From a virus (taxonomy: Duplodnaviria; Caudoviricetes): a DNA stretch of 64,000 nucleotides. The stretch lies in IMG/VR virus record IMGVR_UViG_3300042554_001750. One strand, given 5' to 3'. Position 1 is the stretch's first letter; each line of letters opens with the position of its first letter. A program made the translations under genes and the position numbers. Shown here piece by piece: positions 1 through 64,000 of this stretch. The notes beneath the pieces were generated by a model, which ran no database searches, had not been told where the DNA came from, and worked only from the letters and a program-made list of their open reading frames with translations.

Positions 1-1
1 T

Positions 2-394
2 ATAGTTAGAGATATGTTCGTTTTTTAATTTCAGCATCATAATTTTTTTGCTGTAATAGTCACGAACCTTACCTGCTAATTCTTTATCTTCGTCAGTTAC
101 TAACGGGAACAAATCTCTATCCAGAAGCTTACTAATTGTAGGGCGAATGGCTAGATTAGTATCTGTAGAACTGTTTCGTATTCTATACCAAGCACAACTC
201 AATGCCAACAAATCTTCTTCTGATTCGTAAATTTCGTATTTTTTAAAATACTTAGATTGTTGTTCTTCACCAAAAGAAAAAATATTCACATTTCCAGATC
301 CTTGAATGGTACCGTTCGTAGACAAACTATTAGGGAAAGTAATGTTACCTAATATTTTATTAATTTGTTGAGCGGATAATTTTGTATTAGCCAA
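2..394 (-). CDS. Hypothetical protein, 3' end runs off the window (TTG start overlapping uvsY stop)
   Basis: Hand translation from TTG at 394 gives an open frame (LANTKLSAQQINKILG...KLKNEHISNY) to the window edge; not in ORF track. Confidence 0.6.
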   Translation of the reverse strand, partial: MANTKLSAQQINKILGNITFPNSLSTNGTIQGSGNVNIFSFGEEQQSKYFKKYEIYESEEDLLALSCAWYRIRNSSTDTNLAIRPTISKLLDRDLFPLVTDEDKELAGKVRDYYSKKIMMLKLKNEHISNY

Positions 395-845
395 TTGTAA
401 TGTCCTCCATACCGGCTGTTCGTAATCTTACAATGTGTCCCATCTGCCATTGTTTGGCTTCAAGACCCTTCATAATGCCTAACCAACGATTGCGTAGTAG
501 TGCTACTTCATTGATAATGGTTTCAAAGTCAATGACTTCATCCTCACCATCAACATACTTTTCAGCATCACGGCTAGTCAATGCTCTATTATACGCTTCT
601 AAATATTTTTGAAAATGCTTTCGGCGAATTTTCCTAAGTTGTATGTTGAGGTAATTTAACACAGCCTCAATTTCTTGAAGCTGGTTAAATCTATGCTCAG
701 TAACACCCGGTAGGTTGGCAATGTTCTTTTCTACATTGCCATAAATGGAAACTTCTTTTTTTGCCGAGATTAATTCTGATTCATAATGTGTAATAAAATC
801 GGGTATCACACCAAGATTTTGTGTGACTTTAGTGTACCAATTCAT
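387..845 (-). CDS. uvsY: UvsY-like recombination mediator protein
   Basis: 152 aa helical protein with YLEAYNRALTSRDAEKYVDGE motif resembling T4 UvsY; near uvsX and gp32. Confidence 0.75.
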   Translation of the reverse strand: MNWYTKVTQNLGVIPDFITHYESELISAKKEVSIYGNVEKNIANLPGVTEHRFNQLQEIEAVLNYLNIQLRKIRRKHFQKYLEAYNRALTSRDAEKYVDGEDEVIDFETIINEVALLRNRWLGIMKGLEAKQWQMGHIVRLRTAGMEDITIG

Positions 846-848
846 TCA

Positions 849-1094
849 TCACCATTCTTCATCTTCGTCGTCGTAATCTTCTTCGTATTCTTCTTCTAAT
901 TCATGTTCACTGACATAATCTTTGAGTGCGTTCAAAATTTCTTTTTCACCACGGAAAGATTCTTTGATTTCATCTGCTTCATAATTGTTGTCAATTAAAA
1001 AGCTAACCAATGTGTCAGCGGCATCTTTTCTTTCAGAGATATCAATATGACCTCTTAATGCATCCCATACTTCTGCTACAAAATCTAAACTCAT
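849..1094 (-). CDS. Small very acidic hypothetical protein
   Basis: 81 aa, 29 D/E vs 7 K/R by hand count, acidic tail; packed in operon. Confidence 0.7.
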   Translation of the reverse strand: MSLDFVAEVWDALRGHIDISERKDAADTLVSFLIDNNYEADEIKESFRGEKEILNALKDYVSEHELEEEYEEDYDDEDEEW

Positions 1095-1840
1095 TCTGTA
1101 ATGTTCTCCTCTGTTGATACATTACTTATCTTTGAATTATATTTTTCAACAAACCATCCTTTACATGAACCGCGGGCTGGTATCTTTTTATTTCTCATAA
1201 TCTTTTCCATAGTAGGCACACTTAAATTGTGTAGGTTACAAAAATTATAAAACCCCTCAGCTATATATTCAACTGAATCGGGTGAAATAAATCTATAGGT
1301 TTTTATATTGTTTTTGTTACCCTTCATTCTTTCTGAATGTTTCTTTTTGTTTTCGTCTGTGTGGTGCTTGTTATAAAACCCGTTCTTCTCACCTGTGACA
1401 CCTAACCCAATTTTCTTTTTTGTTTCTGCTGTCATGGGTTTTCTGCCATTTTCTAATAGAGTATTTTTATAACTTTCTATTCTTTTTTCTAAATGAGCAG
1501 GTGCTTGCTTTTTACCTTTATGAGAAGGGGGTCGTTTATCTAAACAAATGTTGGTCAATATACCGCCTTCATCAATATTTTCTCTCCCGTATTTTTTAAT
1601 ATAAGATGCCTCAATCTCATATGCGACATTTTCATCAATAATATTGTCAGTCAAAATACTTATAGGTATCTCGTATCCCTGTTCTCGTAAATATTGAATC
1701 TTAAAGAACTTATGACGATTATCAGTATTGTCAATAGTTTCCTTGAAGTGATCCAAATGTCTTTGATTTTCAGTTTTACCTTTACCTATATAAAAAGGAA
1801 GGTTGGTTCTATTATCTATTAGGGCGTATATGTAATACAT
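1091..1840 (-). CDS. Free-standing GIY-YIG homing endonuclease with NUMOD3-type DNA-binding repeats (start likely second ATG at 1840, not 1852)
   Basis: YIYAL...FYIGKG GIY-YIG motif; GEKNGFYNKHHTDENKKKHS NUMOD3-like motif; GGAG 6 nt before ATG 1840. Confidence 0.85.
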   Translation of the reverse strand: MYYIYALIDNRTNLPFYIGKGKTENQRHLDHFKETIDNTDNRHKFFKIQYLREQGYEIPISILTDNIIDENVAYEIEASYIKKYGRENIDEGGILTNICLDKRPPSHKGKKQAPAHLEKRIESYKNTLLENGRKPMTAETKKKIGLGVTGEKNGFYNKHHTDENKKKHSERMKGNKNNIKTYRFISPDSVEYIAEGFYNFCNLHNLSVPTMEKIMRNKKIPARGSCKGWFVEKYNSKISNVSTEENITE

Positions 1841-1877
1841 AGCAGTCTCCATAATATTATTTATGCTAACTGCTATG
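1838..1877 (-). promoter_or_regulatory. Translation-blocking hairpin over the endonuclease start codon with late-promoter motif in its loop
   Basis: Minus strand CATAGCAGT...ACTGCTATG 9-bp stem; ATAAATA (1858-1864) in loop. Confidence 0.75.
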
Positions 1878-1887
1878 AATCCATATT

Positions 1888-2943
1888 TTATTCTTCATCA
1901 GGAGATTCCATCGGAGTTTCTTTGGGTGAAAGCATGATATCTTTCATTACAATATTCAGACAATTATCGTCATTTCGCTCCCAGCCTTTGCGAAACTTTT
2001 TTATGATTTCTCCGTCTTTTGTGGTATATACCAGACTATTACCTTCTTTTGAGAGTAATCCTTTTCCTTCAATCAAATCTGTAAGACCTGAAAACGGACT
2101 CATACCTTGGTCGTACGGGATCTTAACTTGAACACTTTCAAATGGTTTTGCGTAGCGAGTTTTCATAACCTTACAAGCACTACGAATACCTCTAACTTCA
2201 CTTACCTTGTTGCCATCTTCATCTTCTTTAAGTTTGAGTTTACGCATAGCAACAACAATACTTGAAGCATAGATAAAGCCTTGACCACCTGAAATCTTAT
2301 CATCAGGATCAAACATATCTTGTGAAGCATATGTGTGATTAGTCGCAACCAATCCTACATTGTGACTGCCAAACATATTAACACAGTTGCGAACAAGTGC
2401 CGTCAATGCCTTAGGCTTACGACCCATGTCACCCTTCATGTCACCTGCTTCAAACTGATTAACATCAGTAGGTGTCAGTAGCATACCTAGACTGTCAATG
2501 ATGAAAAGAACTTTAGGCTTATCATCAGCAGGCAGTGCCTTGTAGTTCTTCATAAACTCTGAAATAGTCTTGGCAACATCATCAATCATTGCCATGTTGA
2601 GTTTCAATAGTTTATCTTCACTGGTATCTACACCGAGTGCTTTCAGCCAATCTTCATCCAAGGCATTTTCTGAGTCAACCAAGACAACAAAGATGCCTTG
2701 TTGTTGTGCGTGTCTGACGAGGTTGCCTGAACAGATGTATGACTTTCCTGATCCTGACTCTCCGGCAAAGACAGTAACTTTACCAAGAGGTACGCCTTTA
2801 TTAAAGTCACCACTAATGAGGTAATTGAGAGCATAATTTCCTGTACTCACCCAATCTGTCGGGTCATTGAAACCAATGCTCAAGCCCTCAATAGACTTGG
2901 TGATATCCTTTCTAAATTTACTTACGTCAAATGGCTTTCCCAT
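1888..2943 (-). CDS. uvsX: RecA/UvsX-family recombinase
   Basis: Walker A GESGSGKS, VDSE, IIDSL Walker B, TNH and ISGG motifs of RecA family. Confidence 0.95.
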   Translation of the reverse strand: MGKPFDVSKFRKDITKSIEGLSIGFNDPTDWVSTGNYALNYLISGDFNKGVPLGKVTVFAGESGSGKSYICSGNLVRHAQQQGIFVVLVDSENALDEDWLKALGVDTSEDKLLKLNMAMIDDVAKTISEFMKNYKALPADDKPKVLFIIDSLGMLLTPTDVNQFEAGDMKGDMGRKPKALTALVRNCVNMFGSHNVGLVATNHTYASQDMFDPDDKISGGQGFIYASSIVVAMRKLKLKEDEDGNKVSEVRGIRSACKVMKTRYAKPFESVQVKIPYDQGMSPFSGLTDLIEGKGLLSKEGNSLVYTTKDGEIIKKFRKGWERNDDNCLNIVMKDIMLSPKETPMESPDEE

Positions 2944-2944
2944 A

Positions 2945-3133
2945 TTAATTATCCAACTTTTTAATGTTATATTCTTTAATCATTTCAATCAGTTGTTCTT
3001 CGGTGTTACACACAATTTTAGTAGTTTTCCAATCATTTTCTGTGTCACGCCCGCTGATTTCAATCATCCAACCATTATCATAACGATAAATGGTAAAGGA
3101 ATCACTTACTTTATCAAGTTTATTAAGTTTCAT
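2945..3133 (-). CDS. Hypothetical protein
   Basis: 62 aa ORF packed between neighbours. Confidence 0.6.
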   Translation of the reverse strand: MKLNKLDKVSDSFTIYRYDNGWMIEISGRDTENDWKTTKIVCNTEEQLIEMIKEYNIKKLDN

Positions 3134-3142
3134 TTTATTTCC

Positions 3143-3379
3143 TTATTTTGTAATGCCGTTTGTATACAGTCTATCAGTAAATGATAGTTTGTCAAGGTAT
3201 TCTGGGCAGTTATCGGCAATCCGTTCTAGTTCAAAATCACTAGGATAATGCCTTAGGCAACCTCTTGCCCTATCTCTTACAACACTGGGTACTCTAGGAG
3301 TACGACCAGGATCGCATAACTCTTCCAGTAATTTTTTACTTTGCTTTAAAGCCCGAAATCTTTCATCTGGTAATGTCAT
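3143..3379 (-). CDS. Hypothetical protein resembling BPSL0761-type small proteins
   Basis: MTLPDER...TPRVP...RARGCLRHYP motif; GGAG RBS upstream. Confidence 0.6.
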   Translation of the reverse strand: MTLPDERFRALKQSKKLLEELCDPGRTPRVPSVVRDRARGCLRHYPSDFELERIADNCPEYLDKLSFTDRLYTNGITK

Positions 3380-3392
3380 AGTTATCTCCTAT

Positions 3393-3410
3393 GGAAGGGG
3401 CCTAAGCCCC
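3393..3410 (-). terminator. Stem-loop after gp32 (weak U-tract)
   Basis: AAGGGGC-TTAG-GCCCCTT inverted repeat. Confidence 0.45.
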
Positions 3411-3419
3411 TTATTCCGT

Positions 3420-4421
3420 TTAAGCAGACTTATTCTGTCTTGCTCGGATCATTGCCAAAATGTCTTGTGCTTTATCGCTTGATGGGGCACTAGGAACCTT
3501 GACAGGTTGTGAAGATGTTTGTGGTTCTTCATCTTCCCAAGGAGCAGAAGATTCTGCTACGGGTTGTTTAACGGGTGCACTGGTTCCAGCAGTCGCAGTT
3601 GGTTCAGCCGTTGTAGAACCTGCAGGAGCTTCAAGTCCATAAGGACGATAGTATTGACCCCAACGCTCATTATCGTAAGGCTTACCATCAACACTTGCTT
3701 CAAACATTTCTTTGATAACACGAAGTTCTGCTTCAGTGGGCTTCTTGGGCAAGAAGTCAGCAAGATTAAACAAGCCATGACTTTCAAGTGCGGCTTGTTC
3801 AGCCTCAGTCAATGAGCTTTCCTTACGGGCCCAGTTTGAAGTACTGTAATCAGCATAACCACCTTTGCTGGTCTTCTTAATGTTGAAATCAAGACCGCGC
3901 ATATAATCAGTTGGCAATTCTTCCATTTCAGGATCCATCAAACTAGACTTGATGATAGTAAAGATTTGCGGGCTGATAATGAACCTGCGAATAGGGTTAG
4001 CAGGAGCCTTGTCATCACCTAAAGGATTTGTACGAACGAAACCCTGGAACAAATAACTACGCTTCTTCCAATACTTGTTAGCCATTTCTTTCAATGACTC
4101 ATCCTTATACCAAGGACGAACTTCTGCCAAAACTGGGCAACTGTCGCCATACATCTCCGTGCACGGAACTTGTACAACAACTTGCTTCATGTTTGGATCA
4201 CCCTTCACACCATTGAAGGGAAGCTTAATGATTTGACGCTCTACCCAAAAGAATGTGTTGCTAGAGTTGGCATCGGGCAAAAATCGCACAGTAGCGATTG
4301 TACCTTCATCCATATTCCAGTGGGGGTAGATTGCGTTATCAGATGTAGCGCCTGATGCGCCTTTGTTTGACTTGTTTTCTTGGGCAGCAATTCGTGCCCT
4401 GATTTCTGCTAATGAGGCCAT
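3420..4421 (-). CDS. gp32: T4 gp32-like single-stranded DNA-binding protein
   Basis: ATVRFLPD, FWVER, CPV, YWKKRSY, F.IKKTSKGGYADY motifs; low-complexity C-terminal linker; AAGGAG RBS. Confidence 0.9.
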   Translation of the reverse strand: MASLAEIRARIAAQENKSNKGASGATSDNAIYPHWNMDEGTIATVRFLPDANSSNTFFWVERQIIKLPFNGVKGDPNMKQVVVQVPCTEMYGDSCPVLAEVRPWYKDESLKEMANKYWKKRSYLFQGFVRTNPLGDDKAPANPIRRFIISPQIFTIIKSSLMDPEMEELPTDYMRGLDFNIKKTSKGGYADYSTSNWARKESSLTEAEQAALESHGLFNLADFLPKKPTEAELRVIKEMFEASVDGKPYDNERWGQYYRPYGLEAPAGSTTAEPTATAGTSAPVKQPVAESSAPWEDEEPQTSSQPVKVPSAPSSDKAQDILAMIRARQNKSA

Positions 4422-4504
4422 AATATTTCTCCTTAAGTTGGTCTTTGTTGAGCCTAATATAAATTCGCTGATTCCCTATGAATCAACTAACATACACAAT
4501 ATGA

Positions 4505-4544
4505 ATATTAAACTATTCTCGGTGCCTATGTCAATAGTATTTAT
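4505..4544 (-). promoter_or_regulatory. Tandem late (ATAAATA) and sigma70-like (TTGACA-N18-TAATAT) promoters for gp32
   Basis: ATAAATA 4538-4544; TTGACA 4529-4534; TAATAT 4505-4510. Confidence 0.55.
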
Positions 4545-4567
4545 CCCATTAATGGGAAAACACAAAA

Positions 4568-7500
4568 TTAAAACTGTATAACTGGTGATGTGGGCGGTGT
4601 GAAGTTAGCTGTATAACGGGCTACACCGTTTGTTACTCGTAAGTCATCTATGTAGCCGTTGAATTCAGTGAAATAACTTTCTCCCCCGTACCCTACATAG
4701 AGTGGTTGAGTGGTAAATGTAATATTTGTGCTATTTGACCCAGTGCCGGATGCCACCCCGTTTATATACCAAGTCCAAGTGCTTCCGTTACGCACAAACG
4801 CAAGGTGAGTCCAGGTATTTGCAGTGATCGCACTAGTGGCTGTTGTGTAAATATCCGAACCGCCTGTCAATCCGTTATAATGAATACTGGGTGTCCCTGC
4901 ATTAAGGTGCATCACAAATTTGGGCACACCACCAGGTCCGCCACTTAGTGCATAAAAACCGCGTATTCCGGCAATGCTACTTGGGTATAACCAGGCTTCA
5001 AAAGTAAAACTTCCAGTACCTAAATTATTATTTACTGAGAATGGTGAGACCAAGTAATCGCCAGTGCCATCAAACGACATACTGCTATTACCGTATTTCT
5101 TGATTACTCCAGTGGTACTAGCATTGCCCAGTGTTTCGTAAGTGGCCATCATGGCACTGTCGTAAATGGCTGCACTGGTACCGTTAGCCAATATCAGGGT
5201 GTTTTGTATAGGCTGTAATGGTGCCACTGGTGGTGCAAAAGACGCAGTATAAAGAACTGTGCCTCTAATGTATCTTAGATTAGATATGTATCCAGTCCAA
5301 AACTTTGCAGGATTTAAAGTGCTACCAATATAAAAATTTTGAGTTGTTTGATCATAATAAGTTCCTGTAGCGGAACTGCCAGACGCAACGCCATTTATAT
5401 AGTAACTGATAGTATTATCAGACCTAGTTACAACAACGTGGTTCCATTGATTTATGCGTACAACAGAAGAACCCGAAGATGTTCCAACGGATGCTCCGTC
5501 TCCATTATTATCTGACTGTACAGTTCCATTGGTGTTAACCATGAGACTTAATCCTCTGGAATTGCCGTTAAATGTACCAAAAAACGCACTTTGGGCTGCT
5601 AGACTGGTTGGATATAACCAAACCTCTATAGTCCAATTACCATTGGTAAGATTAAGTACTGGTGATAAAACACTAACTAAGTAATCCCCAGTACCATCAA
5701 AATACATGCTGCCACCGTAATTTGCCACACTGTAAGTAGCATTGCTACCAGTGGTACTAGTCCAGCCAAATGGGTTGAATTGAGTGGGCTGGCTGTTACC
5801 AAAGACGGTTATGGCGAAGTTGTTGGTGCTATTATCAACGAATGTGGCGTTTTGGCATGTTAGTAGACTTGTACCTGACACTGCGGTTAGTGGTGCAGTT
5901 GGGGGCGTGAATGCTGCTGTGTAAACTGCTGTGCCTTTGACCAAACGCACATTGGATATGTATCCTGTACATACACCTGTTACACTTCCGTTGAAAAATT
6001 CAGCTCCTATATACGTTGTTCCCGAAAATGTAGCCGATGAAGTCCAAGTACCCAGTGAAGCTCCGTTTAAATAGAGAGTCACTGTTGTTCCTGCCCGAAC
6101 CACAGCAACATGTGACCAAGTTCCAACTGCAGGTAATGTTGCACTACTGATACGGTTAGCTCCATTGGAATACACTATTAGTGCAGATCCTGTACTACCT
6201 ATATAAACTTCAATCCCCGTAGAAGTAAAAGAATCTCCAAGAGTAAAGAAAAAGTTGTTGCCGCTTGCAGAACGGTAAACCCAAAACTCAATAGTAAAGT
6301 CTGCATTTAGTGTAGTGGCAGCATTATTTGGCGCTGTCAAATAATCCCCAGTGCCATCAAAGTAACCACTATAACTTGTGGGAGTAGTCAACACTGGGTT
6401 GAAGGGGTTGAAGCGTTGTACGCTAACATCACCGTTTCTTGTTATAGTAAAGTTGTTACCACTGTCATCTATGAATCTATTATCAGCACAAGTTAGTAGG
6501 CTGGTGTTAGCGATTGGTGTGAGAGGTGCTGTGGGTGGCGTGAACGCTGCGGTATATACTGCTGTACCTCTTACTATGCGTAAATTTGAAATATAACCAT
6601 TGTATCCAGTATTTTGCACCGAACCTAAATTTAAGGTAGAACCCGAGGGCCCCTGTGGGGTACCAGATTTTGATACTGAAAATGCTTGAACCCCGTTAAT
6701 GTAACCCTTAAGGGTGGAATTTGAATTAGTGTAAACCATGGCAACATGAGTCCAGGTGTTCAAAGCAACAGTAGAAGTACTGACTGCGTTAGTTACTCCA
6801 GCACCATTATAGTAATAAAAATATAAGTTACCCGATGAATTTGTACCAAAACTCCAGTATGTATCTGCACTAGTTGGTAAACCATATGCAACTTGTAATG
6901 GCAAACTATTAGTAGCACTCTGGGCGTTTACTCTATTGAAAATCCACATTTCAATAGTGTAATCTGTGTCCCACCACTGGACTGTAGATGCACTGTAAGG
7001 CATTGTTAAATAATCTCCAGTGCCATCAAAATAATTGCTCCAGCCACCACCATAGGGCGTAAAACTGCCCTGTGTTGTATTACCATTTCTAGTAATTAAA
7101 AAGTTACTGGCACTACTATCCAAAAACATATTATTGTTGTTGGGCTGATTGTTTTGTAGTGTTAGTAGTTGTGTGTTTGCAACTGCGGTTAATGGTGCTG
7201 TGGGCACAGTTATAGTGGTTTGCGTAGGGTTATATACTGCTGTGCCCTTTACAAATCTTACATTTGATATGTAGCCAGTAACACCCTGTGCGACCGTTTC
7301 ATTATTGCCTATGCGAAGCTCACCTTGAGCAAAACTTGTACTATTAGTAACAGTACCGCCGTCTGTGCGAGAACCATTGATCCAGAGTGACATAGTAGTT
7401 CCGCTTCTTGATGCTGCAATATGTACCCATTGATTCAATGGCATATTGATGTTAGAAGTCAATAAATCGGCAACACCATAACTTCTAATTACAACCTTAC

Positions 7501-9097
7501 TGCCAGTAACATAAACAATCAAGCCGTTGGTTGCGTTTATCAAATAGAAAACTGGATTGCTGGCCAGACTCGAGGTGTATGCCCAGAACTCAACCGTGAA
7601 ATCCGCCGGTGCTGCAAATGCTGTATTACTGGCCAGTGAAAGATAATCACCAGTGCCATCAAAATATCCCGAACCATAAGTGCTGTAGGCACTGAGAGGT
7701 ATGAATGGATCAAAACCACTTATTGATACACTACCGCTGACCGTTACGGTGAAATTATTTGTGCTATTGTCAATGAATCTATTGCTCTGGCATGTGAGCA
7801 ATTGTGTATTTGTGATGGTTGTAAGCGGAGTTGTACTTGGGGTAAAGTTTCCAGTGTATACAATTGTACCACGGACATATCTGAGATTGCTTATAAATCC
7901 CTTCCAGCCCAGTGTTGATATACCAAAGTTACCAAATTGACCAATAGTCAAGGGTTGATTTGATGCAAAGATTGAGGCTGCGTCCGTGGTTGACCCAGTG
8001 GCGACACCATTCACATAAAATGTATAGACACCAGCACCAGTACGTGTAAAGGCAAAATGATACCATTGTCCCGCTGTTACAGTAAATGAGTTTGAATATA
8101 TAAATGCGTCTGTGCTTCCATTGGTCGTGTAGTAAACTTGTAGTTTTCCGTTTGCCAAACTAAAGCCCCATGCCCGTTGCCCGGTGGCCACTTGTGACAC
8201 AATGTAATATTGATCACTTGTGTTATATGATTCTAGATAACAGAATGCTTCAACAGTTATGTCAGTATCCAAATTCCAGGCTGCATTGTCAGGAACAGTA
8301 AGGGCATTAGTAGATGTAAAATAATTACTGTAATATCCGGGCGTATATGGACCAAAGTTATTTGGTCTTGTATCACCAATCACACTAACAGCAAAATTGT
8401 TTGTGCTGGCATCACTAACGAATGTGCTGGATGGATTACTAGCACTCAACAATGTGGTTACATATTCAAAGTTAGCATCGCCAGCAGCGATAGTAATACT
8501 AAATGCTCGGGGACTTTCTTGCGCTTGGCCGTCTATGGCTTCAACAGTAAAATTGTAGGTGGTTTCGCTAGTAATACCAGTAACTGTGCCACTCAACAAC
8601 CCACCGCTAGATAAACTTAGTCCGGGAGGTAATGTACTACCCGCCTGTAATGCATAAGTCACCGGGGCATCTCCCGTAGCACTGAACTGTATGCTAATTG
8701 CACTATCCACTTGGCCACCAGTGAGTGTGCTGCCAGTGACCCATGTGGGATCACCACTGTATGTTAAACCGTTTACTAATATTGCTACGCCACCATTGCT
8801 CACAGTAACATACACAATATATGTTCCGGCTGCTTGTGCGGGTACTTGCACATTTAAGGTTGTGCTGTTTACAAAAGTAACACTGGTTGCTGTCACACTG
8901 CCTATGACCACCTGAGTTCCAGCAGTAAAGTTAGTTCCGGTAATTTTAATATATCCACCACTAGTGCTTACAGCAGTATCGTCTTTGACAACATAACCAC
9001 TGGTTGTAATCTGAACTTGCGTGATAGTGGGGGCAGTTGAACTCAGTGCTGTGATAGTCGCAGGGCTAAGGTTGGTAAGGTCAATATAGGTTGGCAT
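4568..9097 (-). CDS. Virion/tail protein: IPT/TIG + putative Ig (He_PIG) domains + six LamG/concanavalin-A-like modules
   Basis: ITGTNF...VTFVNSTTLNVQVP (IPT); LPPGLSLSSGGLLSGT (He_PIG); six repeats bounded by YFDGTGDYL...WxHxA...GYISNxR...YTxxFTP. Confidence 0.8.
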   Translation of the reverse strand: MPTYIDLTNLSPATITALSSTAPTITQVQITTSGYVVKDDTAVSTSGGYIKITGTNFTAGTQVVIGSVTATSVTFVNSTTLNVQVPAQAAGTYIVYVTVSNGGVAILVNGLTYSGDPTWVTGSTLTGGQVDSAISIQFSATGDAPVTYALQAGSTLPPGLSLSSGGLLSGTVTGITSETTYNFTVEAIDGQAQESPRAFSITIAAGDANFEYVTTLLSASNPSSTFVSDASTNNFAVSVIGDTRPNNFGPYTPGYYSNYFTSTNALTVPDNAAWNLDTDITVEAFCYLESYNTSDQYYIVSQVATGQRAWGFSLANGKLQVYYTTNGSTDAFIYSNSFTVTAGQWYHFAFTRTGAGVYTFYVNGVATGSTTDAASIFASNQPLTIGQFGNFGISTLGWKGFISNLRYVRGTIVYTGNFTPSTTPLTTITNTQLLTCQSNRFIDNSTNNFTVTVSGSVSISGFDPFIPLSAYSTYGSGYFDGTGDYLSLASNTAFAAPADFTVEFWAYTSSLASNPVFYLINATNGLIVYVTGSKVVIRSYGVADLLTSNINMPLNQWVHIAASRSGTTMSLWINGSRTDGGTVTNSTSFAQGELRIGNNETVAQGVTGYISNVRFVKGTAVYNPTQTTITVPTAPLTAVANTQLLTLQNNQPNNNNMFLDSSASNFLITRNGNTTQGSFTPYGGGWSNYFDGTGDYLTMPYSASTVQWWDTDYTIEMWIFNRVNAQSATNSLPLQVAYGLPTSADTYWSFGTNSSGNLYFYYYNGAGVTNAVSTSTVALNTWTHVAMVYTNSNSTLKGYINGVQAFSVSKSGTPQGPSGSTLNLGSVQNTGYNGYISNLRIVRGTAVYTAAFTPPTAPLTPIANTSLLTCADNRFIDDSGNNFTITRNGDVSVQRFNPFNPVLTTPTSYSGYFDGTGDYLTAPNNAATTLNADFTIEFWVYRSASGNNFFFTLGDSFTSTGIEVYIGSTGSALIVYSNGANRISSATLPAVGTWSHVAVVRAGTTVTLYLNGASLGTWTSSATFSGTTYIGAEFFNGSVTGVCTGYISNVRLVKGTAVYTAAFTPPTAPLTAVSGTSLLTCQNATFVDNSTNNFAITVFGNSQPTQFNPFGWTSTTGSNATYSVANYGGSMYFDGTGDYLVSVLSPVLNLTNGNWTIEVWLYPTSLAAQSAFFGTFNGNSRGLSLMVNTNGTVQSDNNGDGASVGTSSGSSVVRINQWNHVVVTRSDNTISYYINGVASGSSATGTYYDQTTQNFYIGSTLNPAKFWTGYISNLRYIRGTVLYTASFAPPVAPLQPIQNTLILANGTSAAIYDSAMMATYETLGNASTTGVIKKYGNSSMSFDGTGDYLVSPFSVNNNLGTGSFTFEAWLYPSSIAGIRGFYALSGGPGGVPKFVMHLNAGTPSIHYNGLTGGSDIYTTATSAITANTWTHLAFVRNGSTWTWYINGVASGTGSNSTNITFTTQPLYVGYGGESYFTEFNGYIDDLRVTNGVARYTANFTPPTSPVIQF

Positions 9098-9104
9098 AAG
9101 CAGT

Positions 9105-9130
9105 AATACTCACAATATGTGAGTATTTAT
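9105..9130 (-). promoter_or_regulatory. Late-promoter motif overlapping a 10-bp hairpin
   Basis: ATAAATACTC (9121-9130); AATACTCACA-TAT-TGTGAGTATT (9105-9127). Confidence 0.6.
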
Positions 9131-9142
9131 CTGAAAAATGTT

Positions 9143-12100
9143 TTAGAATTGTATTACTGGGCTAGTGGGTGGTGTGAAGTTTGCAGTATAACGGGCCACG
9201 CCTCGGGTAATACGCACATCATCTAAATAACCATTTAAAGCTGCGTTATTAGTGGAACCGATAGTAAAGGGTATGTCTGTGCCTGATACCGGTGATCCTA
9301 CTATAGATGCAGTAGCTGATGAAACTCCGTTAATGTAAATAGCTAATGCTCCCCCATTGTTAACAAAAGCCAAATGATACCACTGTCCTGTTGCCAAAGC
9401 AGTGGTAGTTGTGAACGATTGTTGTGATCCCCTCCAGTAATAGAACCGTACTGTTCCGCCTGTGATAGGACCAAATGACCAATAATTACTAGAAGTAGTT
9501 GGATTCATGTTTCCGATTACTACGCTTTCGTTATTGCCGCCCTGGGTGAACGCATTCGCATAAATCCAATATTCTAAAGTAAAGTTACCTGAATACCAAT
9601 TCAAGAATGGTGCAAAATTATTTGACAAACTCAAATAATCTCCGGTGCCATCAAACGATAAACTGCTATTTCCGTACTTCTTGATTACCCCAGTAGTACT
9701 AGAATTGCCCAGTGTTTCGTATGTTGTGATCATGGCACTATCGTAGATGGCTGCACTGGTGCCGTTGACTTGTAAAACGGCGTTTGCATTGAATGACAAT
9801 GGTGCTACTGGTGGGGCGAAGTTACTGGTATACAGTGCTTGTCCTCTTAGTATACGAAGATTTGTTATGTATCCGTTAATGCTGCCACCGCTGGGCACAG
9901 AACCTACTCGCAATGCTCCTTGAGTTGTATAGTTTTGATCTGTAGTTGTGTTTGAACCAACTAGTACTCCGTTTTTGTACATAATGAATGTTGATCCACT
10001 TTTCATGATTGCCACATGAGTCCATTGATTTAACACGATGTTTGTTGGGTCTTGAACATTAATACTTCCAGCAGAAGTAAACCAGGATAATCTACTGTTA
10101 AAGAATGCCAATGCCCAACGGTTATTATACCCACCACTGGACGCAGCATCAGTCCAGGTTGTTGCCAAGGGAGCATAATTTGAAGGACTTGATGATAAGT
10201 AAAACCAGCATTCAATGGTAAAGTCGCCCGAAGATCCTAGGGTAAATGCTGGGTCGCTTGGCGTTAATAAAAAGTCACCAGTGCCATCAAAATACATGCT
10301 GCCACCGTAATTTGCGACACTGTAGGCTGCATTACTGCCAGTGGTACTAGTCCAGCCAAATGGGTTGAACTGAGTGGGCTGGCTGTTGCCGTTGGCAGTG
10401 ATCGTGAAGTTGTTGGTGCTGTTATCTACGAATGTGGCGTTTTGTAATGTCAATAAACTTGTATTGGCAATAGCAGTTAATGGTGTAGTACTTGGGGTAA
10501 AATTACTGGTATAGACTGCGGTGCCGTTGACCACTCTAAAGTTGCTAATGTATCCATTCACACTATGTGAAGCACTAAAGCCACTGCCACCTATTCTAAT
10601 TGTCCCAGTAGTAGTGCCAAAATTTGTTGAGTTGGTGGTGGTTGAACCCACCTGGGAGCCGTTCACGAATAATCTCAAAGATGTTCCTGATCTACTAACT
10701 GCTATGTGATTCCAGGCATTGGCGACTACCGCAGTAGTTGTAACTGCAACTATCGCGGCATTTCTTGCATCAAATTTTAATTGAGTTGCGCTCCAGTCGT
10801 AGCCAAATTCAGGAAAAGTTCCAGTATCATCCGGTCTTAGGAAAGCAGAGAAAGTGCCAGTGTTTGCCATGTAAGCCCAGAGTTCAATTGTAAAATCACT
10901 GGTGCCGAAGGCCAGCGAACTACCACCAGTATATGATAAACTGTCACCATTACCATCAAAGTAACCACTATAACTTGTGGGTGTGGTCAATGCGGGATTG
11001 AATGGATTAAAGCGTTGAATGCTTACATCACCGTTTCTTGTTATAGTAAAGTTGTTACCACTATCATCTACGAATCTGTTATCGGCACAAGTTAGCAATC
11101 TTGTATTAGCAATAGGTGTGAGCGGTGCAGTGGGTGGAGTAAAGGCAGTAGTGTAAACTGCTGTACCAATAACTATTCTATGATTTGAAATGTAGCCTGT
11201 AAAGTTAAATCCGCTTGGCATGCCCCCAATATAATTGGGTTGTGAAGTACTAAAAATTGAACTGGATCCCACATTAGTTGTGGTTCCTGCTACACCGTTT
11301 ATATATGGAGTAACTGTTGATCCATTTCTAACCAATGCTATATGATACCATGTATTTGCTGCAATATTTCCAAACGCAACACCAGAGGCAAGGTTCCAAG
11401 TAGTACCGTTGGAACTGAGATAATAATTTAATGTTCCGTTAGATGCAGTATAGATCGCCCAGTTAATTGTTGAGCCATCATATCCACAAAATGGTTGTTG
11501 TCCTGAAGCCACAGAATTAAAGTAAACCCATGCTTCAATGGTAAAATCACTATTGCTCAAGTATAAAGAACTACTGAAGGAAATACTCAAATAGTCACCA
11601 GTACCATCAAAATAATTACTCCAGCCACCACCATAGGGACTAAAACTTCCCTGTGTGGTGTTGCCGTTGCGGGTGATCAAGAAGTTATTGGTACTACTAT
11701 CCAAGAACATTGAATTGTTATTGGGCTGGTTGTTTTGTAGTGTTAGTAATTGAGTGTTTGCAACTGCGGTTAGTGGGGCAGCGGGTGGTGTAAATGAACT
11801 TGTATAAACTGCGGTACCTTTAACCAATCTGAAATCAGCCATGTAACCTGTATATAGTGTTTGACCGCTTTCAAATCCAATGTTTAGTGACCCTACAAAA
11901 TTAGTTGAATTTGAAGCTGTGCCCACGCTGACACCATTGACATATAATGTTATGGTATTACTGTTGCGTACTACTGCCACATGGTTCCAGGCATTGATGA
12001 CCACCGCATTATTTGCTGTAATCAGCAGGCTACCGCCATCAAACAAAGTAAAGCTATTTGTTGTATAAAGGAATAACCGTAAATTCGTGCCAACTGATCC

Positions 12101-13744
12101 GTACGAAAACAGATTTATATATCCTCCTGGGGCTGCGGCTATGTTGTACCAAAACTCTATAGTAAAGTTTCCTGAACCAGGTTGCAGATTTGCCTGGCCG
12201 GCCGGTAATGACAAATAATCCCCAGTGCCATCAAAATATCCTGAACCATAAGTGCTGTAAGCACTGACTGGTGCAAATGGATCAAACCCTGATACCAGTG
12301 TATCACCGTTGCGAGTAATAGTGAAGTTATTTGTGCTTGCGTCAATGAATCTGTTGCTTTGACATGTTAGCAGGGCCGTTTGTGTGCCTGTAATTACAGA
12401 GATATTTGTGCCTGAAGATTGTGTTGCAGCCAATGGTGAAGTTGGAGGTATAAACGATCCTGTGTAGACAGCGACACCTTTGACAATACGAAGGTTTGAT
12501 ATGTATCCGTTTACTTGCCTTGACACCAATGCGTTAGCGATATATAACAAACTAGCAGTCCCTGATGTTTGATTCCAGGAATTTGCTGTTGTTGATCTTT
12601 CTACACCATTTAAGTAAATTTTTGTAGTGCCTGATGATCTAACCAGTGCAACGTGATTCCAAGCATTCAATGAAATTAATGCGGCCGCTGTTTCTGTAAC
12701 AGGAGAATTAGGACTGTAACTTCCTGCATAAAATGTAATTGCCCCTGCATTCGTGAATCCAAATGAAATAGCATCAGTTGAGTATGTTCCTGCACCTTCT
12801 CTTACATCAACTACATTGTTAAATTCCTGAGGATAAGATACTAAATAAGCCCAAAACTCAATTGTGCAATTACTAGTTCCCAAAGCTAGAGTAGATCCAT
12901 ACGGAACTGTTAAAGAATCTCCGCTTGTATCAAAATATGCACTATAATATCCCGGTGTGTAGGGGCCAAAACTATTGGGTCGTGTATCGCCAAACACACT
13001 AACAGCAAAATTGTTTGTACTGGCATCAGTGACGAATGTACTACTGGGGTTAGCAGCACTCAACAATGTAGTAACATACTCAAAAAATTGATCACTTGCT
13101 GTAATCGTAATACTAAATGTTCTGGGACTTTCCTGAGCCTGAGCATCAATGGCTTCTATAGTAAAGTTGTAAGTGGTTTCAACTGTGATTCCAGTTACAG
13201 TGCCACTCAACAACCCACCACTGGTTAAAGTTAGTCCTGCGGGCAAACTACTGCCCGCTTGAAGTGCATATGTAACTGGAGCATCACCAGTAGCACTCAA
13301 TTGTATGCTAATTGCACTATCTACTTGCCCACTGGTTAATGTGCTACCAGTAACCCATGCGGGATCACCACTATAAGTCAGTCCATTAACCATGATAGCC
13401 ACGCTGCCAGTGTTTATGGTCACATAAACCACATATGTGCCAGCTGCCAGGGCTGGCACTTGAACATTCAGAGTGGTGCTATTTACAAAACCCACGCTAG
13501 TTGCAGGTGTACTACCAATTACAACTTGCGAACCAGCAGTAAAGTTAGTCCCAGTAATCTTGATATAACCACCACTGGTACTAACGGCTGTGTCATCTTT
13601 GACTACATACCCACTAGTGGTAATTTGTATTTGTGTGATTGTGGGAACTGCACTACCTTGCAAAGCATCAATTGTGCTCTGAGCAAGGTTAGTTGTCAGA
13701 ATCGTGTTACTTTGAATATTGGTGCTGGCTATTCTGGTAGTCAT
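9143..13744 (-). CDS. Paralogous virion/tail protein: IPT/TIG + He_PIG + six LamG modules
   Basis: Same architecture and near-identical linkers and C-terminus (RYTANFTPPTSPVIQF) as 4568..9097. Confidence 0.8.
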   Translation of the reverse strand: MTTRIASTNIQSNTILTTNLAQSTIDALQGSAVPTITQIQITTSGYVVKDDTAVSTSGGYIKITGTNFTAGSQVVIGSTPATSVGFVNSTTLNVQVPALAAGTYVVYVTINTGSVAIMVNGLTYSGDPAWVTGSTLTSGQVDSAISIQLSATGDAPVTYALQAGSSLPAGLTLTSGGLLSGTVTGITVETTYNFTIEAIDAQAQESPRTFSITITASDQFFEYVTTLLSAANPSSTFVTDASTNNFAVSVFGDTRPNSFGPYTPGYYSAYFDTSGDSLTVPYGSTLALGTSNCTIEFWAYLVSYPQEFNNVVDVREGAGTYSTDAISFGFTNAGAITFYAGSYSPNSPVTETAAALISLNAWNHVALVRSSGTTKIYLNGVERSTTANSWNQTSGTASLLYIANALVSRQVNGYISNLRIVKGVAVYTGSFIPPTSPLAATQSSGTNISVITGTQTALLTCQSNRFIDASTNNFTITRNGDTLVSGFDPFAPVSAYSTYGSGYFDGTGDYLSLPAGQANLQPGSGNFTIEFWYNIAAAPGGYINLFSYGSVGTNLRLFLYTTNSFTLFDGGSLLITANNAVVINAWNHVAVVRNSNTITLYVNGVSVGTASNSTNFVGSLNIGFESGQTLYTGYMADFRLVKGTAVYTSSFTPPAAPLTAVANTQLLTLQNNQPNNNSMFLDSSTNNFLITRNGNTTQGSFSPYGGGWSNYFDGTGDYLSISFSSSLYLSNSDFTIEAWVYFNSVASGQQPFCGYDGSTINWAIYTASNGTLNYYLSSNGTTWNLASGVAFGNIAANTWYHIALVRNGSTVTPYINGVAGTTTNVGSSSIFSTSQPNYIGGMPSGFNFTGYISNHRIVIGTAVYTTAFTPPTAPLTPIANTRLLTCADNRFVDDSGNNFTITRNGDVSIQRFNPFNPALTTPTSYSGYFDGNGDSLSYTGGSSLAFGTSDFTIELWAYMANTGTFSAFLRPDDTGTFPEFGYDWSATQLKFDARNAAIVAVTTTAVVANAWNHIAVSRSGTSLRLFVNGSQVGSTTTNSTNFGTTTGTIRIGGSGFSASHSVNGYISNFRVVNGTAVYTSNFTPSTTPLTAIANTSLLTLQNATFVDNSTNNFTITANGNSQPTQFNPFGWTSTTGSNAAYSVANYGGSMYFDGTGDFLLTPSDPAFTLGSSGDFTIECWFYLSSSPSNYAPLATTWTDAASSGGYNNRWALAFFNSRLSWFTSAGSINVQDPTNIVLNQWTHVAIMKSGSTFIMYKNGVLVGSNTTTDQNYTTQGALRVGSVPSGGSINGYITNLRILRGQALYTSNFAPPVAPLSFNANAVLQVNGTSAAIYDSAMITTYETLGNSSTTGVIKKYGNSSLSFDGTGDYLSLSNNFAPFLNWYSGNFTLEYWIYANAFTQGGNNESVVIGNMNPTTSSNYWSFGPITGGTVRFYYWRGSQQSFTTTTALATGQWYHLAFVNNGGALAIYINGVSSATASIVGSPVSGTDIPFTIGSTNNAALNGYLDDVRITRGVARYTANFTPPTSPVIQF

Positions 13745-13747
13745 TCA

Positions 13748-15772
13748 TCATACTCTTTTTAGTAAAGCCTTTAGTTCTTGTAATTCATCTGGATCGTTTT
13801 CTGTGACTACAGCTTGTGCATCAGTATTAATGAAATTTTCATTAGCACCAACTAACTTGCCCATTGCACCTTTTGGTCCTACCTTTTCGTATGGGCCTAA
13901 TTGACCTACACGCTTTTGGTTGGCGTCTAAATCCTCTTCCACATCAAGTTTACTTTTAATGTCACGCTTCATTGCATCACTATCTTGTTTGTGAAGTTTA
14001 CCTAATTTAGTTATTCTATTAGGTGACATGTTTTTACGCATTTGTCTAAACTCTAAGTCATCGTGACCCATTGAATGACCAGGTCTTGGGAAATGCATAC
14101 TAGGACCGTTAACAATGCTATCGGCAGTGCTGTCACCAAACTCTGCACGAATTTGTGCAATAATATCGTCAGAGTCCTCGTCACCCATATACTCAGGATC
14201 AGTTGCATCACTATATGCATCAATTAGGTCTTTAAGTCTTGCTTTTTTTTCTGAATCTAACCCTTCCGCCACACTTACTTCATCTAACTTGTCATACTTG
14301 GCACGGATCTTTGCCATTTTTTCTTTGCTAGCACCATCTCTACCTGCTTGACGCAATGCGTCCATACCTTCTTTACCATACTTCTTGTTACCAAGATATG
14401 CTTGTAGACCGCTTTCTTCAACTTCTTGTTCATCAATTTGATCTAAGCGTTTTGTCAATGCGGCTAAACCTTCTTTACCGCTGATGTTACGCTCTTTAGC
14501 TTTTTCTAAATCTTTTGTAGTTGTCTTCCAGTCAGGATCGCCACTTTGCTTACGCATAAATGCAGGCATTTGAGTTTTCTTGTGTGCAACTTCTGCATCG
14601 TCAGCTTCGTCTAAATCAAATGCATCTAATCTAGATTTTTCAGTTGCCTGATTGTGTGCTAATGTTTCTGCACCTGCAGCTTCATCTAATGGATTATCTT
14701 CTGCACCACCTTCGCCTGCGTCACCTGCTGTATAAACATCAGTTTCTTCGCTGGCTTCACCACCGTCGCCGCCTTCTAGCAAGTTATCTGCCCATTCTGC
14801 CAACTCACTAACTTCCTTCATCTCACCTAAGTTCTTACTTAGTTTGCTAAGAATTGGCATCACACTTTCAATTCTTGGATCTAGTGTTTCTTGTACGAAT
14901 AATTCGTTTAAATTAGATTCATCATTTTCAGTCTCCATTAATGTAGGAGTCCAGCTTTCAAAATATGCGTTGTATCCACGACTGCCGCGCATCTTGCTCA
15001 ATGACTCACGCAAACTTTGATAGTGACCAAGACCTGCTTCAACTAATTTCTGAGCACTTTCATTGAACTGATTGCCGCGAACAGCACGGACAAAGCCTGC
15101 CATCTTACTATATTCTTCACAAAGGCTCTTGATATGATTCCAACGCTCATCGTTTGGTATTCCGCCTTCTGCCAAATGTCTAGCATAAACTTGTGCGATT
15201 CCTGGACGAGTAGTTGGGGCTAATATTCTTTCACCTTGACTATTCTCTAAAAAGATTTTAGCAATATTTCTAAATCTTTGTTCGCCTTCTTGTATTTGGC
15301 GTGTGTGCTGTAGTACAATTTTAACAGTAGGAATTGCATCATTGTAGCTAGCACTTTTACCCATTGGGTAGTATCCCTCAGAAATTTTTTCTTTTTGCTT
15401 CATATATTCCCTCTTAGACATATCATCAGATAAGCGGTCTTGGTTAATTGTTTGAAATCCTAATTGACGGCGTTGCGCCCATTTTTTCAATTGTATTAAA
15501 AAATCCATGAAACTTTTAGGATTCATGTCATCTTCTTTTAATGTGTTTAGTAACTTGTTATCGTAATATACTTTTAATTGTTGATTACCATCAACTGTCA
15601 CCCATGCAGGTCCGATTTCTTTACCATCTTGTTTGTAGGTAAATTTAATCACATCTGCATCATCACTAACTGGAATCGTCTCTCCCTTACTATTTTTTGG
15701 AACAGGATCAAATCCTTGAACTTTCAGTAGGTCGTATAGACGGTTGTTTAAAGAATTATTGCTAATTGGCAT
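13748..15772 (-). CDS. Large hypothetical protein next to terminase, acidic low-complexity C-terminal half; possible head/core protein
   Basis: 674 aa ORF preceded by ATAAATA at 15780-15786. Confidence 0.6.
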   Translation of the reverse strand: MPISNNSLNNRLYDLLKVQGFDPVPKNSKGETIPVSDDADVIKFTYKQDGKEIGPAWVTVDGNQQLKVYYDNKLLNTLKEDDMNPKSFMDFLIQLKKWAQRRQLGFQTINQDRLSDDMSKREYMKQKEKISEGYYPMGKSASYNDAIPTVKIVLQHTRQIQEGEQRFRNIAKIFLENSQGERILAPTTRPGIAQVYARHLAEGGIPNDERWNHIKSLCEEYSKMAGFVRAVRGNQFNESAQKLVEAGLGHYQSLRESLSKMRGSRGYNAYFESWTPTLMETENDESNLNELFVQETLDPRIESVMPILSKLSKNLGEMKEVSELAEWADNLLEGGDGGEASEETDVYTAGDAGEGGAEDNPLDEAAGAETLAHNQATEKSRLDAFDLDEADDAEVAHKKTQMPAFMRKQSGDPDWKTTTKDLEKAKERNISGKEGLAALTKRLDQIDEQEVEESGLQAYLGNKKYGKEGMDALRQAGRDGASKEKMAKIRAKYDKLDEVSVAEGLDSEKKARLKDLIDAYSDATDPEYMGDEDSDDIIAQIRAEFGDSTADSIVNGPSMHFPRPGHSMGHDDLEFRQMRKNMSPNRITKLGKLHKQDSDAMKRDIKSKLDVEEDLDANQKRVGQLGPYEKVGPKGAMGKLVGANENFINTDAQAVVTENDPDELQELKALLKRV

Positions 15773-15785
15773 AGTATTGTATTTA

Positions 15786-16844
15786 TCAACTAATTACGGC
15801 AAAGAAGGGCAGAGGAGCAATGATTTCATCATGATCCTTGATTTGTGCTTCTAAATTATAATGATAATCACTCAATTGCTGTAAAATTCTGACTACAAGA
15901 AGTGCGGCCATGACCAAATCGTCGGTATCCCCGATTTTAGCTGCATAGCTGCCACCATTAGCTATAAAGCTTTTAAGTTCACTAATCAATGATTTACTAT
16001 GAACCTTCATTTTTTTGCTTTCTAGCAATGTTTTAAATTTAGCACATGCAGCTAGTTTTACCTTTTGTGTAGTATTGAAACCTTTGCGCTTTTTACCGGG
16101 CTCGGACAAAAAGATGCCAGGAATGTTACTTTCACCGTATTCATTCAATGAAATTAGTGCGGCTTCACCTATACTATTATTTTCTATACTGTAATAAAGA
16201 CTGTTAGGTTCATTAGTGCATTCTACAATATATTTGTTGATATCTGCTATAAGTTTGATTTGACTAGGAATGTCAGTTTTATTATGCTTCCATTCTCCTA
16301 TTTGCGTAGTAGTATTTGCTTCAAATATTTGTATAGCTGATGGATCACCGCCGGTGCCCAAGCTTGGATCTAGCCCTACAACATATATATTACCTTTCTC
16401 GGGTTTCTTATACCATCGGATTTGACCCATTCTATGAATAGGCTCTACACCTTCTAATTGAATTAAAGTATTAGGATTGATTAATGTTTCATCTGCAATA
16501 ATAAATTCGCAATTGGAACATAGTATCCCGTTGGCATAGAATCTTCTATTAGTTCCAACATTCACAAGGTCATATACTATTTCAATAGCATTTTCCTTTA
16601 CTGATAATACCTTTTGCAAACCAGTTACTGTTCTGACCTGAATTCCTGGTGTAAGCTGTTCTGCTTTTAATTTTGTAAAAGAATCTGTAAATACCTCATG
16701 ATCAGGAGTCAGAGTTAATTGAGTATTTTCTAAATTTACTATTATAGTATGCATAGCTCCTTTGTTAACAAGACCTTCAAATGTCTGCCAACCGGTATCC
16801 GTCAACACTTCTAAACCTAATTTATTTTTTAGTAATTCTACCAT
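15786..16844 (-). CDS. terL: Terminase large subunit C-terminal (nuclease) fragment fused behind the C-terminal part of a split intein
   Basis: After residue 111: CEFIIADETLI, VGLDPSLGTGGD, IENN, DDLVMA gp17 nuclease motifs. Confidence 0.9.
   Translation of the reverse strand: MVELLKNKLGLEVLTDTGWQTFEGLVNKGAMHTIIVNLENTQLTLTPDHEVFTDSFTKLKAEQLTPGIQVRTVTGLQKVLSVKENAIEIVYDLVNVGTNRRFYANGILCSNCEFIIADETLINPNTLIQLEGVEPIHRMGQIRWYKKPEKGNIYVVGLDPSLGTGGDPSAIQIFEANTTTQIGEWKHNKTDIPSQIKLIADINKYIVECTNEPNSLYYSIENNSIGEAALISLNEYGESNIPGIFLSEPGKKRKGFNTTQKVKLAACAKFKTLLESKKMKVHSKSLISELKSFIANGGSYAAKIGDTDDLVMAALLVVRILQQLSDYHYNLEAQIKDHDEIIAPLPFFAVIS
16512..16844 (-). mobile_element. Split intein C-fragment (IntC, 111 aa)
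   Basis: Block B TPDH, block F VYDL, block G ILCSN followed by +1 Cys (CEFI). Confidence 0.9.
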
Positions 16845-17496
16845 ATACGAACCCCTCAGGTTGAGATCCTTCCCTAAATTGACGATTTTCTACTCCATTA
16901 TTAAACCACTTCAATCCTTTTCTTGATTGGTTGGTTATCAATCGTCCTGCGTTAAATCCAGCCGGTATAGTATCCCCATAAAATTCATTGACCCCATTGT
17001 TATACCATTTTTTACCCAGGTTTATGCCTACTCTGCCCTTTTGAGCAACGCTTATATTCTTACACCTAATAGGATCTTTTAAATAATTATAGTAGTTTGG
17101 GTTGAATCTTGCTTTGCGCTGAGATTCTCTCTCGTCATCTGACCATAATGTTCCTTTATTACGGCCACCGTGACCAGGTAATCTTAACCCCTTATTCCAC
17201 GGAATACTATTTGTAGTTCCTTCTCCGCCGTCAGTTCTATTTCTTAATATACCCGTACCTAAATCTTTTCTACCGTATAACTGTATCATTTGGCATTCTA
17301 ATGAAATAGCTTCTACTTCCGTAAGTCCCTGTTCTAATATAACAATGTTTTTATATAAAGGTCGTTTAATATTTTCATGTAATTGCCAGGCACGTTTATT
17401 TTTGCCTTTGCCAATGTAATAAGGTGTTCCATTTTCCCTCAGATATGCATAAACATAATATCCGTCAGGAATTTTGTGCGGTGAATAAATAGTCAT
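16822..17496 (-). CDS. Free-standing GIY-YIG homing endonuclease between the two terminase/intein halves
   Basis: YVYAY...PYYIGKG; two C-terminal W(Y/F)NNG...GF..GR repeats; GAGGAG RBS. Confidence 0.9.
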   Translation of the reverse strand: MTIYSPHKIPDGYYVYAYLRENGTPYYIGKGKNKRAWQLHENIKRPLYKNIVILEQGLTEVEAISLECQMIQLYGRKDLGTGILRNRTDGGEGTTNSIPWNKGLRLPGHGGRNKGTLWSDDERESQRKARFNPNYYNYLKDPIRCKNISVAQKGRVGINLGKKWYNNGVNEFYGDTIPAGFNAGRLITNQSRKGLKWFNNGVENRQFREGSQPEGFVYGRITKK

Positions 17497-17554
17497 GCTG
17501 ATTGCTCCTCTATAGCGTTAGAGTAGTTGGGGATTGCCGTCCCGCGAACTACAC
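17497..17554 (-). promoter_or_regulatory. Late-promoter motif and structured leader of the endonuclease gene
   Basis: ATAAATA 17548-17554 then GTAGTT-CGC-GGGA-CGGCAA-TCCC-C-AACTAC stem-loop. Confidence 0.55.
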
Positions 17555-17556
17555 TT

Positions 17557-17658
17557 TTATTTATCACCATTTAGCATTTTCTCCAATTCTGCCATGGTAG
17601 CAGTAATAATATTACCGGATGAATCTCTAAGAGTCATTCTGGTACTTGGTGCAAAACA
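17557..17658 (-). mobile_element. Split intein N-fragment (IntN, 33 aa)
   Basis: Begins with Cys1 of block A (CFAPSTRMTL) right after REIG; stop after 33 residues. Confidence 0.85.
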
Positions 17659-18480
17659 ACCAATTTCTCGGTTAAATCTATCTTCACCCAACTGGGCTTT
17701 CATTTCATCAGCCCATTTCTGATCACGACCGGGCTGTTCATTCCAATAAGCCCGATATGATTTAAAGCCGTTAATTCCTAGTTCAGTTTCATTTCCATAC
17801 TCATCTAGTGTTTTGTTGGCACCTTTCCAAATCAATGCAAATTGATCTTCATCACTGTTTGGAGTACTTGTAATAATTGCTTTACCACCAGTAGATAAGG
17901 TAGGCGTGATAGAAGTCCAAAATAATTCAGCAATGGAAGGTCTAACGAATGCAAACTCGTCTAAGTATAGCAATGAAATAGACATACCACGACCTGTATT
18001 TTCTGTCGTGGTTGCTGACACGATTCTAGAACCATTCTCAAAATCGAGGGACCCTTTATTATAAGTAGTCACGCCTGCCTTAATATGATCGGGACAGTTT
18101 TCATATGCATAGCGAATACGCTGCATAATTTCCTGTGCGCCGGTGTACTTATGTGCCGCAATAAGAATTGTACTGTCTGGTACAAACATAGCATACCACA
18201 ATAGATATCCAGCTGCACTTGTTGACTTACCACTCTGTCGTGGCATCAATGAAATAGAATATCTATAATTGTGATATGTGTGAATTAACTTTTTTTGATA
18301 ATCCCATGGGTGATACAACATACTGCCCTTAGTAGGATGTTGAATATAAAAGAAGTTATCCATAAAATATAGATAACCGGTATCAGGATCACAACACTTG
18401 ATAAAGTCCTGTAGTTCTTTATCCGTCTTAAAGACAGTTTTGGTGTATGGATCCTTAACTAAGGAAGGTGCGTTACTCAT
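17557..18480 (-). CDS. terL: Terminase large subunit N-terminal (ATPase) fragment ending in the N-part of a split intein
   Basis: Walker A PRQSGKS, Walker B LYLDEFAF, TSTPN; ends REIG|CFAPSTRM... Confidence 0.92.
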   Translation of the reverse strand: MSNAPSLVKDPYTKTVFKTDKELQDFIKCCDPDTGYLYFMDNFFYIQHPTKGSMLYHPWDYQKKLIHTYHNYRYSISLMPRQSGKSTSAAGYLLWYAMFVPDSTILIAAHKYTGAQEIMQRIRYAYENCPDHIKAGVTTYNKGSLDFENGSRIVSATTTENTGRGMSISLLYLDEFAFVRPSIAELFWTSITPTLSTGGKAIITSTPNSDEDQFALIWKGANKTLDEYGNETELGINGFKSYRAYWNEQPGRDQKWADEMKAQLGEDRFNREIGCFAPSTRMTLRDSSGNIITATMAELEKMLNGDK

Positions 18481-18508
18481 AGTGAGTATTTATTTGGGCA
18501 TTAACCTA

Positions 18509-20350
18509 TTAAGTTAATTCTTGCCAACCTAGTTCAGCCAACACATCAGCGTTGTTTGCGGTAGCGGCAATCGCTAATGTAACAACATCACTGACGCCGG
18601 CTAAAGTTCTACCTAACTGAAACTGAAAATAATCCACAGCACTGAGTTGTGCAAGTTCTCTGCTGGCAGCGTAGCCTGACTGAATTTCTATTCCACCTGA
18701 TATAGCAGTAGCCGCTAAGTCAATGTCTACCGTGCCAGTGGGGCTAGTAGAAGCAAAAGTAGCACCAGTCAGTGTTGGATTCTGTAACAATACCCAACGA
18801 TAGTAGTTTACACTAGGACTCAGTACGTCAATCTGTCGGGGAAATACTATACTGTCCAATCTGCTGGAGTTTAATTTAATGCTAACAATAGGATAATAAG
18901 TGTTGGCGTTGGACAGACGTTTTGCTGTAGTACCTGTACCAGCGCTTTGAGTAGTACCAAAACTATTATAACCACCTTCACTAATAACAGTGCTACAAAT
19001 TTGTGTCATTTGACTAGCACCGGCAGTTGCACCCGTGTTAGTAATCTCATAACGAATCGGCAATGTAGCCGTAGTCATATACACTTTGGTATTGCCAGTT
19101 TGATTAGCGTGTTGGAATGTGTGGCATATAATATACTGCCCGTTAATGATAAATCCCACACGTACATTACCTACACCCAACCACTCAACATCAGCGTAAT
19201 AAATCTGTGTGCGATTTGGATATAATGTAATACCTGATGGATTGTTAGCACCACCTGCACCGTTCAATCTATCACCATTCCAAGCATCTTGTCTTACTCT
19301 TTCTTCTACACCAGTAGATGCTGAACGAATGACCATATAGTTATATGTGCCATCGTTTTCAAAGAATACACCATCATTAGCACCAAACAATCCCACACGC
19401 TGGCGTAGATTTGTTTTTGGTGTATTCATACAGAATGTAAGCAATGTTAGTTGGCTCTTACCTGGCTGATAAGGAAATACTTTCATTGTTTCTCTTATCA
19501 CACTATCGTTCACAGATGACCCCACATTGAGTTGAAAACTACTTTGGTTAGCTACATAAACAACATTTGCTATACCATTGATAGCACTACTAAACTGTTG
19601 ATGGTCGTAATAACGACTGTTGGTATCAAATAGTGTATAGGGATTGCTTACACGCAAACGACCAAATGCGTCACTTGTTGCTCCGCTAAATCCTGAAATA
19701 ATAACATTGGCATTACTGTCTAATGTTGCGTTGACATTACCTGACACTACCCAAGGACTAGTACCTTGCTGCACTGTTACATTACCACCAGTGATGTTAG
19801 CGTTGACATTGGGCATCGTGCCTATATTGACATTACCTGTAACACCAACATTACCACTTACTGGTAGAGTATTACCTGTTAGAACAACATTACCTAAACT
19901 TGTTACACCTACATTTCCTGACACACTGGCATTAACATTAGGCATAGTGCCGATATTAACATTACCTGTCACACCGACATTGCCGTCAATAGTAAGACTA
20001 CCGCCACCATCTACTACCGTAACATTACCTGTGATACCCGCAATATTTCCTGTAATACTACTAACTGCTACAGTACCTGTTACTATGGCATTGACATTAC
20101 CACCTGATATAGTAACATTGCTGTTGCCGTCTATACTGACCGGCATCCAAGGAACTGTTAATTCACCACTTGTTCCAATTTGTGAAACATGTGAGTCAAC
20201 ATTCCCAGGAATGTTGACGTTTCCATCAATAACAATATTGCCAGTAAACCCGGTTCTAACATACACATTACCTGAGGCTTCATCTAAGGCTAGTGCCTGG
20301 TTGATGTTTCGTAAGTACCAGGGACTTACATTGCTGGGATTTGGTTCCAT
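18509..20350 (-). CDS. Probable virion structural protein with Gly/Asn/Val beta-repeat N-terminal half
   Basis: Repeated GNV units, GNVGVTGNVNIGTMPNVNA twice; DAFGRLRVSNPYTLFD domain typical of phage virion proteins; late motif 20375-20381. Confidence 0.6.
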   Translation of the reverse strand: MEPNPSNVSPWYLRNINQALALDEASGNVYVRTGFTGNIVIDGNVNIPGNVDSHVSQIGTSGELTVPWMPVSIDGNSNVTISGGNVNAIVTGTVAVSSITGNIAGITGNVTVVDGGGSLTIDGNVGVTGNVNIGTMPNVNASVSGNVGVTSLGNVVLTGNTLPVSGNVGVTGNVNIGTMPNVNANITGGNVTVQQGTSPWVVSGNVNATLDSNANVIISGFSGATSDAFGRLRVSNPYTLFDTNSRYYDHQQFSSAINGIANVVYVANQSSFQLNVGSSVNDSVIRETMKVFPYQPGKSQLTLLTFCMNTPKTNLRQRVGLFGANDGVFFENDGTYNYMVIRSASTGVEERVRQDAWNGDRLNGAGGANNPSGITLYPNRTQIYYADVEWLGVGNVRVGFIINGQYIICHTFQHANQTGNTKVYMTTATLPIRYEITNTGATAGASQMTQICSTVISEGGYNSFGTTQSAGTGTTAKRLSNANTYYPIVSIKLNSSRLDSIVFPRQIDVLSPSVNYYRWVLLQNPTLTGATFASTSPTGTVDIDLAATAISGGIEIQSGYAASRELAQLSAVDYFQFQLGRTLAGVSDVVTLAIAATANNADVLAELGWQELT

Positions 20351-20384
20351 TTAACTCTCACCTTGTTATGAGAGTATTTATCGT

Positions 20385-21083
20385 TTATTTAATATCTAAT
20401 GGTCTTGCTTTAGTAGCAACAATACAGAAATATTTTTCTTTGACAGGAACGGGTTGACCGTCTTGACCCTGCATGTTTAAATCAAATTCTAAATTATTAA
20501 ACTGATTAATATCAAACCCGGTGCGCTGCAACAATGCTGCTAATTGCGTAGATCCTAATATGCTGTAATGATTTAAGTTGAACTCATGCTTTCTATCACA
20601 ATCGGGCTGGGGAACTTCAATATAAATCTTGCCACCTTGTTTAAGAATACGGTTGTATTCCATCAAACTAAAAATAGGATATGGGCTATGTTCTAATGCA
20701 TGACGCAAGAAAATAAAGTCCACGGATTCATCATAATATCCGTCTTTTTGAGGGATAAAACTTAAGTCATAGGTCTTAACAGTATGACCCTTACTTTGGC
20801 ATAATTCAATATCACCGGGACTTAGTGTGACTCCGGTCAGATCGGTATATCCACGACTTTTCATTTCGTCTAAGAAATAGCCCGGGCCACAACCTAAATC
20901 TAAGATTTTAGAATCTTTAGGTAAATTCAGAGGGTCTATGTAAGTTTGAACTACTTGAGTAGTTAAATCTTTGTGAAATTGACTGTCACCTTCATCGTAA
21001 ATGTGAGCGGTGTACAACCATTCATTATAAAACTTTAATTTGATTAGGTCCAAAGTCGTGTTTATGTCAATTAAGTTCTTCAT
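20385..21083 (-). CDS. Class I SAM-dependent methyltransferase
   Basis: ILDLGCGPG motif I, RHALEH, RILKQGG. Confidence 0.85.
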   Translation of the reverse strand: MKNLIDINTTLDLIKLKFYNEWLYTAHIYDEGDSQFHKDLTTQVVQTYIDPLNLPKDSKILDLGCGPGYFLDEMKSRGYTDLTGVTLSPGDIELCQSKGHTVKTYDLSFIPQKDGYYDESVDFIFLRHALEHSPYPIFSLMEYNRILKQGGKIYIEVPQPDCDRKHEFNLNHYSILGSTQLAALLQRTGFDINQFNNLEFDLNMQGQDGQPVPVKEKYFCIVATKARPLDIK

Positions 21084-21129
21084 TAAAAATCCTATTTTAT
21101 GAATCTACTTATTCAACACAAGCACGCAA

Positions 21130-21513
21130 TTATTTTTTCTTATAGCCCTTAAATGGTTTTAATGTACTAGTTTTATTAGTTGTGGGGTGTTCTTGACTTC
21201 TCAAGTCCCCATTATTCAAGTCTTTAAATTCTGTTCCATTCGCAGCGTATGCCATTTTTAACATGTTGTTTTCTTCAACGGTATATGGAGCTGCTATGTC
21301 ATATCTGCCGGCCCAACTTTCATGATCCATGTCTGGTACAAATGTGCCATCTGTTGCGGCTGCAGCCATCATAATACGGTTTAATTCATATAACCTATCT
21401 GCTAATGTTTCGTCACGGAACTTATGCAGACCTTTAGTAGCATATCTTTGGTAATTTTTCAAATGCCCTGTTTTTTTGGACTCAGAAATAGTTATAAATT
21501 CTTGGGCTCTCAT
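21130..21513 (-). CDS. Hypothetical protein (paralog of 21510..21905 at both termini)
   Basis: MRAQEFITISES ... STLKPFKGYKKK. Confidence 0.7.
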   Translation of the reverse strand: MRAQEFITISESKKTGHLKNYQRYATKGLHKFRDETLADRLYELNRIMMAAAATDGTFVPDMDHESWAGRYDIAAPYTVEENNMLKMAYAANGTEFKDLNNGDLRSQEHPTTNKTSTLKPFKGYKKK

Positions 21514-21905
21514 TTTCTTTTATATCCACTGAAAGGTTTTAATGTACTTTTGATGCCAGTGCCTACTGGTTCTTCGCTTTTTTCAGTAGTTACTAATTTT
21601 GCATCGCCAATGGGGATGTTCATTTGTCTAAGAGCATCATGTAAATATTTTTCTAAAGAATCAACTCCTGCGTATGATACAACTACTTCATTTTCTCCCC
21701 AAACGGTTGTAGTTGCATATTCAGGTACACTATCTTTTTTGCGTTGTTCAGCACCTTTGGCACCTGCTAAAGCAACACCAAATCTATATTGTTTATAGAA
21801 GTCATTATTTTGTAACGAACTGATAACCCAAGCAGCAGGTAAGGTTCTTTGAACCTCAGGTAAAATGCTACCCGTTGATTCGGTGACAAATTCTCTAGCT
21901 CTCAT
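21510..21905 (-). CDS. Hypothetical protein (paralog of 21130..21513 at both termini)
   Basis: MRAREFVTES ... STLKPFSGYKRK. Confidence 0.7.
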   Translation of the reverse strand: MRAREFVTESTGSILPEVQRTLPAAWVISSLQNNDFYKQYRFGVALAGAKGAEQRKKDSVPEYATTTVWGENEVVVSYAGVDSLEKYLHDALRQMNIPIGDAKLVTTEKSEEPVGTGIKSTLKPFSGYKRK

Positions 21906-22444
21906 TAGACATTCTCTGTAGCAATGTCTACCAGATTTTCAGTAGACATAACATTATTGGGAGCGTACCCGTCTAGTTGAATTAATAAACCCGGTTCAGG
22001 TATACCAACAAATGTTACTTCACTAGATATAAAATGAAACAATACCGCGTCACGCAATGGATTAACAAGAATTCTAACATTCCCACCTACTATGTCCATG
22101 TCATAACTAGTAATAGGAGTACCATCAAATGTTGTTGCATATCCTGTCCACTTGACATTGGTGTTAGCATTATTGATGCTAGCTTTTAGTGTAATGTTTT
22201 GAGAGTCAACTGTTCCAGGATCATTACTGCGAATATTGAATATACCCTGACTAAATGCATTTGCAGGGGTTTCAAAAATCACTTGGCCTGCAATATTTCC
22301 TATGGAATATGCATTTGATGTAGTTATTGTCGTAGCAAATAAGTTACTAAAATTGTTGTTGATTTTCTGGAAGGCAACTCGTAACGGGTCACCTGTACCG
22401 TCATTGGGTAATGTACCAACTAAAATAACTTCTTGTGCTGACAT
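21905..22444 (-). CDS. Baseplate/tail protein with T4 gp9/gp10-type N-terminal motif
   Basis: ILVGTLPNDGTGDPLRVAFQKINNNF motif; late motif 22468-22474. Confidence 0.7.
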   Translation of the reverse strand: MSAQEVILVGTLPNDGTGDPLRVAFQKINNNFSNLFATTITTSNAYSIGNIAGQVIFETPANAFSQGIFNIRSNDPGTVDSQNITLKASINNANTNVKWTGYATTFDGTPITSYDMDIVGGNVRILVNPLRDAVLFHFISSEVTFVGIPEPGLLIQLDGYAPNNVMSTENLVDIATENV

Positions 22445-22473
22445 ATTAAAAATCCAAATTGATAATGTATTTA

Positions 22474-22734
22474 TCAGAATCCAAATATGTTTCGCTTAGG
22501 GGCTTCAATAGCCATTGGGCTATTTTTACACTTTTCTGCTAGACTTATGGCTCCAACTTTAGCACTATTGTCTGCATTTTTTGCAATTTCGCTGATAGCT
22601 GACCAACATGCAGTTTGGCTCATAGTGTTATCTTTGCTGATTGCTTTAGCTGCGTCATAATACAATTGATTGTGGTTTGTAGCACAACCAACTGAAAACA
22701 ATGAGGCCATAGATAAAATAATTAAATTTTTCAT
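22474..22734 (-). CDS. Small lipoprotein
   Basis: Signal peptide with lipobox SVG-C. Confidence 0.7.
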   Translation of the reverse strand: MKNLIILSMASLFSVGCATNHNQLYYDAAKAISKDNTMSQTACWSAISEIAKNADNSAKVGAISLAEKCKNSPMAIEAPKRNIFGF

Positions 22735-22753
22735 AGTATTCCTTAATATACGA

Positions 22754-23029
22754 CTATTTTACGCTGTCAAAAATCTTTTTCTGTTCATTATACCATTCTT
22801 GCCAACCATCTACTTTATTAGAACATTGGTAATACAATGAATAGTTCTCAACAATCACTTTTAGCATATCAGTAATAGGAACTGAAGTTCCTTCAACAGT
22901 TTTTAAATCTTCACATTTTTTCATTAACTCAGGTACTGAATCGGGAAACTTCTGTACCACTGGAACTGTTGTTTTAAACATTGCACAGCCGGATAATAGA
23001 AAAACAGGAATAAGAATTAGTAACTTCAT
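22754..23029 (-). CDS. Outer-membrane spanin subunit (Rz1-like lipoprotein)
   Basis: Lipobox LSG-C, two further Cys, overlaps i-spanin stop by 4 nt. Confidence 0.75.
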   Translation of the reverse strand: MKLLILIPVFLLSGCAMFKTTVPVVQKFPDSVPELMKKCEDLKTVEGTSVPITDMLKVIVENYSLYYQCSNKVDGWQEWYNEQKKIFDSVK

Positions 23030-23523
23030 TTCTTATCCCCTTTATTCAATTTTGCTGCGTTATTATGTATGTCTAACAACTCTTTAGGCACGGGACAGTT
23101 TTCTACATACTTGATAACTTCTTCAACGCGAACTCTTTCAGGGCCCTCAACTGTTTGAAGGACTGTACGGTCTTTATATCTATCAACATACTTGATGATA
23201 GTCTCGCCCTTTTCTTTGATTACTTTCCCTTTGTCTGCAACTGACGCTTGCAGTTCTGTGTTTAGTCTTGCAGACTCAGCCTCAGCCTTTGCAACTTTGG
23301 CTTCCATTTCTTTGACTTTTAGTTCCCATTCTTTGTAGTCAGCCAGTCCCCCTTCAAGGTAAAGCCCTAATGAAAAAACTAAAATACTAATAATCTGAAC
23401 TGGTAATTTGTATTTACCGATCAAGGGAACAAATCCTAGTACGAAACCAGCGATTAGTCCCAATATGCCTATAGCAAAAATTAAGTGTATTATGAATTCA
23501 GGTAAAACAGAAAGTATAAACAT
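23026..23523 (-). CDS. Inner-membrane spanin subunit (Rz-like)
   Basis: N-terminal hydrophobic segments, long coiled coil, C-terminal Cys (ENCPVP), followed by lipoprotein. Confidence 0.7.
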   Translation of the reverse strand: MFILSVLPEFIIHLIFAIGILGLIAGFVLGFVPLIGKYKLPVQIISILVFSLGLYLEGGLADYKEWELKVKEMEAKVAKAEAESARLNTELQASVADKGKVIKEKGETIIKYVDRYKDRTVLQTVEGPERVRVEEVIKYVENCPVPKELLDIHNNAAKLNKGDKK

Positions 23524-23531
23524 ATCCTTAT

Positions 23532-24611
23532 TTATGCGTGTTTATAAAACTCTTTTACCTTATTAACAATGTATTCTACTTCATTGTCCGTCAATTCAGG
23601 ATAAATTGGTAAACTTAGTACACCGCGCATAAGCATAAAACTAGTGCTTAACATGTTGGGTTTTATTTTAATGTTAGATGCAATTTCTAGTTCTGCTAGG
23701 GTATAATCATAATGTATTTTGCTGTCTATACCCGATACTAATAAATGCGTATGCAAACTGTTTCTATGCTCAGGAGTGTAAATAACAAACTTTTGATTGC
23801 TATGCGGAATATCAAAATCGTCACTTAAACACTTAACATAATTACTCAATTCATTAACATAAAATTGTCGTATTTGTTCTCTACGGTGTTGCCAGCTATC
23901 TAAATATTTGGTTCTAACTAGTATTTGAGCACAATCTTGCTCACTCATTTTTGTGTTACTTCCAGCAAAATCAAAATTAGGTTTGCCATTATTTCTTTGT
24001 TTAACGGCGTAATTATAAAAATCTTGATCGTTAGTGACGATAGCCCCTCCATTACCAGTGCTAGGCAAATTTTTAGTTGGGTCAAAACTTATAGACATAG
24101 CTAAACCAATATTGCCATCCGCTACTAACCAATGCTGCGCACCATCAACAATAATGTTTTTACCGTCTGTAAATTCTAAATCATGCCACGGACTTCTACC
24201 ATACAAACCAACTAAACAATATGTTTCCGCTACTGTCATTGATTTCTCTGATAGAATGCCATATTTGTCAGTATCTCTTAGTTCTATATTAATATCCTTA
24301 CTGACAAAGGCATTTAATGTAGCTGGATAGCTTATATTTGGTAAGACCACTGGAGGTTCAAAATTGCCAAAATATAAGTGCTTAATTTTAATATATTCAG
24401 CAATAATTTCTAACGCTTGTGTGCCACTATGCACGGTAATGGCGTAATCACTGCCGGTTTTAAACCTAAGCCAATTCTCAAATTGTCTAGTAAAAGGCCC
24501 GTCTAGGAACTGACCAGATTGTAATACCTGATCAGTTGCATCTAGTAATTCATCCCTCAGTTGCTTGCTTTGTCTTTGAAGACCAAAATGGGCTATTGTT
24601 AAGCCAGTCAT
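23532..24611 (-). CDS. DegT/DnrJ/EryC1/StrS PLP-dependent sugar aminotransferase
   Basis: VHSGTQAL, DGAQH, SFDPTKNL (PLP Lys) GNGGA, LSLPIYPEL. Confidence 0.9.
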   Translation of the reverse strand: MTGLTIAHFGLQRQSKQLRDELLDATDQVLQSGQFLDGPFTRQFENWLRFKTGSDYAITVHSGTQALEIIAEYIKIKHLYFGNFEPPVVLPNISYPATLNAFVSKDINIELRDTDKYGILSEKSMTVAETYCLVGLYGRSPWHDLEFTDGKNIIVDGAQHWLVADGNIGLAMSISFDPTKNLPSTGNGGAIVTNDQDFYNYAVKQRNNGKPNFDFAGSNTKMSEQDCAQILVRTKYLDSWQHRREQIRQFYVNELSNYVKCLSDDFDIPHSNQKFVIYTPEHRNSLHTHLLVSGIDSKIHYDYTLAELEIASNIKIKPNMLSTSFMLMRGVLSLPIYPELTDNEVEYIVNKVKEFYKHA

Positions 24612-25536
24612 AGTATAGTTGAAATCCTTCTTCTACATCAACCTTAGGATCATAATCAAAATCTTTGCGGGCACTATCAATGTTCAATGCTCCGCGACTT
24701 GGAAAATCAACATCTTTATCCTGAACTTCAATCGTTCCTTTACCTGCAATTTTAACTGCCAATTCAGCAGCATACAGTAAACTACGGCTATGTGATTTTG
24801 TTATATTGTAAGTTTTGTTATTAGTGTTTTCACTTAAGCTTGCTCTGACGATTCCTTCGGCTGCGTCTTCAACATAGGTGAAGTCAAGGGTCTCTGTTGC
24901 TCCATTAACCTTGAGCACTCCACCGCGCATTGCAGTGAGCATGAATTTCGCAATAACTCTATCTTCCACATCAAGCGGGCCGTAAACAGCACTAGGGCGA
25001 ATGATAACATGATCAAAACAGCCTCTGCGAGTGTAATCTTTAACCAGGTGTTCCCCGGCGAGTTTGAGTATTCCATATTGTCCTTGTGGTTTGCAGTTAT
25101 AATCTTCAGTTACATCATCAGTAAAGTCACCATAGACCATACTTGAACTGATATAGATAAATTTCTTTACTTTGAATTTTTTGCTTAATTCAAGTAGATT
25201 AAGCAAGCCTTCACTCATTACTTGACTACCCCATATGGGATTAGCATTAACTACTTTTTGTCTAGGGAAGCTAGCCATGTGTATGATTGTATCAAACTTA
25301 TTGCTAGCAAAAAGATATTCCATATTTCTATAATCACAAATATCATATCTGTAAAAATTAGTATATGGAATCTTTTTCATCCGTTCTGTCATCAGATAAT
25401 CAATTTCATCTTGTGGAATAATTCCATAATTTGTTTTGATATCTGTTACAACTACATTCTGATTTAATTTTTGTAGTTTGTGTACTACATGGTGGCCTAT
25501 TAAACCTAACCCACCAGTAACTAATATTTTACTCAT
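24550..25536 (-). CDS. NAD-dependent sugar epimerase/dehydratase (extended SDR)
   Basis: VTGGLGLIG, SSSMVYG, YGILK, RPSAVYGP. Confidence 0.9.
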   Translation of the reverse strand: MSKILVTGGLGLIGHHVVHKLQKLNQNVVVTDIKTNYGIIPQDEIDYLMTERMKKIPYTNFYRYDICDYRNMEYLFASNKFDTIIHMASFPRQKVVNANPIWGSQVMSEGLLNLLELSKKFKVKKFIYISSSMVYGDFTDDVTEDYNCKPQGQYGILKLAGEHLVKDYTRRGCFDHVIIRPSAVYGPLDVEDRVIAKFMLTAMRGGVLKVNGATETLDFTYVEDAAEGIVRASLSENTNNKTYNITKSHSRSLLYAAELAVKIAGKGTIEVQDKDVDFPSRGALNIDSARKDFDYDPKVDVEEGFQLYYDWLNNSPFWSSKTKQATEG

Positions 25537-25825
25537 ATTTTAACCTATAGTAAGTATAGTCTTTTTCAGTTAGATAAGCACAAATATGATATTCGTACCC
25601 ATATGCTCTGTAATCAACTTTTTTGTGATATGTGGGACTGGGCATAGAATGCCTCATTACCCACTTGCCTTTTTCAGTTTGTTGCCATTTATAAATTGGT
25701 TCTGCAATATAAATTTCAGGATCTTCTACATCACCCATGGTTATTGTATGTACATGGACTCTGTAATTTTTTGAGGTTGCAAACTCATCCATTTCAAACA
25801 GCCATTTTGGCTTTAAGTGGGCCAT
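25529..25825 (-). CDS. Hypothetical protein
   Basis: 98 aa ORF in operon. Confidence 0.55.
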   Translation of the reverse strand: MAHLKPKWLFEMDEFATSKNYRVHVHTITMGDVEDPEIYIAEPIYKWQQTEKGKWVMRHSMPSPTYHKKVDYRAYGYEYHICAYLTEKDYTYYRLKYE

Positions 25826-26711
25826 GACATTGATATCCTTCTAGTGTAATATCTTCCATTGATATATCAAAAATATTAGTTTTATCCTTGTTCAAAGATA
25901 GAGTAGGCAATGGGAATTCTGTTCTTGTTAATTGCTCTTTGACCTGTTCAACGTGGTCTTTGTAAATATGCGTATCGCCAGTGCTAATAACTAATTCACC
26001 TACTTTGTATCCACAATGATGTGCAATCAAATGAGTTAGTAACGCATAACTCGCATAATTAAATGGGGCACCCAAAAAAACATCCTGACTTCTTTGATAC
26101 ATGTGGCAGCTCAATTCTTTATTTTTATTGACATAGAATTGACTCATGACATGACAGGGCGGTAATGCCATTTGATCCATTTCGGCAACATTCCAAGCAC
26201 TTAAAATATGTCTACGACCGTTGGGATCATTTTGCAATCCTTCAATCAAATTCTTTAATTGATCTACTTCAGTTCTATCAACTGCTACCCGATCACCGCC
26301 GAGGTGCGCTTTACCGAAGTTCCACCTCTCCGTATTCTTTTGCCAATGGCGCCACTGTACGCCGTATACCCTGCCGAGGTCACCTTCATATTTCGCTTTC
26401 GGCTTCCAATAGGGTGCAAGCGCATTTGGCGTCCAGATAGTAACCTTTCCTTCTGTGTTATCCTTACCGTGGGTGAGTTCTGCCAATCTACGTTCGTCAC
26501 CACTCCCTTCAATAAACCAGAGAAGTTCACCGACACAAGCTTTCCATGCAAGCTTTTTAGTAGTGATAGCGGGAAAGCCTCTACGCAAATCAAAGCGAAG
26601 ATGACGGCCAAAAACACTATAGGTGCCAACACCAGTTCTATCATCTTTTAGTTCTCCATTATCTAATATATCTTGTAATAATTCGTGATATTGCTTCATC
26701 GTTTTTTCCAA
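25794..26711 (-). CDS. thyA: Thymidylate synthase
   Basis: DRTGVGT, GRVYGVQWR, ALPPCH catalytic Cys, YQRS.D..LG.PFN. Confidence 0.97.
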   Translation of the reverse strand: MEKTMKQYHELLQDILDNGELKDDRTGVGTYSVFGRHLRFDLRRGFPAITTKKLAWKACVGELLWFIEGSGDERRLAELTHGKDNTEGKVTIWTPNALAPYWKPKAKYEGDLGRVYGVQWRHWQKNTERWNFGKAHLGGDRVAVDRTEVDQLKNLIEGLQNDPNGRRHILSAWNVAEMDQMALPPCHVMSQFYVNKNKELSCHMYQRSQDVFLGAPFNYASYALLTHLIAHHCGYKVGELVISTGDTHIYKDHVEQVKEQLTRTEFPLPTLSLNKDKTNIFDISMEDITLEGYQCHGPLKAKMAV

Positions 26712-27151
26712 ATTTCGTATGTATGGTCTGGATGTTCTTGCATTGAGACCATAGAAAATGTTTCTTTTAATTGTACTAAATCTATAAAAGTATCACAAGT
26801 GTATTCGGATATAGTTCTTGTTAAATAAATTTCATCTATTAAATCCCAACAACTATTAATAAGTTTTGCTCCACCAATTATCCAAACATTTTTAAATTGA
26901 GTAAAATGCGATAAGTCACTTATTCTTATTGCGCCAGGCGGAAGAATCAATTCTTGTGATGACACAATTAAATTCAATCTGCCGGATAATGGTTTCTTAG
27001 GTAGACTTTCCCAAGTATTTCTACCCATGACTACAACACCATTGTTAGTAAGATGTTTAAATCTTGGCAAATCGCCCTGAATGTTACTCCAGGGCAATTT
27101 GTTGTTGTAGCCTATTCCACCGTTTGGGTCACATGCTACAATTAGTTTCAT
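26696..27151 (-). CDS. folA: Dihydrofolate reductase
   Basis: IGYNNKLPW, D..RFK, VVMGRNTWESLP, L.GR, IIGG. Confidence 0.95.
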   Translation of the reverse strand: MKLIVACDPNGGIGYNNKLPWSNIQGDLPRFKHLTNNGVVVMGRNTWESLPKKPLSGRLNLIVSSQELILPPGAIRISDLSHFTQFKNVWIIGGAKLINSCWDLIDEIYLTRTISEYTCDTFIDLVQLKETFSMVSMQEHPDHTYEIWKKR

Positions 27152-27444
27152 AGTTTATTAAGTAGTTTGTCTGTCTCAGGTTGTACTGTGTCTGCTATAT
27201 TTTGAACGTTTAGCACAAATTCTACGCTAACAATTTCCTCATCTAATTCATGCAATCTGCGTCCAACTGCTTCTTCAATTTGATCGGGTTCAAGTCCTTG
27301 ATTTAGAAACTTTTCAACATTAATTGTTGTTTGTCTTTTACCTTCTAATTTAACAATTATTTTTTTGATAAACTGTACTGGTATTTTTTGTTTCTCTATA
27401 TCTTCAAGAATATGTTCCCATTTAGATACGAATTCTGGGCTCAT
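27148..27444 (-). CDS. Hypothetical protein
   Basis: 98 aa ORF coupled to neighbours. Confidence 0.65.
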   Translation of the reverse strand: MSPEFVSKWEHILEDIEKQKIPVQFIKKIIVKLEGKRQTTINVEKFLNQGLEPDQIEEAVGRRLHELDEEIVSVEFVLNVQNIADTVQPETDKLLNKL

Positions 27445-28103
27445 TATGCACTAACTTTGGTTTTTGTCTTTCTAGTTTTAGTAACTTTAGTTTCAATAGC
27501 AGGAGTAGGATCCATTGATGCAGCTTCTTTTAAGAGGCGTTCACTTTCAGCAATTAATCCTTTTGCCTCAGCAGCCATTTTAGCAGCCTGTTGACGCAAA
27601 TTATTTGCCAAGTCCATATCACCCATTAATCCTTGGGTAGAAGGTACATTATTAGTGTTTTGATTTCCACGCATTCTGCGCACAACATCTTGTGGATCCT
27701 GCAAGCCCATAGACTTATCCATTTCAGCCAAACGCTTCACAGCATCTTCACCTTGTTTCATCTCATCAAGAATCTTATTCAATTCGTTGAGCTTGATCTT
27801 GGTATTAGATTGCGGTGTCATAACAATCAATTCTGTGTTGACCTTCTTAAGCTGTCCTTCCATGTGCAATACCTGTAACATGGGTCTACCATCTTTTGTG
27901 AAAGTGCGATTTAATGCGTCGGCTAGATTCTCGCTACTTTGACCAATATCACTTTCAATGCACTTCATCATTGGGTCGTGAATATGTTGGTTCAATGTTT
28001 CAGTATATGTAACCAAGCACATATGAGGTTCTCCGGGAACTTCACGGAAAATAACTGCTACTTTGCGGTCACCGTGTTTCCCAACGTGTCGTGTAAAACT
28101 CAT
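27444..28103 (-). CDS. Hypothetical protein with C-terminal coiled coil
   Basis: 219 aa, AAGGAG RBS, GTAAATA motif upstream. Confidence 0.7.
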   Translation of the reverse strand: MSFTRHVGKHGDRKVAVIFREVPGEPHMCLVTYTETLNQHIHDPMMKCIESDIGQSSENLADALNRTFTKDGRPMLQVLHMEGQLKKVNTELIVMTPQSNTKIKLNELNKILDEMKQGEDAVKRLAEMDKSMGLQDPQDVVRRMRGNQNTNNVPSTQGLMGDMDLANNLRQQAAKMAAEAKGLIAESERLLKEAASMDPTPAIETKVTKTRKTKTKVSA

Positions 28104-28159
28104 ACTGTGTTCTCCTTATAGCTTGTATTTACAGTTAGAAGATAGATGCAGAAAAAAAG

Positions 28160-28420
28160 TTAAGACCAACGCAAGGTAAAGTATGTAGCTTCTTGCGGAT
28201 CTTCAAATGCAAATTTATAATACTGAGATTTGGACAAACTTATAAATTCATTACCATCCAAAATAGTAAATCTACCTGAGAGGTTATTATATATCCATTC
28301 TACGATTTCATCCAATGATGTGTCGTATATAGCAGCATTGGCTATAATAAAATGGATCGGCTTATAGTCTAACTGCCGCTCAGTAAACCAAGTAATTTCA
28401 TCTATAGAATATTCAATCAT
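28160..28420 (-). CDS. Hypothetical protein
   Basis: 86 aa, ends FEDPQEATYFTLRWS, a motif type common in large-phage small proteins. Confidence 0.6.
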   Translation of the reverse strand: MIEYSIDEITWFTERQLDYKPIHFIIANAAIYDTSLDEIVEWIYNNLSGRFTILDGNEFISLSKSQYYKFAFEDPQEATYFTLRWS

Positions 28421-28830
28421 TTAGTAAGACTATCTAATACTTTATATTTTTCGTAGGCTTCAATGACAGCGGGATTATCATTCAAACCAATAGGATTAAC
28501 TTCCATCCACAATGCCATTCTAGACATATCACCGTGTATAAATCCAGTATCGTGCCCATAATTTCTAGGCTGATGAATTTTACCGGCTAGGTAAAGTCTG
28601 GCTGTAAGCGATTTAACATCTTCTAAATTTACATCTTTACTGAACACATAATTAGAAGGGTGGCTGACATAATTATTACCGTCACGGTAGTATCCTTCAG
28701 CTACCTTTAACACACCCTCAAGGTCTTTGGCTCGTGTGCGTGTGATTATCAATAAAACATCTTCCTCGGACACTTCGCCTGCAAGAATAGATTTAAGACA
28801 CCCGCCAAAACTTGTACCGATGAGCATCAT
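28417..28830 (-). CDS. Hypothetical protein
   Basis: 137 aa, ATGA-coupled. Confidence 0.65.
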   Translation of the reverse strand: MMLIGTSFGGCLKSILAGEVSEEDVLLIITRTRAKDLEGVLKVAEGYYRDGNNYVSHPSNYVFSKDVNLEDVKSLTARLYLAGKIHQPRNYGHDTGFIHGDMSRMALWMEVNPIGLNDNPAVIEAYEKYKVLDSLTK

Positions 28831-29198
28831 ACAATCATTTTCCTTTTAGTCTTTTCGTAATCACTATAAATTTTATGCCCGTTTTCCCGAATCCAATCAA
28901 CAAGAGGTTGCGGATTTTTAGCAAACTCTTTCCGTAATTGATTCTCAGTCATGGTGCTGTTGAATTCGTAAATTTCATAACTGCGTTGGCTATTAAATTT
29001 GGCTCGCAAAATCATCATGTTGAGAGGAATAGGATTTGGTTTTTCACGGTGTGATTGTTCTTTTAATTTTGACCATATCGCTTCCTTTTCCCATCTTTCA
29101 ATTTCGGCTTTTGCCTGACCCACATCAAATATGCATTCAAGGCCCAGCATGTCCCACATTGCCAAATAATGTTTAACATTCTTTTTTCTTGAGAGCAT
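28827..29198 (-). CDS. Hypothetical protein
   Basis: 123 aa in operon. Confidence 0.6.
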   Translation of the reverse strand: MLSRKKNVKHYLAMWDMLGLECIFDVGQAKAEIERWEKEAIWSKLKEQSHREKPNPIPLNMMILRAKFNSQRSYEIYEFNSTMTENQLRKEFAKNPQPLVDWIRENGHKIYSDYEKTKRKMIV

Positions 29199-29427
29199 AT
29201 AACATCTCCACTTTACTTATAGCATCGTTTAATGTTGGATCACTGTCAGCCATGAACACGGCTTCTTTTAAATTTACCCAGCGTATTTGCAACTCTTGTT
29301 CTTTTTGCCATACAGGATCTACACTATGTAGATGGCGAACGGTCTCGCCAGGTTTTTTAGCGTAGACCGTCTTGCCCCCGTCGGGGCTTTCATAGATGAT
29401 AATTTCCTCAGTTGACTTTATCATCAT
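29173..29427 (-). CDS. Hypothetical protein (start re-assigned to ATG 29427)
   Basis: MMIKSTEEIIIYESPDGGKTVY...; longer track ORF overlaps the VWA gene. Confidence 0.55.
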   Translation of the reverse strand: MMIKSTEEIIIYESPDGGKTVYAKKPGETVRHLHSVDPVWQKEQELQIRWVNLKEAVFMADSDPTLNDAISKVEMLYALKKKEC

Positions 29428-30691
29428 AGAGGGCAAACGTCCCGAACGGGGGATTAGGATCGGGGTCTCCGTGAATGATCCATGTAGTGTCGCAATAGTC
29501 AGGGTCGCCCCAACTACCGCAAGGATATCCATCAGTGAACACAATCAATCGCTTGGGTTCAATTGCATTTTCCTTGAGATATCGGAAGATAGCATCAAAG
29601 TCAGTGCCACCACCACCCATTGGTTCATAGCCATCAATCGTATCCATATTCTCACTGGTGAAGTCAGCAGGATTATAGATTTCCGTATCAAAACAGAATA
29701 CATGAACCTTGTAACCATCAAACGCTTCCATCATGCCCGCAATCTCACCCAAGAAAGCCTGAGCCTGCTTGTTAGAAATAGAACCTGACATATCAATGGC
29801 TACTGTAACATCAATTTCTTCACCGGGGGTCATACCGGGCATGACTGCATCCATATGCCAACCACGGCGTGAAGGACGCATCCAACTAAAGTCAGTACGG
29901 ATAGCACTGGTCAAGTTAGTCTGAATCAGTTCACGCCACGGCATGACAGGATTAGTATGTTGCTTGATCAGGCGTTCAACACCTTTGGGCAAACTACCTG
30001 CTTCGGCTGATTGTGCGGCGTTAAGAATTGCTTGCTTGACCTCTTGACGGACACGTTCACGTTCCTCAGGACTCATCTTGGGACGCTTACCCTTACCGTC
30101 CTTCTCATCTTCACCGTCGCCGTCGTCACTCTCATTGTCCATATGGTCGTCAATCATTTGATCAACCAAATCATCAATGGAAATCTTTTGCGCATTCTTC
30201 ATGAGGTCATCATAGATTTCCTCAGCAGGCTTGCCATCATACTTAGATTCATACAAGCAAGGCACAGTAGTAATGAACTGGCCAACCTTATGGCGCTTCA
30301 AGTCAGCATTAACAGCATAGTCATCGGCAATGTTCCAGATTTGCGGATCACGTGTACCACGGCGATCCATGTGATCATAAACCACATGCAACACTTCATG
30401 ACCTACAAGAAACTCAACCTCTTTGGGCTTGAGCATCATAATGAAACGGCTATTGTAATAAAACTTCAGACCGTCAGTAGCCGCTGTACCACACCACTCA
30501 TCGGCGTTGGTCAATTGAAGGCGTGTTGCAAGGTTACCGAAAAATGAGTGCCGAAGCAACAAACCGATTCGGGCAGTAACCAGCCGCTCACGGGCTTGTG
30601 CATCAATTTTAGGATCAGTGGGGCCGATCAGATTTTCAAACTTTTTGCTACTCTTACGCTTCTTTTTAGCAGGGGCAATTACATCACTCAT
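29408..30691 (-). CDS. Putative metallopeptidase (HExxH) + VWA-domain protein, MoxR partner
   Basis: TAATDG, HEVLH, WNIADDYAVN; MIDAS DMSGS; GGGGTDF. Confidence 0.85.
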   Translation of the reverse strand: MSDVIAPAKKKRKSSKKFENLIGPTDPKIDAQARERLVTARIGLLLRHSFFGNLATRLQLTNADEWCGTAATDGLKFYYNSRFIMMLKPKEVEFLVGHEVLHVVYDHMDRRGTRDPQIWNIADDYAVNADLKRHKVGQFITTVPCLYESKYDGKPAEEIYDDLMKNAQKISIDDLVDQMIDDHMDNESDDGDGEDEKDGKGKRPKMSPEERERVRQEVKQAILNAAQSAEAGSLPKGVERLIKQHTNPVMPWRELIQTNLTSAIRTDFSWMRPSRRGWHMDAVMPGMTPGEEIDVTVAIDMSGSISNKQAQAFLGEIAGMMEAFDGYKVHVFCFDTEIYNPADFTSENMDTIDGYEPMGGGGTDFDAIFRYLKENAIEPKRLIVFTDGYPCGSWGDPDYCDTTWIIHGDPDPNPPFGTFALYDDKVN

Positions 30692-30718
30692 TGTGGACTC
30701 CTATCAGATAATACACAT

Positions 30719-30747
30719 ATTCTAGCGGAAAACCGAATATTTGTCAA
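30719..30747 (-). promoter_or_regulatory. sigma70-type early promoter
   Basis: TTGACA-N17-TAGAAT. Confidence 0.75.
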
Positions 30748-30748
30748 A

Positions 30749-31000
30749 TTAATGTGTACTGCGGTTGCCACCGTTTTCCACTTGATCAATGAAATTTTCT
30801 AGTTGTTCAATTTCTTCTTCGGACCATGTACCATCTTCAATATCAACGGGTGTTGCCTTCTCAAGGAAACTTCCGTCAGCAAATCCATCTTCAATCTCTT
30901 TGATTAGGTTATCCAATTCTTCTTGGGTGCCCTCAAAATTATCAAACGCACCCGGTGCAAAAACAAGTTTCAAACCGTTTGGAAGTTTCTTATCAGTCAT
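30749..31000 (-). CDS. Small acidic hypothetical protein
   Basis: 83 aa, 21 D/E vs 6 K/R by hand count. Confidence 0.65.
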   Translation of the reverse strand: MTDKKLPNGLKLVFAPGAFDNFEGTQEELDNLIKEIEDGFADGSFLEKATPVDIEDGTWSEEEIEQLENFIDQVENGGNRSTH

Positions 31001-31015
31001 AGAATTTCCTAAATT

Positions 31016-31061
31016 AAAAAAGGGTGGGTGTTACCCCACCCCAAAGAGGGTATTGCTACCC
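31016..31061 (-). terminator. Double-hairpin intrinsic terminator after MoxR gene
   Basis: GGGTA-GCAA-TACCC then GGGTGGG...CCCACCC-TTTTTT. Confidence 0.75.
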
Positions 31062-31080
31062 CGGGAGTAAACAGATAATC

Positions 31081-32178
31081 TTAGTTACCTGCCTCAACAA
31101 TGTACTTACCATACTTCTTGTGGAACTCGTCAAAATTCTTCAACTGACTAGGTTCAATCGGAAGCTTGTAAGTCTTAAGTGCGATCTTAGCACCCATCAC
31201 AACCAACTCAGTCTCAAAGTTAGCCATGATGTAGTTAAAGAAGTTGTCTGCCATCTTGTGGAACTCTTTGTTGTCCACTCGCTTGTTGTCAAGTGCATCC
31301 TTCAATTCATAGCACATTGAAATGGTCAGTGAGTACATAGCGGACACTTCCTTGACTGCGAGATCCTTGACCTTACCGCTGAGAATGTCAGATGGCTCGG
31401 GCATCTTGCCTGCAATCTTGCGGTGAGCCATAAACTTAACAGCAAGACCTTCACCGATAGCACCTGCAACCAGATTGAACAAAGTGTCGTTATCAACATC
31501 CTCGTCCTTGATCAGGTCGCTAACGAAAACCCAACTACGGGGGGTAGCGAATGCACGGCTACTAGACTTGCTATCAAAGTCATAAATGTCCTGCTTTGCG
31601 AAGGACAAGTAACCAACCACATCCTTGTGAATGCCCTTGTTCACAGCCCAGTTTTGCCATGAAGCAAAATCGGGGCGCATTTCAATGTGAACGAAACGGT
31701 TAGCAAGGGGCATCGGCATGCGATAAGTAACACCCTTGTCACTATCGCGGTTACCTGCCGCAACAATACGAACATTGTCGGGCAACTTATACTTGCCAAC
31801 ACGACGGTTAAGAATAAGTTGATAACCCGCTGCCTGTACTGCGGGCGGGGCACTGTTCATTTCATCAAGGAACAATACAACGATGGGATACTGACTAGCA
31901 AGTTCCTCATCGGGAAGATCAACTGGGGGAGCCCAGTCCATCTTACCATTATCGCGGTTAAAGTAAGGGATACCACGAATATCAGTAGGCTCCATTTGAG
32001 CCATACGCAAATCAATTACCAAGCCACCGAGTTCTTCGGCGACTTCAGCAACTACCTCACTCTTACCGATGCCGGGAGGACCCCACAAGAAAACAGGACG
32101 ATTGGCATTGAATGCCTTGAGAATTGCCTTGCGGGCCTGAACACTAGTGATAGTGAGATTGTCAGATACTTGAGCCAT
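31081..32178 (-). CDS. MoxR-family AAA+ ATPase
   Basis: Walker A GPPGIGKS, Walker B LFLDEMN, AAGN, NRF, ATPRSW. Confidence 0.9.
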   Translation of the reverse strand: MAQVSDNLTITSVQARKAILKAFNANRPVFLWGPPGIGKSEVVAEVAEELGGLVIDLRMAQMEPTDIRGIPYFNRDNGKMDWAPPVDLPDEELASQYPIVVLFLDEMNSAPPAVQAAGYQLILNRRVGKYKLPDNVRIVAAGNRDSDKGVTYRMPMPLANRFVHIEMRPDFASWQNWAVNKGIHKDVVGYLSFAKQDIYDFDSKSSSRAFATPRSWVFVSDLIKDEDVDNDTLFNLVAGAIGEGLAVKFMAHRKIAGKMPEPSDILSGKVKDLAVKEVSAMYSLTISMCYELKDALDNKRVDNKEFHKMADNFFNYIMANFETELVVMGAKIALKTYKLPIEPSQLKNFDEFHKKYGKYIVEAGN

Positions 32179-32211
32179 TGTTTACTCCGTTAAAAAAGTT
32201 TTGATGTTTGA

Positions 32212-32240
32212 AGTATATATCAACTAGGATTTATCGTCAA
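32212..32240 (-). promoter_or_regulatory. sigma70-type early promoter
   Basis: TTGACG-N17-TATACT. Confidence 0.75.
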
Positions 32241-32244
32241 CTGC

Positions 32245-32514
32245 TTAGATTGCCCGAAAGCACTCATAGGAGCGAATTGGGCTACGATTATCGGTATGCT
32301 TTTCAACATACTTGATTACAGTGCCTTTGGTAGCCAGTGTAGTTACCAAGGTAGAAAGGTCACAATCTTCCTCAAGGTATACAGTATCACCCTTTTGATA
32401 ACTGAAATGAGAAATCTTGTCGGCGATGCCAAGGTCAAACAGAACCTTGCGCTTTACTGCACCCCAGCCATGGCCAGGATCAGAGTAAAATTTAATCGTA
32501 AATTCTTTAGACAT
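32245..32514 (-). CDS. Hypothetical protein (DPGHGW / YLEEDCD motifs)
   Basis: 89 aa in early region. Confidence 0.65.
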   Translation of the reverse strand: MSKEFTIKFYSDPGHGWGAVKRKVLFDLGIADKISHFSYQKGDTVYLEEDCDLSTLVTTLATKGTVIKYVEKHTDNRSPIRSYECFRAI

Positions 32515-32516
32515 GA

Positions 32517-32783
32517 TTACATGCTCCAGTAAGTTTCGCTAGCCGGGTTGCAACACCAAGGCGTATCCTCGGCGATCACAACATTCTGACCAGTCATCAG
32601 GTTCTTGACGACCTTGGTACCAACCGGTCCATACTTGAGTTCGAACCAGGATTCTTCAACAAAGTTGTAAACAAACTTTCCTGCGTTACGATTACTGCAG
32701 GTTGCACTACGCTTGGCACCTGCCTTGGTCTTGAAATAACGCTTATCCTGATGCGGGAATTCGGTGTGAAAAACGACAAACAT
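32517..32783 (-). CDS. Hypothetical protein
   Basis: 88 aa ending DTPWCCNPASETYWSM; AAAGGA RBS. Confidence 0.65.
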   Translation of the reverse strand: MFVVFHTEFPHQDKRYFKTKAGAKRSATCSNRNAGKFVYNFVEESWFELKYGPVGTKVVKNLMTGQNVVIAEDTPWCCNPASETYWSM

Positions 32784-32815
32784 TTTGAGTCCTTTATCTA
32801 ACTGTCTATGTATGT

Positions 32816-32844
32816 ATTATATACCCAAATCCATTTATTGTCAA
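32816..32844 (-). promoter_or_regulatory. Perfect-consensus sigma70 early promoter
   Basis: TTGACA-N17-TATAAT. Confidence 0.85.
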
Positions 32845-33110
32845 CCGCGGACTGTGTCGCAGTATTCAAAAAGGATCCACTTAGCACGGTTGAGCATTTG
32901 ACGGACATCCTCAACGACCATAAAATCGTAGAACCCGCCGTTGTCAGAGGACAACAGTTCCTGACAATCAGACATAAGACTAGCGGCGTACATAGCAGGG
33001 CCCGAGAACCGAAAGGTCAAACTTTGCTCTACTGCCTCACGCATTTCGGCTTCAGTACAGCCATACATGCGGACTTCACGCTTTTGTTGCTCGGTCATTA
33101 TTGCGTACAT
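32841..33110 (-). CDS. Hypothetical protein
   Basis: 89 aa downstream of early promoter. Confidence 0.6.
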   Translation of the reverse strand: MYAIMTEQQKREVRMYGCTEAEMREAVEQSLTFRFSGPAMYAASLMSDCQELLSSDNGGFYDFMVVEDVRQMLNRAKWILFEYCDTVRG

Positions 33111-33142
33111 GTTTGCCCCGTTAGTTAACTGTCAATACATGT

Positions 33143-33171
33143 AGTATACGCCCAAATTGATTTATTGTCAA
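33143..33171 (-). promoter_or_regulatory. sigma70-type early promoter
   Basis: TTGACA-N17-TATACT. Confidence 0.8.
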
Positions 33172-33173
33172 AT

Positions 33174-33428
33174 TTAGGACATGATCTTGGCCATTAATAT
33201 GAGCTTTTCTAAATGGTCAATAGCCTTGTTGATTTCATTTACCTTGTCTAAGGTCATGTTTGATTTGGGGTTTCGCCTGGCTAGAACTTCTATTTTACTC
33301 AACTCACTAACCATTTTTTCAATATTCAGAAACATTTTATTAAGGTCAGGGTTGTACCCAATACTACGCAAATCTCGGCGTAGTTGGTCACTTACTTTTT
33401 GAAAATCAACGGCGGTTTGAATATTCAT
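33174..33428 (-). CDS. Hypothetical helical protein
   Basis: 84 aa. Confidence 0.55.
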   Translation of the reverse strand: MNIQTAVDFQKVSDQLRRDLRSIGYNPDLNKMFLNIEKMVSELSKIEVLARRNPKSNMTLDKVNEINKAIDHLEKLILMAKIMS

Positions 33429-33897
33429 TTAATTGACTAAGTGTTGTGGTTATATCTACATGATGTATTGCAATGCCACCTGCTTGTTGCCATTCTACAA
33501 TATTTGATTGTCTATCGTCTATTAGAATGTCACCCGTGTTGCAATGTATATGCTTATCTTTACTATAGGGTCCAAAGTGTACAGGTATGTTTGGGAAGTA
33601 AGCTTGTGCCCAAAGTACTTTGTCATAGAATGCCCAATGTACATCATTGCCCTTTGGCACTGCTGTTAAGAACATAATTTCATAATAGTTGTCTATGGCA
33701 AACTTTTGACACTTGGTAACAAGTATATCAGCATATGGTGTTTTTTGCAAGTCTCTGTATAACCGAGGATTTTGAATCAATTGATTCCAAATCTCAAAAG
33801 GATAAACGCCATTGGATGGTGGAACGCCTAATGTCTCTAGTGCGTACCTGTCAAAATCAGCAACTACCCCATCCATGTCTAAGTATAATTTTTTCAC
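33406..33897 (-). CDS. 5'(3')-deoxyribonucleotidase, HAD superfamily (NT5C-like)
   Basis: LYLDMDGVVADF, K..W, ILIDD, W...GG. Confidence 0.85.
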   Translation of the reverse strand: MKKLYLDMDGVVADFDRYALETLGVPPSNGVYPFEIWNQLIQNPRLYRDLQKTPYADILVTKCQKFAIDNYYEIMFLTAVPKGNDVHWAFYDKVLWAQAYFPNIPVHFGPYSKDKHIHCNTGDILIDDRQSNIVEWQQAGGIAIHHVDITTTLSQLNEYSNRR

Positions 33898-34250
33898 TTT
33901 TGGCTATCTCCGGGTAGTACTCGGTAATTATCTTCAACACTATCAGGCGTGCTTACTTCAATGATTGTACCTTCTTCTAAACAAATTACCTGATGCGGTT
34001 GTAAAGGTCTATTGCGCCATGTTGCACCCTGTTCAAGTATAATGTCATGTATGCTGGCATCTTTTGTTTCAATAAAAACTATTTTAAATTTACCACTCAA
34101 TATATACCACGATTCATCTTTCTCGGCATGAAAGTGCATGCTAAACTTAGCATCTTTGTTAAACTTTAAAAGCTTACCACAATACTTTTCATTGGTAGCA
34201 AATATAAATTCATGCCCCCAACCTTTCTCAACGAATCCTTCTAGTCTCAT
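33894..34250 (-). CDS. Cupin-fold sugar isomerase-like protein
   Basis: KGWGHE, FSMHFHAEKDESWY, H...E cupin motifs. Confidence 0.75.
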   Translation of the reverse strand: MRLEGFVEKGWGHEFIFATNEKYCGKLLKFNKDAKFSMHFHAEKDESWYILSGKFKIVFIETKDASIHDIILEQGATWRNRPLQPHQVICLEEGTIIEVSTPDSVEDNYRVLPGDSQK

Positions 34251-34999
34251 TTTATTTCCTCTAATTTGGGTGCATACACGCCCAAATGTTGAACTGTTAC
34301 ACTTGCAGCTTTATTGGCAAACTCAATTGCTTTAACTATATCATTGGTTTCTAAAAACATAAACACTAACGCAGCCAAAAAAGTATCTCCGCACCCAGTA
34401 ACATCTACTACTTCAGTTTCACGGGCAGGAAACTGCACACCGTTATATGTACAACCTTTGTTTCCTTGTGTCACTATAAGTGAACTGGTTGTGCTGTTTG
34501 CTTTTGAAAATTCTGTTTCGTTTATCTTTACAACACAACCTTCAAACTCTTTGAGGTCATGTTTTTTGGTATCTATAAAAATAGGACCTAAATATTTCTT
34601 CCTGATAGATTTTACCAAATCATAAGTTACTAATCCTTTGTTGTAATCACTAACGACAACGGCATCAATGTTGTGTAAGTCTATTGAAATTTCATTTATA
34701 GTTAGTGGATCAGACTTTATATCATCGTCAACTCTAACGATATGCTGCTTGCTTTTAGCGTCAATTAATCTTATCTTAGTTGAATTACCTTTGGTCACAA
34801 AGCAAACATCTAATCCTAGCATCAATAAGTTTTCTTTTACATTTGCTGCCATGCCCGGCTTAGATATTTTTTTAGTCAGTTTGAAAACAGGCACAGGTGC
34901 TTCAGGACTAATTCTATCAACAGTACCAAAGTGGTACTCATCAATACAACTGTCACCGATTAATAATACTGTGAATTTTTTCTGTTGTTGAGTATCCAT
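34247..34999 (-). CDS. hldA: PfkB-family heptose-7-phosphate kinase (RfaE/HldE domain I)
   Basis: GTVDRISPEAPVPV, SDYNKG, DVTGCGDTF. Confidence 0.85.
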   Translation of the reverse strand: MDTQQQKKFTVLLIGDSCIDEYHFGTVDRISPEAPVPVFKLTKKISKPGMAANVKENLLMLGLDVCFVTKGNSTKIRLIDAKSKQHIVRVDDDIKSDPLTINEISIDLHNIDAVVVSDYNKGLVTYDLVKSIRKKYLGPIFIDTKKHDLKEFEGCVVKINETEFSKANSTTSSLIVTQGNKGCTYNGVQFPARETEVVDVTGCGDTFLAALVFMFLETNDIVKAIEFANKAASVTVQHLGVYAPKLEEIK

Positions 35000-35339
35000 C
35001 TAATCTATCAAAGAAAATAATTTCCCTACAAAAATATTCACCGACAATGGGTTTTCCGATATAGTCACTACCCTTTACCATAATATCACATTGTTCTACC
35101 AATGCTATCAATTCTTGGTCCGAATCAAATATTACAACTTTGTCAACAGCTTTGAGATTTTCTAGCAGTAATTTGCGTTCGTCTTGTGAATTGATAGGTC
35201 TTGATGATCCTTTTAATTCTTTAACTCTACGATCAGAATCAATCGCTACGACCAAATTATCAGTCAAAGACTTAGCGTAATTTAATAGTGCCAAATGCCC
35301 AGAGTGTATAATATCAAAGGTGCCGTTCACTAATACCAT
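34953..35339 (-). CDS. hldC: Heptose-1-phosphate adenylyltransferase (RfaE/HldE domain II)
   Basis: NGTFDIIHSGH (HxGH), KG..RPIN, VKGSDY, YSTT. Confidence 0.85.
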   Translation of the reverse strand: MVLVNGTFDIIHSGHLALLNYAKSLTDNLVVAIDSDRRVKELKGSSRPINSQDERKLLLENLKAVDKVVIFDSDQELIALVEQCDIMVKGSDYIGKPIVGEYFCREIIFFDRLDGYSTTEKIHSIINR

Positions 35340-35377
35340 AGTAGAGGTATTTATTTCCGTCTCAATATAGTCGTATA

Positions 35378-36376
35378 TTACTTGATAGGGACTAAGTTGT
35401 TTTTAAATATTTCCCAAGCCTGTTGCCAACTCCATCGTTGACTTCCATTTAAAACTATCTGCCTATCCAAATGCAAACAACGCTGGATTGCAATAGATAA
35501 CTCTTGTTCCATATAGCCAGTGATACCCTCGTCAATTACATCCATTGGTCCCTGACATCTATATGCTGCCACCGGTGTACCGCATGCCATTGCTTCTATC
35601 ATAACAATACCAAATGTTTCCCATTGACTTGGAAAAACAAATACATCAGCATTAGCATAGTAATATGCCAATTCATGACCTGTTTTAAAACCTACAAATT
35701 GTATATCGGGGTATTTCTTCTTATATGTTTCCAACATTGGTCCATCCCCTACCATTATTTTATAACTGTTAGGATATTCTAATTTAAAGAAATCTTCTAG
35801 ATTTTTTTCTTTACTAACTCGGCTTACACAGACCAACAATTTAACATCGTCATTTCTATTTCTTTGAGAAGAATTAAAAACCTTTCTATCAACGCCTCTA
35901 GTCCAGCTAACAATTTCTCCATCAAATCCATGCTCACGCAGTTCATTCACCATACTGTCAGTGGTGGTCAATACTTTACCTGAATGTTTGTGAAACCATC
36001 TAACTAAAGGCCAAGTAATACTTTCAGGTATTCCAAATAACTTTCTAATTCCTTCTGGAAACTTAGTATGATAAGCAGTATTGTAGCGATAACCGTGTTT
36101 GTCAAGATATTGTCTAGCACACAAACCCACAGGACCTTCGGTGGCGATATGGATATGATCCGGAGATATCTTCTCAATCGCCTGGCCGATCTTCCTGGGA
36201 AAGGCAATCTTGACTTCGTTGTAGCCAGGGCAACCAATATAGCGGAACCTCCCGGGATCAATAAAAACAACACGATAATTGTCGTGAAGCGCCATAGCCT
36301 CAATATTTTTGTAGGTTGTAACGACACCATTTATTTGATTTGGTAAATTATCAGTTATAATCAGTATAGTTTTCAC
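35378..36376 (-). CDS. agt: GT4 glycosyltransferase of Agt type (diacylglycerol glucosyl/glucuronosyltransferase-like), GTG start
   Basis: TD...QINGVV, HIATEGPVG, YHTKFPE, RVSKEKN, FPSQWETFGIVMIEAMACGTPV (EX7E). Confidence 0.75.
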   Translation of the reverse strand: MKTILIITDNLPNQINGVVTTYKNIEAMALHDNYRVVFIDPGRFRYIGCPGYNEVKIAFPRKIGQAIEKISPDHIHIATEGPVGLCARQYLDKHGYRYNTAYHTKFPEGIRKLFGIPESITWPLVRWFHKHSGKVLTTTDSMVNELREHGFDGEIVSWTRGVDRKVFNSSQRNRNDDVKLLVCVSRVSKEKNLEDFFKLEYPNSYKIMVGDGPMLETYKKKYPDIQFVGFKTGHELAYYYANADVFVFPSQWETFGIVMIEAMACGTPVAAYRCQGPMDVIDEGITGYMEQELSIAIQRCLHLDRQIVLNGSQRWSWQQAWEIFKNNLVPIK

Positions 36377-36504
36377 TTTATAGATTCTGTATGTTTATGA
36401 TGTAGACTTTTCTTTAAAAGTTTTAACCAAGTCTTTTTTTCCCGAGCTTGATTATGCTGGACGCAAGCCTTGTAATGTTTTTTGATCAACTTTCTTACTT
36501 TCAT
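36373..36504 (-). CDS. Unannotated 43-aa basic protein translationally coupled to the GT4 gene
   Basis: GGAGG RBS, MKVRKLIKKHYKACVQHNQAREKKTWLKLLKKSLHHKHTESIK*, TGA overlaps GTG of next gene. Confidence 0.55.
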   Translation of the reverse strand: MKVRKLIKKHYKACVQHNQAREKKTWLKLLKKSLHHKHTESIK

Positions 36505-36670
36505 AACAACCTCCTTGTATCTTAAAACTATCAAACTTTAACCAGTATTCTACTGATTTTAATGCCTGTTCACACTCCGTCTGTGTCTGAAATTTTATCA
36601 CTGCTTTGCCCGGCACGTCGGCGGGATTGTTTATGTGTACTGCTATCAAAATTAGTAACCACATTGTCAC
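36452..36670 (-). CDS. Small hypothetical protein with hydrophobic N-terminus
   Basis: 72 aa, AAGGAG RBS, two Cys. Confidence 0.55.
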   Translation of the reverse strand: MTMWLLILIAVHINNPADVPGKAVIKFQTQTECEQALKSVEYWLKFDSFKIQGGCYESKKVDQKTLQGLRPA

Positions 36671-37418
36671 TCTCCTTAGTCCAAATTACGATTTCCCAGT
36701 GGCCATCGTGGTGTTCAACCAATGCAGTCATAGATTCTACCCAGTCGCCATCATTCATATAAACAATGCCATCAATTTCTTTTATTTCAGCATGATGAAT
36801 GTGCCCACAGATCACACCATCAAAACCACGCTTCTTACAATAAGCAACTAAATTTTTTTCAAACTGAAATATAAAGTCAACAGCCTTTTTCACTCGCTGT
36901 TTCAAATATTGACTCAAACTCCAATAACCAAATCCAAATTTATGACGCCACCAATTGAACTTGTTGTTTAACCATAATACCACATCGTATGCTTTGTCAC
37001 CTAAAAATGCTAACCACGGCGCTAATCTAGTAATTCCATCAAATAAATCTCCGTGTATTACAAGATAATGTTTGCCATCTACACCTATGTGTTCAGTTTG
37101 GTTGGTTACTTCAACATTACCAAAGCCGATATTATAAGGCATGAGTGGTCGTAAAAATTCATCATGATTGCCTGCCACATAAATCACGCGAGTACCACGT
37201 TTAGCATGACCTAATATTCGTCTGACAACATTAGTATGGCTTTGCTTCCAGCGCCATTTGTTTTGCTGTATACGCCAAACATCCAAAATATCACCCACTA
37301 AGTACAATGTTTCACAAGTGTTGTGCTTGAGAAAATTATTTAGTTGTTCGGCTTTACTATCTCTAGTGCCTAAATGAACATCACTGACAAAAATGGCGCG
37401 ATAAGTCTTTGGTGTCAT
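36570..37418 (-). CDS. plcP: PlcP-type phospholipase C (LpxH-like metallophosphoesterase)
   Basis: SDVHLG, GDILD, GNHDE, HGD, CGHIHH, N.GDWVES; GNHD rather than LpxH GNRD; adjacent GT4. Confidence 0.8.
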   Translation of the reverse strand: MTPKTYRAIFVSDVHLGTRDSKAEQLNNFLKHNTCETLYLVGDILDVWRIQQNKWRWKQSHTNVVRRILGHAKRGTRVIYVAGNHDEFLRPLMPYNIGFGNVEVTNQTEHIGVDGKHYLVIHGDLFDGITRLAPWLAFLGDKAYDVVLWLNNKFNWWRHKFGFGYWSLSQYLKQRVKKAVDFIFQFEKNLVAYCKKRGFDGVICGHIHHAEIKEIDGIVYMNDGDWVESMTALVEHHDGHWEIVIWTKESDNVVTNFDSSTHKQSRRRAGQSSDKISDTDGV

Positions 37419-37456
37419 ACGAATATTTATCGTGTTATTAATTACAAACCTATTAT

Positions 37457-37478
37457 AAAAAAAGGCCCTTTCGGGCCT
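37457..37478 (-). terminator. Intrinsic terminator after pstS
   Basis: AGGCCC-GAAA-GGGCCT-TTTTTT. Confidence 0.85.
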
Positions 37479-37520
37479 GCTGGTTACGGATATCCAGCAC
37501 CACCTTATCTTGTGGTCGGT

Positions 37521-38510
37521 TTATTTAATTTTACTTATTTCTTTTTCTACTAACGCTACAACACTGTCTGGTAGAGGAACATAATCAAGTTCTTCTGCCA
37601 TCTTATCGCCCTTAGCAAAAGCCCATCTAAAGAATTTTAATGCTTCTTGTGCTTCTTGTGGTTTGTCATTCTTTAGATACATGATGATGAATGTGGCACC
37701 TGTAACAGGCCATGCAGTCCTGCCAGGTTGATCAGTTAATACTTGGAAAAATGTTTTTTCCCATGTAGCATTTGCTGCCGCAGCCTTGAATGTTAAATCA
37801 TCAGGAGCTACCCACTGACCATCTTTATTCTGCATCTGCACCCAATTCATTTTAGTTTGTTTGACATAAGCATACTCAACATAACCTAGTGCACCGGGTA
37901 GTTGACGAACCATAGCACTAACGCCCTCATTACCCTTGCCACCTACACCAACTTTCCAGTTAACAGCAGTACCTTCTCCAATTGTTTCTTTAAATTCGCT
38001 ATTAACTTTGCTTAGATAGTTTGTCCATAAGAATGTCGTGCCGCTACCATCTGCACGACGAACTACAGCAATATCTTGATTGGGTAGTTTTAATGATGGA
38101 TTAAGGTTTGCAATAGCAGGATCATCCCACTTTTTAATCTTACCTAAATAGATATCTGCAATTACTTGTCCGGTGAGTTTCATTTCGCCAGGCTTGACTT
38201 CTTTCAGATTAATGACAGGTACTACTCCACCAATTACTGTAGGGAACTGTGTTGCACCCATGCTAGATAATTTGTCGTCTTTTAATGGCATATCACTTGC
38301 ACCGAACGCTACTGTCTTGGCTTCAATTTGTCTTATGCCTGCACCTGATCCTACACTTTGATAATTTAATCTAATACCAGTTTCTTTATTATAGGCATCT
38401 GCCCACTTAGCATAAAGCGGAGCCGGGAATGTTGCCCCGGCTCCATTAATTGTCTGTGCGTGTGCCGTGAATGATACGGCTGCTAATACCATAGCAATTA
38501 TTTTGTTCAT
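37521..38510 (-). CDS. pstS: Phosphate ABC transporter periplasmic binding protein
   Basis: Signal peptide; GAGATFPAPLY, YQSVGSGAGI, FGASD, RRADGSGTT, WPVTG. Confidence 0.95.
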   Translation of the reverse strand: MNKIIAMVLAAVSFTAHAQTINGAGATFPAPLYAKWADAYNKETGIRLNYQSVGSGAGIRQIEAKTVAFGASDMPLKDDKLSSMGATQFPTVIGGVVPVINLKEVKPGEMKLTGQVIADIYLGKIKKWDDPAIANLNPSLKLPNQDIAVVRRADGSGTTFLWTNYLSKVNSEFKETIGEGTAVNWKVGVGGKGNEGVSAMVRQLPGALGYVEYAYVKQTKMNWVQMQNKDGQWVAPDDLTFKAAAANATWEKTFFQVLTDQPGRTAWPVTGATFIIMYLKNDKPQEAQEALKFFRWAFAKGDKMAEELDYVPLPDSVVALVEKEISKIK

Positions 38511-38554
38511 ACTTGTCTCCTTGTGTGTTGAACAACTGTATTTACAAAAAAAGT

Positions 38555-38593
38555 GTTAAGAAATTATGACAAAATTGTGACAGTTTATGACAA
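38555..38593 (-). promoter_or_regulatory. Pho box array (PhoB-binding) upstream of pstS
   Basis: TTGTCAT-AAA-CTGTCAC-AATT-TTGTCAT-AATT-TCTTAAC; last three half-sites at 11-nt period. Confidence 0.8.
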
Positions 38594-38615
38594 AAGGGGC
38601 CAATGGCCCCTTTTG
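38591..38615 (-). terminator. Intrinsic (bidirectional-type) terminator after porin gene
   Basis: CAAAAGGGGCCA-T-TGGCCCCTTTTG inverted repeat. Confidence 0.8.
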
Positions 38616-38634
38616 TATTTTGGCAAAGATAAAA

Positions 38635-39546
38635 TTAAAACTTGTGTGTTACACCAACACCAAATCCACTAGTACCATTGGCTGCAGGACAGCCAATAGC
38701 TAAACAACTTACAGCACTTCTATCAACATTGCGATATACAACATGCAAAGCAGTACGCTTGCTTAAATTGTAATCAGCACCAACATTGTAAGCAGTTGTG
38801 TCTGTATTTGTACGGCCATAACTTGCCTTTGCAGTGATATGACCCATATCACGTGCTACACCAAGCGTTTGACCTTTGCTAGTTACTAGACCTTCGTTGT
38901 CGCTGTATACATACGCTACTGTAGTTCCCATCAATTTAGTTTGAGCACCGAATACTGTGCTCTTTTCTGTTCCTTGTTGGAAACGTGCAACATCAACATG
39001 TAATCTTGCGATTTTAGTTGAGCCGGCAAAAACTTCAGCGTCTGCGCCAGGACCATTTAGTGTACGCTCATACGCAACTACAGAACCCTTAACAGGAACC
39101 ATTGTAGCATATACAGCATCTGCTAAACGCAATCCGCGTAGATTGTGTACATCACCTGCAACACTACCATACAATGTTCCGAAAACATCATTTTTAGTGA
39201 TTGCTAAGAAGTGGCTGTGTACATTGCGACCTAAGTCAACACTACCAAACTTATTGGCAAGACCGACTGTTGCTTGACGATCACCAACTCTAGTATCATC
39301 ACCTCCAAAGGTGTTACCCTTCAATGATGTTTCTACAGTGGCTCGGGCAAACAAATCACGGCCCATTTTTTCTTTAACTGATAGTGCAAAGTTGCTGGTT
39401 GGTTCAGTAACAAGTTGAGTACTGGTAGAACCATTACCAACTTTAGAGTTATCAACAAATGCGCTGACTTTTCCGTTTATTGTTACCTGAGCACTAGCAA
39501 CTGAAACTAGCCCCATCAATAAAGTTGCCATTATAATTTTCTTCAT
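38635..39546 (-). CDS. Gram-negative trimeric porin (betaproteobacterial type)
   Basis: Signal peptide, GSVDLGR, ADYNLSKRT.L, amphipathic C-terminal strand ending in Phe (GVGVTHKF). Confidence 0.85.
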   Translation of the reverse strand: MKKIIMATLLMGLVSVASAQVTINGKVSAFVDNSKVGNGSTSTQLVTEPTSNFALSVKEKMGRDLFARATVETSLKGNTFGGDDTRVGDRQATVGLANKFGSVDLGRNVHSHFLAITKNDVFGTLYGSVAGDVHNLRGLRLADAVYATMVPVKGSVVAYERTLNGPGADAEVFAGSTKIARLHVDVARFQQGTEKSTVFGAQTKLMGTTVAYVYSDNEGLVTSKGQTLGVARDMGHITAKASYGRTNTDTTAYNVGADYNLSKRTALHVVYRNVDRSAVSCLAIGCPAANGTSGFGVGVTHKF

Positions 39547-39568
39547 GCTTTTTTCCTTATGTAAAAAT

Positions 39569-39588
39569 GCCTGTTAAATTTAACAGGC
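39569..39588. repeat. Perfect 20-bp palindrome in porin leader
   Basis: GCCTGTTAAATTTAACAGGC. Confidence 0.8.
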
Positions 39589-39691
39589 TAGATTAATATT
39601 TATTGAGACAAAAAAATCCAAATACTTTTATAGTTTACACCAAGTATCTTACTATTATGCGTAATAAGTGCTTTTAGTTTATGGTTATATA

Positions 39692-40537
39692 TTACGGAAG
39701 TTTGTTTATGATATATTTAAAATTATTGCAACCAAATTTTTCTTCTAGTGGATATCTGAGCAATAGGTCATAGGGTCTTTTACTGGGTTTGTTTGAATAT
39801 TTAAGTTTGAGTCTATTTGAAATTTTATAGGCGTACTGGTCGTAAAAGTCTTTTACCCGTTCAAAACCTGTATATTTAGTGATTTGCGGTATAATCGGAA
39901 TTCCAACTGATTGCAATGATATTATCTTTTTGTTATATTGATTTGTTTCCTTATGATACTCGCTTGACAAATTCTGAGAAAGTTCATATATATTACTATA
40001 AGCAATTTCAGGCGTTTGTGATAAAAAGTAAGGAACAGTTGAGCGTTGTAAACTAGCATTATACAAACAAATGTTGTTATACCCAATAACTGCTTTAGCT
40101 TTGGTCAATCTATCCCCGCTAAAAATTACAGTTCCGTCCAGATGTTCAGTCATACCCAAGTGAGCACCAAAGTGCGGACTAGTTATTTTGTAAACGTCTG
40201 CCAGTCTGAAATATTCGTGTTCATAAAAACCTAGTAAATCAAAATCCAGATACTGGACTTCCATGTTTTCTCTGGCTGAAAAAACATCTAATGTTTCTAA
40301 ATCATGAGAGTTTAAATCTGTGTTATATCGGACGCTGGTGGGTATATAGTTTTTACCAAACCATTTCCAGGCTAATAAAACAGTTTGGCTATCTACACCA
40401 CCAGTGACCATTAAATGGTATGGTGGTTTATAATTAGCCATTATCTGCTTGACTGTTAACTCAAGCGCATCAATGGTGTTTGTATAGTTTACAGGAGTTG
40501 TAAAGTCTATAGTATCACTTGAAACTTTAAACCACAT
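39692..40537 (-). CDS. Hypothetical protein with PP-loop-like motif (adenine nucleotide alpha-hydrolase-like)
   Basis: LMVTGGVDSQ resembles SGGxDS. Confidence 0.55.
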   Translation of the reverse strand: MWFKVSSDTIDFTTPVNYTNTIDALELTVKQIMANYKPPYHLMVTGGVDSQTVLLAWKWFGKNYIPTSVRYNTDLNSHDLETLDVFSARENMEVQYLDFDLLGFYEHEYFRLADVYKITSPHFGAHLGMTEHLDGTVIFSGDRLTKAKAVIGYNNICLYNASLQRSTVPYFLSQTPEIAYSNIYELSQNLSSEYHKETNQYNKKIISLQSVGIPIIPQITKYTGFERVKDFYDQYAYKISNRLKLKYSNKPSKRPYDLLLRYPLEEKFGCNNFKYIINKLP

Positions 40538-40541
40538 TGTA

Positions 40542-42185
40542 TCAGAAACAACTACATCTGCCTTTCAATTCACAGCCAGGATCAAAATATATAGTACAGC
40601 CTCCGCCGACGCAGTTGTCAAAGCACCCGTCTAGAGTCTCACAAGGATCTAATGAACACTGGATAGATTGTAATTTAATGTTTAGAATAGGATCATTTTG
40701 TGCTAATGTGCTTAAATCAATACCGGAACGATAAGTCACGATTTCTAAATCATAATCTTGCAATGTTCCATTTCTGAATGTAGCTCTCAATGGTATTTTG
40801 ACATATTCGTAATCACTGGTATTGCTTGTAATTGCGGGTACAACTCCGTAAAGTTTTCCAGAAGAAGTTATTTTTAATCCTGCTGGCAAATCAATGTCAT
40901 ATTCAAATTTCTCTACTACTGAAGGAGAAAATATATTCAATATGTGAGGTTGACCTTCTTCAGCTTTTGTAAAAAGTGAATATGATAAGGTGCTTGATTG
41001 AAATTCTGAGTAGATTGAAGTTATTTTATTAACACTGCCTGCATATTTTGGATCAGTTAAATCCAACATATCTTGGCGGCTCAGTGATCCGCTGCTCATA
41101 TAGTAATTAGGAGATATTACTCCAATTAACTCAGGAAAATGCCATGTCATGTTATACGCCAATGCAGCCGAATGTAATGCTGCTGCAATACTAGTACCCG
41201 AAGCATTTCCTGTTGTGCCGCCTGGAATCGCTACAAAAATGTCTTTTCCAGGAGCCCATCCATCTAAAGCACCGTGATTAGTGTCGCCATTCGTTAATGA
41301 GATTGCGCTACTTCCGGTATAATTAGAGAATGAGCATGGTCTGAAATCACTGTCATATGCTCCTATTGTCAATACGTCATTCATTGAAGCAGGAGTAGCA
41401 TTATCTATAGGCATTCCACTGTTTCCGGCTGCGCAAACAAATAGTATACCAGCATCTATCATCTGCTGTATTTTGTTTTCAATTAGTAAATTTTTATCAA
41501 TGGTCCAGCTACAGTTAACAATAGCGCCATTGTTACTAGAATTTAGAAAATTTGTAACGAAATCATCAAAAATCGCATCTAATGCAGAAAGCAGGTCACT
41601 TTGCTTGGTAGCAACACCACTCTGGAAGATTTTTACTCCCTTAACTTTGGCATTAGTAATACCGCATGTGCGGCCGGCTATAACGCTAGCAATAGCAGTA
41701 CCGTGACCATTTGTGTCATTGTTGCTAGATGTATCGTTGACAAAGCTCCAAAGATTTGTTACATCACTGCCAACAAAATCCGGATGTGTAGTATCTATTC
41801 CACTGTCTAATACATATACTGTACTATTAGCACCTCTGCGATCTATTCTCGTAATAGGTTCTTCTAAATTGATATTGGCCAATGAATAGGCTTTCCACCA
41901 GTTTCGGTCTAGTGTATTATCAAATTCTAAAATGTCACCTGTTAAGGTATTTTTTCCGTATGTTTCATCTAAAATAACCACATGAGAATGCAAACTTACC
42001 GGATTATCTTCATCAGCAACTAAGTGTTCAACAATGTCAGCCATCGTCGGTATGGCTGTAGTTTCTACTAAATAGATACCCTCAAATCTATTAAAAACTT
42101 TGATTATAGTTGCAGAAATAGATTCTAAATAGTGATTTATTTCTTCTTGAGTAACGTTGGCTTTAAAGTCAATTATATATTTCAT
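40542..42185 (-). CDS. S8 subtilisin-like serine protease with N-terminal prodomain, Ig-like segment and Cys-rich tail
   Basis: LDSGID (Asp), GHGTAIAS (His), AAGN oxyanion, GTSIAA (Ser); LPAGLKITSSGKLYG; 8 Cys in last ~38 aa. Confidence 0.9.
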   Translation of the reverse strand: MKYIIDFKANVTQEEINHYLESISATIIKVFNRFEGIYLVETTAIPTMADIVEHLVADEDNPVSLHSHVVILDETYGKNTLTGDILEFDNTLDRNWWKAYSLANINLEEPITRIDRRGANSTVYVLDSGIDTTHPDFVGSDVTNLWSFVNDTSSNNDTNGHGTAIASVIAGRTCGITNAKVKGVKIFQSGVATKQSDLLSALDAIFDDFVTNFLNSSNNGAIVNCSWTIDKNLLIENKIQQMIDAGILFVCAAGNSGMPIDNATPASMNDVLTIGAYDSDFRPCSFSNYTGSSAISLTNGDTNHGALDGWAPGKDIFVAIPGGTTGNASGTSIAAALHSAALAYNMTWHFPELIGVISPNYYMSSGSLSRQDMLDLTDPKYAGSVNKITSIYSEFQSSTLSYSLFTKAEEGQPHILNIFSPSVVEKFEYDIDLPAGLKITSSGKLYGVVPAITSNTSDYEYVKIPLRATFRNGTLQDYDLEIVTYRSGIDLSTLAQNDPILNIKLQSIQCSLDPCETLDGCFDNCVGGGCTIYFDPGCELKGRCSCF

Positions 42186-42205
42186 CTGGATGTCCTCACT
42201 ATTAT

Positions 42206-42460
42206 TTAGTCTAGATTTTCTGTTTTATCCGAATTCACGACTGCAATCGGTAACCACTTTTTTTGTGGGCAGGAAACACTAGGTATATAAGTTTTCACGG
42301 GCATATAACAACCGCAAAGTTTGCAAAAATCAGTAGAATGAAACTGGTCACAAGTCTTGCAAATTTCCAAACGTTGATTTCTTTGTTCTTCGGGCAGTTT
42401 TATATTATCAACAACAGTTTGTGCGGTTTGTGCGAGTTTTTGCTTTAACTTTTCTAGCAT
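42206..42460 (-). CDS. Small Cys-rich protein (DUF6171-like)
   Basis: RLEICKTC...CKLCGC...CPQKKW; exact TATAAATA at 42481-42488. Confidence 0.65.
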   Translation of the reverse strand: MLEKLKQKLAQTAQTVVDNIKLPEEQRNQRLEICKTCDQFHSTDFCKLCGCYMPVKTYIPSVSCPQKKWLPIAVVNSDKTENLD

Positions 42461-42532
42461 CGTTGATCCTCTATTATATGTATTTATAGTATTAGTAAAT
42501 GTAGATTTTTATATGATCATGACCATCAGTTT

Positions 42533-42560
42533 AAAAAAAGGAGGCTTAAGCCCCCTTTTT
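42533..42560 (-). terminator. Intrinsic terminator after tmRNA
   Basis: AAAAAGGGGGC-TTAA-GCCTCC-TTTTTTT. Confidence 0.8.
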
Positions 42561-42890
42561 GGTTAGTTTGGTAACAAGGTCTTTCCTACCCCGTCTCAAG
42601 CTCAAGCGGCTAGAGCAAATACCTCATCGTTTGCAGGTATAAGTTTTGCTTGATTTACGGTCATCGCCTACCGTGCTGTCCACTCTGTTACTCTTTGCCC
42701 TGTCGAAACCATGACTGGCCCATCATAAAAGGACTATAGCAAAAACTACTAAAACTACAGTTATACCAAACAACCATTTTACTACTTCGTCGTTCATATA
42801 ATCCCTTTATGGTGGACCAGGCGGGAGTCGAACCCGCGTCCAGAACACTTTTCTCTTTGCTTCATACAGCAATAATCTTTATGTTATCAT
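42560..42890 (-). ncRNA. ssrA: Two-piece (circularly permuted) tmRNA; acceptor piece ~42890-42810, intervening segment 42809-42722, coding piece from 42721
   Basis: T-arm and CCA end GCGGGTTCGACTCCCGCCTGGTCCACCA upstream of 5' end GGGCCAGTCATGGTTTCGAC; acceptor stem with G3.U; tag reading frame (A)NDEVFALAA*. Confidence 0.92.
42723..42797 (-). CDS. 24-aa single-transmembrane ORF inside the tmRNA intervening segment
   Basis: AAAGGGA RBS-like, MNDEVVKWLFGITVVLVVFAIVLL*. Confidence 0.5.
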   Translation of the reverse strand: MNDEVVKWLFGITVVLVVFAIVLL

Positions 42891-45800
42891 GACTTGTATT
42901 TATTTGTAAAGTACTGATTTAACCATTCCCATTCGTATGTTAATTTCAATTTGGCAAAATCGTCTTTATTGTTTTCATAATACTCATAAGCATCATTTGC
43001 ACCCATTAATGCATACTCACTAAAGTCACCCTCAGCCTTTGCTAACCAAGTATGCAAACGTGTTTGACTCATATAGTCTTGCTCATCATTACACAGTTTA
43101 ATTACTTCTCTGAATGCAGTTCTCCAAGTGCTATATGGGTCTGTATTGAACATTGCAGTTCCCGAATTGATTTCTACTACTTCATGGTTGTCATCAAGTG
43201 TAAAGTCTAATCCTTTACCGGTGTTATTCAATGTCATTATCTTGTTATAGGCAATCATAGCTTGGTGACCATATACTAACCCGTTCACAGGATTAGTAGC
43301 GTGAAAAATATAATGCTTTGACTTTTGAAGCCTGTCAGGTTGCCAGTTCCAATCAAAATTGTCGTCTACTTTTAACTTAGCAAATACCGTAAAGAACCAC
43401 GGCGTAGTGCTTACATTTGCTGCGGCATGGTACGCATTTACTCTTCCATTTACCCCATCAACGCGGACAACTTTGTTCTTTTTACCTTTGGTTACTTTTA
43501 ATAGATGTTCGTAGTTTTCTTCTGCGTTACTTTCACCATTGCTTAAAAATACAATGTCTAACGGATTGCTTTGTAATGGCTTGTAAGATTTTTTAATATA
43601 GGGATAATCATATAATTCTTCTTTTACATATTTTATAGCATCTTTAGGAACTATTATTCTTGTTCCACCTGTAGTAGTTACTAGAATAGTTTTAGAACTT
43701 TCAGACCATAAACTAATAGGTTTCTCATCCTTGATATTAATATTTCTATGGTCGTTAGTTTTAAAAACTGCATAAGGGAACTTAAAGTTTTTATCTATAG
43801 ATCCAACATGACTGTCACTAGTAATAAATTCAGGCGGATTGATTCTAGTGACTGATTGATGCTCATTGAAATTGATACTTGGATAATTTTCTAATGAAGA
43901 AATGTCATTTATGAACTTGCGCAATAATTCAACATTTACTAAAAAGGTATCACCATATTTTTGTCTGTCACTAGGAAACACATGCAATTGTTCCTGCGCA
44001 AAGGGATCGCAAATATAACTGAAATCAAATTTATCGTAATGACATATTGAATTACATACCCAAATAAACTGATCCTTTTTATCTTCTAACAGATTAAGAA
44101 TCTTTTCAAATGTTTTATGATAGGTGTCTACAAAATCAATAGTATGTAATTTTCTATTCCCAATTTTTTCTGTAATGTCGTATATGATATCAACCGATTC
44201 GTAGTTTCCGTGATCTATCAAATATACATCATATAGACAATCAGTAGCCTTTGCTCTTTTACTTTTTACTAAGTTTATAGTATTGAGGTGCTCAATAACT
44301 TTAACATACTTGGTATCTTCTAAAAAGGTTTCTGAATTAATGACATAAGTATTTCCCCAATGATTCCATTGAGTACCAAACACATGAATCATTTTGATTT
44401 GCCATGGACTTGGATAAAAATCAAAAGTAAAATCAGAATAATCTAATTCGCTATTCAATACCCAAAATAATTTTGTTTCTGTTTTGCGAATGCATCTTGC
44501 GATTGTTTCAACCCAGTTGTTGAAGAATCTTGTTTTTTGAAGCTTGGGATATAACTCTTTAAGTTTATTGAAACGAATATTACTTTCTAGGTTACCTTTA
44601 TCAATAAAAAACATACTCAAATTAGTATCTGTTTGAACTTGATGTTCTTCAACATAGTTATATTCTTTATAGCCCAACAAATACAACGGAGCATTGATGT
44701 AGTAGGTTTGTGTGTTCTTACTATATTCATTACCGAACACATTTATGTGTCTAAAGTTTTGTTCAGTTGGCCTCCAACTAAAATCAAACTTATCATAGTT
44801 TAAATCAGGGTTTAGTGCCCAAAATACTTCTTCAGGATGTTGATTAATCAAATCTTCTAATGTAGTCGTAATATAATATTTGTTTACTGTTGTCTTTTTA
44901 CTTTCATTAGAACGTTCCATCAATACAACTTCCGTAGCACCAGGCACTGTGTATCTAGGGCCATTGTTAGCCCACTGATATATTTGAGGCGGACTATGAG
45001 GATTAGGTCTCCATGTAAAATCAAATGTTTCTAAATCATCAGTATTGTTAACGCTCCACAAATTTAGTTGTGCAGCAGGAACAGCTACCGGTTCTAACAT
45101 ATATTTTTTATCTGTTGCTCCCTCTACATGATATTCAACAGTGGGTTCAGTAGATGCATCATTCCATTTATTACCAAACACATATATGTAGGGAGGTGAC
45201 TTGGGATCAGGTCTCCAACTAAAATCAAAACTTTCAATTGGTAGTAATTTTTTCCAATGATTTTCTGTCGCAGTAGATTTTACTAATGCTTTGATGTTAT
45301 CAATGTATGTGTATTCTGTAGCTCCGGGACAATGATACTCAACAGTTGGTTCTTGAAGTGCATCATTCCATTGATTACCAAACACATAGATATAAGGAGG
45401 ACTATGTGGATTAGGTCTCCAGCTATAATCAAAACTTTCTATGTCTATTAATGTTTTCCAATACTGTTGTGTTTTACTAACTTTAGCAATTATGTTAGTA
45501 ATATACTTTTTGTCAGTGGCCCCATGAACTGTGTACAGTACCGTAGGCTCAGTCATAGCATCGTGCCATTGATTGCCAAACACATAGATATAAGGAGGAC
45601 TGCCGGGTTCGGGTCTCCAACTAAAATCAAAATCTTCTACTGGAATCAACACACTCCAATTATCCATGTCGGGCAATGTTTTCGCAAATCTGTCATTCAT
45701 GTATTTGCGTTCAGATGCCCCTTCACAGTGATATTCAATAGTTGGTTCTGTTTCAGCATTGTTACTTTGATTACCCCATACATAGATATATGCTGGTTCT

Positions 45801-48544
45801 CTTGGGTCAGGTCTCCATGTGAAATCAAAACTATCTTTGTCTATAGGTATAAGAATATTATATCTATCATATTCGGGTAGAACGTCAGTATTGCCCATGT
45901 ACTTAATTTCTGTGGCGCCATCACAATGATATTCAATTGTAGATTTTAGTTCACCGGGTATCCACTTGTTACCCCACACATAGATGTATGCTGGCTCTCT
46001 TGGGTCTGGCCGCCAAGTAAAGTCAAAGTTTGTTACCTTTTGTACTTCCTTCCATCTATCATATTCGGGCAATATATCAACAGGTTCTTGAATATATTTG
46101 TACTCAGTAGCCCCTTCCATGTGATATTCTAATGTGGATTTAAGTTCAGGTCTTATCCACTTGTTGCCCCAGACATAGATATATGCAGGTTCTCTTGGAT
46201 CTGGTCTCCAACTTAAATCAAATTTTGCTTTATCAATTGGTTGAATTTCTTTCCACTTAGACAGTTCAGGTAACACTTCAATATCACCCATATACTTTCT
46301 TTCAGTGGCATTTGGCGCTTTATATTCTAAAGTAGGTTTCAATTCAGCCTTGATCCATTTATTTCCCCATGTGTAAATATACGCAGGCTCTCTTGGATCT
46401 GGTCTCCAAGCAAAATCAAATTTAGATTTATCTATTTGCTGATGTTCAACCCAACGGTCATGTTCGGGCAATACTTCAACATTTCCCATATATTTGTATT
46501 CAGTTGCACCGGGGGTGTGATATTCAACAGTAGGTCGTAATTCTCCCGGTATATATTTGTTACCCCATACGTAAATATACGGGGGACTAGTAGGATTGGG
46601 TCTCCAACTAAAGTCAAATTTTTCTTTGTCAATTTGTTGATGTATTTCCCACTTATCTAGCTCGGGTAATACTTCAACATTGCCCATATACTTGCGTTCA
46701 GTTGCTCCATCTACATAATATTCAAGTGTTGGGTGAACCTCAGCCGGCACGTGCTTATTACCCCATGTGTAAATGTAAGCAGGTTCTCTTGGATCTGGTA
46801 TCCAAGTAAAATCAAAATTTTGTATGGATGCATGTATTTTATAGTTGTCCCAATTTGGTAATACTGGAACCTCTCCCATGTATTTTCTATCTGTCGCACC
46901 GGGCACAACATATTCAAGCGTAGGTTTTAATTCAGCAGAAACATACTTATTCCCCCAAGTATAGATATATGCTGGTTCTCTTGGATCGGGGCGCCATGCC
47001 ATGTCAAACTGTGTTTTATCAACTGGAATGTGCATTATCCATTTTTCAAGTTCCGGGACAACATCAACATCTCCCATGTACTTTCTTTCTGTAGCACCTT
47101 CTACATAATATTCTATTGTAGGCTGTATTTCCCCGGGTATATATTTGTTACCCCAAACATAGACATAAGCGGGTTCACGAGGATCTGGTCTCCAGGCTAG
47201 ATCAAAATTAGTTACTAAATGATGTATTTTCCATTTGTCTGTTTCCGGGAGAACCTCAACATCTCCCATGTACTTTCGTTCAGTAGCCCCGGGGGTGTGA
47301 TATTCTAGGGTTGGTTTTATTTCTCCAGGTATATATTTATTACCCCAGACATAAACATAAGCAGGTTCTCTTGGGTCAGGTCGCCATGTCAAATCAAAGG
47401 TGTTCTTTTGATATACGATCCATTTATTATATTCAGGCACAACCTCAACATCTCCCATGTACTTTCGTTCAGTAGCGCCAGGAGTGTGGTATTCTAGAGT
47501 TGGTGATATTTCAGCAGATACAAACTTATTCCCCCAAGTATAGATATATGCTGGTTCTCTTGGATCAGGCCTCCAAGTAAAGTCAAAATTTTTAACTTCA
47601 CTGTATATTTTCCATAACTCAGTTTGGGGCAAGACCGGGGCAGGATCATTCATGTATTTTTTATCTATTGCACCATCTACATGATATTCAATGGTTGAAT
47701 GAAGTTCAGCGGGAACCCACTTATTACCCCATACATAAATGTATGCAGGACTCGTTGGATCAGGTATCCAACTAAAGTCAAATAAATCTAGATTTATTGG
47801 ATCATTGATTACCCACTTGTCATATTTGGGAATCAATCTAACCGTGTCTGACATATATTTTTTTTCTGTCGCACCGGGTGCACGGTACTCTACTGTAGGA
47901 GATATCGCCCCGGAAACCCATTTGTTACCCCATACATAGATATAAGGAGGTTCATGCTCGTCTGGCATCCAAGTAAAGTCAAACAGTTTCTCATCTATTG
48001 GTTTATGAATCACCCAATTATCCCAATCAGGGACTGCTGTTGCTAATTGCGTGTCCACAAATTTAATAACGGTTGCGCCGGGTACAATATATCTAGGTCC
48101 ACCTGTTTTGCGCCACTGAGAACTAAACTGATAGATAAAAGGAGGATCAGTTGTATCAGGATGCCAGCTAAAATCAAACAACTTTTCATCTATAGGATAT
48201 GGAATTACCCAGTTATCAGATTTTAATTTTGTTCTTTTAACACAATCAACATCATTTCTATAAATGATACAGGGATTTTGATTGTCTGTATTAACTAACC
48301 AAGTCCCGCTATCTTTCTGATGCTGGCTGGGCCAAACATTGATATGATCTTCTGCCCACACATCTTCGTCAGGTAGAAAATCAAAATCAAAATCCCAATC
48401 AAAATTGCGATAATCACTAAACTCGTTGATTATCCAAAAATGTTCTGTAGTAGATTGGTTTCTAGCATCTGCTAAATCTTTAGCAAACTTTTCTCTAGGA
48501 TGGACGTTTGGTTTTTTACCGTAATAAAATACATCTCTCAGCAT
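42887..48544 (-). CDS. 1885-aa protein with ~17 tandem ~58-aa repeats and several degenerate glycosyltransferase-like domains
   Basis: Repeat consensus FDFxWRPDPREPAYIYVWGNK...PTLEY..PGATERKYMG; C-terminal LDIVFLSNGE..A..NY...RVDGV.G...Y.AAA domain. Confidence 0.75.
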   Translation of the reverse strand: MLRDVFYYGKKPNVHPREKFAKDLADARNQSTTEHFWIINEFSDYRNFDWDFDFDFLPDEDVWAEDHINVWPSQHQKDSGTWLVNTDNQNPCIIYRNDVDCVKRTKLKSDNWVIPYPIDEKLFDFSWHPDTTDPPFIYQFSSQWRKTGGPRYIVPGATVIKFVDTQLATAVPDWDNWVIHKPIDEKLFDFTWMPDEHEPPYIYVWGNKWVSGAISPTVEYRAPGATEKKYMSDTVRLIPKYDKWVINDPINLDLFDFSWIPDPTSPAYIYVWGNKWVPAELHSTIEYHVDGAIDKKYMNDPAPVLPQTELWKIYSEVKNFDFTWRPDPREPAYIYTWGNKFVSAEISPTLEYHTPGATERKYMGDVEVVPEYNKWIVYQKNTFDLTWRPDPREPAYVYVWGNKYIPGEIKPTLEYHTPGATERKYMGDVEVLPETDKWKIHHLVTNFDLAWRPDPREPAYVYVWGNKYIPGEIQPTIEYYVEGATERKYMGDVDVVPELEKWIMHIPVDKTQFDMAWRPDPREPAYIYTWGNKYVSAELKPTLEYVVPGATDRKYMGEVPVLPNWDNYKIHASIQNFDFTWIPDPREPAYIYTWGNKHVPAEVHPTLEYYVDGATERKYMGNVEVLPELDKWEIHQQIDKEKFDFSWRPNPTSPPYIYVWGNKYIPGELRPTVEYHTPGATEYKYMGNVEVLPEHDRWVEHQQIDKSKFDFAWRPDPREPAYIYTWGNKWIKAELKPTLEYKAPNATERKYMGDIEVLPELSKWKEIQPIDKAKFDLSWRPDPREPAYIYVWGNKWIRPELKSTLEYHMEGATEYKYIQEPVDILPEYDRWKEVQKVTNFDFTWRPDPREPAYIYVWGNKWIPGELKSTIEYHCDGATEIKYMGNTDVLPEYDRYNILIPIDKDSFDFTWRPDPREPAYIYVWGNQSNNAETEPTIEYHCEGASERKYMNDRFAKTLPDMDNWSVLIPVEDFDFSWRPEPGSPPYIYVFGNQWHDAMTEPTVLYTVHGATDKKYITNIIAKVSKTQQYWKTLIDIESFDYSWRPNPHSPPYIYVFGNQWNDALQEPTVEYHCPGATEYTYIDNIKALVKSTATENHWKKLLPIESFDFSWRPDPKSPPYIYVFGNKWNDASTEPTVEYHVEGATDKKYMLEPVAVPAAQLNLWSVNNTDDLETFDFTWRPNPHSPPQIYQWANNGPRYTVPGATEVVLMERSNESKKTTVNKYYITTTLEDLINQHPEEVFWALNPDLNYDKFDFSWRPTEQNFRHINVFGNEYSKNTQTYYINAPLYLLGYKEYNYVEEHQVQTDTNLSMFFIDKGNLESNIRFNKLKELYPKLQKTRFFNNWVETIARCIRKTETKLFWVLNSELDYSDFTFDFYPSPWQIKMIHVFGTQWNHWGNTYVINSETFLEDTKYVKVIEHLNTINLVKSKRAKATDCLYDVYLIDHGNYESVDIIYDITEKIGNRKLHTIDFVDTYHKTFEKILNLLEDKKDQFIWVCNSICHYDKFDFSYICDPFAQEQLHVFPSDRQKYGDTFLVNVELLRKFINDISSLENYPSINFNEHQSVTRINPPEFITSDSHVGSIDKNFKFPYAVFKTNDHRNINIKDEKPISLWSESSKTILVTTTGGTRIIVPKDAIKYVKEELYDYPYIKKSYKPLQSNPLDIVFLSNGESNAEENYEHLLKVTKGKKNKVVRVDGVNGRVNAYHAAANVSTTPWFFTVFAKLKVDDNFDWNWQPDRLQKSKHYIFHATNPVNGLVYGHQAMIAYNKIMTLNNTGKGLDFTLDDNHEVVEINSGTAMFNTDPYSTWRTAFREVIKLCNDEQDYMSQTRLHTWLAKAEGDFSEYALMGANDAYEYYENNKDDFAKLKLTYEWEWLNQYFTNKYKS

Positions 48545-48552
48545 TTTATTAC

Positions 48553-50037
48553 TTATGATATAACTTTTACATTATATAGTTTTTCAAAACGGTCGGCATC
48601 AAATCTATCATTGACCATTGGTTCGCCGCGTATATTCAATGAAGTGTTCAGTAATATAGGGCATTCGGTCATTACATACCACTTTTCTAGTAAGTCTCGT
48701 ATTCCTGATCCATCTTTCGGAACAGTTTGTACACGACTAGTCCCATCATAATGAACAATAGCAGGGAACTTGTTTGGAAATTTGCACTTTGCAATAACTT
48801 GCATGTATCTGCTGTTGTTCCAATTTTTAGGCATATCAAAATACTTATGCACATGCTCCTCTAGAATTATAGGGGCAAATGGTCTGAATTTCTGTCTGCG
48901 TTTGATTTCATTTACTTTGTCTTTAATTTCGTTCCCTCTAGGATCTGCTAACAAACTACGGTTGCCTAAGGCTCTTGGGCCAAACTCTGCTTTACCACTA
49001 GCCACACCAACAATACGATCGGTAAAAAGACAATCAAGTATACGGTTAGTAGGATAAGGACCAGGGATATTGTGGCCGAGAAAAGCACTAGTCCAATTAA
49101 GGTGCTTGCGATAACCAAGCGCAGCGGCTCCCAAACTAGAACCGCAATCACCAGGATTAGGCATAATCCATATTTGATCAAAATATTCTCCTAGTAGTCT
49201 GTTAGCAAGACAGTTTAGTGCAACACCGCCGCCATACACTAAATTGCGACTCGCGCCTTTTAGTCTGGCTTTTGACATTACTTCCCGCAATAATTGTTCT
49301 AAGAACACTTGACTAGAGCTTGCAATATCCATTGGATCTGCGTCTTTTAAAAACTCATCATCAGCGCCAATGTGCAGATTTTGTTTAAAGTCAATGGAAT
49401 GCATATTCTCTATAAATTCCGAATGCATCAAATCAGTATACTTGGGTTCTCCGTATGCAGCCATTCCCATAAGAATATATTCTTCATCCATTGGCTTTAA
49501 ACCAACTTTATGAGTCATGGCACTATAAAATAAACCTAAACTGTTTGGATATTGTTTGCTGTATAGTTTTATGTATTTTGCATTACCGTTATTATCGTAA
49601 TATGCATCCCATATTGTTATGGTATCAAATTCTCCAATAGCATCTATAATAACCACTGTAGCATCAGTAAAAGGACTAGTTTGAAAACTAGCTGCGGCAT
49701 GACTTAAATGATGATTATGTTTTTTAATACTTTTTTTGCCCAACATGTTATACATGTTGGGTCCTACTAATTCAGAATCAAACAAATTCAATAAAGAAGG
49801 TTTTTCTCCGGCACGGAGTTGTCTTAGTATCTTATAAAACGGTCTTTCGTAATAATGAAGTTCAAAATCACCAGTTGCATGATTCAACGCATCTTGAACA
49901 ATACTTGCACACAAATTTTTGTCGTGCTTGTGTTTGCTGTATCTTTCACTATGGCTGGCAAAAAGTATATCACCCGTTCCAGAGATGACAGTTAATCCGG
50001 CATCATGAAAACCGTTGCTTATACCTATATAGTTCAT
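48553..50037 (-). CDS. Carbamoyltransferase (NodU/CmcH family)
   Basis: FHDAG, HH.SHAA, DAIGE, GGVALNC, EFGPRALGNRS, FRPFAP, RVQT, NTSLN. Confidence 0.92.
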   Translation of the reverse strand: MNYIGISNGFHDAGLTVISGTGDILFASHSERYSKHKHDKNLCASIVQDALNHATGDFELHYYERPFYKILRQLRAGEKPSLLNLFDSELVGPNMYNMLGKKSIKKHNHHLSHAAASFQTSPFTDATVVIIDAIGEFDTITIWDAYYDNNGNAKYIKLYSKQYPNSLGLFYSAMTHKVGLKPMDEEYILMGMAAYGEPKYTDLMHSEFIENMHSIDFKQNLHIGADDEFLKDADPMDIASSSQVFLEQLLREVMSKARLKGASRNLVYGGGVALNCLANRLLGEYFDQIWIMPNPGDCGSSLGAAALGYRKHLNWTSAFLGHNIPGPYPTNRILDCLFTDRIVGVASGKAEFGPRALGNRSLLADPRGNEIKDKVNEIKRRQKFRPFAPIILEEHVHKYFDMPKNWNNSRYMQVIAKCKFPNKFPAIVHYDGTSRVQTVPKDGSGIRDLLEKWYVMTECPILLNTSLNIRGEPMVNDRFDADRFEKLYNVKVIS

Positions 50038-50156
50038 TTGTAAATAAACGGATCGCGCTTTTTAAGTTCTTTGATTTTTTTTCTGTAAGTAATTTCTCGG
50101 TGAACTTTATGATAGTAATTGAATACTAATTCTTTTAGCTTGTTGAATAAACTCAT
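50034..50156 (-). CDS. Unannotated 40-aa basic protein coupled to carbamoyltransferase
   Basis: MSLFNKLKELVFNYYHKVHREITYRKKIKELKKRDPFIYK*, ATGA overlap. Confidence 0.65.
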   Translation of the reverse strand: MSLFNKLKELVFNYYHKVHREITYRKKIKELKKRDPFIYK

Positions 50157-50166
50157 GGGATGAACC

Positions 50167-51249
50167 TCATAACAAATGATGGAAATTGTGATTGATCCGT
50201 TCGGATTTGTTATTTATCTTGTATAATTCAGCTAGGAAATCTTTAAACTGTGGGTGTGCAGGATCAAAGATTGAAATATTACTAATGTCTTTAATCGTAT
50301 ACGCACCGGTATTCCAATGTACTATTTGTCTATAATTGATACTAAAAGTAAACGATGCCTTTTCAAAAATTTCCAACATCAAATTATAAAAAATTTCCAT
50401 TTCTTTATAATTGTATTGAGAAACAACCATTGACAATGTTAGATGTTCAAGCGTAGTTTGTGTTCGTAAAAACTTTAAATTCTCAATTAGTGCATCCCAA
50501 TCACCATTCAATCTGGTAATATTTTCATAAGTATGTTTTGTGCCAGCGTCAATACTTATTTCCATTGTTTTAATAAAGGGCTTGGCTTTTAACTTATCCC
50601 ACATTTTTTCAGTCAACAATACACCATTGGTAATAATGTGTATTCTTTCAAGATTGGGATACTTACTAGCATCAAAATTTATAAGATAATCTCTGTATAA
50701 CTTGCTATAAAAGGGATCACCACTTCCCGTAATCATTATAACCTTAGCAGATTCACTAAATTCGTTATCTACTGCATCTAGTAAATATTTTTTTGTTTTA
50801 TGACTTTCAGATTCAAGGTCATCGTTAGGAACAAAATCTTTTCTGCATGAGGGACATTTTAAGTTGCAACTTCTATCAAATCCAAATAATATTTGTTCTG
50901 GAAATCCTGAATAATTTTCTAAATCATATGATTGTTGAAATTCTTCAATCGTTATAAAGTCCTTAGGCTTTACACCCGTGTTTACAAGTTGTGACAACTG
51001 AGGGCATACTTTATGGTCACAAAACTTATAAGTACCATCAGTTACTGACTCTCTAATATCTTTTACGGTCTGTGAAAACCAACTTTGTTTTAGTGTTTCG
51101 GTATCATTAAAGTTTGTGTTATTTTGTCTGATATTTGTAGGACACCAGCTGGGGCAACACACCCACTGAGTATCCTGCTGTATATCAATGTACTTAAAAG
51201 GATTTAAACAGACATACTTTTTAAGTATGTCTTTATTTTCTTGTTTCAT
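50167..51249 (-). CDS. Radical SAM protein with N-terminal SPASM/twitch-like Cys cluster
   Basis: CNLKCPSC; CLNPF...CC...C...C. Confidence 0.88.
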   Translation of the reverse strand: MKQENKDILKKYVCLNPFKYIDIQQDTQWVCCPSWCPTNIRQNNTNFNDTETLKQSWFSQTVKDIRESVTDGTYKFCDHKVCPQLSQLVNTGVKPKDFITIEEFQQSYDLENYSGFPEQILFGFDRSCNLKCPSCRKDFVPNDDLESESHKTKKYLLDAVDNEFSESAKVIMITGSGDPFYSKLYRDYLINFDASKYPNLERIHIITNGVLLTEKMWDKLKAKPFIKTMEISIDAGTKHTYENITRLNGDWDALIENLKFLRTQTTLEHLTLSMVVSQYNYKEMEIFYNLMLEIFEKASFTFSINYRQIVHWNTGAYTIKDISNISIFDPAHPQFKDFLAELYKINNKSERINHNFHHLL

Positions 51250-52105
51250 AATGGAAGGGATCTCTTGCCTGTAACTCAGCCATCATTTGTTTGAAATTTT
51301 CTTCGGAGGTCTGATCTATTGTAGGACTATTTTCAAGATTTTGATCAAGCCAATCTTTCAACATTTTAGCATATTCTTGATGAGCAAAATAACCTGGATG
51401 AGGATCATCAGAATATCCCTTAATTTCATCACAAACAAATTTATTATTATCTCTTGAATATGCCAATATATTACTATAAAATAAATCGTTTTTATTGAAA
51501 AACTTATCATAAAATTTATACATATAACCGTGCATAAGTTTTATTGCAATATTGTTAGATTTACAAAACAAGTATAATCCAATCATGTCCCGGCTTATTT
51601 TTTTCCAAAACTCAAAAGTGTTATGAAATTTTTCAAAGTAGTGTTTAAAATCTTCTTGGACATCATCTACGCCTTCTGGGCGAGGATTATAGCAAGGAGT
51701 AGCGTATGCAAATTTTTGTGTGCTTAATTCTGAATTACAAATAAAGTATTTGCCCCAGTCATTGTAATACAGTTCACTTCTTCCGGGATCGGGCATTTCT
51801 AAAAACAAAAATAATCTATGACGATTATCCCAGTTTTTTTCCAAAAATTCATAAGTCATTCTTATGACTCTATCCAATCCTCCCCCACACTCGGCTTCAT
51901 TGACACATTGTATGTTAATCAGTTTAGATAGCATGGCTCCATAATTTGCTTCAGTGCGTGTATCACTCCAAGATACATTATACAAGGTTTTGTAGCCCTC
52001 TAAACATTTTTCATTCCATGGTGCGATAGTGGTATCTTCTAATCCGCCCCCCATAGTATATGAGCTACCATTGATGTAAAATAAGTCGTAACCTTTATAA
52101 CTCAT
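51233..52105 (-). CDS. SGNH/GDSL-like hypothetical protein
   Basis: NGSSYT block I, DPHPG block V. Confidence 0.55.
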   Translation of the reverse strand: MSYKGYDLFYINGSSYTMGGGLEDTTIAPWNEKCLEGYKTLYNVSWSDTRTEANYGAMLSKLINIQCVNEAECGGGLDRVIRMTYEFLEKNWDNRHRLFLFLEMPDPGRSELYYNDWGKYFICNSELSTQKFAYATPCYNPRPEGVDDVQEDFKHYFEKFHNTFEFWKKISRDMIGLYLFCKSNNIAIKLMHGYMYKFYDKFFNKNDLFYSNILAYSRDNNKFVCDEIKGYSDDPHPGYFAHQEYAKMLKDWLDQNLENSPTIDQTSEENFKQMMAELQARDPFHYETRK

Positions 52106-52641
52106 GATGCATAATATAATTCAGGGTATTCTACTAATACATGCACTCCGCCGTTTTGATATGCCTCTAGATAAGATTTTTCAATCAAATTATATGAAGT
52201 CAAATCATAAAAAGAAATATTTTTACACATGTTTTTGAATTCATTAATATAATTACCCTTATGTTGATGACCCGGATCTAGTGGCTTATCTGACCCTTTA
52301 CCCAATCTAATTATTAAATTAATTTTATGGCCGGTCATAAGTTCGTATTTGTCTACATGATTAATCAATTGATTGGCTGCACAAATAATAAAATCCCATC
52401 TTGGATAAAAAGTAATAACAGTTTTGCCTGTCATTGCAATGCCCAAACTCATTCCCATTTGAGTTTCTTCCATTACGGGAAGCTCTATCATTTTTTCTTT
52501 TGGCACATTATTAAGTGTTGTGCTCATTGGATTGCCAGCGTACAATATCTGCTGTCCAATAAAAATTGTATCCCCCTTGGTGCCCAATTCTGTCATTACT
52601 GACGACAATGCATCTTTATATACAGAATTATTGTCGCTCAT
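52102..52641 (-). CDS. TPP-enzyme beta-type subunit (PDH E1-beta/transketolase pyrimidine-binding domain only)
   Basis: ELPVMEETQMGMSLG.A, DF...A.NQL.N, GHQH. Confidence 0.8.
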   Translation of the reverse strand: MSDNNSVYKDALSSVMTELGTKGDTIFIGQQILYAGNPMSTTLNNVPKEKMIELPVMEETQMGMSLGIAMTGKTVITFYPRWDFIICAANQLINHVDKYELMTGHKINLIIRLGKGSDKPLDPGHQHKGNYINEFKNMCKNISFYDLTSYNLIEKSYLEAYQNGGVHVLVEYPELYYAS

Positions 52642-53470
52642 ATTGATCCAACTTTTCTATGATGTTTTTTGCCATTACTTGATGACATTCTAATGAAGGA
52701 TGATGATCTTTGGGAGGATCTTCAAAGAAAACGGTATCTCCATTAATAACCAAATTCCTATTTTCTTTCATCATCGTTTCCATACAATCGTATTTTTGAT
52801 TGTTATAGTTTATTTCCATAAATCTTTTGTTCAACCATTCATCTTGCTTGATATACTGTACAAAGTCTACAGGCCAAGAATAAATTATAGTTTTTATTCC
52901 CTTGCTTTCAAAATGCATTAAAAACTTTTTTACTTTCATCAAACTGTGTTGGATATATCTTGCTGATAACTCATCAAAGGTGTAATTTTTATCTCTAATG
53001 TATTTAAAAAAGTTTATAGACTCAACCGACCCGTCGTTCAATAAGTCTTGCCAAGAAAATGTAAAGTTATGTCCATCTTCTATAACTTGTTTTTTATCCC
53101 GAGTCCAGTATGTTAGTTGGTACACAAGGTATTTTACCTCATTGTATCCGTAACAGTTACGGTCAGCCATTGGTTTTTCACCCTGAAATAATTCATAAAA
53201 ATAGCCCATAATTGAATCATTTGATCCGCCGTTATTTTTCTGAACTATTTCAAATGTATTAAAATGATTCGCAACTAATCTCGCGCCTCGCACAGAATCT
53301 TTGAAATTAAATTGTGCTTGAGTTAACAATGACTCATTGTATGCATCCGGTGCAGGTTCATCTAATGTAGGTAAGTTACTGTAATAATATAGTCCTTGAC
53401 CCCAAGTAAATGAACAGCCAGCAAATGCTATCCCTTTCCTAATATTAGTATTTGGTTTTACTTTAAACAT
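52628..53470 (-). CDS. SGNH/GDSL-like hypothetical protein
   Basis: AGCSFTWGQG, GGSN, DHHPS. Confidence 0.55.
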   Translation of the reverse strand: MFKVKPNTNIRKGIAFAGCSFTWGQGLYYYSNLPTLDEPAPDAYNESLLTQAQFNFKDSVRGARLVANHFNTFEIVQKNNGGSNDSIMGYFYELFQGEKPMADRNCYGYNEVKYLVYQLTYWTRDKKQVIEDGHNFTFSWQDLLNDGSVESINFFKYIRDKNYTFDELSARYIQHSLMKVKKFLMHFESKGIKTIIYSWPVDFVQYIKQDEWLNKRFMEINYNNQKYDCMETMMKENRNLVINGDTVFFEDPPKDHHPSLECHQVMAKNIIEKLDQYERQ

Positions 53471-53888
53471 TTTGATCTCGTTGACTCCAACTGATTTCCC
53501 AGTCTTTAAATTCGGCTGCTAAACAATCTACTTTGTAATCTTTTCTGCCACCAATCGCTTCTTGAATTACATTTTTAGCTGTATTTCGTATACCATTTAA
53601 TCCATGAGTTAACTCTAGATTATTACCATCTTTAATTCCACGCCGATAATTACTTTCATTATGCCAAATATGCAAGTTCATTTGAGACACAACAACTACT
53701 GCTCGTATTGTTTCAGCAGTAATTACACCATTATTCTCATCTAAAATCATTTGTATATCGTGTACAATATCTGCAATTTCTTGAGAATATGCTTCTTTAT
53801 GTTCGGGTATAAACACTTCTTTAAGTTGAACAATACTTAAACGGTCAATTAAATCACCAAGTGAATGTAGATATCGGCGCTGTTTCAT
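53463..53888 (-). CDS. Hypothetical protein (DUF6165-like helical)
   Basis: SLGDLIDRLSIVQLK, N..IW..E, N..R. Confidence 0.55.
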   Translation of the reverse strand: MKQRRYLHSLGDLIDRLSIVQLKEVFIPEHKEAYSQEIADIVHDIQMILDENNGVITAETIRAVVVVSQMNLHIWHNESNYRRGIKDGNNLELTHGLNGIRNTAKNVIQEAIGGRKDYKVDCLAAEFKDWEISWSQRDQNV

Positions 53889-54820
53889 AAGTTTGTAAAG
53901 TTTCTATTATTGTGATTTATCGTCATTTGATATGCACTAATTAATTGTTGGATTCCATAATCTAAACTAAAACTTGGTCTCCAACCCAAACTTTCTAGTT
54001 TTTGATTACTAACAATATAATTTCTCTTATCAAAATCTTCTTTGAACTCATCCTGCTTGATTACCAAAGACGGGACATGTTCTTTTATCTTATTTGCTAA
54101 TTCTAACTTGCTTAAGTTAGCATCAGACAACCCAACATTATATACATTATGGTTGCAAATATTATAATTGGATACCATGAACAAAAATGTTTGAGCTATG
54201 TCTTGCACATGTATATAATTTCTTTTGAAGTTTGCCTCAAACAATACTAGGTAACCATCTGTGACTGATTTATAAACAAAGTCATTGACCAATAAATCCT
54301 GTCTCATACGAGGGCTAACACCAAATACGGTAGCCAAACGCAATACAATACCATTACTTTTATCTAGCACATATTGTTCAGCATCGCACTTTGTCTGCGC
54401 ATATAGACTTAACGGCTTGAATGGGCTATCTTCAGTAATAATTGAATCGCTAGATCCATATTGACTGTTTGTATTGGGTATTATCAATTTCTGATCGTTA
54501 CTTAACCAATCCACGATGTTTTTGATTTGTTTATAATTAACATCAACCGTAAGCTCTGGATTGGATTTGCATGCAGGCATGCCAACAATCGCTGCTAACG
54601 GAATCACTATATCATGTGTAGTAACCAGTTCTTTTAGCAATTCGGTATTACGCACATCACCTTGAACAAACTTAAATTTTTCATGCTTGAATAGATGCAA
54701 CAAGCTAAGTTGCTTGTACATTAAGTTGTCCAAAACCGTAACTTCATACTGTTGCTGTAAAAAGTATTCGGCCATAGTAGAGCCCAAATAGCCGGCGCCG
54801 CCTGTAATTAAAACCTTCAT
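53885..54820 (-). CDS. NAD-dependent sugar epimerase/dehydratase
   Basis: ITGGAGYLGS, YAQTK, RLATVFG. Confidence 0.9.
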   Translation of the reverse strand: MKVLITGGAGYLGSTMAEYFLQQQYEVTVLDNLMYKQLSLLHLFKHEKFKFVQGDVRNTELLKELVTTHDIVIPLAAIVGMPACKSNPELTVDVNYKQIKNIVDWLSNDQKLIIPNTNSQYGSSDSIITEDSPFKPLSLYAQTKCDAEQYVLDKSNGIVLRLATVFGVSPRMRQDLLVNDFVYKSVTDGYLVLFEANFKRNYIHVQDIAQTFLFMVSNYNICNHNVYNVGLSDANLSKLELANKIKEHVPSLVIKQDEFKEDFDKRNYIVSNQKLESLGWRPSFSLDYGIQQLISAYQMTINHNNRNFTNL

Positions 54821-54828
54821 AGCAGTAT

Positions 54829-55821
54829 TTACGGCTTACTGTTTGGATTGAATAAATTTTTGTTAGCTTTGTACCAATCTAGAGTTAATTTCAACCCCTC
54901 TTCAATTGTGAACTTGGGAGTCCAGCCTAATTGATTGATTTTCTTAGATGACAACAATCTTTTCGGTATCATAGGAGCCTTGTTGTTTACATATTCAACA
55001 GGATTATTGTTGTTTTCTATCTTTTTCAAGGTATCTAATATTTCATTTACGGTATACCCTTCACCATAACATACATTGTATATGTCGTATTTGTCTACTT
55101 TTTCAGCAACAAAAATAATACCTTCAGCCATATCTTCAACATACAACAAATCACGGACTTCAGTGCCGTCGCCCCATACTGGTATAGGATTAAGATTGTC
55201 TGCAACTTTTCTTATATTAGCTGGAGTAACGTGACACTTTTCATAATCAAACTTATCATTGGGACCAAACGCATTGCTAGGCCTAATGATGACACATTGC
55301 ATTGGATCATGGATTTGATTGGAAAAGAACTCGCAAAGTTGCTCACCATATCTTTTCATTCCACCTACAGCTTTGTATATGGGAACTAAATCTGTCTTGT
55401 GAATATCAAGGTCTTCAGCGCAATAGCCGTCCTTCAAATCGGGATATGTAGTATTAGAACTTATGAACACAAACTTTTTAACTTTGTTTCTCCAACTTTG
55501 TTCCAAAAGATTTGTATTCATTTCCACATTGGGTGTTACATGTAACAATGGATTTACTTTTGTATCCAATGCGTTAGATGTGTTCGCTGAACAATGTATA
55601 ACCACATCTATGTCTTTAGTGATTTCATTGCAAAATTCTGCATCTCGCAAATCACCTTTAAGGTTAGTTATATTTTTAGAGCCATCAAAATCAAATTTTG
55701 GTTCTCTAGAAAATGTTGTGGTTACAATATTAGTGTAGCCTTTTTGATGAAGTAGTTTTAAAATATTTGAGCCTATAAAACCACTCACGCCTGTTAATAA
55801 TATTCTACTGTTTTTATTCAT
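54829..55821 (-). CDS. GDP-L-fucose synthase-like epimerase/reductase
   Basis: TGVSGFIG, RPSNAFGPND, VWGDG...RDLLYVEDMA. Confidence 0.8.
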   Translation of the reverse strand: MNKNSRILLTGVSGFIGSNILKLLHQKGYTNIVTTTFSREPKFDFDGSKNITNLKGDLRDAEFCNEITKDIDVVIHCSANTSNALDTKVNPLLHVTPNVEMNTNLLEQSWRNKVKKFVFISSNTTYPDLKDGYCAEDLDIHKTDLVPIYKAVGGMKRYGEQLCEFFSNQIHDPMQCVIIRPSNAFGPNDKFDYEKCHVTPANIRKVADNLNPIPVWGDGTEVRDLLYVEDMAEGIIFVAEKVDKYDIYNVCYGEGYTVNEILDTLKKIENNNNPVEYVNNKAPMIPKRLLSSKKINQLGWTPKFTIEEGLKLTLDWYKANKNLFNPNSKP

Positions 55822-56807
55822 AATTCCTCATTTAAGTGTTTTTGTTGATACTTTTTTACAGTATGTTCTATGCCATCCTTAAGGGATGTTTTCGGCACTA
55901 TGCCATACTGCACTTGCTTGTCAGCCGACAAACATCTAAGCAAATCACCATTTGGTTTAGTAGTATCCCAAATAATTTCTTTTCTTGTTCCGGTTAATTT
56001 TTCATAGACTTCTACTATAGTTTCAATTGTTTCTTTTATTGATACTGCTTTACCACAACCAAAGTTTATAGTATCTTTTACTTCTTTTTTAACTGTGTCA
56101 ATCGCAGCTTGTGCTACATCATCACCGAAAACGAAGTCTCGTTTCGCGGACCCATCGCCCCAACAAATCATTTTGTCAGTATTAAATAGTTTCCAAATAT
56201 TTGAACTTATTACTGTGGCATCTTGTGCGAAGTTGTCATTCTTTCCATAAATGTTAGAGGGGCGAATGATAGTATATCTATCAAAATTATACTGAATCTT
56301 TAGAGCATCTAACGCCAACTCTCCTATGCGTTTTGCCCAACCCGGATGCCAATCATTTTTGCTAGGCATTGTTTCCCAAACAGTATCTTCAACCATCACA
56401 TCTGCCGGAGCATATACGCCCACACTTGACATGTATACTAGCCATTCAACATTTGCTTCAAATGCTGCTTTAAAAATATTCGTATTAAACATTAGCATAG
56501 GAAACATATAATCTGCCGGCGATGTTTTTGTTCTCTGGGGCGATCCCTTGATGCCTGCTAAGTGTAAAACAACATGTATATTTTTATTTTTAAATAGGTT
56601 CTCGCAGTTGGTCAAATAGCACAAATCAGTTTGAACTAATTCAATAATGTCAGGATTTAACTGTTGTAATGCGATTAATTCTTGATTAAACCGTAAGTCA
56701 ACTGCGTAAATTTTGCTAACATTTTCATTTAATAATTTTTCAACGGTCGGTAGTCCAACTAATCCGTTAGCTCCAGTAACAACAACATTTTTATTTTGTA
56801 AATTCAT
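55818..56807 (-). CDS. GDP-L-fucose synthase-like epimerase/reductase (second paralog)
   Basis: TGANGLVG, WAKR, RPSNIYG.ND, WGDG...RDF, WDTTKPNG. Confidence 0.8.
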   Translation of the reverse strand: MNLQNKNVVVTGANGLVGLPTVEKLLNENVSKIYAVDLRFNQELIALQQLNPDIIELVQTDLCYLTNCENLFKNKNIHVVLHLAGIKGSPQRTKTSPADYMFPMLMFNTNIFKAAFEANVEWLVYMSSVGVYAPADVMVEDTVWETMPSKNDWHPGWAKRIGELALDALKIQYNFDRYTIIRPSNIYGKNDNFAQDATVISSNIWKLFNTDKMICWGDGSAKRDFVFGDDVAQAAIDTVKKEVKDTINFGCGKAVSIKETIETIVEVYEKLTGTRKEIIWDTTKPNGDLLRCLSADKQVQYGIVPKTSLKDGIEHTVKKYQQKHLNEEL

Positions 56808-58230
56808 TTTTATATATTATTCCGGCGTCCTTAATCACCTGTTTGAAAACTTCATAATGAGAAAATGTTTGAAGATGTTTTTGGTTGTGAACCAAAATAT
56901 CAATAATTGAATAATACCATTCGTGAAGTTGATTGATGGGCATATTATTTAGTTGTATAACCTGATCTCCTGCTAATTTCATTCTCTTTAATGGATCAGG
57001 TTCTTCATCGTATGACTCATCAATAAAAGGAGAAAAAGTTTTAAAGCCCAAATCTTTCAATGTTTTTAATGCATGGTAGTCTCCGAAATACACGAAAGGC
57101 TGCAAATTCATAAAAGGTCTTACTGTTTTTTCTGAAAAGAAAGGAGTAAATTTTTCGTTGTTCATACATGTTTCACTTACAATATGAACATATGTGCTAC
57201 TATAAAAATCTTTATTGTAATTGTCTACTGTACCAAATCCAGATAATTCTTTATATGACAAATGCTGGGTATCCAATTGAATCGGAACTCTAGATTTTAA
57301 GTCATCAATATATTTGTTAATATTAAGTTGATCTAAACCGTTCAAAATGTTTTTTATGTTGTAAAAATTGTTAGCAATGTTATTGATATCATTGATAACT
57401 AAAAAACTAAAATAACTGTTTTCGTATAGTTTATGCTTCAAGTATAGATAAGCCAAATAAATCCTGTGGCTTTTTCCATAATGCCTATTAAAGCATAAAA
57501 AACGTTTAGTTCTGGGTATACCGGTTAGCTCTTGCTCTCTAACTAAATCAGATATATATCCCAATTGTGTCTGTCGGGGGTACCGACTGAATAATTTTCC
57601 ACCCTCATATAGTGCCAAAATACCAGTGACTGTATTGTATTCAGAATCAAGTTGCTTATTGCCAGCAATGAATATTGGATTATTTTTAGGTATGCCAACT
57701 TTTTCTAAATTTGACATAAAAAATTCTAAGTGTCTATCATGATGGCAAGGATCTTGAATTCCACAAATCAATAGCCTTACTTTGTTCGTTTTGAGTAATG
57801 AAACTATTTTTTTCGGTAAGCTATCTGTAAAGGAACATTTGGTTTCCGATCCATCAACATTAACACAATAATCATTGTACAGAACATGATTACCCTTGTT
57901 AGTTTCAATGGGGTAGAAATAAACATTGTCATCGTCTTTTATTTCATTTTCGTTGACAAAACAAGTGTCTATAAAAAACTCATTTAAATATGTCATCAAT
58001 AAAGAATGCCCAAGCATGAAAAAATTTTCATATTCAGGATATTTTTCAAGAATCTTTTTTTCTAGGTTCTCTTGGCTTCCAAATCCTACCTGAATTGTTT
58101 CATTGTAGAATTTATAGTATTGTTTAATACCTTCGGGATGTATACCATTGGCTATAGGAAAATTGCCACGCGGTGTTTTTAACCAATGCGTGTATACAAA
58201 CTTAAAATGCGATCCATTTACCAGAGCCAT
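56791..58230 (-). CDS. Putative GT-B glycosyltransferase-like protein
   Basis: FLCFNR...HR, IVSET, SEKT.RP...QPF, LGFKTFSPFIDESYD. Confidence 0.5.
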   Translation of the reverse strand: MALVNGSHFKFVYTHWLKTPRGNFPIANGIHPEGIKQYYKFYNETIQVGFGSQENLEKKILEKYPEYENFFMLGHSLLMTYLNEFFIDTCFVNENEIKDDDNVYFYPIETNKGNHVLYNDYCVNVDGSETKCSFTDSLPKKIVSLLKTNKVRLLICGIQDPCHHDRHLEFFMSNLEKVGIPKNNPIFIAGNKQLDSEYNTVTGILALYEGGKLFSRYPRQTQLGYISDLVREQELTGIPRTKRFLCFNRHYGKSHRIYLAYLYLKHKLYENSYFSFLVINDINNIANNFYNIKNILNGLDQLNINKYIDDLKSRVPIQLDTQHLSYKELSGFGTVDNYNKDFYSSTYVHIVSETCMNNEKFTPFFSEKTVRPFMNLQPFVYFGDYHALKTLKDLGFKTFSPFIDESYDEEPDPLKRMKLAGDQVIQLNNMPINQLHEWYYSIIDILVHNQKHLQTFSHYEVFKQVIKDAGIIYKNEFTK

Positions 58231-58831
58231 AATGCGGGTATTTTGATTTGTATGTGTAGTAAATTACATCATCGGGTATGTCACGTTGCACATTCCATGT
58301 TTTAACTGTCGGTGTGTAAGTTGAAATTCCATTATCTTCAACGACAAAGTATAAAGGTAAATCAAAATTTCTAGCGTACTTGTGCACCTCATAAAATGCA
58401 CCAGTTTCAAAACACATATCACCGATGAAACACCAGACCTTTTCTTGTTTATTATCTAATTTAATTGATTGAGCTACACCCAATGCTATAGATAATGTTG
58501 ATGCCACGATAGCAGACGAATAAAACTTTTCTTCATGATTGCATATTGTAATTGATTTTCCTTTAAGTATTTCTTCTTCAAGCCAACTAGTATCAAGACC
58601 TTTTAAAAGTGCGTGATAATGGGATCTCCATGTACTAAAAACCCAATCATTTTTATCTATTCTTTTAAAAATTTCAATTAATGGATTCTCATTACCATTA
58701 CTCAAATGTACCGGGCCTCTGATTTTGGCATTTTCCCAATGGTCTATGATCTTAAGTTCAAAATCAATAAGGTCATTTTCAGTAAATCCAATATCTCTAA
58801 CTATTGGATAATTTTGCAAGTTTTTAATCAT
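58202..58831 (-). CDS. TPP-enzyme alpha-type subunit (PDH E1-alpha-like, short)
   Basis: HLSNG.E, WRSHYH, GDMCFETG...FVVEDNG TPP-binding motif. Confidence 0.82.
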   Translation of the reverse strand: MIKNLQNYPIVRDIGFTENDLIDFELKIIDHWENAKIRGPVHLSNGNENPLIEIFKRIDKNDWVFSTWRSHYHALLKGLDTSWLEEEILKGKSITICNHEEKFYSSAIVASTLSIALGVAQSIKLDNKQEKVWCFIGDMCFETGAFYEVHKYARNFDLPLYFVVEDNGISTYTPTVKTWNVQRDIPDDVIYYTYKSKYPHYGSGKWIAF

Positions 58832-58837
58832 AGATGT

Positions 58838-59383
58838 TTATTTGTCTCGTTCTTGTAATAAGGGCGTTGTGGTGGGCCACTCTAAATTAAATCTAGGATC
58901 ATTAAATTTTATGACTCCCTGATCCTTCACATCATAGTACTCGCCTTTATAGAATAGGTAATAATGAAAGATGCAATCAGTCAATGCATAATGACCATTA
59001 GCGAACCCCGGCGGTATTAAAACTTGATGCCTGTGCTTTTCAGATAAGATATAAGATTCATATTTGCCATATGTCTCTGATCCTTCTCTTACATCCAACA
59101 CTACCAAATATATGTCACCAACTAATGCTTGTACCAACTTATATGTTTTAGTATCGTAGTGCAAGCCTCTAAGCACATTTTTATAAGACTTACTGAATCT
59201 GCTGTGAAAATGTAAATCTTTAGGTAAGACTGAGTTTACGGGATGCAACTCGTCATGATATGTGGTAAAAATCTCTCCACGATGTTCATGAAAAACAGAA
59301 GGGGCAAAGATAGGAACTTCGTTACCAAATGTAGTTAAGTACGAAGTTTCAAAATCTTGCCATTTCTTTAATTTGTAGTTCAT
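58838..59383 (-). CDS. rmlC: dTDP-4-dehydrorhamnose 3,5-epimerase-like cupin
   Basis: RGEI, VLRGLHY, KLV....G, DVR..S.TYGK, IPPGFANG. Confidence 0.85.
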   Translation of the reverse strand: MNYKLKKWQDFETSYLTTFGNEVPIFAPSVFHEHRGEIFTTYHDELHPVNSVLPKDLHFHSRFSKSYKNVLRGLHYDTKTYKLVQALVGDIYLVVLDVREGSETYGKYESYILSEKHRHQVLIPPGFANGHYALTDCIFHYYLFYKGEYYDVKDQGVIKFNDPRFNLEWPTTTPLLQERDK

Positions 59384-60795
59384 GAATATAATTTATCTCT
59401 AAGAGTGTCTGTAAGATTTTTTGAGTATGAATTATTTTTGTAAAAATTAACTAAATGGTTCTGATTGTGAATCAATATATCTTCCATAGACCAATACCAG
59501 TTATGTAGTTCTTGGATAGGCATATCACACAAACGTTTTATTTCTTGGTATATCTTTTGCAGTCTAATACTGTTATTTGATTCATTATCATAGCTTTCAT
59601 CAATGAACGGAGAAAAAGTTTTAAAACCCAGTTCTCGTAACAATTTTAGCGAACCCGGCCACGATGCAAACACAAAGGGCATAAAATGTGCGATGGGCTT
59701 GAATACTTTTTCAGTTAAGGATTTGTTGGATAAATCCATGTATGTTTCGGTGGCGATATACAAATAACTACTAAGATAACTGTTAGGTACATCTGCCCAG
59801 CCACCTAATGAGTAAAAATCTTCATTAGCCTCATCACTTAAGGTTTTAGGAAGCTCGTTATGTAATTCCATTATTTTTTCTGGTTCAATTTTATTGAATC
59901 CAAAATTTGTTAGGGTTAGGTTCAAATGATTAATATCATGGTTTAATTTTTGTAGGCAAGACCAATTGCCCTTATTTAAATACCCATCATTATATAATTG
60001 AGCTAATAATACTTGTCTATGATCTCTGGGTCTACGAATCTTGAATAAGAAATGTTTAGGTCTTAGCTGATTTTTAGAAGATAGAAAATCCTCTCTATTC
60101 AATGTTTTTATATGTTTATTTTCACCGTAATGAAATGACGAATTTAAAATCATGTAGGGAAAATTAACTACATTTAACATTCTCTCCTCTTCAGAAAACC
60201 ATTCTTTATAAACATCTGCACCATTAAATGTGTTAAACAATAAAAACACTTGCGATGGAGAAATACCGCTTTTTCGTAAACCACGGTGTAAATTTTCATA
60301 AATGTATTTTGGAACTTCGTTTTCTTGTAAGTAGTCAAGAACAATAAAAGCCCTACCTTGTCTGGCGTCAGTAAGAGCTTCATGTGACATATATTTCCAA
60401 AAATACTCACCATTGAGTTTGCTACCAGTGCATGTGTCCCCGGTAAAATCATCAATGTATGGCGTCATACTAACAGGATACAAATACTTATTATATTGTT
60501 TTTTACCCATAAACAAGGATGTTGAATCAATTTCAATATAGTCTTGTAGGCTTCCTGTTCTAAGTTGTGAGTCGGAATTCCAGCATGCTGGCCAATGACC
60601 ATTCCCTAAACTATCGCCGAATATTTTTTGAAATAAATCGCTACTTTGATTTGACATAAACAAATCATTTCCGTTACTTCTGTTACTATGCTGACTGTGA
60701 ATATAATTGATCAAAACAAAATCCATTTTCATACAATTAGGAATAACATAAGCCGGAAATACATAATCGTAAAATAGGGGAATTTTAACTCTCAT
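59380..60795 (-). CDS. Putative GT-B glycosyltransferase-like protein (paralog of 56791..58230)
   Basis: R..HR, IATET, TEKVFKP...MPF, LGFKTFSPFIDESYD. Confidence 0.5.
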   Translation of the reverse strand: MRVKIPLFYDYVFPAYVIPNCMKMDFVLINYIHSQHSNRSNGNDLFMSNQSSDLFQKIFGDSLGNGHWPACWNSDSQLRTGSLQDYIEIDSTSLFMGKKQYNKYLYPVSMTPYIDDFTGDTCTGSKLNGEYFWKYMSHEALTDARQGRAFIVLDYLQENEVPKYIYENLHRGLRKSGISPSQVFLLFNTFNGADVYKEWFSEEERMLNVVNFPYMILNSSFHYGENKHIKTLNREDFLSSKNQLRPKHFLFKIRRPRDHRQVLLAQLYNDGYLNKGNWSCLQKLNHDINHLNLTLTNFGFNKIEPEKIMELHNELPKTLSDEANEDFYSLGGWADVPNSYLSSYLYIATETYMDLSNKSLTEKVFKPIAHFMPFVFASWPGSLKLLRELGFKTFSPFIDESYDNESNNSIRLQKIYQEIKRLCDMPIQELHNWYWSMEDILIHNQNHLVNFYKNNSYSKNLTDTLRDKLYS

Positions 60796-60797
60796 GA

Positions 60798-61607
60798 TTA
60801 TTCCCCAAATGGCCTAAAGTAGACTGATTTGTCATATTTTTTACTAAAAAGATCATAAAATTTTATACCCTGTTCTCGTTGACTATCTTTAATGTTAATT
60901 TGTTCACAATAGTAAAATAATTTTTCAGACAATGGTGTATTAAATTCTGGAAACATCTTTTTCATATATTGATAATGCACATATTGTGAGGGATGTCCGT
61001 CAAAATTATTTTTATCTTTCCAAAACTGTTGAGTTTTTTCTTTATTTTCAATTTGATCTAAATCTGAAAAAAAAGTCGTTAGTGACAATGGATCATCCGC
61101 AATGCTATAAATCATGTCACTAACTTTGAATATATCTTCATCAGATAATTCTTTTGTGTTAGTTAAATACCAGTCATAGTCAAGTCCTAATAAAATTTTA
61201 TGTTTAATTTTCTTTAAATCTAAAATCTTTTTAATTGTGCGTGCGGCTACCCAGGCATTATATACTTGCCATTTTTCAGACCAAATATTATCAACAATCC
61301 AAACTACATCTTTGTTACTTGGATTACTTGCTGCATGTACTACCAAATCCCCGTGAGTTTGTAGGCTATCGGATTTCATATAAGAAAATCTACCAATGCC
61401 TGTAAGCATTACAACTACATAATCTGTTTCTGAATTAAAATTCAATTTAGTGTCTGCTTCTATTAGACGATTGCTAATAAGTCGCATATCTGATCCAGAT
61501 CTACCATAGTTATAGTATTCGTCAAAATTTGCTGATAAAAAGTCAGCCCAGGTGCCATATACATATTTGGTCATGCTGCAACCAAATGCAAACAATCTTT
61601 TTTTCAT
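60798..61607 (-). CDS. SGNH/GDSL-like hypothetical protein
   Basis: AFGCSMT, DGHPS. Confidence 0.55.
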   Translation of the reverse strand: MKKRLFAFGCSMTKYVYGTWADFLSANFDEYYNYGRSGSDMRLISNRLIEADTKLNFNSETDYVVVMLTGIGRFSYMKSDSLQTHGDLVVHAASNPSNKDVVWIVDNIWSEKWQVYNAWVAARTIKKILDLKKIKHKILLGLDYDWYLTNTKELSDEDIFKVSDMIYSIADDPLSLTTFFSDLDQIENKEKTQQFWKDKNNFDGHPSQYVHYQYMKKMFPEFNTPLSEKLFYYCEQINIKDSQREQGIKFYDLFSKKYDKSVYFRPFGE

Positions 61608-62278
61608 TTTTTAAGTATCCAATTATATAAATTATCAGCTATCCAAATATGACCGGTTTCACTAGGGTGGTATCCATCATTAGCAAGTAACTTCAATTCT
61701 TTACATACAACTTTATTAAGTGAATTGTTGTATCCTAAAAAATACTTTTCTTTCTTTATTCCACTGTGCAGGTTTTTAGTTAATGAATCATTTTCCCAAA
61801 ATCTATACCTTAATAATAAATTATCATCTACTGCATTCATAAAAGCATAATTTAATTTATTATTTTCTAAAAAGTTTTGCAACAACAATTGCTGTTGATA
61901 AAGAGTAGTTAGAGAATCGTAATCAGAATATATATTGGCATAAAAATACTTCATATTTTCGCCATCTTCAGAAATTGTGTTATCTTCATTTAATGGTACA
62001 TGTCCTGGTAGGTACATATTCCAATTATTAAATTTTCTAGAATAGAACATAGTTCGGGTGAACCCTGTCCAAGAAAAAATAATGAAGGTGTCTGGTGTAA
62101 ATTTTTTTAAATCTTCAAAGAAGCGAATTAAAGAAAATTTGTTAGAGCCACCTCTTTCCCCGCGATTAAAGACGGGAACATTAAATTTATTACCTAAAAG
62201 CTGTGGCCAGGCGTCCTCTTGTTTGACACCATCACCGTACACAAAACTACAGCCATACGCATAAATCTCTGAAATCAT
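61604..62278 (-). CDS. SGNH/GDSL-like hypothetical protein
   Basis: AYGCSFVYGDG, GGSN, DGYHPS..GH. Confidence 0.6.
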   Translation of the reverse strand: MISEIYAYGCSFVYGDGVKQEDAWPQLLGNKFNVPVFNRGERGGSNKFSLIRFFEDLKKFTPDTFIIFSWTGFTRTMFYSRKFNNWNMYLPGHVPLNEDNTISEDGENMKYFYANIYSDYDSLTTLYQQQLLLQNFLENNKLNYAFMNAVDDNLLLRYRFWENDSLTKNLHSGIKKEKYFLGYNNSLNKVVCKELKLLANDGYHPSETGHIWIADNLYNWILKK

Positions 62279-63711
62279 TCGTCTTTATACTCCCCTTCTT
62301 CATGGTGGCTTATACCTATATTGTGTAGTGGTTTTATTTCAAAGGTTTTATTTAACTCTATAGATTCGTACCAATCTTTTAACTCAGGAAAGGTTTCAAC
62401 TAAATTTTTATTTCTTCTTTCATCATACTGAGTAAAGAAACTTTTAAAATCATGAAATAATAAAGCTTTGTCGTCAGTCACAAAAGTATGACCGGTTTTT
62501 ACTACTTCAATATAATCAAGTAATCTTTGAATTTGCGCCTTCTCTCCCTCAGATAGCAATTTACTTTGTTTGTGCTTTTTAAACCATTTTAATAATTTTG
62601 CGTGTAAAGTACTTTTGATATCATCCGGTAGAGTTACAGGACTCATCATGCCAGGCCATCTTAAAATGTTTAAATCTAACAATGGTTTAACTGTACCATA
62701 TTTTGCCTTTAATTTAAGCATGTCATCCATAAATTCTGTGATGCTGAATAAGCACAAATTATTAATGGTCATCATAATTGTTAGCATGCTTAAATTGGCA
62801 TTATCAAGCAACTTAACCATGTTCTCTCGCCACTTTACATAATCTAAACCATCTCGTATATACTCGGCATGTTTGCCGTAACTTTCATTGCTTGTAAATA
62901 TTCTTACTTCTTTAACAGGTAAAGTTTTTGTAACATCTATCAACTTTTGCAATGCCTTCTCTGACATTCCCAAATTGGTGTTTACCGCAAAGTTCATGTT
63001 AGGTGATGCGAACTCATGCATTTTATCAACAAATCGCCAAAAGTTCTGACTTACAGTTGCTTCACCGCCTGTAATTCTTAATTCCATTAAGGATTGCGAC
63101 AATTCAGGCCACCATTTAAAAAAGGCATCTACATATGGATTTTCATCTAAATGTTTGCCGTATGCTTCAGCCCAACTTCCATCTGTTTGATATGCTCCAC
63201 CCCCGCCGCCTGGCGCGATAAAGTTTTGGTATGCACCGTTCTTTTCTAAATCTTGTGCCCAAGTCGTGCTGTAACCCGCATTACAATAACTGCATGCAAA
63301 GTTGCATTGTCTGTCAAAACTTATCTCCAAAGTCTTTAACAAAACATCTTGATCCCAAGGCAGGTCTTTTAACTTTACAATATCTTCGTAATTGTAAAAT
63401 ATGCTTTTATAAACTCGGTCACTGACATTATCTCTTTGTATGCCTTCAACTTTCCAGCAGTAGTTACATTCTGCAGGTCGTACACCTTCTAGCATCATTT
63501 TTCTTACATTTTTCTTATGATCTGTGTTGTGCAATGCTGATGGATTCTGTGCTACCTGATCTTTGTCCATTAAATGTGGTAAGGGCAGGTGACAAGACCC
63601 AGTGTAACCTGATCCTAAGAAAATAGAAGCATTATACCACTTAGCTGCGCAAAAGCTAGGGCTGATAGCGTCTAAAACATTTTTGCGCCATTGGATCAAA
63701 TTTGTTGACAT
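62275..63711 (-). CDS. Radical SAM protein with N-terminal twitch-like domain
   Basis: CNFACSYC, ITGGE; FCAAKW...SCH...CNYCW. Confidence 0.88.
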   Translation of the reverse strand: MSTNLIQWRKNVLDAISPSFCAAKWYNASIFLGSGYTGSCHLPLPHLMDKDQVAQNPSALHNTDHKKNVRKMMLEGVRPAECNYCWKVEGIQRDNVSDRVYKSIFYNYEDIVKLKDLPWDQDVLLKTLEISFDRQCNFACSYCNAGYSTTWAQDLEKNGAYQNFIAPGGGGGAYQTDGSWAEAYGKHLDENPYVDAFFKWWPELSQSLMELRITGGEATVSQNFWRFVDKMHEFASPNMNFAVNTNLGMSEKALQKLIDVTKTLPVKEVRIFTSNESYGKHAEYIRDGLDYVKWRENMVKLLDNANLSMLTIMMTINNLCLFSITEFMDDMLKLKAKYGTVKPLLDLNILRWPGMMSPVTLPDDIKSTLHAKLLKWFKKHKQSKLLSEGEKAQIQRLLDYIEVVKTGHTFVTDDKALLFHDFKSFFTQYDERRNKNLVETFPELKDWYESIELNKTFEIKPLHNIGISHHEEGEYKDE

Positions 63712-63712
63712 A

Positions 63713-64000
63713 TTAATTGGGTATTAGTTTTTCTTTTGCCATTTTACACTTATTATAGAACTCTGCCATTTCAGGGAAAGTTTTAACAAAGTTTCTGTTG
63801 TGTCTCTTGTCAATTTCATTTACGAAATCAAAAAATCTTGCTCTGTGTAATAGAATGGTTTCATGATCTTCTTCATGAATTTTGTTAAAATTCATTGCCT
63901 CAATAACAATGCGTTTGAATTTTTCTATTTCATAATCTTCAAAGCCCTGATGTAGGCCCATACCATTAACATTTCCACTAGCAAATCTTATCATATAATT
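63713..64000 (-). CDS. C-terminal end of a probable radical SAM protein (5' part outside window)
   Basis: Frame open to window edge; FFDFVNEIDKRHNRNFVKTFPEM resembles the tail of 62275..63711 (FFTQYDERRNKNLVETFPEL). Confidence 0.6.
   Translation of the reverse strand, partial: NYMIRFASGNVNGMGLHQGFEDYEIEKFKRIVIEAMNFNKIHEEDHETILLHRARFFDFVNEIDKRHNRNFVKTFPEMAEFYNKCKMAKEKLIPN

Follow-up and report, generated by a model that had tools for sequence, protein, structure and literature searches.

Permuted tmRNA genes contain an intervening segment (IVS) between the acceptor piece and the coding piece. Few stable RNAs have been studied as well as tmRNA. In its permuted form the IVS has been treated as disposable, and the locus described here raises the question of whether this segment can also be a gene. 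An initial annotation, made from the sequence of the locus, reported that the IVS of a permuted tmRNA gene is filled by a 24-codon open reading frame (ORF) for a hydrophobic peptide. It proposed a dual-function precursor in which translation competes with maturation. The locus lies in a stretch of 64,000 nucleotides (the window) that belongs to a large phage genome. The long ORFs of the window are all on the minus strand; an HNH endonuclease, a terminase-like fragment and structural proteins of the virion are among their products.

The identity of the RNA gene is clear. ARAGORN finds a permuted tmRNA on the minus strand (42511-42902) with the tag ANDEVFALAA as the sole RNA gene in the window, and Rfam matches the locus at full length with both RF04321 (tmRNA_permuted, 137 bits against a gathering threshold of 47) and RF01850 (beta_tmRNA, 138 bits). 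The order of the parts is permuted, in that the T-arm/acceptor piece with its CCA end precedes both the 5′ acceptor strand and the tag frame. The acceptor stem extends across both pieces, where GGGCCAG and CTGGTCC form seven of seven pairs, including the alanine identity pair G3:U70, and the tag frame (42602-42634) closes with the protease-recognition tail ALAA. Because GGGCCAG pairs with CTGGTCC at every position, the mature 5′ end is predicted to be G 42721; this end and the processing enzymes named below are derived from the rules that apply to tRNAs. The features of the locus are as follows, in the direction of transcription.

42881..42910, minus strand: candidate sigma-70-like promoter (TTTACA, 18-nt spacer, TG-TAACAT; 9 of 12 consensus matches)
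42810..42871, minus strand: acceptor piece, with the T arm, the 3′ acceptor strand CTGGTCC, discriminator A and CCA (RF04321 alignment start at 42871, ARAGORN, sequence reading)
42722..42809, minus strand: IVS of 88 nt, predicted to be excised, a hairpin with a closing stem of 13-15 bp (boundaries from the sequence, fold computed)
42797..42809, minus strand: 5′ strand of the closing stem, containing the Shine-Dalgarno (SD) sequence and the A of the ATG
42802..42808, minus strand: SD-like AAAGGGA, 5 nt ahead of the ATG and fully paired in the closing stem
42723..42797, minus strand: ORF of 24 codons plus TGA, with its ATG start at 42797 (ORF reading; conservation and purifying selection in relatives)
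42726..42738, minus strand: 3′ strand of the closing stem, made of the last four codons of the ORF and one base of the preceding codon
42722..42725, minus strand: TGAT immediately 5′ of the mature G, which gives the ORF its stop and is a general IVS motif
42534..42721, minus strand: coding piece, with GGGCCAG, the tag frame at 42602-42634 plus stop, and a terminal hairpin with a T run at 42534-42560 (ARAGORN, Rfam, sequence reading)

The promoter candidate is a consensus match only, and such sites occur in the region at chance number. The terminal hairpin at 42534-42560 is aligned by RF01850 as the 3′ terminal stem of the model; a simple terminator scan listed no terminator, this hairpin included. 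Upstream, an ORF of 1885 aa (42887-48544, minus strand) ends 16 nt ahead of the tmRNA, with the promoter candidate inside its last codons. A Pfam search of this ORF returned no significant domain, and it is syntenic with the tmRNA in five other phage loci (L140, L124, L182, L191 and L168). A DUF6171 protein of 84 aa (PF19668, phrog_13558; 42206-42460, minus strand) is encoded directly downstream of the tmRNA terminator.

A rereading of the sequence, together with ARAGORN and Rfam, confirmed the coordinates, SD sequence, ATG, 24-codon ORF, peptide and 1-nt gap to the mature 5′ end that the initial annotation had given. The stop codon TGA (42723-42725) is followed by a single T and then by the predicted mature 5′ G (42721). 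The start signal is canonical, with AAGGG located 5 nt before the ATG; most relatives have AAGGAG at 6 nt. The product is a single-helix hydrophobic peptide with an acidic N-terminus (mean Kyte-Doolittle value 1.94). The 24-residue peptide has a short acidic head and a hydrophobic stretch of ~17 residues, and it most likely inserts in the host inner membrane as a single helix.

Relatives of this arrangement were sought among other permuted tmRNA genes. Two pattern scans of IMG/VR, based on the T arm, CCA and the conserved sequence that opens the coding piece, yielded at least 240 loci with IVSs of 51-105 nt, and a third scan of viral contigs anchored only on CCA, AAGGAG and ATG added further members. 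Together with one scan of bacterial and archaeal genomes, these searches gave a total of at least 256 parsed permuted tmRNA loci; the locus counts are lower bounds, as other spellings of the T arm were missed by the first patterns. The initial annotation had suggested looking for hydrophobic ORFs conserved across the IVSs of permuted tmRNA genes, and such ORFs do recur: the same arrangement is present in at least 41 loci, which represent 30 unique IVSs and encode 29 distinct peptides of 19-27 aa. In their shared anatomy, the ATG lies 9-15 nt past the CCA, and the terminal TGAT supplies the stop of the hydrophobic ORF, its TGA being 1 nt before the mature G. Most of the 41 loci also have an AAGGAG-like SD sequence 5-6 nt ahead of the ATG.

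The closest relative among the matches listed, L144, encodes a peptide identical to that of the window, and three others (L214, L140 and L197) encode it with five substitutions. A graded series ties the window peptide to subgroups with a common hydrophobic tail. The same slot is occupied in L087, L211, L129 and L186 by peptides that are unrelated in sequence and are again single hydrophobic helices. ORFs of this kind occupy roughly 15% of the sampled IVSs, and ~85% of the related IVSs in the two unbiased samples are devoid of one (both among the matches listed). Since most related IVSs do without it, any function of the ORF must be optional.

The distribution of the arrangement points to phages. 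A scan of one genome per bacterial or archaeal species, with a pattern for IVSs of ~65-95 nt, produced three matches, all on short MAG contigs, and one of these (L242) bears a family member; for IVSs of this pattern and length, the arrangement thus seems to be carried by phages. The peptide has no tblastn match in cultured phages, Pfam and PHROG scans gave no match, and the sole NCBIfam match has E = 0.92. Cultured Stenotrophomonas and Xanthomonas phages with a related permuted tmRNA have non-coding hairpins as IVSs, and a search for relatives by way of the neighboring subtilase gene found none. An IVS ORF in the cultured phage JGB6 has no SD sequence and was taken as a chance occurrence. A single IVS of 91 nt (L222) has a filling ORF of 25 codons, with AAGGA and an ATG, whose product is acidic and proline-rich and not hydrophobic.

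One detail of the initial annotation did not survive these comparisons. The peptide begins with residues that echo the NDEV of the tag. However, L144 has the identical peptide and the tag ANDSSYALAA, and a permutation test on 20 pairs of peptide and tag found the actual pairing to be no better than permuted ones (P = 0.10). Residues 2-5 of the peptide equal tag residues in the window only. As judged from these sequences, the echo is a coincidence that rests on a common N-D start.

The IVS behaves as an exchangeable slot in the tmRNA gene. The mature tmRNA parts of L143 and L219 are 99.6% identical and those of L211 and L020 are 98.5% identical, yet the IVSs are unrelated in both pairs, and IVS contents also differ between L130 and L219, whose mature parts are 97% identical. 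Depending on the locus, the IVS in these near-identical tmRNAs is occupied by an ORF for a hydrophobic peptide, by one for a cysteine-rich peptide or by a plain hairpin of 61 nt. Hence, the ORF is dispensable for making tmRNA and is better viewed as an accessory passenger in a swappable slot. Similar variation is evident among phages that share the upstream genes of the window (the giant ORF and a carbamoyltransferase gene), of which L140 carries the peptide gene and L124, L182, L175 and L191 carry a non-coding IVS. Moreover, the tmRNA cassette of the window (42602-42875) is 95% identical to that of L144 over 275 nt, whereas the neighboring proteins share 30-45% identity. The differences between the two cassettes are concentrated in the tag codons (ANDEVFALAA versus ANDSSYALAA). 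This pattern in the sequences suggests either horizontal exchange or very strong constraint, accompanied by fast evolution of the tag. Because slot contents vary and the cassette is shared amid diverged neighbors, the cassette or its insert appears to move between genomes.

Short ORFs can arise by chance, particularly in a segment such as the window IVS, which is 41% T and 7% C. When the interior of this IVS was shuffled with its ends kept (20000 shuffles), an IVS-filling ORF appeared in 1.6% of the shuffled sequences and an equally hydrophobic one in just 0.045%. By itself, the result for one IVS is suggestive, and it is the comparative data that decide. Among 163 unique related IVSs (among the matches listed), 26 have an IVS-filling ORF, compared with 4.3 ± 2.0 in shuffles, and 23 of the 163 have a hydrophobic one, compared with 0.6. 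Shuffling the 23 ORF-bearing IVSs themselves gives 0.48 filling ORFs. In the IVS ORFs, the T content is 24, 63 and 35% at codon positions 1, 2 and 3, respectively. Because T reaches 63% only at the second position, the hydrophobicity is specific to the reading frame and not general to a T-rich spacer. The initial annotation had conceded that T-rich composition alone might account for the hydrophobic codons, and the shuffles and the codon-position T content rule this out. A chance ORF in a T-rich spacer that happens to end in the conserved TGA is extremely improbable. The composition favors it, and non-coding IVSs also have the motifs that provide the stop codon and the SD-like purine run. However, the rarity of equally hydrophobic ORFs in shuffles, the excess of such IVSs over expectation, and the codon periodicity and synonymous excess described below all speak against it. 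Barring a sampling artefact among the related ORFs, the comparative data already refute it.

Substitutions in the ORFs have the pattern typical of selection on a protein. Five pairs, picked by eye as independent rather than from a tree, together show 38 synonymous changes on 87 sites and 19 non-synonymous changes on 249 sites (pN/pS 0.17, binomial p ~1e-10), and the differences are distributed 19/4/34 over codon positions 1/2/3. For the part of the ORF outside the closing-stem strand, pN/pS is 0.19 (p 4e-8). The ORFs of L138 and L210 differ at 15 sites (3/1/11 by codon position), of which 13 are synonymous and two non-synonymous (dN/dS 0.02). A dN/dS of 0.04 was obtained for L142 and L125, and the two differences between the window and L144 ORFs are both synonymous. 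Across the 24-codon subgroup, segregating sites are distributed 15/5/21 over the codon positions, and variation is concentrated at third codon positions and at the first positions of Leu codons. Lengths range from 19 to 27 codons in steps of whole codons only, and every ORF stays in frame up to the terminal TGA. The dN/dS comparison recommended in the initial annotation has thus come out in favor of purifying selection, and on the evidence of these alignments the IVS ORF is a protein-coding gene. At its 3′ end, base pairing of the RNA with the purine-rich SD strand places a further constraint on the final four or five codons, and this pairing alone favors U-rich, hydrophobic codons there.

Alternatively, the conservation could reflect RNA structure, or some function of the IVS at the RNA level, with no protein involved. 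The window IVS folds at -41.3 kcal/mol, far better than its shuffles (z = -5.8; none of 200 was as good), and its closing stem is conserved. However, members of the family share no interior structure beyond this stem, they vary mainly at third codon positions and Leu first positions, they change in length by whole codons, and those without nucleotide similarity keep the same reading-frame architecture. We therefore consider it very unlikely that RNA-level constraint is the whole explanation.

The closing stem nevertheless matters to how the ORF could be used. Nearly all IVSs of this tmRNA type are hairpins in which the first 11-12 nt pair with the 11-12 nt before a final unpaired TGAT or TAAT. 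In non-coding IVSs, pairing in the stem exceeds 0.9 at most positions and many of the pair types co-vary. The final motif is TGAT in all 30 ORF-bearing IVSs, and TGAT or TAAT in 140 of the 147 others (among the matches listed). Where an IVS bears an ORF, the SD region makes up the 5′ strand of the stem and the final four to five codons make up its 3′ strand, and in each of the 22 IVSs with an identified SD sequence, the SD pairs with the 3′ end of its own ORF. Because the stem and the TGAT are also found in non-coding IVSs, the purine run after the CCA and the stop before the 5′ G are older structural motifs co-opted by the gene. The pyrimidine strand that pairs with the SD gives in-frame Leu, Val and Phe codons, and this may account for hydrophobic peptides being the commonest tenants of the slot.

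This architecture has consequences for the accessibility of the ribosome-binding site (RBS). The computed cost of opening the RBS is 4-6 kcal/mol as long as the transcript extends no further than IVS nt 75, and it is 16.6-20.7 kcal/mol once the closing strand and the 5′ acceptor strand have been made. For the excised IVS the computed cost is 12.9 kcal/mol, with a median of 11.0 kcal/mol for the family. Because this cost jumps during transcription, ribosomes should load only in a short co-transcriptional window. With the RBS locked in the folded RNA, the ORF could also be translated rarely or never.

Taking these observations together, we consider it likely that the IVS is also a micro-mRNA for the 24-residue membrane peptide, that its co-transcriptional translation excludes maturation of the same molecule, and that it is an accessory tenant of the slot. 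The excised piece of the tmRNA precursor very probably doubles as a messenger. The anatomy of the locus, its recurrence, purifying selection, conservation of the stem and the computed energetics are established here; translation, membrane insertion, the timing and any effect on the host are inferred. According to this model, the peptide gene sits in the loop of the hairpin that tmRNA genes of this type use to close the IVS, and its RBS would be open only on the nascent transcript, before the 3′ strand of the stem is made, such that ribosomes would load co-transcriptionally. A ribosome completing the ORF would have to unwind the closing stem and the acceptor stem. After it leaves, the hairpin and the tRNA-like domain would fold, the RBS would be locked, and the precursor would mature into a two-piece tmRNA. 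Translation and maturation would be mutually exclusive for each molecule, and peptide output would be tied to tmRNA transcription.

The dimensions of the ribosome are compatible with this exclusion. The mRNA channel covers about a dozen nt 3′ of the A site, and therefore a ribosome at the ORF stop would hold the whole 5′ acceptor strand; likewise, an initiating 30S subunit would cover the CCA end. Since a ribosome would occupy the acceptor strand or the CCA, translation and the folding or processing of the tRNA-like domain would not take place simultaneously on one molecule. The anatomy makes it plausible that translation competes with RNase P or 3′ processing, as the RBS belongs to the closing stem and only 1 nt separates the stop codon from the site of cleavage. 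The geometry fits this idea of competition, not that of an obligatory switch. Because the hydrophobic ORF is under selection, the precursor can be regarded as dual-function, and this part of the original proposal is upheld by the recurrence and the pN/pS values of a small, membrane-type hydrophobic coding sequence. The proposal that the ORF acts as an obligatory maturation switch is weakened, since mature tmRNAs with 97-99.6% identity have an unrelated ORF or a plain hairpin in its place.

It is conceivable that only the act of translation matters, with the frame acting in cis like a leader that delays or gates maturation and the peptide being a by-product. The RBS and stop are built into the processing hairpin, with the stop 1 nt from the RNase P site, and RBS accessibility changes sharply during transcription, as might be expected of such a device. 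However, purifying selection acts on the amino-acid sequence and its hydrophobicity, including the part beyond the stem, the unrelated peptides in the slot are again single hydrophobic helices, and near-identical tmRNAs do without any ORF. For these reasons we regard a purely cis-acting role as improbable.

A second elaboration, which we advance only tentatively and hold to be doubtful, is that the peptide gene and the tmRNA are functionally coupled in a self-monitoring ribosome-rescue circuit during infection. Once cut by RNase P, the excised IVS would constitute an mRNA with a stop 1 nt from its 3′ end. The mRNA channel of a terminating ribosome would be empty, which would set release by RF2 in competition with trans-translation by the tmRNA from the same precursor. 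Whether the peptide is left untagged or is tagged and degraded would then report tmRNA activity, and ribosomes on the precursor would hold back maturation. Cysteine-rich IVS ORFs that read through into the mature piece (see below) would become true non-stop messages after cleavage, which would fit the same idea.

The preferred explanation, a micro-mRNA translated before the precursor matures, leaves room for different actions of the peptide. The peptide might be a membrane-damaging effector (type I toxin-like, or a small lysis or host-takeover peptide) that is silenced by the 5′-3′ fold-back and released in a burst upon transcription of the tmRNA unit. This concerns only what the peptide does, and since it is compatible with the main explanation, we do not count it against that explanation. 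Among type I toxin systems, hok/sok provides an example of an mRNA with fold-back inhibition, and Ibs and ShoB are examples of small hydrophobic toxins. The window ORF has the corresponding trait of a small hydrophobic peptide encoded by an mRNA with a sequestered RBS, and the family peptides of 19-27 aa are almost wholly hydrophobic. Yet many harmless small membrane proteins look alike, and the peptide matches no toxin family in Pfam or NCBIfam and no PHROG family. No gene for an antisense antitoxin RNA is evident: promoter-like sites on the opposite (plus) strand occur at chance level (3 found versus 2.4 expected), with none near or closely facing the ORF, and the one at 42463-42490 points at the IVS from ~230 nt away, across the terminal hairpin of the tmRNA. 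Furthermore, the fold-back stem is general to non-coding IVSs and is here inherited from the tmRNA processing hairpin. An effector role is thus an unlikely, although reasonable, candidate for the action of the peptide.

The locus resembles several known systems. Permuted tmRNA genes of the betaproteobacterial type (RF01850; RF04321; PMC11915505) and of phages (PMC9004378) have the same order of acceptor piece, IVS and coding piece. They also share with the window the G3:U70 pair, the ALAA tag end and removal of the IVS by tRNA-processing enzymes, which is predicted here. In the published papers that we found, their IVS is treated as non-coding, whereas the window IVS holds a selected protein-coding gene. 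The only IVS contents given in a 2025 paper on a tmRNA database are a repetitive element and a gene for tRNA-Ala (PMC11915505). IVS content is not discussed in the description of a phage-borne two-piece tmRNA in the OM43 phage Melnitz (PMC9004378) or in a 2014 tmRNA survey, and our literature search found no published description of a coding IVS in tmRNA.

The nearest published analogue that we found is the S23p ORF in the 23S rRNA IVS of Coxiella burnetii, which is excised by RNase III; this ORF appears to be untranslated in vivo and decaying, and its upstream region is unstable (PMC4990558). Both segments are closed by a stem, excised from the precursor of a stable RNA and contain an ORF. 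In contrast to S23p, the window ORF has a canonical SD sequence, is under purifying selection and is far smaller, and its excision is expected to involve RNase P and 3′-end enzymes. The RNA here is a tmRNA and the peptide has no family match, which makes S23p an analogue only. The dual-function RNAs SgrS/SgrT, AzuCR/AzuC, Spot 42/SpfP and RNAIII/Hld likewise combine a functional RNA with a protein of 15-50 aa that is often membrane-associated (PMC12612679, PMC12310071). As with the window precursor, if it is translated as we expect, one transcript gives rise to a functional RNA and a small protein. However, dual-function sRNAs are base-pairing regulators that retain their coding part, whereas the RNA here is a tmRNA whose coding part is discarded in maturation, and they too are analogues only. 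Neither of the two 2025 reviews of dual-function RNAs mentions tmRNA (PMC12612679, PMC12310071).

These findings point to a new route to a dual-function transcript, in which the part cut out as a stable RNA matures would serve as the messenger, with an RBS that would be gated by the processing hairpin. They also establish the IVS as an exchangeable gene slot in phage genomes. Annotation pipelines that mask tmRNA as non-coding and ignore ORFs of fewer than 30 codons miss this recurrent class of phage small proteins, and the IVS peptides are candidates for phage factors acting at the host membrane. A natural system of ~90 nt would also be a compact one in which to study co-transcriptional translation windows and competition between ribosomes and RNase P.

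Other contents of the slot were observed during the scans. A second family of IVS ORFs is present in L133, L122, L219, L216 and L226, where the IVS is 101 nt long, with an SD-like AAAGGA and an ATG at IVS nt 12. These ORFs have ~30 codons and a CPxC ... HKC cysteine pattern, with variation mostly between the cysteine motifs. Their frame differs from that of the terminal TGA and continues into the mature 5′ piece for 27 nt, or for 57 nt in L226, and they would be left without a stop codon after RNase P cleavage. In a second lineage of permuted tmRNAs (11 loci, L255, L258, L263, L283, L288, L291, L293, L300, L312, L323 and L327), the IVS is 159-186 nt long, the T arm is different and tags such as ANDNFAPLALAA are found. 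The IVS of this lineage has an acidic ORF of 18-28 aa with a conserved G-D-S-D-E-E-P-like core, followed after a few nt by a hydrophobic ORF of ~26 aa, which also ends at a TGAT right before the mature G. Two IVSs of 91-92 nt (L225 and L234) contain a T-arm-like GGTTCGATTCCAC element that is perhaps a fragment of a tRNA-like structure (compare the tRNA-Ala gene reported in an IVS in PMC11915505). Finally, in six loci with an IVS of 62 nt (L003, L016, L040, L065, L097 and L118), a tandem direct repeat with a unit of ~22 nt replaces the plain hairpin loop.

What the first reader, a model, noticed from the sequence alone, without database searches (positions are those of the whole stretch)
52102..58831. 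Minimal split TPP enzyme (short E1-alpha + E1-beta lacking its C-domain): branched-chain sugar synthase candidate
Seen: 209-aa alpha-like and 179-aa beta-like genes 5.5 kb apart, both truncated relative to PDH E1, embedded among 4-keto-sugar epimerases and RmlC, no E2/E3. Known: TPP enzymes transfer two-carbon units from pyruvate onto NDP-4-keto-6-deoxysugars (YerE for yersiniose; AviB1/B2 PDH-like pair for eurekanate). Inference: phage makes a C-branched sugar rather than boosting central metabolism, so an AMG annotation as pyruvate dehydrogenase would mislead.
Basis: partly seen in the sequence, partly recalled or inferred. Interest (0 to 1): 0.6.

Follow-up and report, generated by a model that had tools for sequence, protein, structure and literature searches.

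The report
Minimal split thiamine enzyme, phage sugar cluster
A large freshwater phage carries a stripped-down two-gene thiamine enzyme, wrongly named "pyruvate dehydrogenase" by automatic annotation, that sits among heptose-type keto-sugar enzymes and most likely adds a small carbon branch to an activated sugar; the family is very widespread and its product has not been tested in anything I could search.

Summary
The gap is 5.56 kb.

- **One enzyme:** the two ORFs tile a fused ~400-aa phage family (phrog_34187; cyanophage S-SM2 and P-TIM68).
- **Pairing:** they co-occur in 79 of 83 viral and 75 of 80 cellular loci.
- **Spacing:** cellular genomes keep them adjacent (median gap 2 nt). In these phages tailoring genes have pushed them 0-9+ kb apart.
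- **Not a dehydrogenase complex:** the E2-docking domain is absent, and six related phage records hold no lipoyl domain (two also searched for an E2 core: none).
- **Neighbours:** they resemble the Campylobacter jejuni capsular GDP-heptose enzymes. These are a C4-dehydrogenase (57% identical to PDB 6VO6), a 4-keto-heptose 3,5-epimerase and GDP-fucose-synthase-like reductases.

Best reading (about 0.55): a minimal E1-type carboligase that adds a pyruvate-derived C2 unit to the keto-sugar, as AviB1/B2, Pau11/12 and KbDH do. The chemistry is inferred, not shown. This scan has noted the same cassette before on other DNA.

The parts
58202..58831 (-). Mini E1-alpha (209 aa): PP (ThDP-diphosphate/Mg-binding) domain plus a family-specific conserved tail (Y192, Y194, P199, H200, G202, G204, F209)
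   Evidence: (phrog_34187 positions 2-199, 1.4e-45)
52102..52641 (-). Mini E1-beta (179 aa): Pyr domain only. Catalytic Glu58 and the TK/E1-beta-type His127 are invariant in the family. No C-terminal (E2-docking) domain.
   Evidence: (phrog_34187 positions 237-401, 6.2e-24)
58838..59383 (-). RmlC-family C3/C5 epimerase of the GDP-4-keto-heptose type, 6 nt upstream of alpha
   Evidence: PF00908, 5e-35; best PDB hits are C. jejuni GDP-D-glycero-4-keto-D-lyxo-heptose 3,5- and 3-epimerases at about 1e-40, against RmlC at about 1e-23. Lies directly upstream of alpha in most viral loci.
53885..54820 (-). SDR311: Cj1427-like NDP-sugar C4-dehydrogenase, the enzyme that would generate the keto-sugar
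   Evidence: E 4e-98, about 57% identity over the full length to PDB 6VO6/6VO8. YxxxK is present and the RmlB-type Asp-Glu pair is absent. Homologues at 43-49% identity lie beside the alpha-beta pair in cellular loci.
54829..55821 (-). SDR330: GDP-L-fucose-synthase-like reductase or epimerase
55818..56807 (-). SDR329: second GDP-L-fucose-synthase-like SDR
56791..58230 (-). u479: phage-only family of about 450 aa, overlapping the end of the alpha gene by 29 nt; function unknown (weak GT10-like lead)
59380..60795 (-). u471: paralogue of u479
52628..53470 (-). u280: SGNH/GDSL-like by motif only (GCSFTWG ... DHHP), overlapping the beta start by 14 nt
   Evidence: sequence read by eye. No Pfam or PHROG hit. 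Paralogues occur in relatives.
53463..53888 (-). u141: small helical protein, about 75% identical among relatives; DUF6165/DUF4254-like lead
50167..52105 (-). Downstream genes of the same unit: u290 (51233-52105, unknown) and a twitch-type radical SAM enzyme (50167-51249)
48553..50037 (-). Carbamoyltransferase (NodU/CmcH type), frequently next to the cassette in relatives
60798..63994 (-). Upstream genes of the same strand block: u269, DUF6071/GDSL-like (224 aa), radical SAM (478 aa, CxxxCxxC) and u93

Best explanation
The 209-aa and 179-aa proteins most likely assemble into one heteromeric, probably alpha2beta2, thiamine-diphosphate enzyme. It is cut down to the two domains that bind and activate the cofactor. 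Proposed pathway: (1) the Cj1427-like SDR311 oxidises C-4 of a host-supplied activated sugar, most likely a GDP-heptose-type sugar; (2) the Cj1430-like epimerase scrambles C-3/C-5; (3) the mini-E1 decarboxylates a 2-oxo acid, most likely pyruvate, and adds the resulting ThDP-bound acyl-anion equivalent to the sugar ketone, giving a C-acetyl-branched tertiary alcohol; (4) the fucose-synthase-like SDRs, SGNH-like proteins, radical SAM enzymes and carbamoyltransferase tailor the product; (5) it is transferred to a phage or host-surface glycan. Shown here: homology, retained cofactor and catalytic residues, loss of the E2-docking domain, obligate alpha-beta pairing, and the link to 4-keto-sugar enzymes. 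Inferred: complex formation, the donor, the acceptor and the branching chemistry.
For: One enzyme: alpha and beta tile phrog_34187 end to end. Natural fusions of about 400 aa exist in S-SM2, P-TIM68, P0134, P0221 and P0237. Beta accompanies alpha in 79/83 viral loci, with the rest explained by locus ends, and in 75/80 cellular loci, 70 of them adjacent. Catalytic competence: the alpha residues GDM..EDN, H42, E48, R69 and H71 and the beta residues E58, Q126 and H127 are 90-100% conserved over about 150 sequences. The AF2 model of fused P0134 has pLDDT 86.8, and its folds match E1-beta, TK and DXS. Not PDH: beta ends after the Pyr domain, whereas solved E1-beta chains run 323-338 aa; there is no lipoyl domain, and no E2 core where searched. 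Keto-sugar link: SDR311 is 57% identical to 6VO6/8; the epimerase groups with named GDP-4-keto-heptose epimerases; 40 of 43 long cellular loci carry a Cj1427-like or RmlC-like gene near the pair; the Massilia and Nitrospira loci add a GHMP kinase and NTP_transferase, Massilia also a HAD phosphatase, all of the GDP-heptose route. Precedent: E1-like pairs install C2 branches on keto-sugars (AviB1/B2 and Pau11/12, PMC4425429 and PMC4753412), and KbDH-alpha/beta couples pyruvate to ketones in vitro (PMC12247030).
Against: No biochemical or genetic data exist for any member of this mini family. The characterised sugar-branching E1 pairs are full length. The conserved alpha tail with His200 has no counterpart in E1 by sequence and is disordered in the model, so the active site may differ. 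The Cj1427/Cj1430/reductase trio is a complete pathway on its own in C. jejuni (PMC10680097), so the ThDP step is an add-on of unknown position. The fused cyanophage forms lack a close Cj1427-like neighbour and sit next to a Zn-ADH instead. The related phages encode no NTP_transferase or GmhA, so the nucleotide and the sugar are not established. The identity of 6VO6 with Cj1427 is from my memory; the papers were not held.
Confidence: 0.55

Rival explanations
1. The enzyme works in the same sugar pathway but does different ThDP chemistry. Options are retro-acyloin or transketolase-like C-C cleavage or rearrangement of the alpha-hydroxy-ketone sugar, linear chain extension at an aldehyde, or production of an activated acyl group for O- or N-acylation. 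In some lineages it may work together with a B12-dependent radical SAM enzyme.
For: The family sits in the TK/DXS/E1 superfamily, whose members both cleave and form ketols. Acetoin-cleaving AcoA was the only other phage-database hit to alpha. Beta is fused to a B12-binding radical SAM domain in an archaeal MAG, and B12-rSAM genes lie in some phage cassettes, which suggests more elaborate carbon chemistry. The distinct conserved alpha tail fits a changed active site.
Against: Ring-cleaving chemistry would destroy the glycosyl donor. There is no acyl carrier, lipoyl or CoA-ligase partner. The precedents for E1 pairs in sugar clusters are all C2 branching (PMC12247030).
Confidence: 0.25
2. It is a genuine 2-oxo-acid or acetoin dehydrogenase E1 that boosts host central metabolism by using the host E2/E3, as the automatic 'pyruvate dehydrogenase E1' names imply.
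For: The best sequence matches are PDH and BCKDH E1 subunits, and JGI names the homologues pyruvate/acetoin dehydrogenase E1 alpha.
Against: Beta lacks the whole C-terminal domain that carries the E2 peripheral-subunit-binding site in heterotetrameric E1 (established knowledge, compare PDB 1W85). Alpha lacks the C-terminal third that holds the loop His used for lipoyl acylation. The gene context is always sugar genes, in phages, bacteria and archaea alike.
Confidence: 0.03
3. It serves the Cj1427-like dehydrogenase indirectly by consuming or supplying its 2-oxo-acid co-substrate. For example it could decarboxylate 2-oxoglutarate or another 2-oxo acid to pull the C4 oxidation, without touching the sugar.
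For: Cj1427 needs 2-oxoglutarate to reoxidise its tightly bound NADH (PMC10680097). The pair co-occurs tightly with Cj1427-like genes.
Against: Removing the oxidant would hinder the oxidation, not help it. C. jejuni needs no such helper. The cyanophage fused forms lack a close Cj1427-like neighbour.
Confidence: 0.05

Closest known systems
E1-type ('alphaKADH2') sugar-branching ThDP enzymes: AviB1/AviB2 (avilamycin eurekanate), Pau11/Pau12 (paulomycose), KbDH-alpha/beta (kibdelomycin)
   Same: They are PDH-E1-like alpha/beta pairs without E2/E3, encoded inside sugar clusters. They are proposed, and for KbDH shown in vitro, to transfer a pyruvate-derived C2 unit to a keto-sugar or ketone (PMC4425429, PMC4753412, PMC12247030).
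   Different: Those subunits are full length (Pau11 325 aa, Pau12 345 aa). They act in actinomycete TDP-deoxysugar antibiotic pathways, and the branching is proposed to follow glycosyl transfer. Here the sizes are 209 and 179 aa, there is no beta C-domain, the alpha tail is novel, the context is heptose-type, and the carriers are phages and many uncultured bacteria and archaea. I could not fetch their sequences, so no phylogeny was made.
YerE (yersiniose A) and YerE-like enzymes (ErwE, MMAR_2332, MygE)
   Same: ThDP-dependent attachment of an acyl branch from a 2-oxo acid to C-4 of an NDP-4-keto sugar in a surface-polysaccharide pathway (PMC12247030, PMC9306805).
   Different: YerE is a single-chain enzyme of the decarboxylase (DC) superfamily per PMC12247030 (from memory, acetolactate-synthase-like, about 560 aa). 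The phage proteins belong to the TK/E1 superfamily: E1_dh and Transket_pyr match, with only a weak TPP_enzyme_C hit.
Heterotetrameric 2-oxo-acid dehydrogenase E1 (PDH, BCKDH, acetoin DH AcoA/AcoB)
   Same: The PP and Pyr domains are homologous, with the Mg/diphosphate motif, the catalytic Glu and the beta active-site His all present.
   Different: The beta C-terminal domain and the last third or so of alpha are missing. There is no E2, E3 or lipoyl partner, and the pair is never found in a central-metabolism context.
Campylobacter jejuni capsular GDP-heptose modification enzymes (Cj1427 C4-dehydrogenase, Cj1430 C3/C5-epimerase, Cj1428 C4-reductase)
   Same: SDR311, the RmlC-like protein and the two fucose-synthase-like SDRs are their closest solved relatives. 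Cellular cassettes also carry a HddA-like kinase and HddC-like transferase, Massilia also a GmhB-like phosphatase.
   Different: The C. jejuni pathways contain no ThDP enzyme: 'thiamine' occurs 0 times in PMC10680097. The phage lacks the GDP-heptose-forming genes.
Cyanophage 'transketolase central region-containing protein' (S-SM2 SSM2_198, P-TIM68 gp190; phrog_34187, function unknown)
   Same: It is the same family in fused form, with 38-40% (alpha part) and 32-33% (beta part) identity, and it lies inside phage heptose/NDP-sugar clusters.
   Different: It is a single 381-402-aa chain, it sits next to a Zn-ADH, and it has no close Cj1427-like neighbour.

Membership tests
2-oxo-acid dehydrogenase E1 (alpha2beta2 type) | PP domain with the GDG-X(25-30)-N ThDP/Mg motif | tested here: met
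   G137-D138-M139 ... E165-D166-N167. D138 is about 91% conserved, N167 and M139 about 100%. It aligns with the human E1-alpha GDG...ENN.
2-oxo-acid dehydrogenase E1 (alpha2beta2 type) | Pyr domain with the catalytic Glu and the active-site His | tested here: met
   E58 aligns with the BCKDH beta Glu in 'PLCEQG'. E58, Q126 and H127 are invariant in 151 betas, and the fused homologues read GPTHSQ / GPQHTQ there.
2-oxo-acid dehydrogenase E1 (alpha2beta2 type) | Beta C-terminal (transketolase-C-like) domain that docks E2 | tested here: not met
   Beta is 179 aa and ends after the Pyr domain. Foldseek aligns only about 181 columns of 323-338-aa E1-beta chains. The family median length is 179 aa.
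2-oxo-acid dehydrogenase E1 (alpha2beta2 type) | Alpha C-terminal region with the loop His used in reductive acylation | tested here: not met
   The profile of 43 mini-alphas aligns only to human E1-alpha 44-211 (profile positions 8-167 of 198). The tail has no E1 match.
2-oxo-acid dehydrogenase E1 (alpha2beta2 type) | E2 / lipoyl / E3 partners | tested here: not met
   No Biotin_lipoyl in six related phage records and no 2-oxoacid_dh in the two searched. None among the window ORFs scanned.
E1-type sugar-branching carboligases (AviB1/B2, Pau11/12, KbDH) | E1-like alpha/beta pair encoded in a sugar cluster beside a keto-sugar-forming enzyme | tested here: met
E1-type sugar-branching carboligases (AviB1/B2, Pau11/12, KbDH) | Full-length three-domain E1 architecture (about 325 + 345 aa) | tested here: not met
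   209 + 179 aa against Pau11 325 and Pau12 345 aa (PMC4425429).
E1-type sugar-branching carboligases (AviB1/B2, Pau11/12, KbDH) | Transfer of a pyruvate-derived C2 unit to a sugar ketone | not testable with these tools
   This needs an enzyme assay or a product structure.
E1-type sugar-branching carboligases (AviB1/B2, Pau11/12, KbDH) | Phylogenetic grouping with the characterised members | not tested
YerE-like ThDP enzymes | Single-chain decarboxylase-superfamily (acetolactate-synthase-like) architecture, TPP_enzyme_N/M/C | tested here: not met
   Pfam gives E1_dh and Transket_pyr, with only a weak TPP_enzyme_C hit (7.9e-5) on alpha.
phrog_34187 / cyanophage fused 'transketolase central region' proteins | Match over the whole profile | tested here: met
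   Alpha covers positions 2-199 (1.4e-45) and beta covers 237-401 (6.2e-24) of 405.
C. jejuni-type GDP-heptose modification module (the neighbours) | Cj1427-like C4-dehydrogenase, 4-keto-heptose epimerase and C4-reductase | tested here: met
   That 6VO6 is Cj1427 is recalled, not verified here.
C. jejuni-type GDP-heptose modification module (the neighbours) | Own GDP-heptose supply (GmhA, HddA, GmhB, HddC) | tested here: not met
   In related near-complete phage genomes: NTP_transferase absent (two searched), SIS/GmhA absent (three searched). A GHMP kinase and NTP_transferase are present in the Massilia and Nitrospira cassettes, with a HAD phosphatase in Massilia.

The most novel reading that the evidence does not exclude
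The mini-E1 is a distinct, unclassified two-domain ThDP carboligase family. It has no third domain and carries its own His-bearing tail. It would build a C-branched or carbon-extended heptose, a nine-carbon or larger sugar not yet described, in bacteria, archaea and phages. In freshwater jumbo phages its two genes have become the fixed ends of an expandable cassette into which tailoring genes are inserted, and the product decorates the virion or remodels the host surface.
Probability: 0.35. Interest if true: 0.75.

Novelty: new variant of a known kind. Interest (0 to 1): 0.6.

Why it matters
Automatic pipelines name thousands of these genes "pyruvate/acetoin dehydrogenase E1". In viromes that would be read as a central-carbon auxiliary metabolic gene, and the evidence here says this is wrong.

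The family is very widespread. It has 2,076 clusters at 50% identity. It occurs in SAR11, Nitrospira, Massilia, CPR bacteria, DPANN archaea, cyanophages and jumbo phages. It is tied to a keto-heptose pathway whose product is unknown.

If the carboligase reading holds, three things follow. It defines the smallest known E1-type ThDP carboligase, which interests biocatalysis of tertiary alcohols. It points to an undescribed class of branched higher sugars on abundant environmental microbes and on phage particles. And it is directly testable, because cultured Massilia isolates carry the cassette.

Tried and rejected
- **Single-sequence AlphaFold of u479:** pLDDT 35, unusable. This cost one of the two structure jobs.
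- **u479/u471 family profile (A5):** no significant hit against PDB or Pfam. The GT10-like idea rests only on a motif (ITEK..KP) and an Atlas score of 0.78, so it stays a lead.
- **Alpha tail His200 as the E1-alpha loop His:** not supported by profile alignment.
- **Window rSAM478 as a B12-type radical SAM:** not related to the archaeal fusion or to L004's 742-aa enzyme.
- **Phosphonopyruvate/sulfopyruvate-decarboxylase reading:** rejected. The domain order is PP then Pyr, the matches are to E1/TK families, and no ORF scanned in the block matched a PEP-mutase family.
- **Internal promoters or terminators between alpha and beta:** counts equal the shuffled expectation.
- **Whole genome of the window:** not held.
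- **The search for related loci with the 17-sequence alignment:** failed on genome contigs, then redone with 7 sequences.
- **Cj1427 papers:** PMC7509852, PMC8240034 and PMC7500870 are not held.
- **Literature searches:** searches for thiamine + GDP-heptose and for phage + PDH E1 + nucleotide sugar found nothing.
not confirmed. PMC5843353 mentions no E1, transketolase or thiamine gene.

Full report
**1. Setting**

The window is phage DNA. PHROG matches cover the large terminase subunit, virion structural and baseplate proteins, and an HNH endonuclease. Earlier notes of this scan describe a freshwater phage genome of about 370 kb. From about 64.0 kb down to 42.9 kb every sizeable ORF lies on the minus strand, with overlapping or near-touching stop and start codons. 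Promoter-like and terminator-like sites are no more frequent than in shuffled sequence: 70 against 77.8 and 8 against 7.9. The block reads as one long transcription unit.

**2. The observation**

- **Alpha.** window:58202-58831(-) gives a 209-aa protein (P0001). It matches only the first half of E1-alpha: Pfam E1_dh 2.2e-15 over profile 7-171 of 300, and TIGR03182 5.6e-24. It aligns with human PDH E1-alpha residues 49-203. It carries the Mg/diphosphate motif as GDM...EDN.
- **Beta.** window:52102-52641(-) gives a 179-aa protein (P0002). It matches the Pyr domain of E1-beta: Transket_pyr 2.8e-5, NF006667 2.2e-8, BCKDH beta 1.3e-5. Its "PVMEETQMG" aligns with "PLCEQGIVG", which holds the cofactor-activating Glu.
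- **Spacing.** The gap between the two genes is 5,560 nt.
- **Lengths are conserved.** Over 165 alphas and 156 betas from viral and cellular loci the medians are 209 and 179 aa.

**3. Two halves of one enzyme**

- The ORFs tile PHROG 34187 (405 positions, function unknown). Alpha covers positions 2-199 at 1.4e-45 and beta covers 237-401 at 6.2e-24.
- That family is the fused "transketolase central region-containing protein" of cyanophages S-SM2 (402 aa) and P-TIM68 (381 aa), which sits inside their heptose/NDP-sugar clusters.
- Further natural fusions exist: P0134, P0221 and P0237.
- In 83 viral loci beta lies with alpha in 79, nearly always downstream on the same strand. The four exceptions are cut by the locus end or have beta more than 9.8 kb away.

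**4. How common it is, and the spacing pattern**

- The word-indexed search returned more than 5,000 homologues. The top 120 are 75-98% identical and 208-230 aa long, nearly all 208-210.
- The exhaustive search found 2,076 clusters at 50% identity, 110 of them below 1e-30. They are mostly 195-255 aa.
- The GTDB genome scan found the pair in Pelagibacteraceae single-cell genomes, Nitrospira, two cultured Massilia isolates, Spirulina, SAR116, CPR bacteria and DPANN/other archaea.

| Source of loci | Pairs | Adjacent pairs | Median gap | Other |
|---|---|---|---|---|
| Cellular | 75 | 70 | 2 nt | |
| Viral | 79 | 7 | 4.8 kb | 55 are at least 2 kb apart; range to more than 9 kb |

The alpha-beta interval has filled up with tailoring genes. 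These are paralogues of the u479/u471 family, fucose-synthase-like SDRs and SGNH-like proteins. Alpha and beta stay as its ends.

**5. Catalytic equipment**

- **Alpha (159 sequences), 90-100% conserved:** P40, H42, N47, E48, D62, R69, H71, G137, D138, M139, E165, D166, N167, and a tail Y192, Y194, P199, H200, G202, G204, F209.
- **Beta (151 sequences), invariant:** E53, P55, E58, Q61, G63, R81, D97, K98, Q126 and H127. H127 lines up with the His of the GPTHSQ / GPQHTQ motif in the fused forms. I recall this as the TK/E1-beta active-site His.
- **Model.** An AlphaFold model of the natural fusion P0134, built on a 97-row alignment of alphas, betas and fusions, is confident (pLDDT 86.8, pTM 0.85). 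The exception is the alpha tail and linker, residues 167-219.
- **Fold search.** Foldseek aligns its C-half to E1-beta Pyr domains at about 2 Å over about 181 columns of 323-338-residue chains. It aligns the whole chain to transketolase and DXS. There is no third domain.
- **The tail is family-specific.** A profile of 43 mini-alphas aligns to human E1-alpha 44-211 only. The conserved tail has no E1 counterpart by sequence.

**6. Not a pyruvate dehydrogenase**

- The beta C-terminal domain is absent. From established structural knowledge this domain carries the E2-binding site in heterotetrameric E1 (compare entry 1W85 listed).
- The last third of alpha is absent too.
- No lipoyl domain is found in six related phage records, three of them at least 95% complete, and no E2 core in the two searched.
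- The gene context is sugar genes in every lineage examined.

**7. The sugar context**

- **SDR311** (window:53885-54820) is about 57% identical over its full length to PDB 6VO6/6VO8 (4e-98). [quoted passage not shown] The structure paper was not held, so this identification is from memory. SDR311 has YxxxK but not the Asp-Glu pair of RmlB-type 4,6-dehydratases.
- **The RmlC-family protein** (window:58838-59383) hits the named C. jejuni GDP-D-glycero-4-keto-D-lyxo-heptose 3,5- and 3-epimerases at about 1e-40, against about 1e-23 for true RmlC.
- **SDR330 and SDR329** are GDP-fucose-synthase-like.
- **This matches the C. jejuni scheme:** C4 oxidation with 2-oxoglutarate as oxidant, then C3/C5 epimerisation, then C4 reduction (PMC10680097).
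- **Cellular loci.** Of 43 loci of at least 18 kb, 32 carry a Cj1427-like gene (at least 40% identity), 20 carry an RmlC-like gene, and 40 carry one or the other.
- **Massilia locus L153** reads GHMP kinase, SDR, alpha, beta, DegT, NTP_transferase, Cj1427-like, HAD phosphatase, GT1, methyltransferase.
- **Nitrospira locus L162** has the same core, followed by a Wzm/Wzt O-antigen exporter.
- **Related near-complete phage genomes** lack NTP_transferase, GmhA and bona fide RmlB/Gmd. The phage must draw an activated sugar from the host, so its nucleotide and exact sugar remain open.

**8. Mechanism**

The best-supported reading is that the pair forms a minimal E1-type carboligase. It would decarboxylate a 2-oxo acid, pyruvate by analogy, and add the ThDP-bound acyl anion to the C-4 ketone made by SDR311. 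The result would be a C-acetyl-branched sugar, which the SDRs and other enzymes then tailor.

The precedents are AviB1/AviB2 and Pau11/Pau12, which rest on genetic evidence (PMC4425429, PMC4753412). KbDH-alpha/beta couples pyruvate to ketone sugar analogues in vitro. It belongs to the "alphaKADH2" group, for which about 120 gene clusters are known (PMC12247030).

Everything from complex formation onward is inference.

Four points cut against a simple transfer of the precedent:
- The tail is family-specific.
- Beta is fused to a B12-radical-SAM domain in one archaeon.
- An SDR-2OG-oxygenase fusion lies right after alpha in L004/L005.
- The cyanophage fusions have no close Cj1427-like neighbour.

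**9. Novelty**

E1-like sugar branchers are a known kind. This is a cut-down, two-domain variant in a heptose-type context. It is shared by phages and many uncultured lineages. I found no description of it in the searchable literature.

This scan has met the same cassette repeatedly on other DNA, and earlier follow-ups reached similar readings. I reached the Cj1427 link independently, before reading those notes.

The new points here are the spacing statistics, the residue-level conservation, the fused-form model, and the negative tests for lipoyl/E2.

Noticed in passing
window:20385-25536 (-): A second, separate sugar module. It holds a DegT-family aminotransferase with the Lys-type motif SFDPTK (23532-24611), an SDR with YxxxK (24550-25536) and a class I methyltransferase (20385-21083). 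It lies next to thymidylate synthase and DHFR (25794-27151).
   Followed up: partly
window:56791-58230 and 59380-60795 (-); L084, L030: u479 and u471 are paralogues of a phage-only family of about 450 aa, present in up to four copies between alpha and beta in relatives. The conserved C-half motif reads ..IVTET.F....ITEK..KP...QPFI... It has no Pfam or PDB match. In other phages it is sometimes fused to an SDR or to an MTS methyltransferase. A GT10-like GDP-sugar transferase is a weak lead.
   Followed up: partly
window:54829-55821 and 55818-56807 (-): In the alignments to E. coli and other GDP-fucose synthases, the position of the catalytic Tyr of YxxxK is Val in SDR330 and His (with a one-residue insertion) in SDR329. 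Either the active sites are non-canonical or the alignment has slipped.
   Followed up: no
P0142, P0146, P0209 (database homologues of alpha): Some mini-alpha genes carry an intein (Intein_splicing/Hint) or a LAGLIDADG domain. One is fused behind an APH-type kinase domain.
   Followed up: partly
L158:4807-6840 (+): In an archaeal MAG the mini-beta Pyr domain is fused in one 678-aa ORF to a B12-binding domain and a radical SAM domain.
   Followed up: partly
L004:10638-12275 and L005 (same coordinates): Directly after alpha these relatives encode a 545-aa fusion of an SDR with a 2OG-Fe(II) oxygenase domain. This recalls the non-haem iron enzyme AviO2, which works with AviB1/B2 in avilamycin.
   Followed up: no
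L095, L096: Contigs filed under a Pelagibacterales MAG and a Saccharibacteria MAG have the phage-type dispersed arrangement and 73% identity to the window's alpha. They are probably phage contigs binned into bacterial MAGs.
   Followed up: no
L175-L180 (G001-G003): Related complete phage genomes encode one to three cytidylyltransferase-like proteins of about 140 aa (PF01467), far from the sugar island. They are of the same type as the gene annotated 'heptose 1-phosphate adenyltransferase' in cyanophage S-SM2.
   Followed up: no
LR756501.1:322608-324805: A 735-kb metagenomic megaphage carries the pair in the opposite order, with beta about 1.1 kb upstream of alpha.
   Followed up: no
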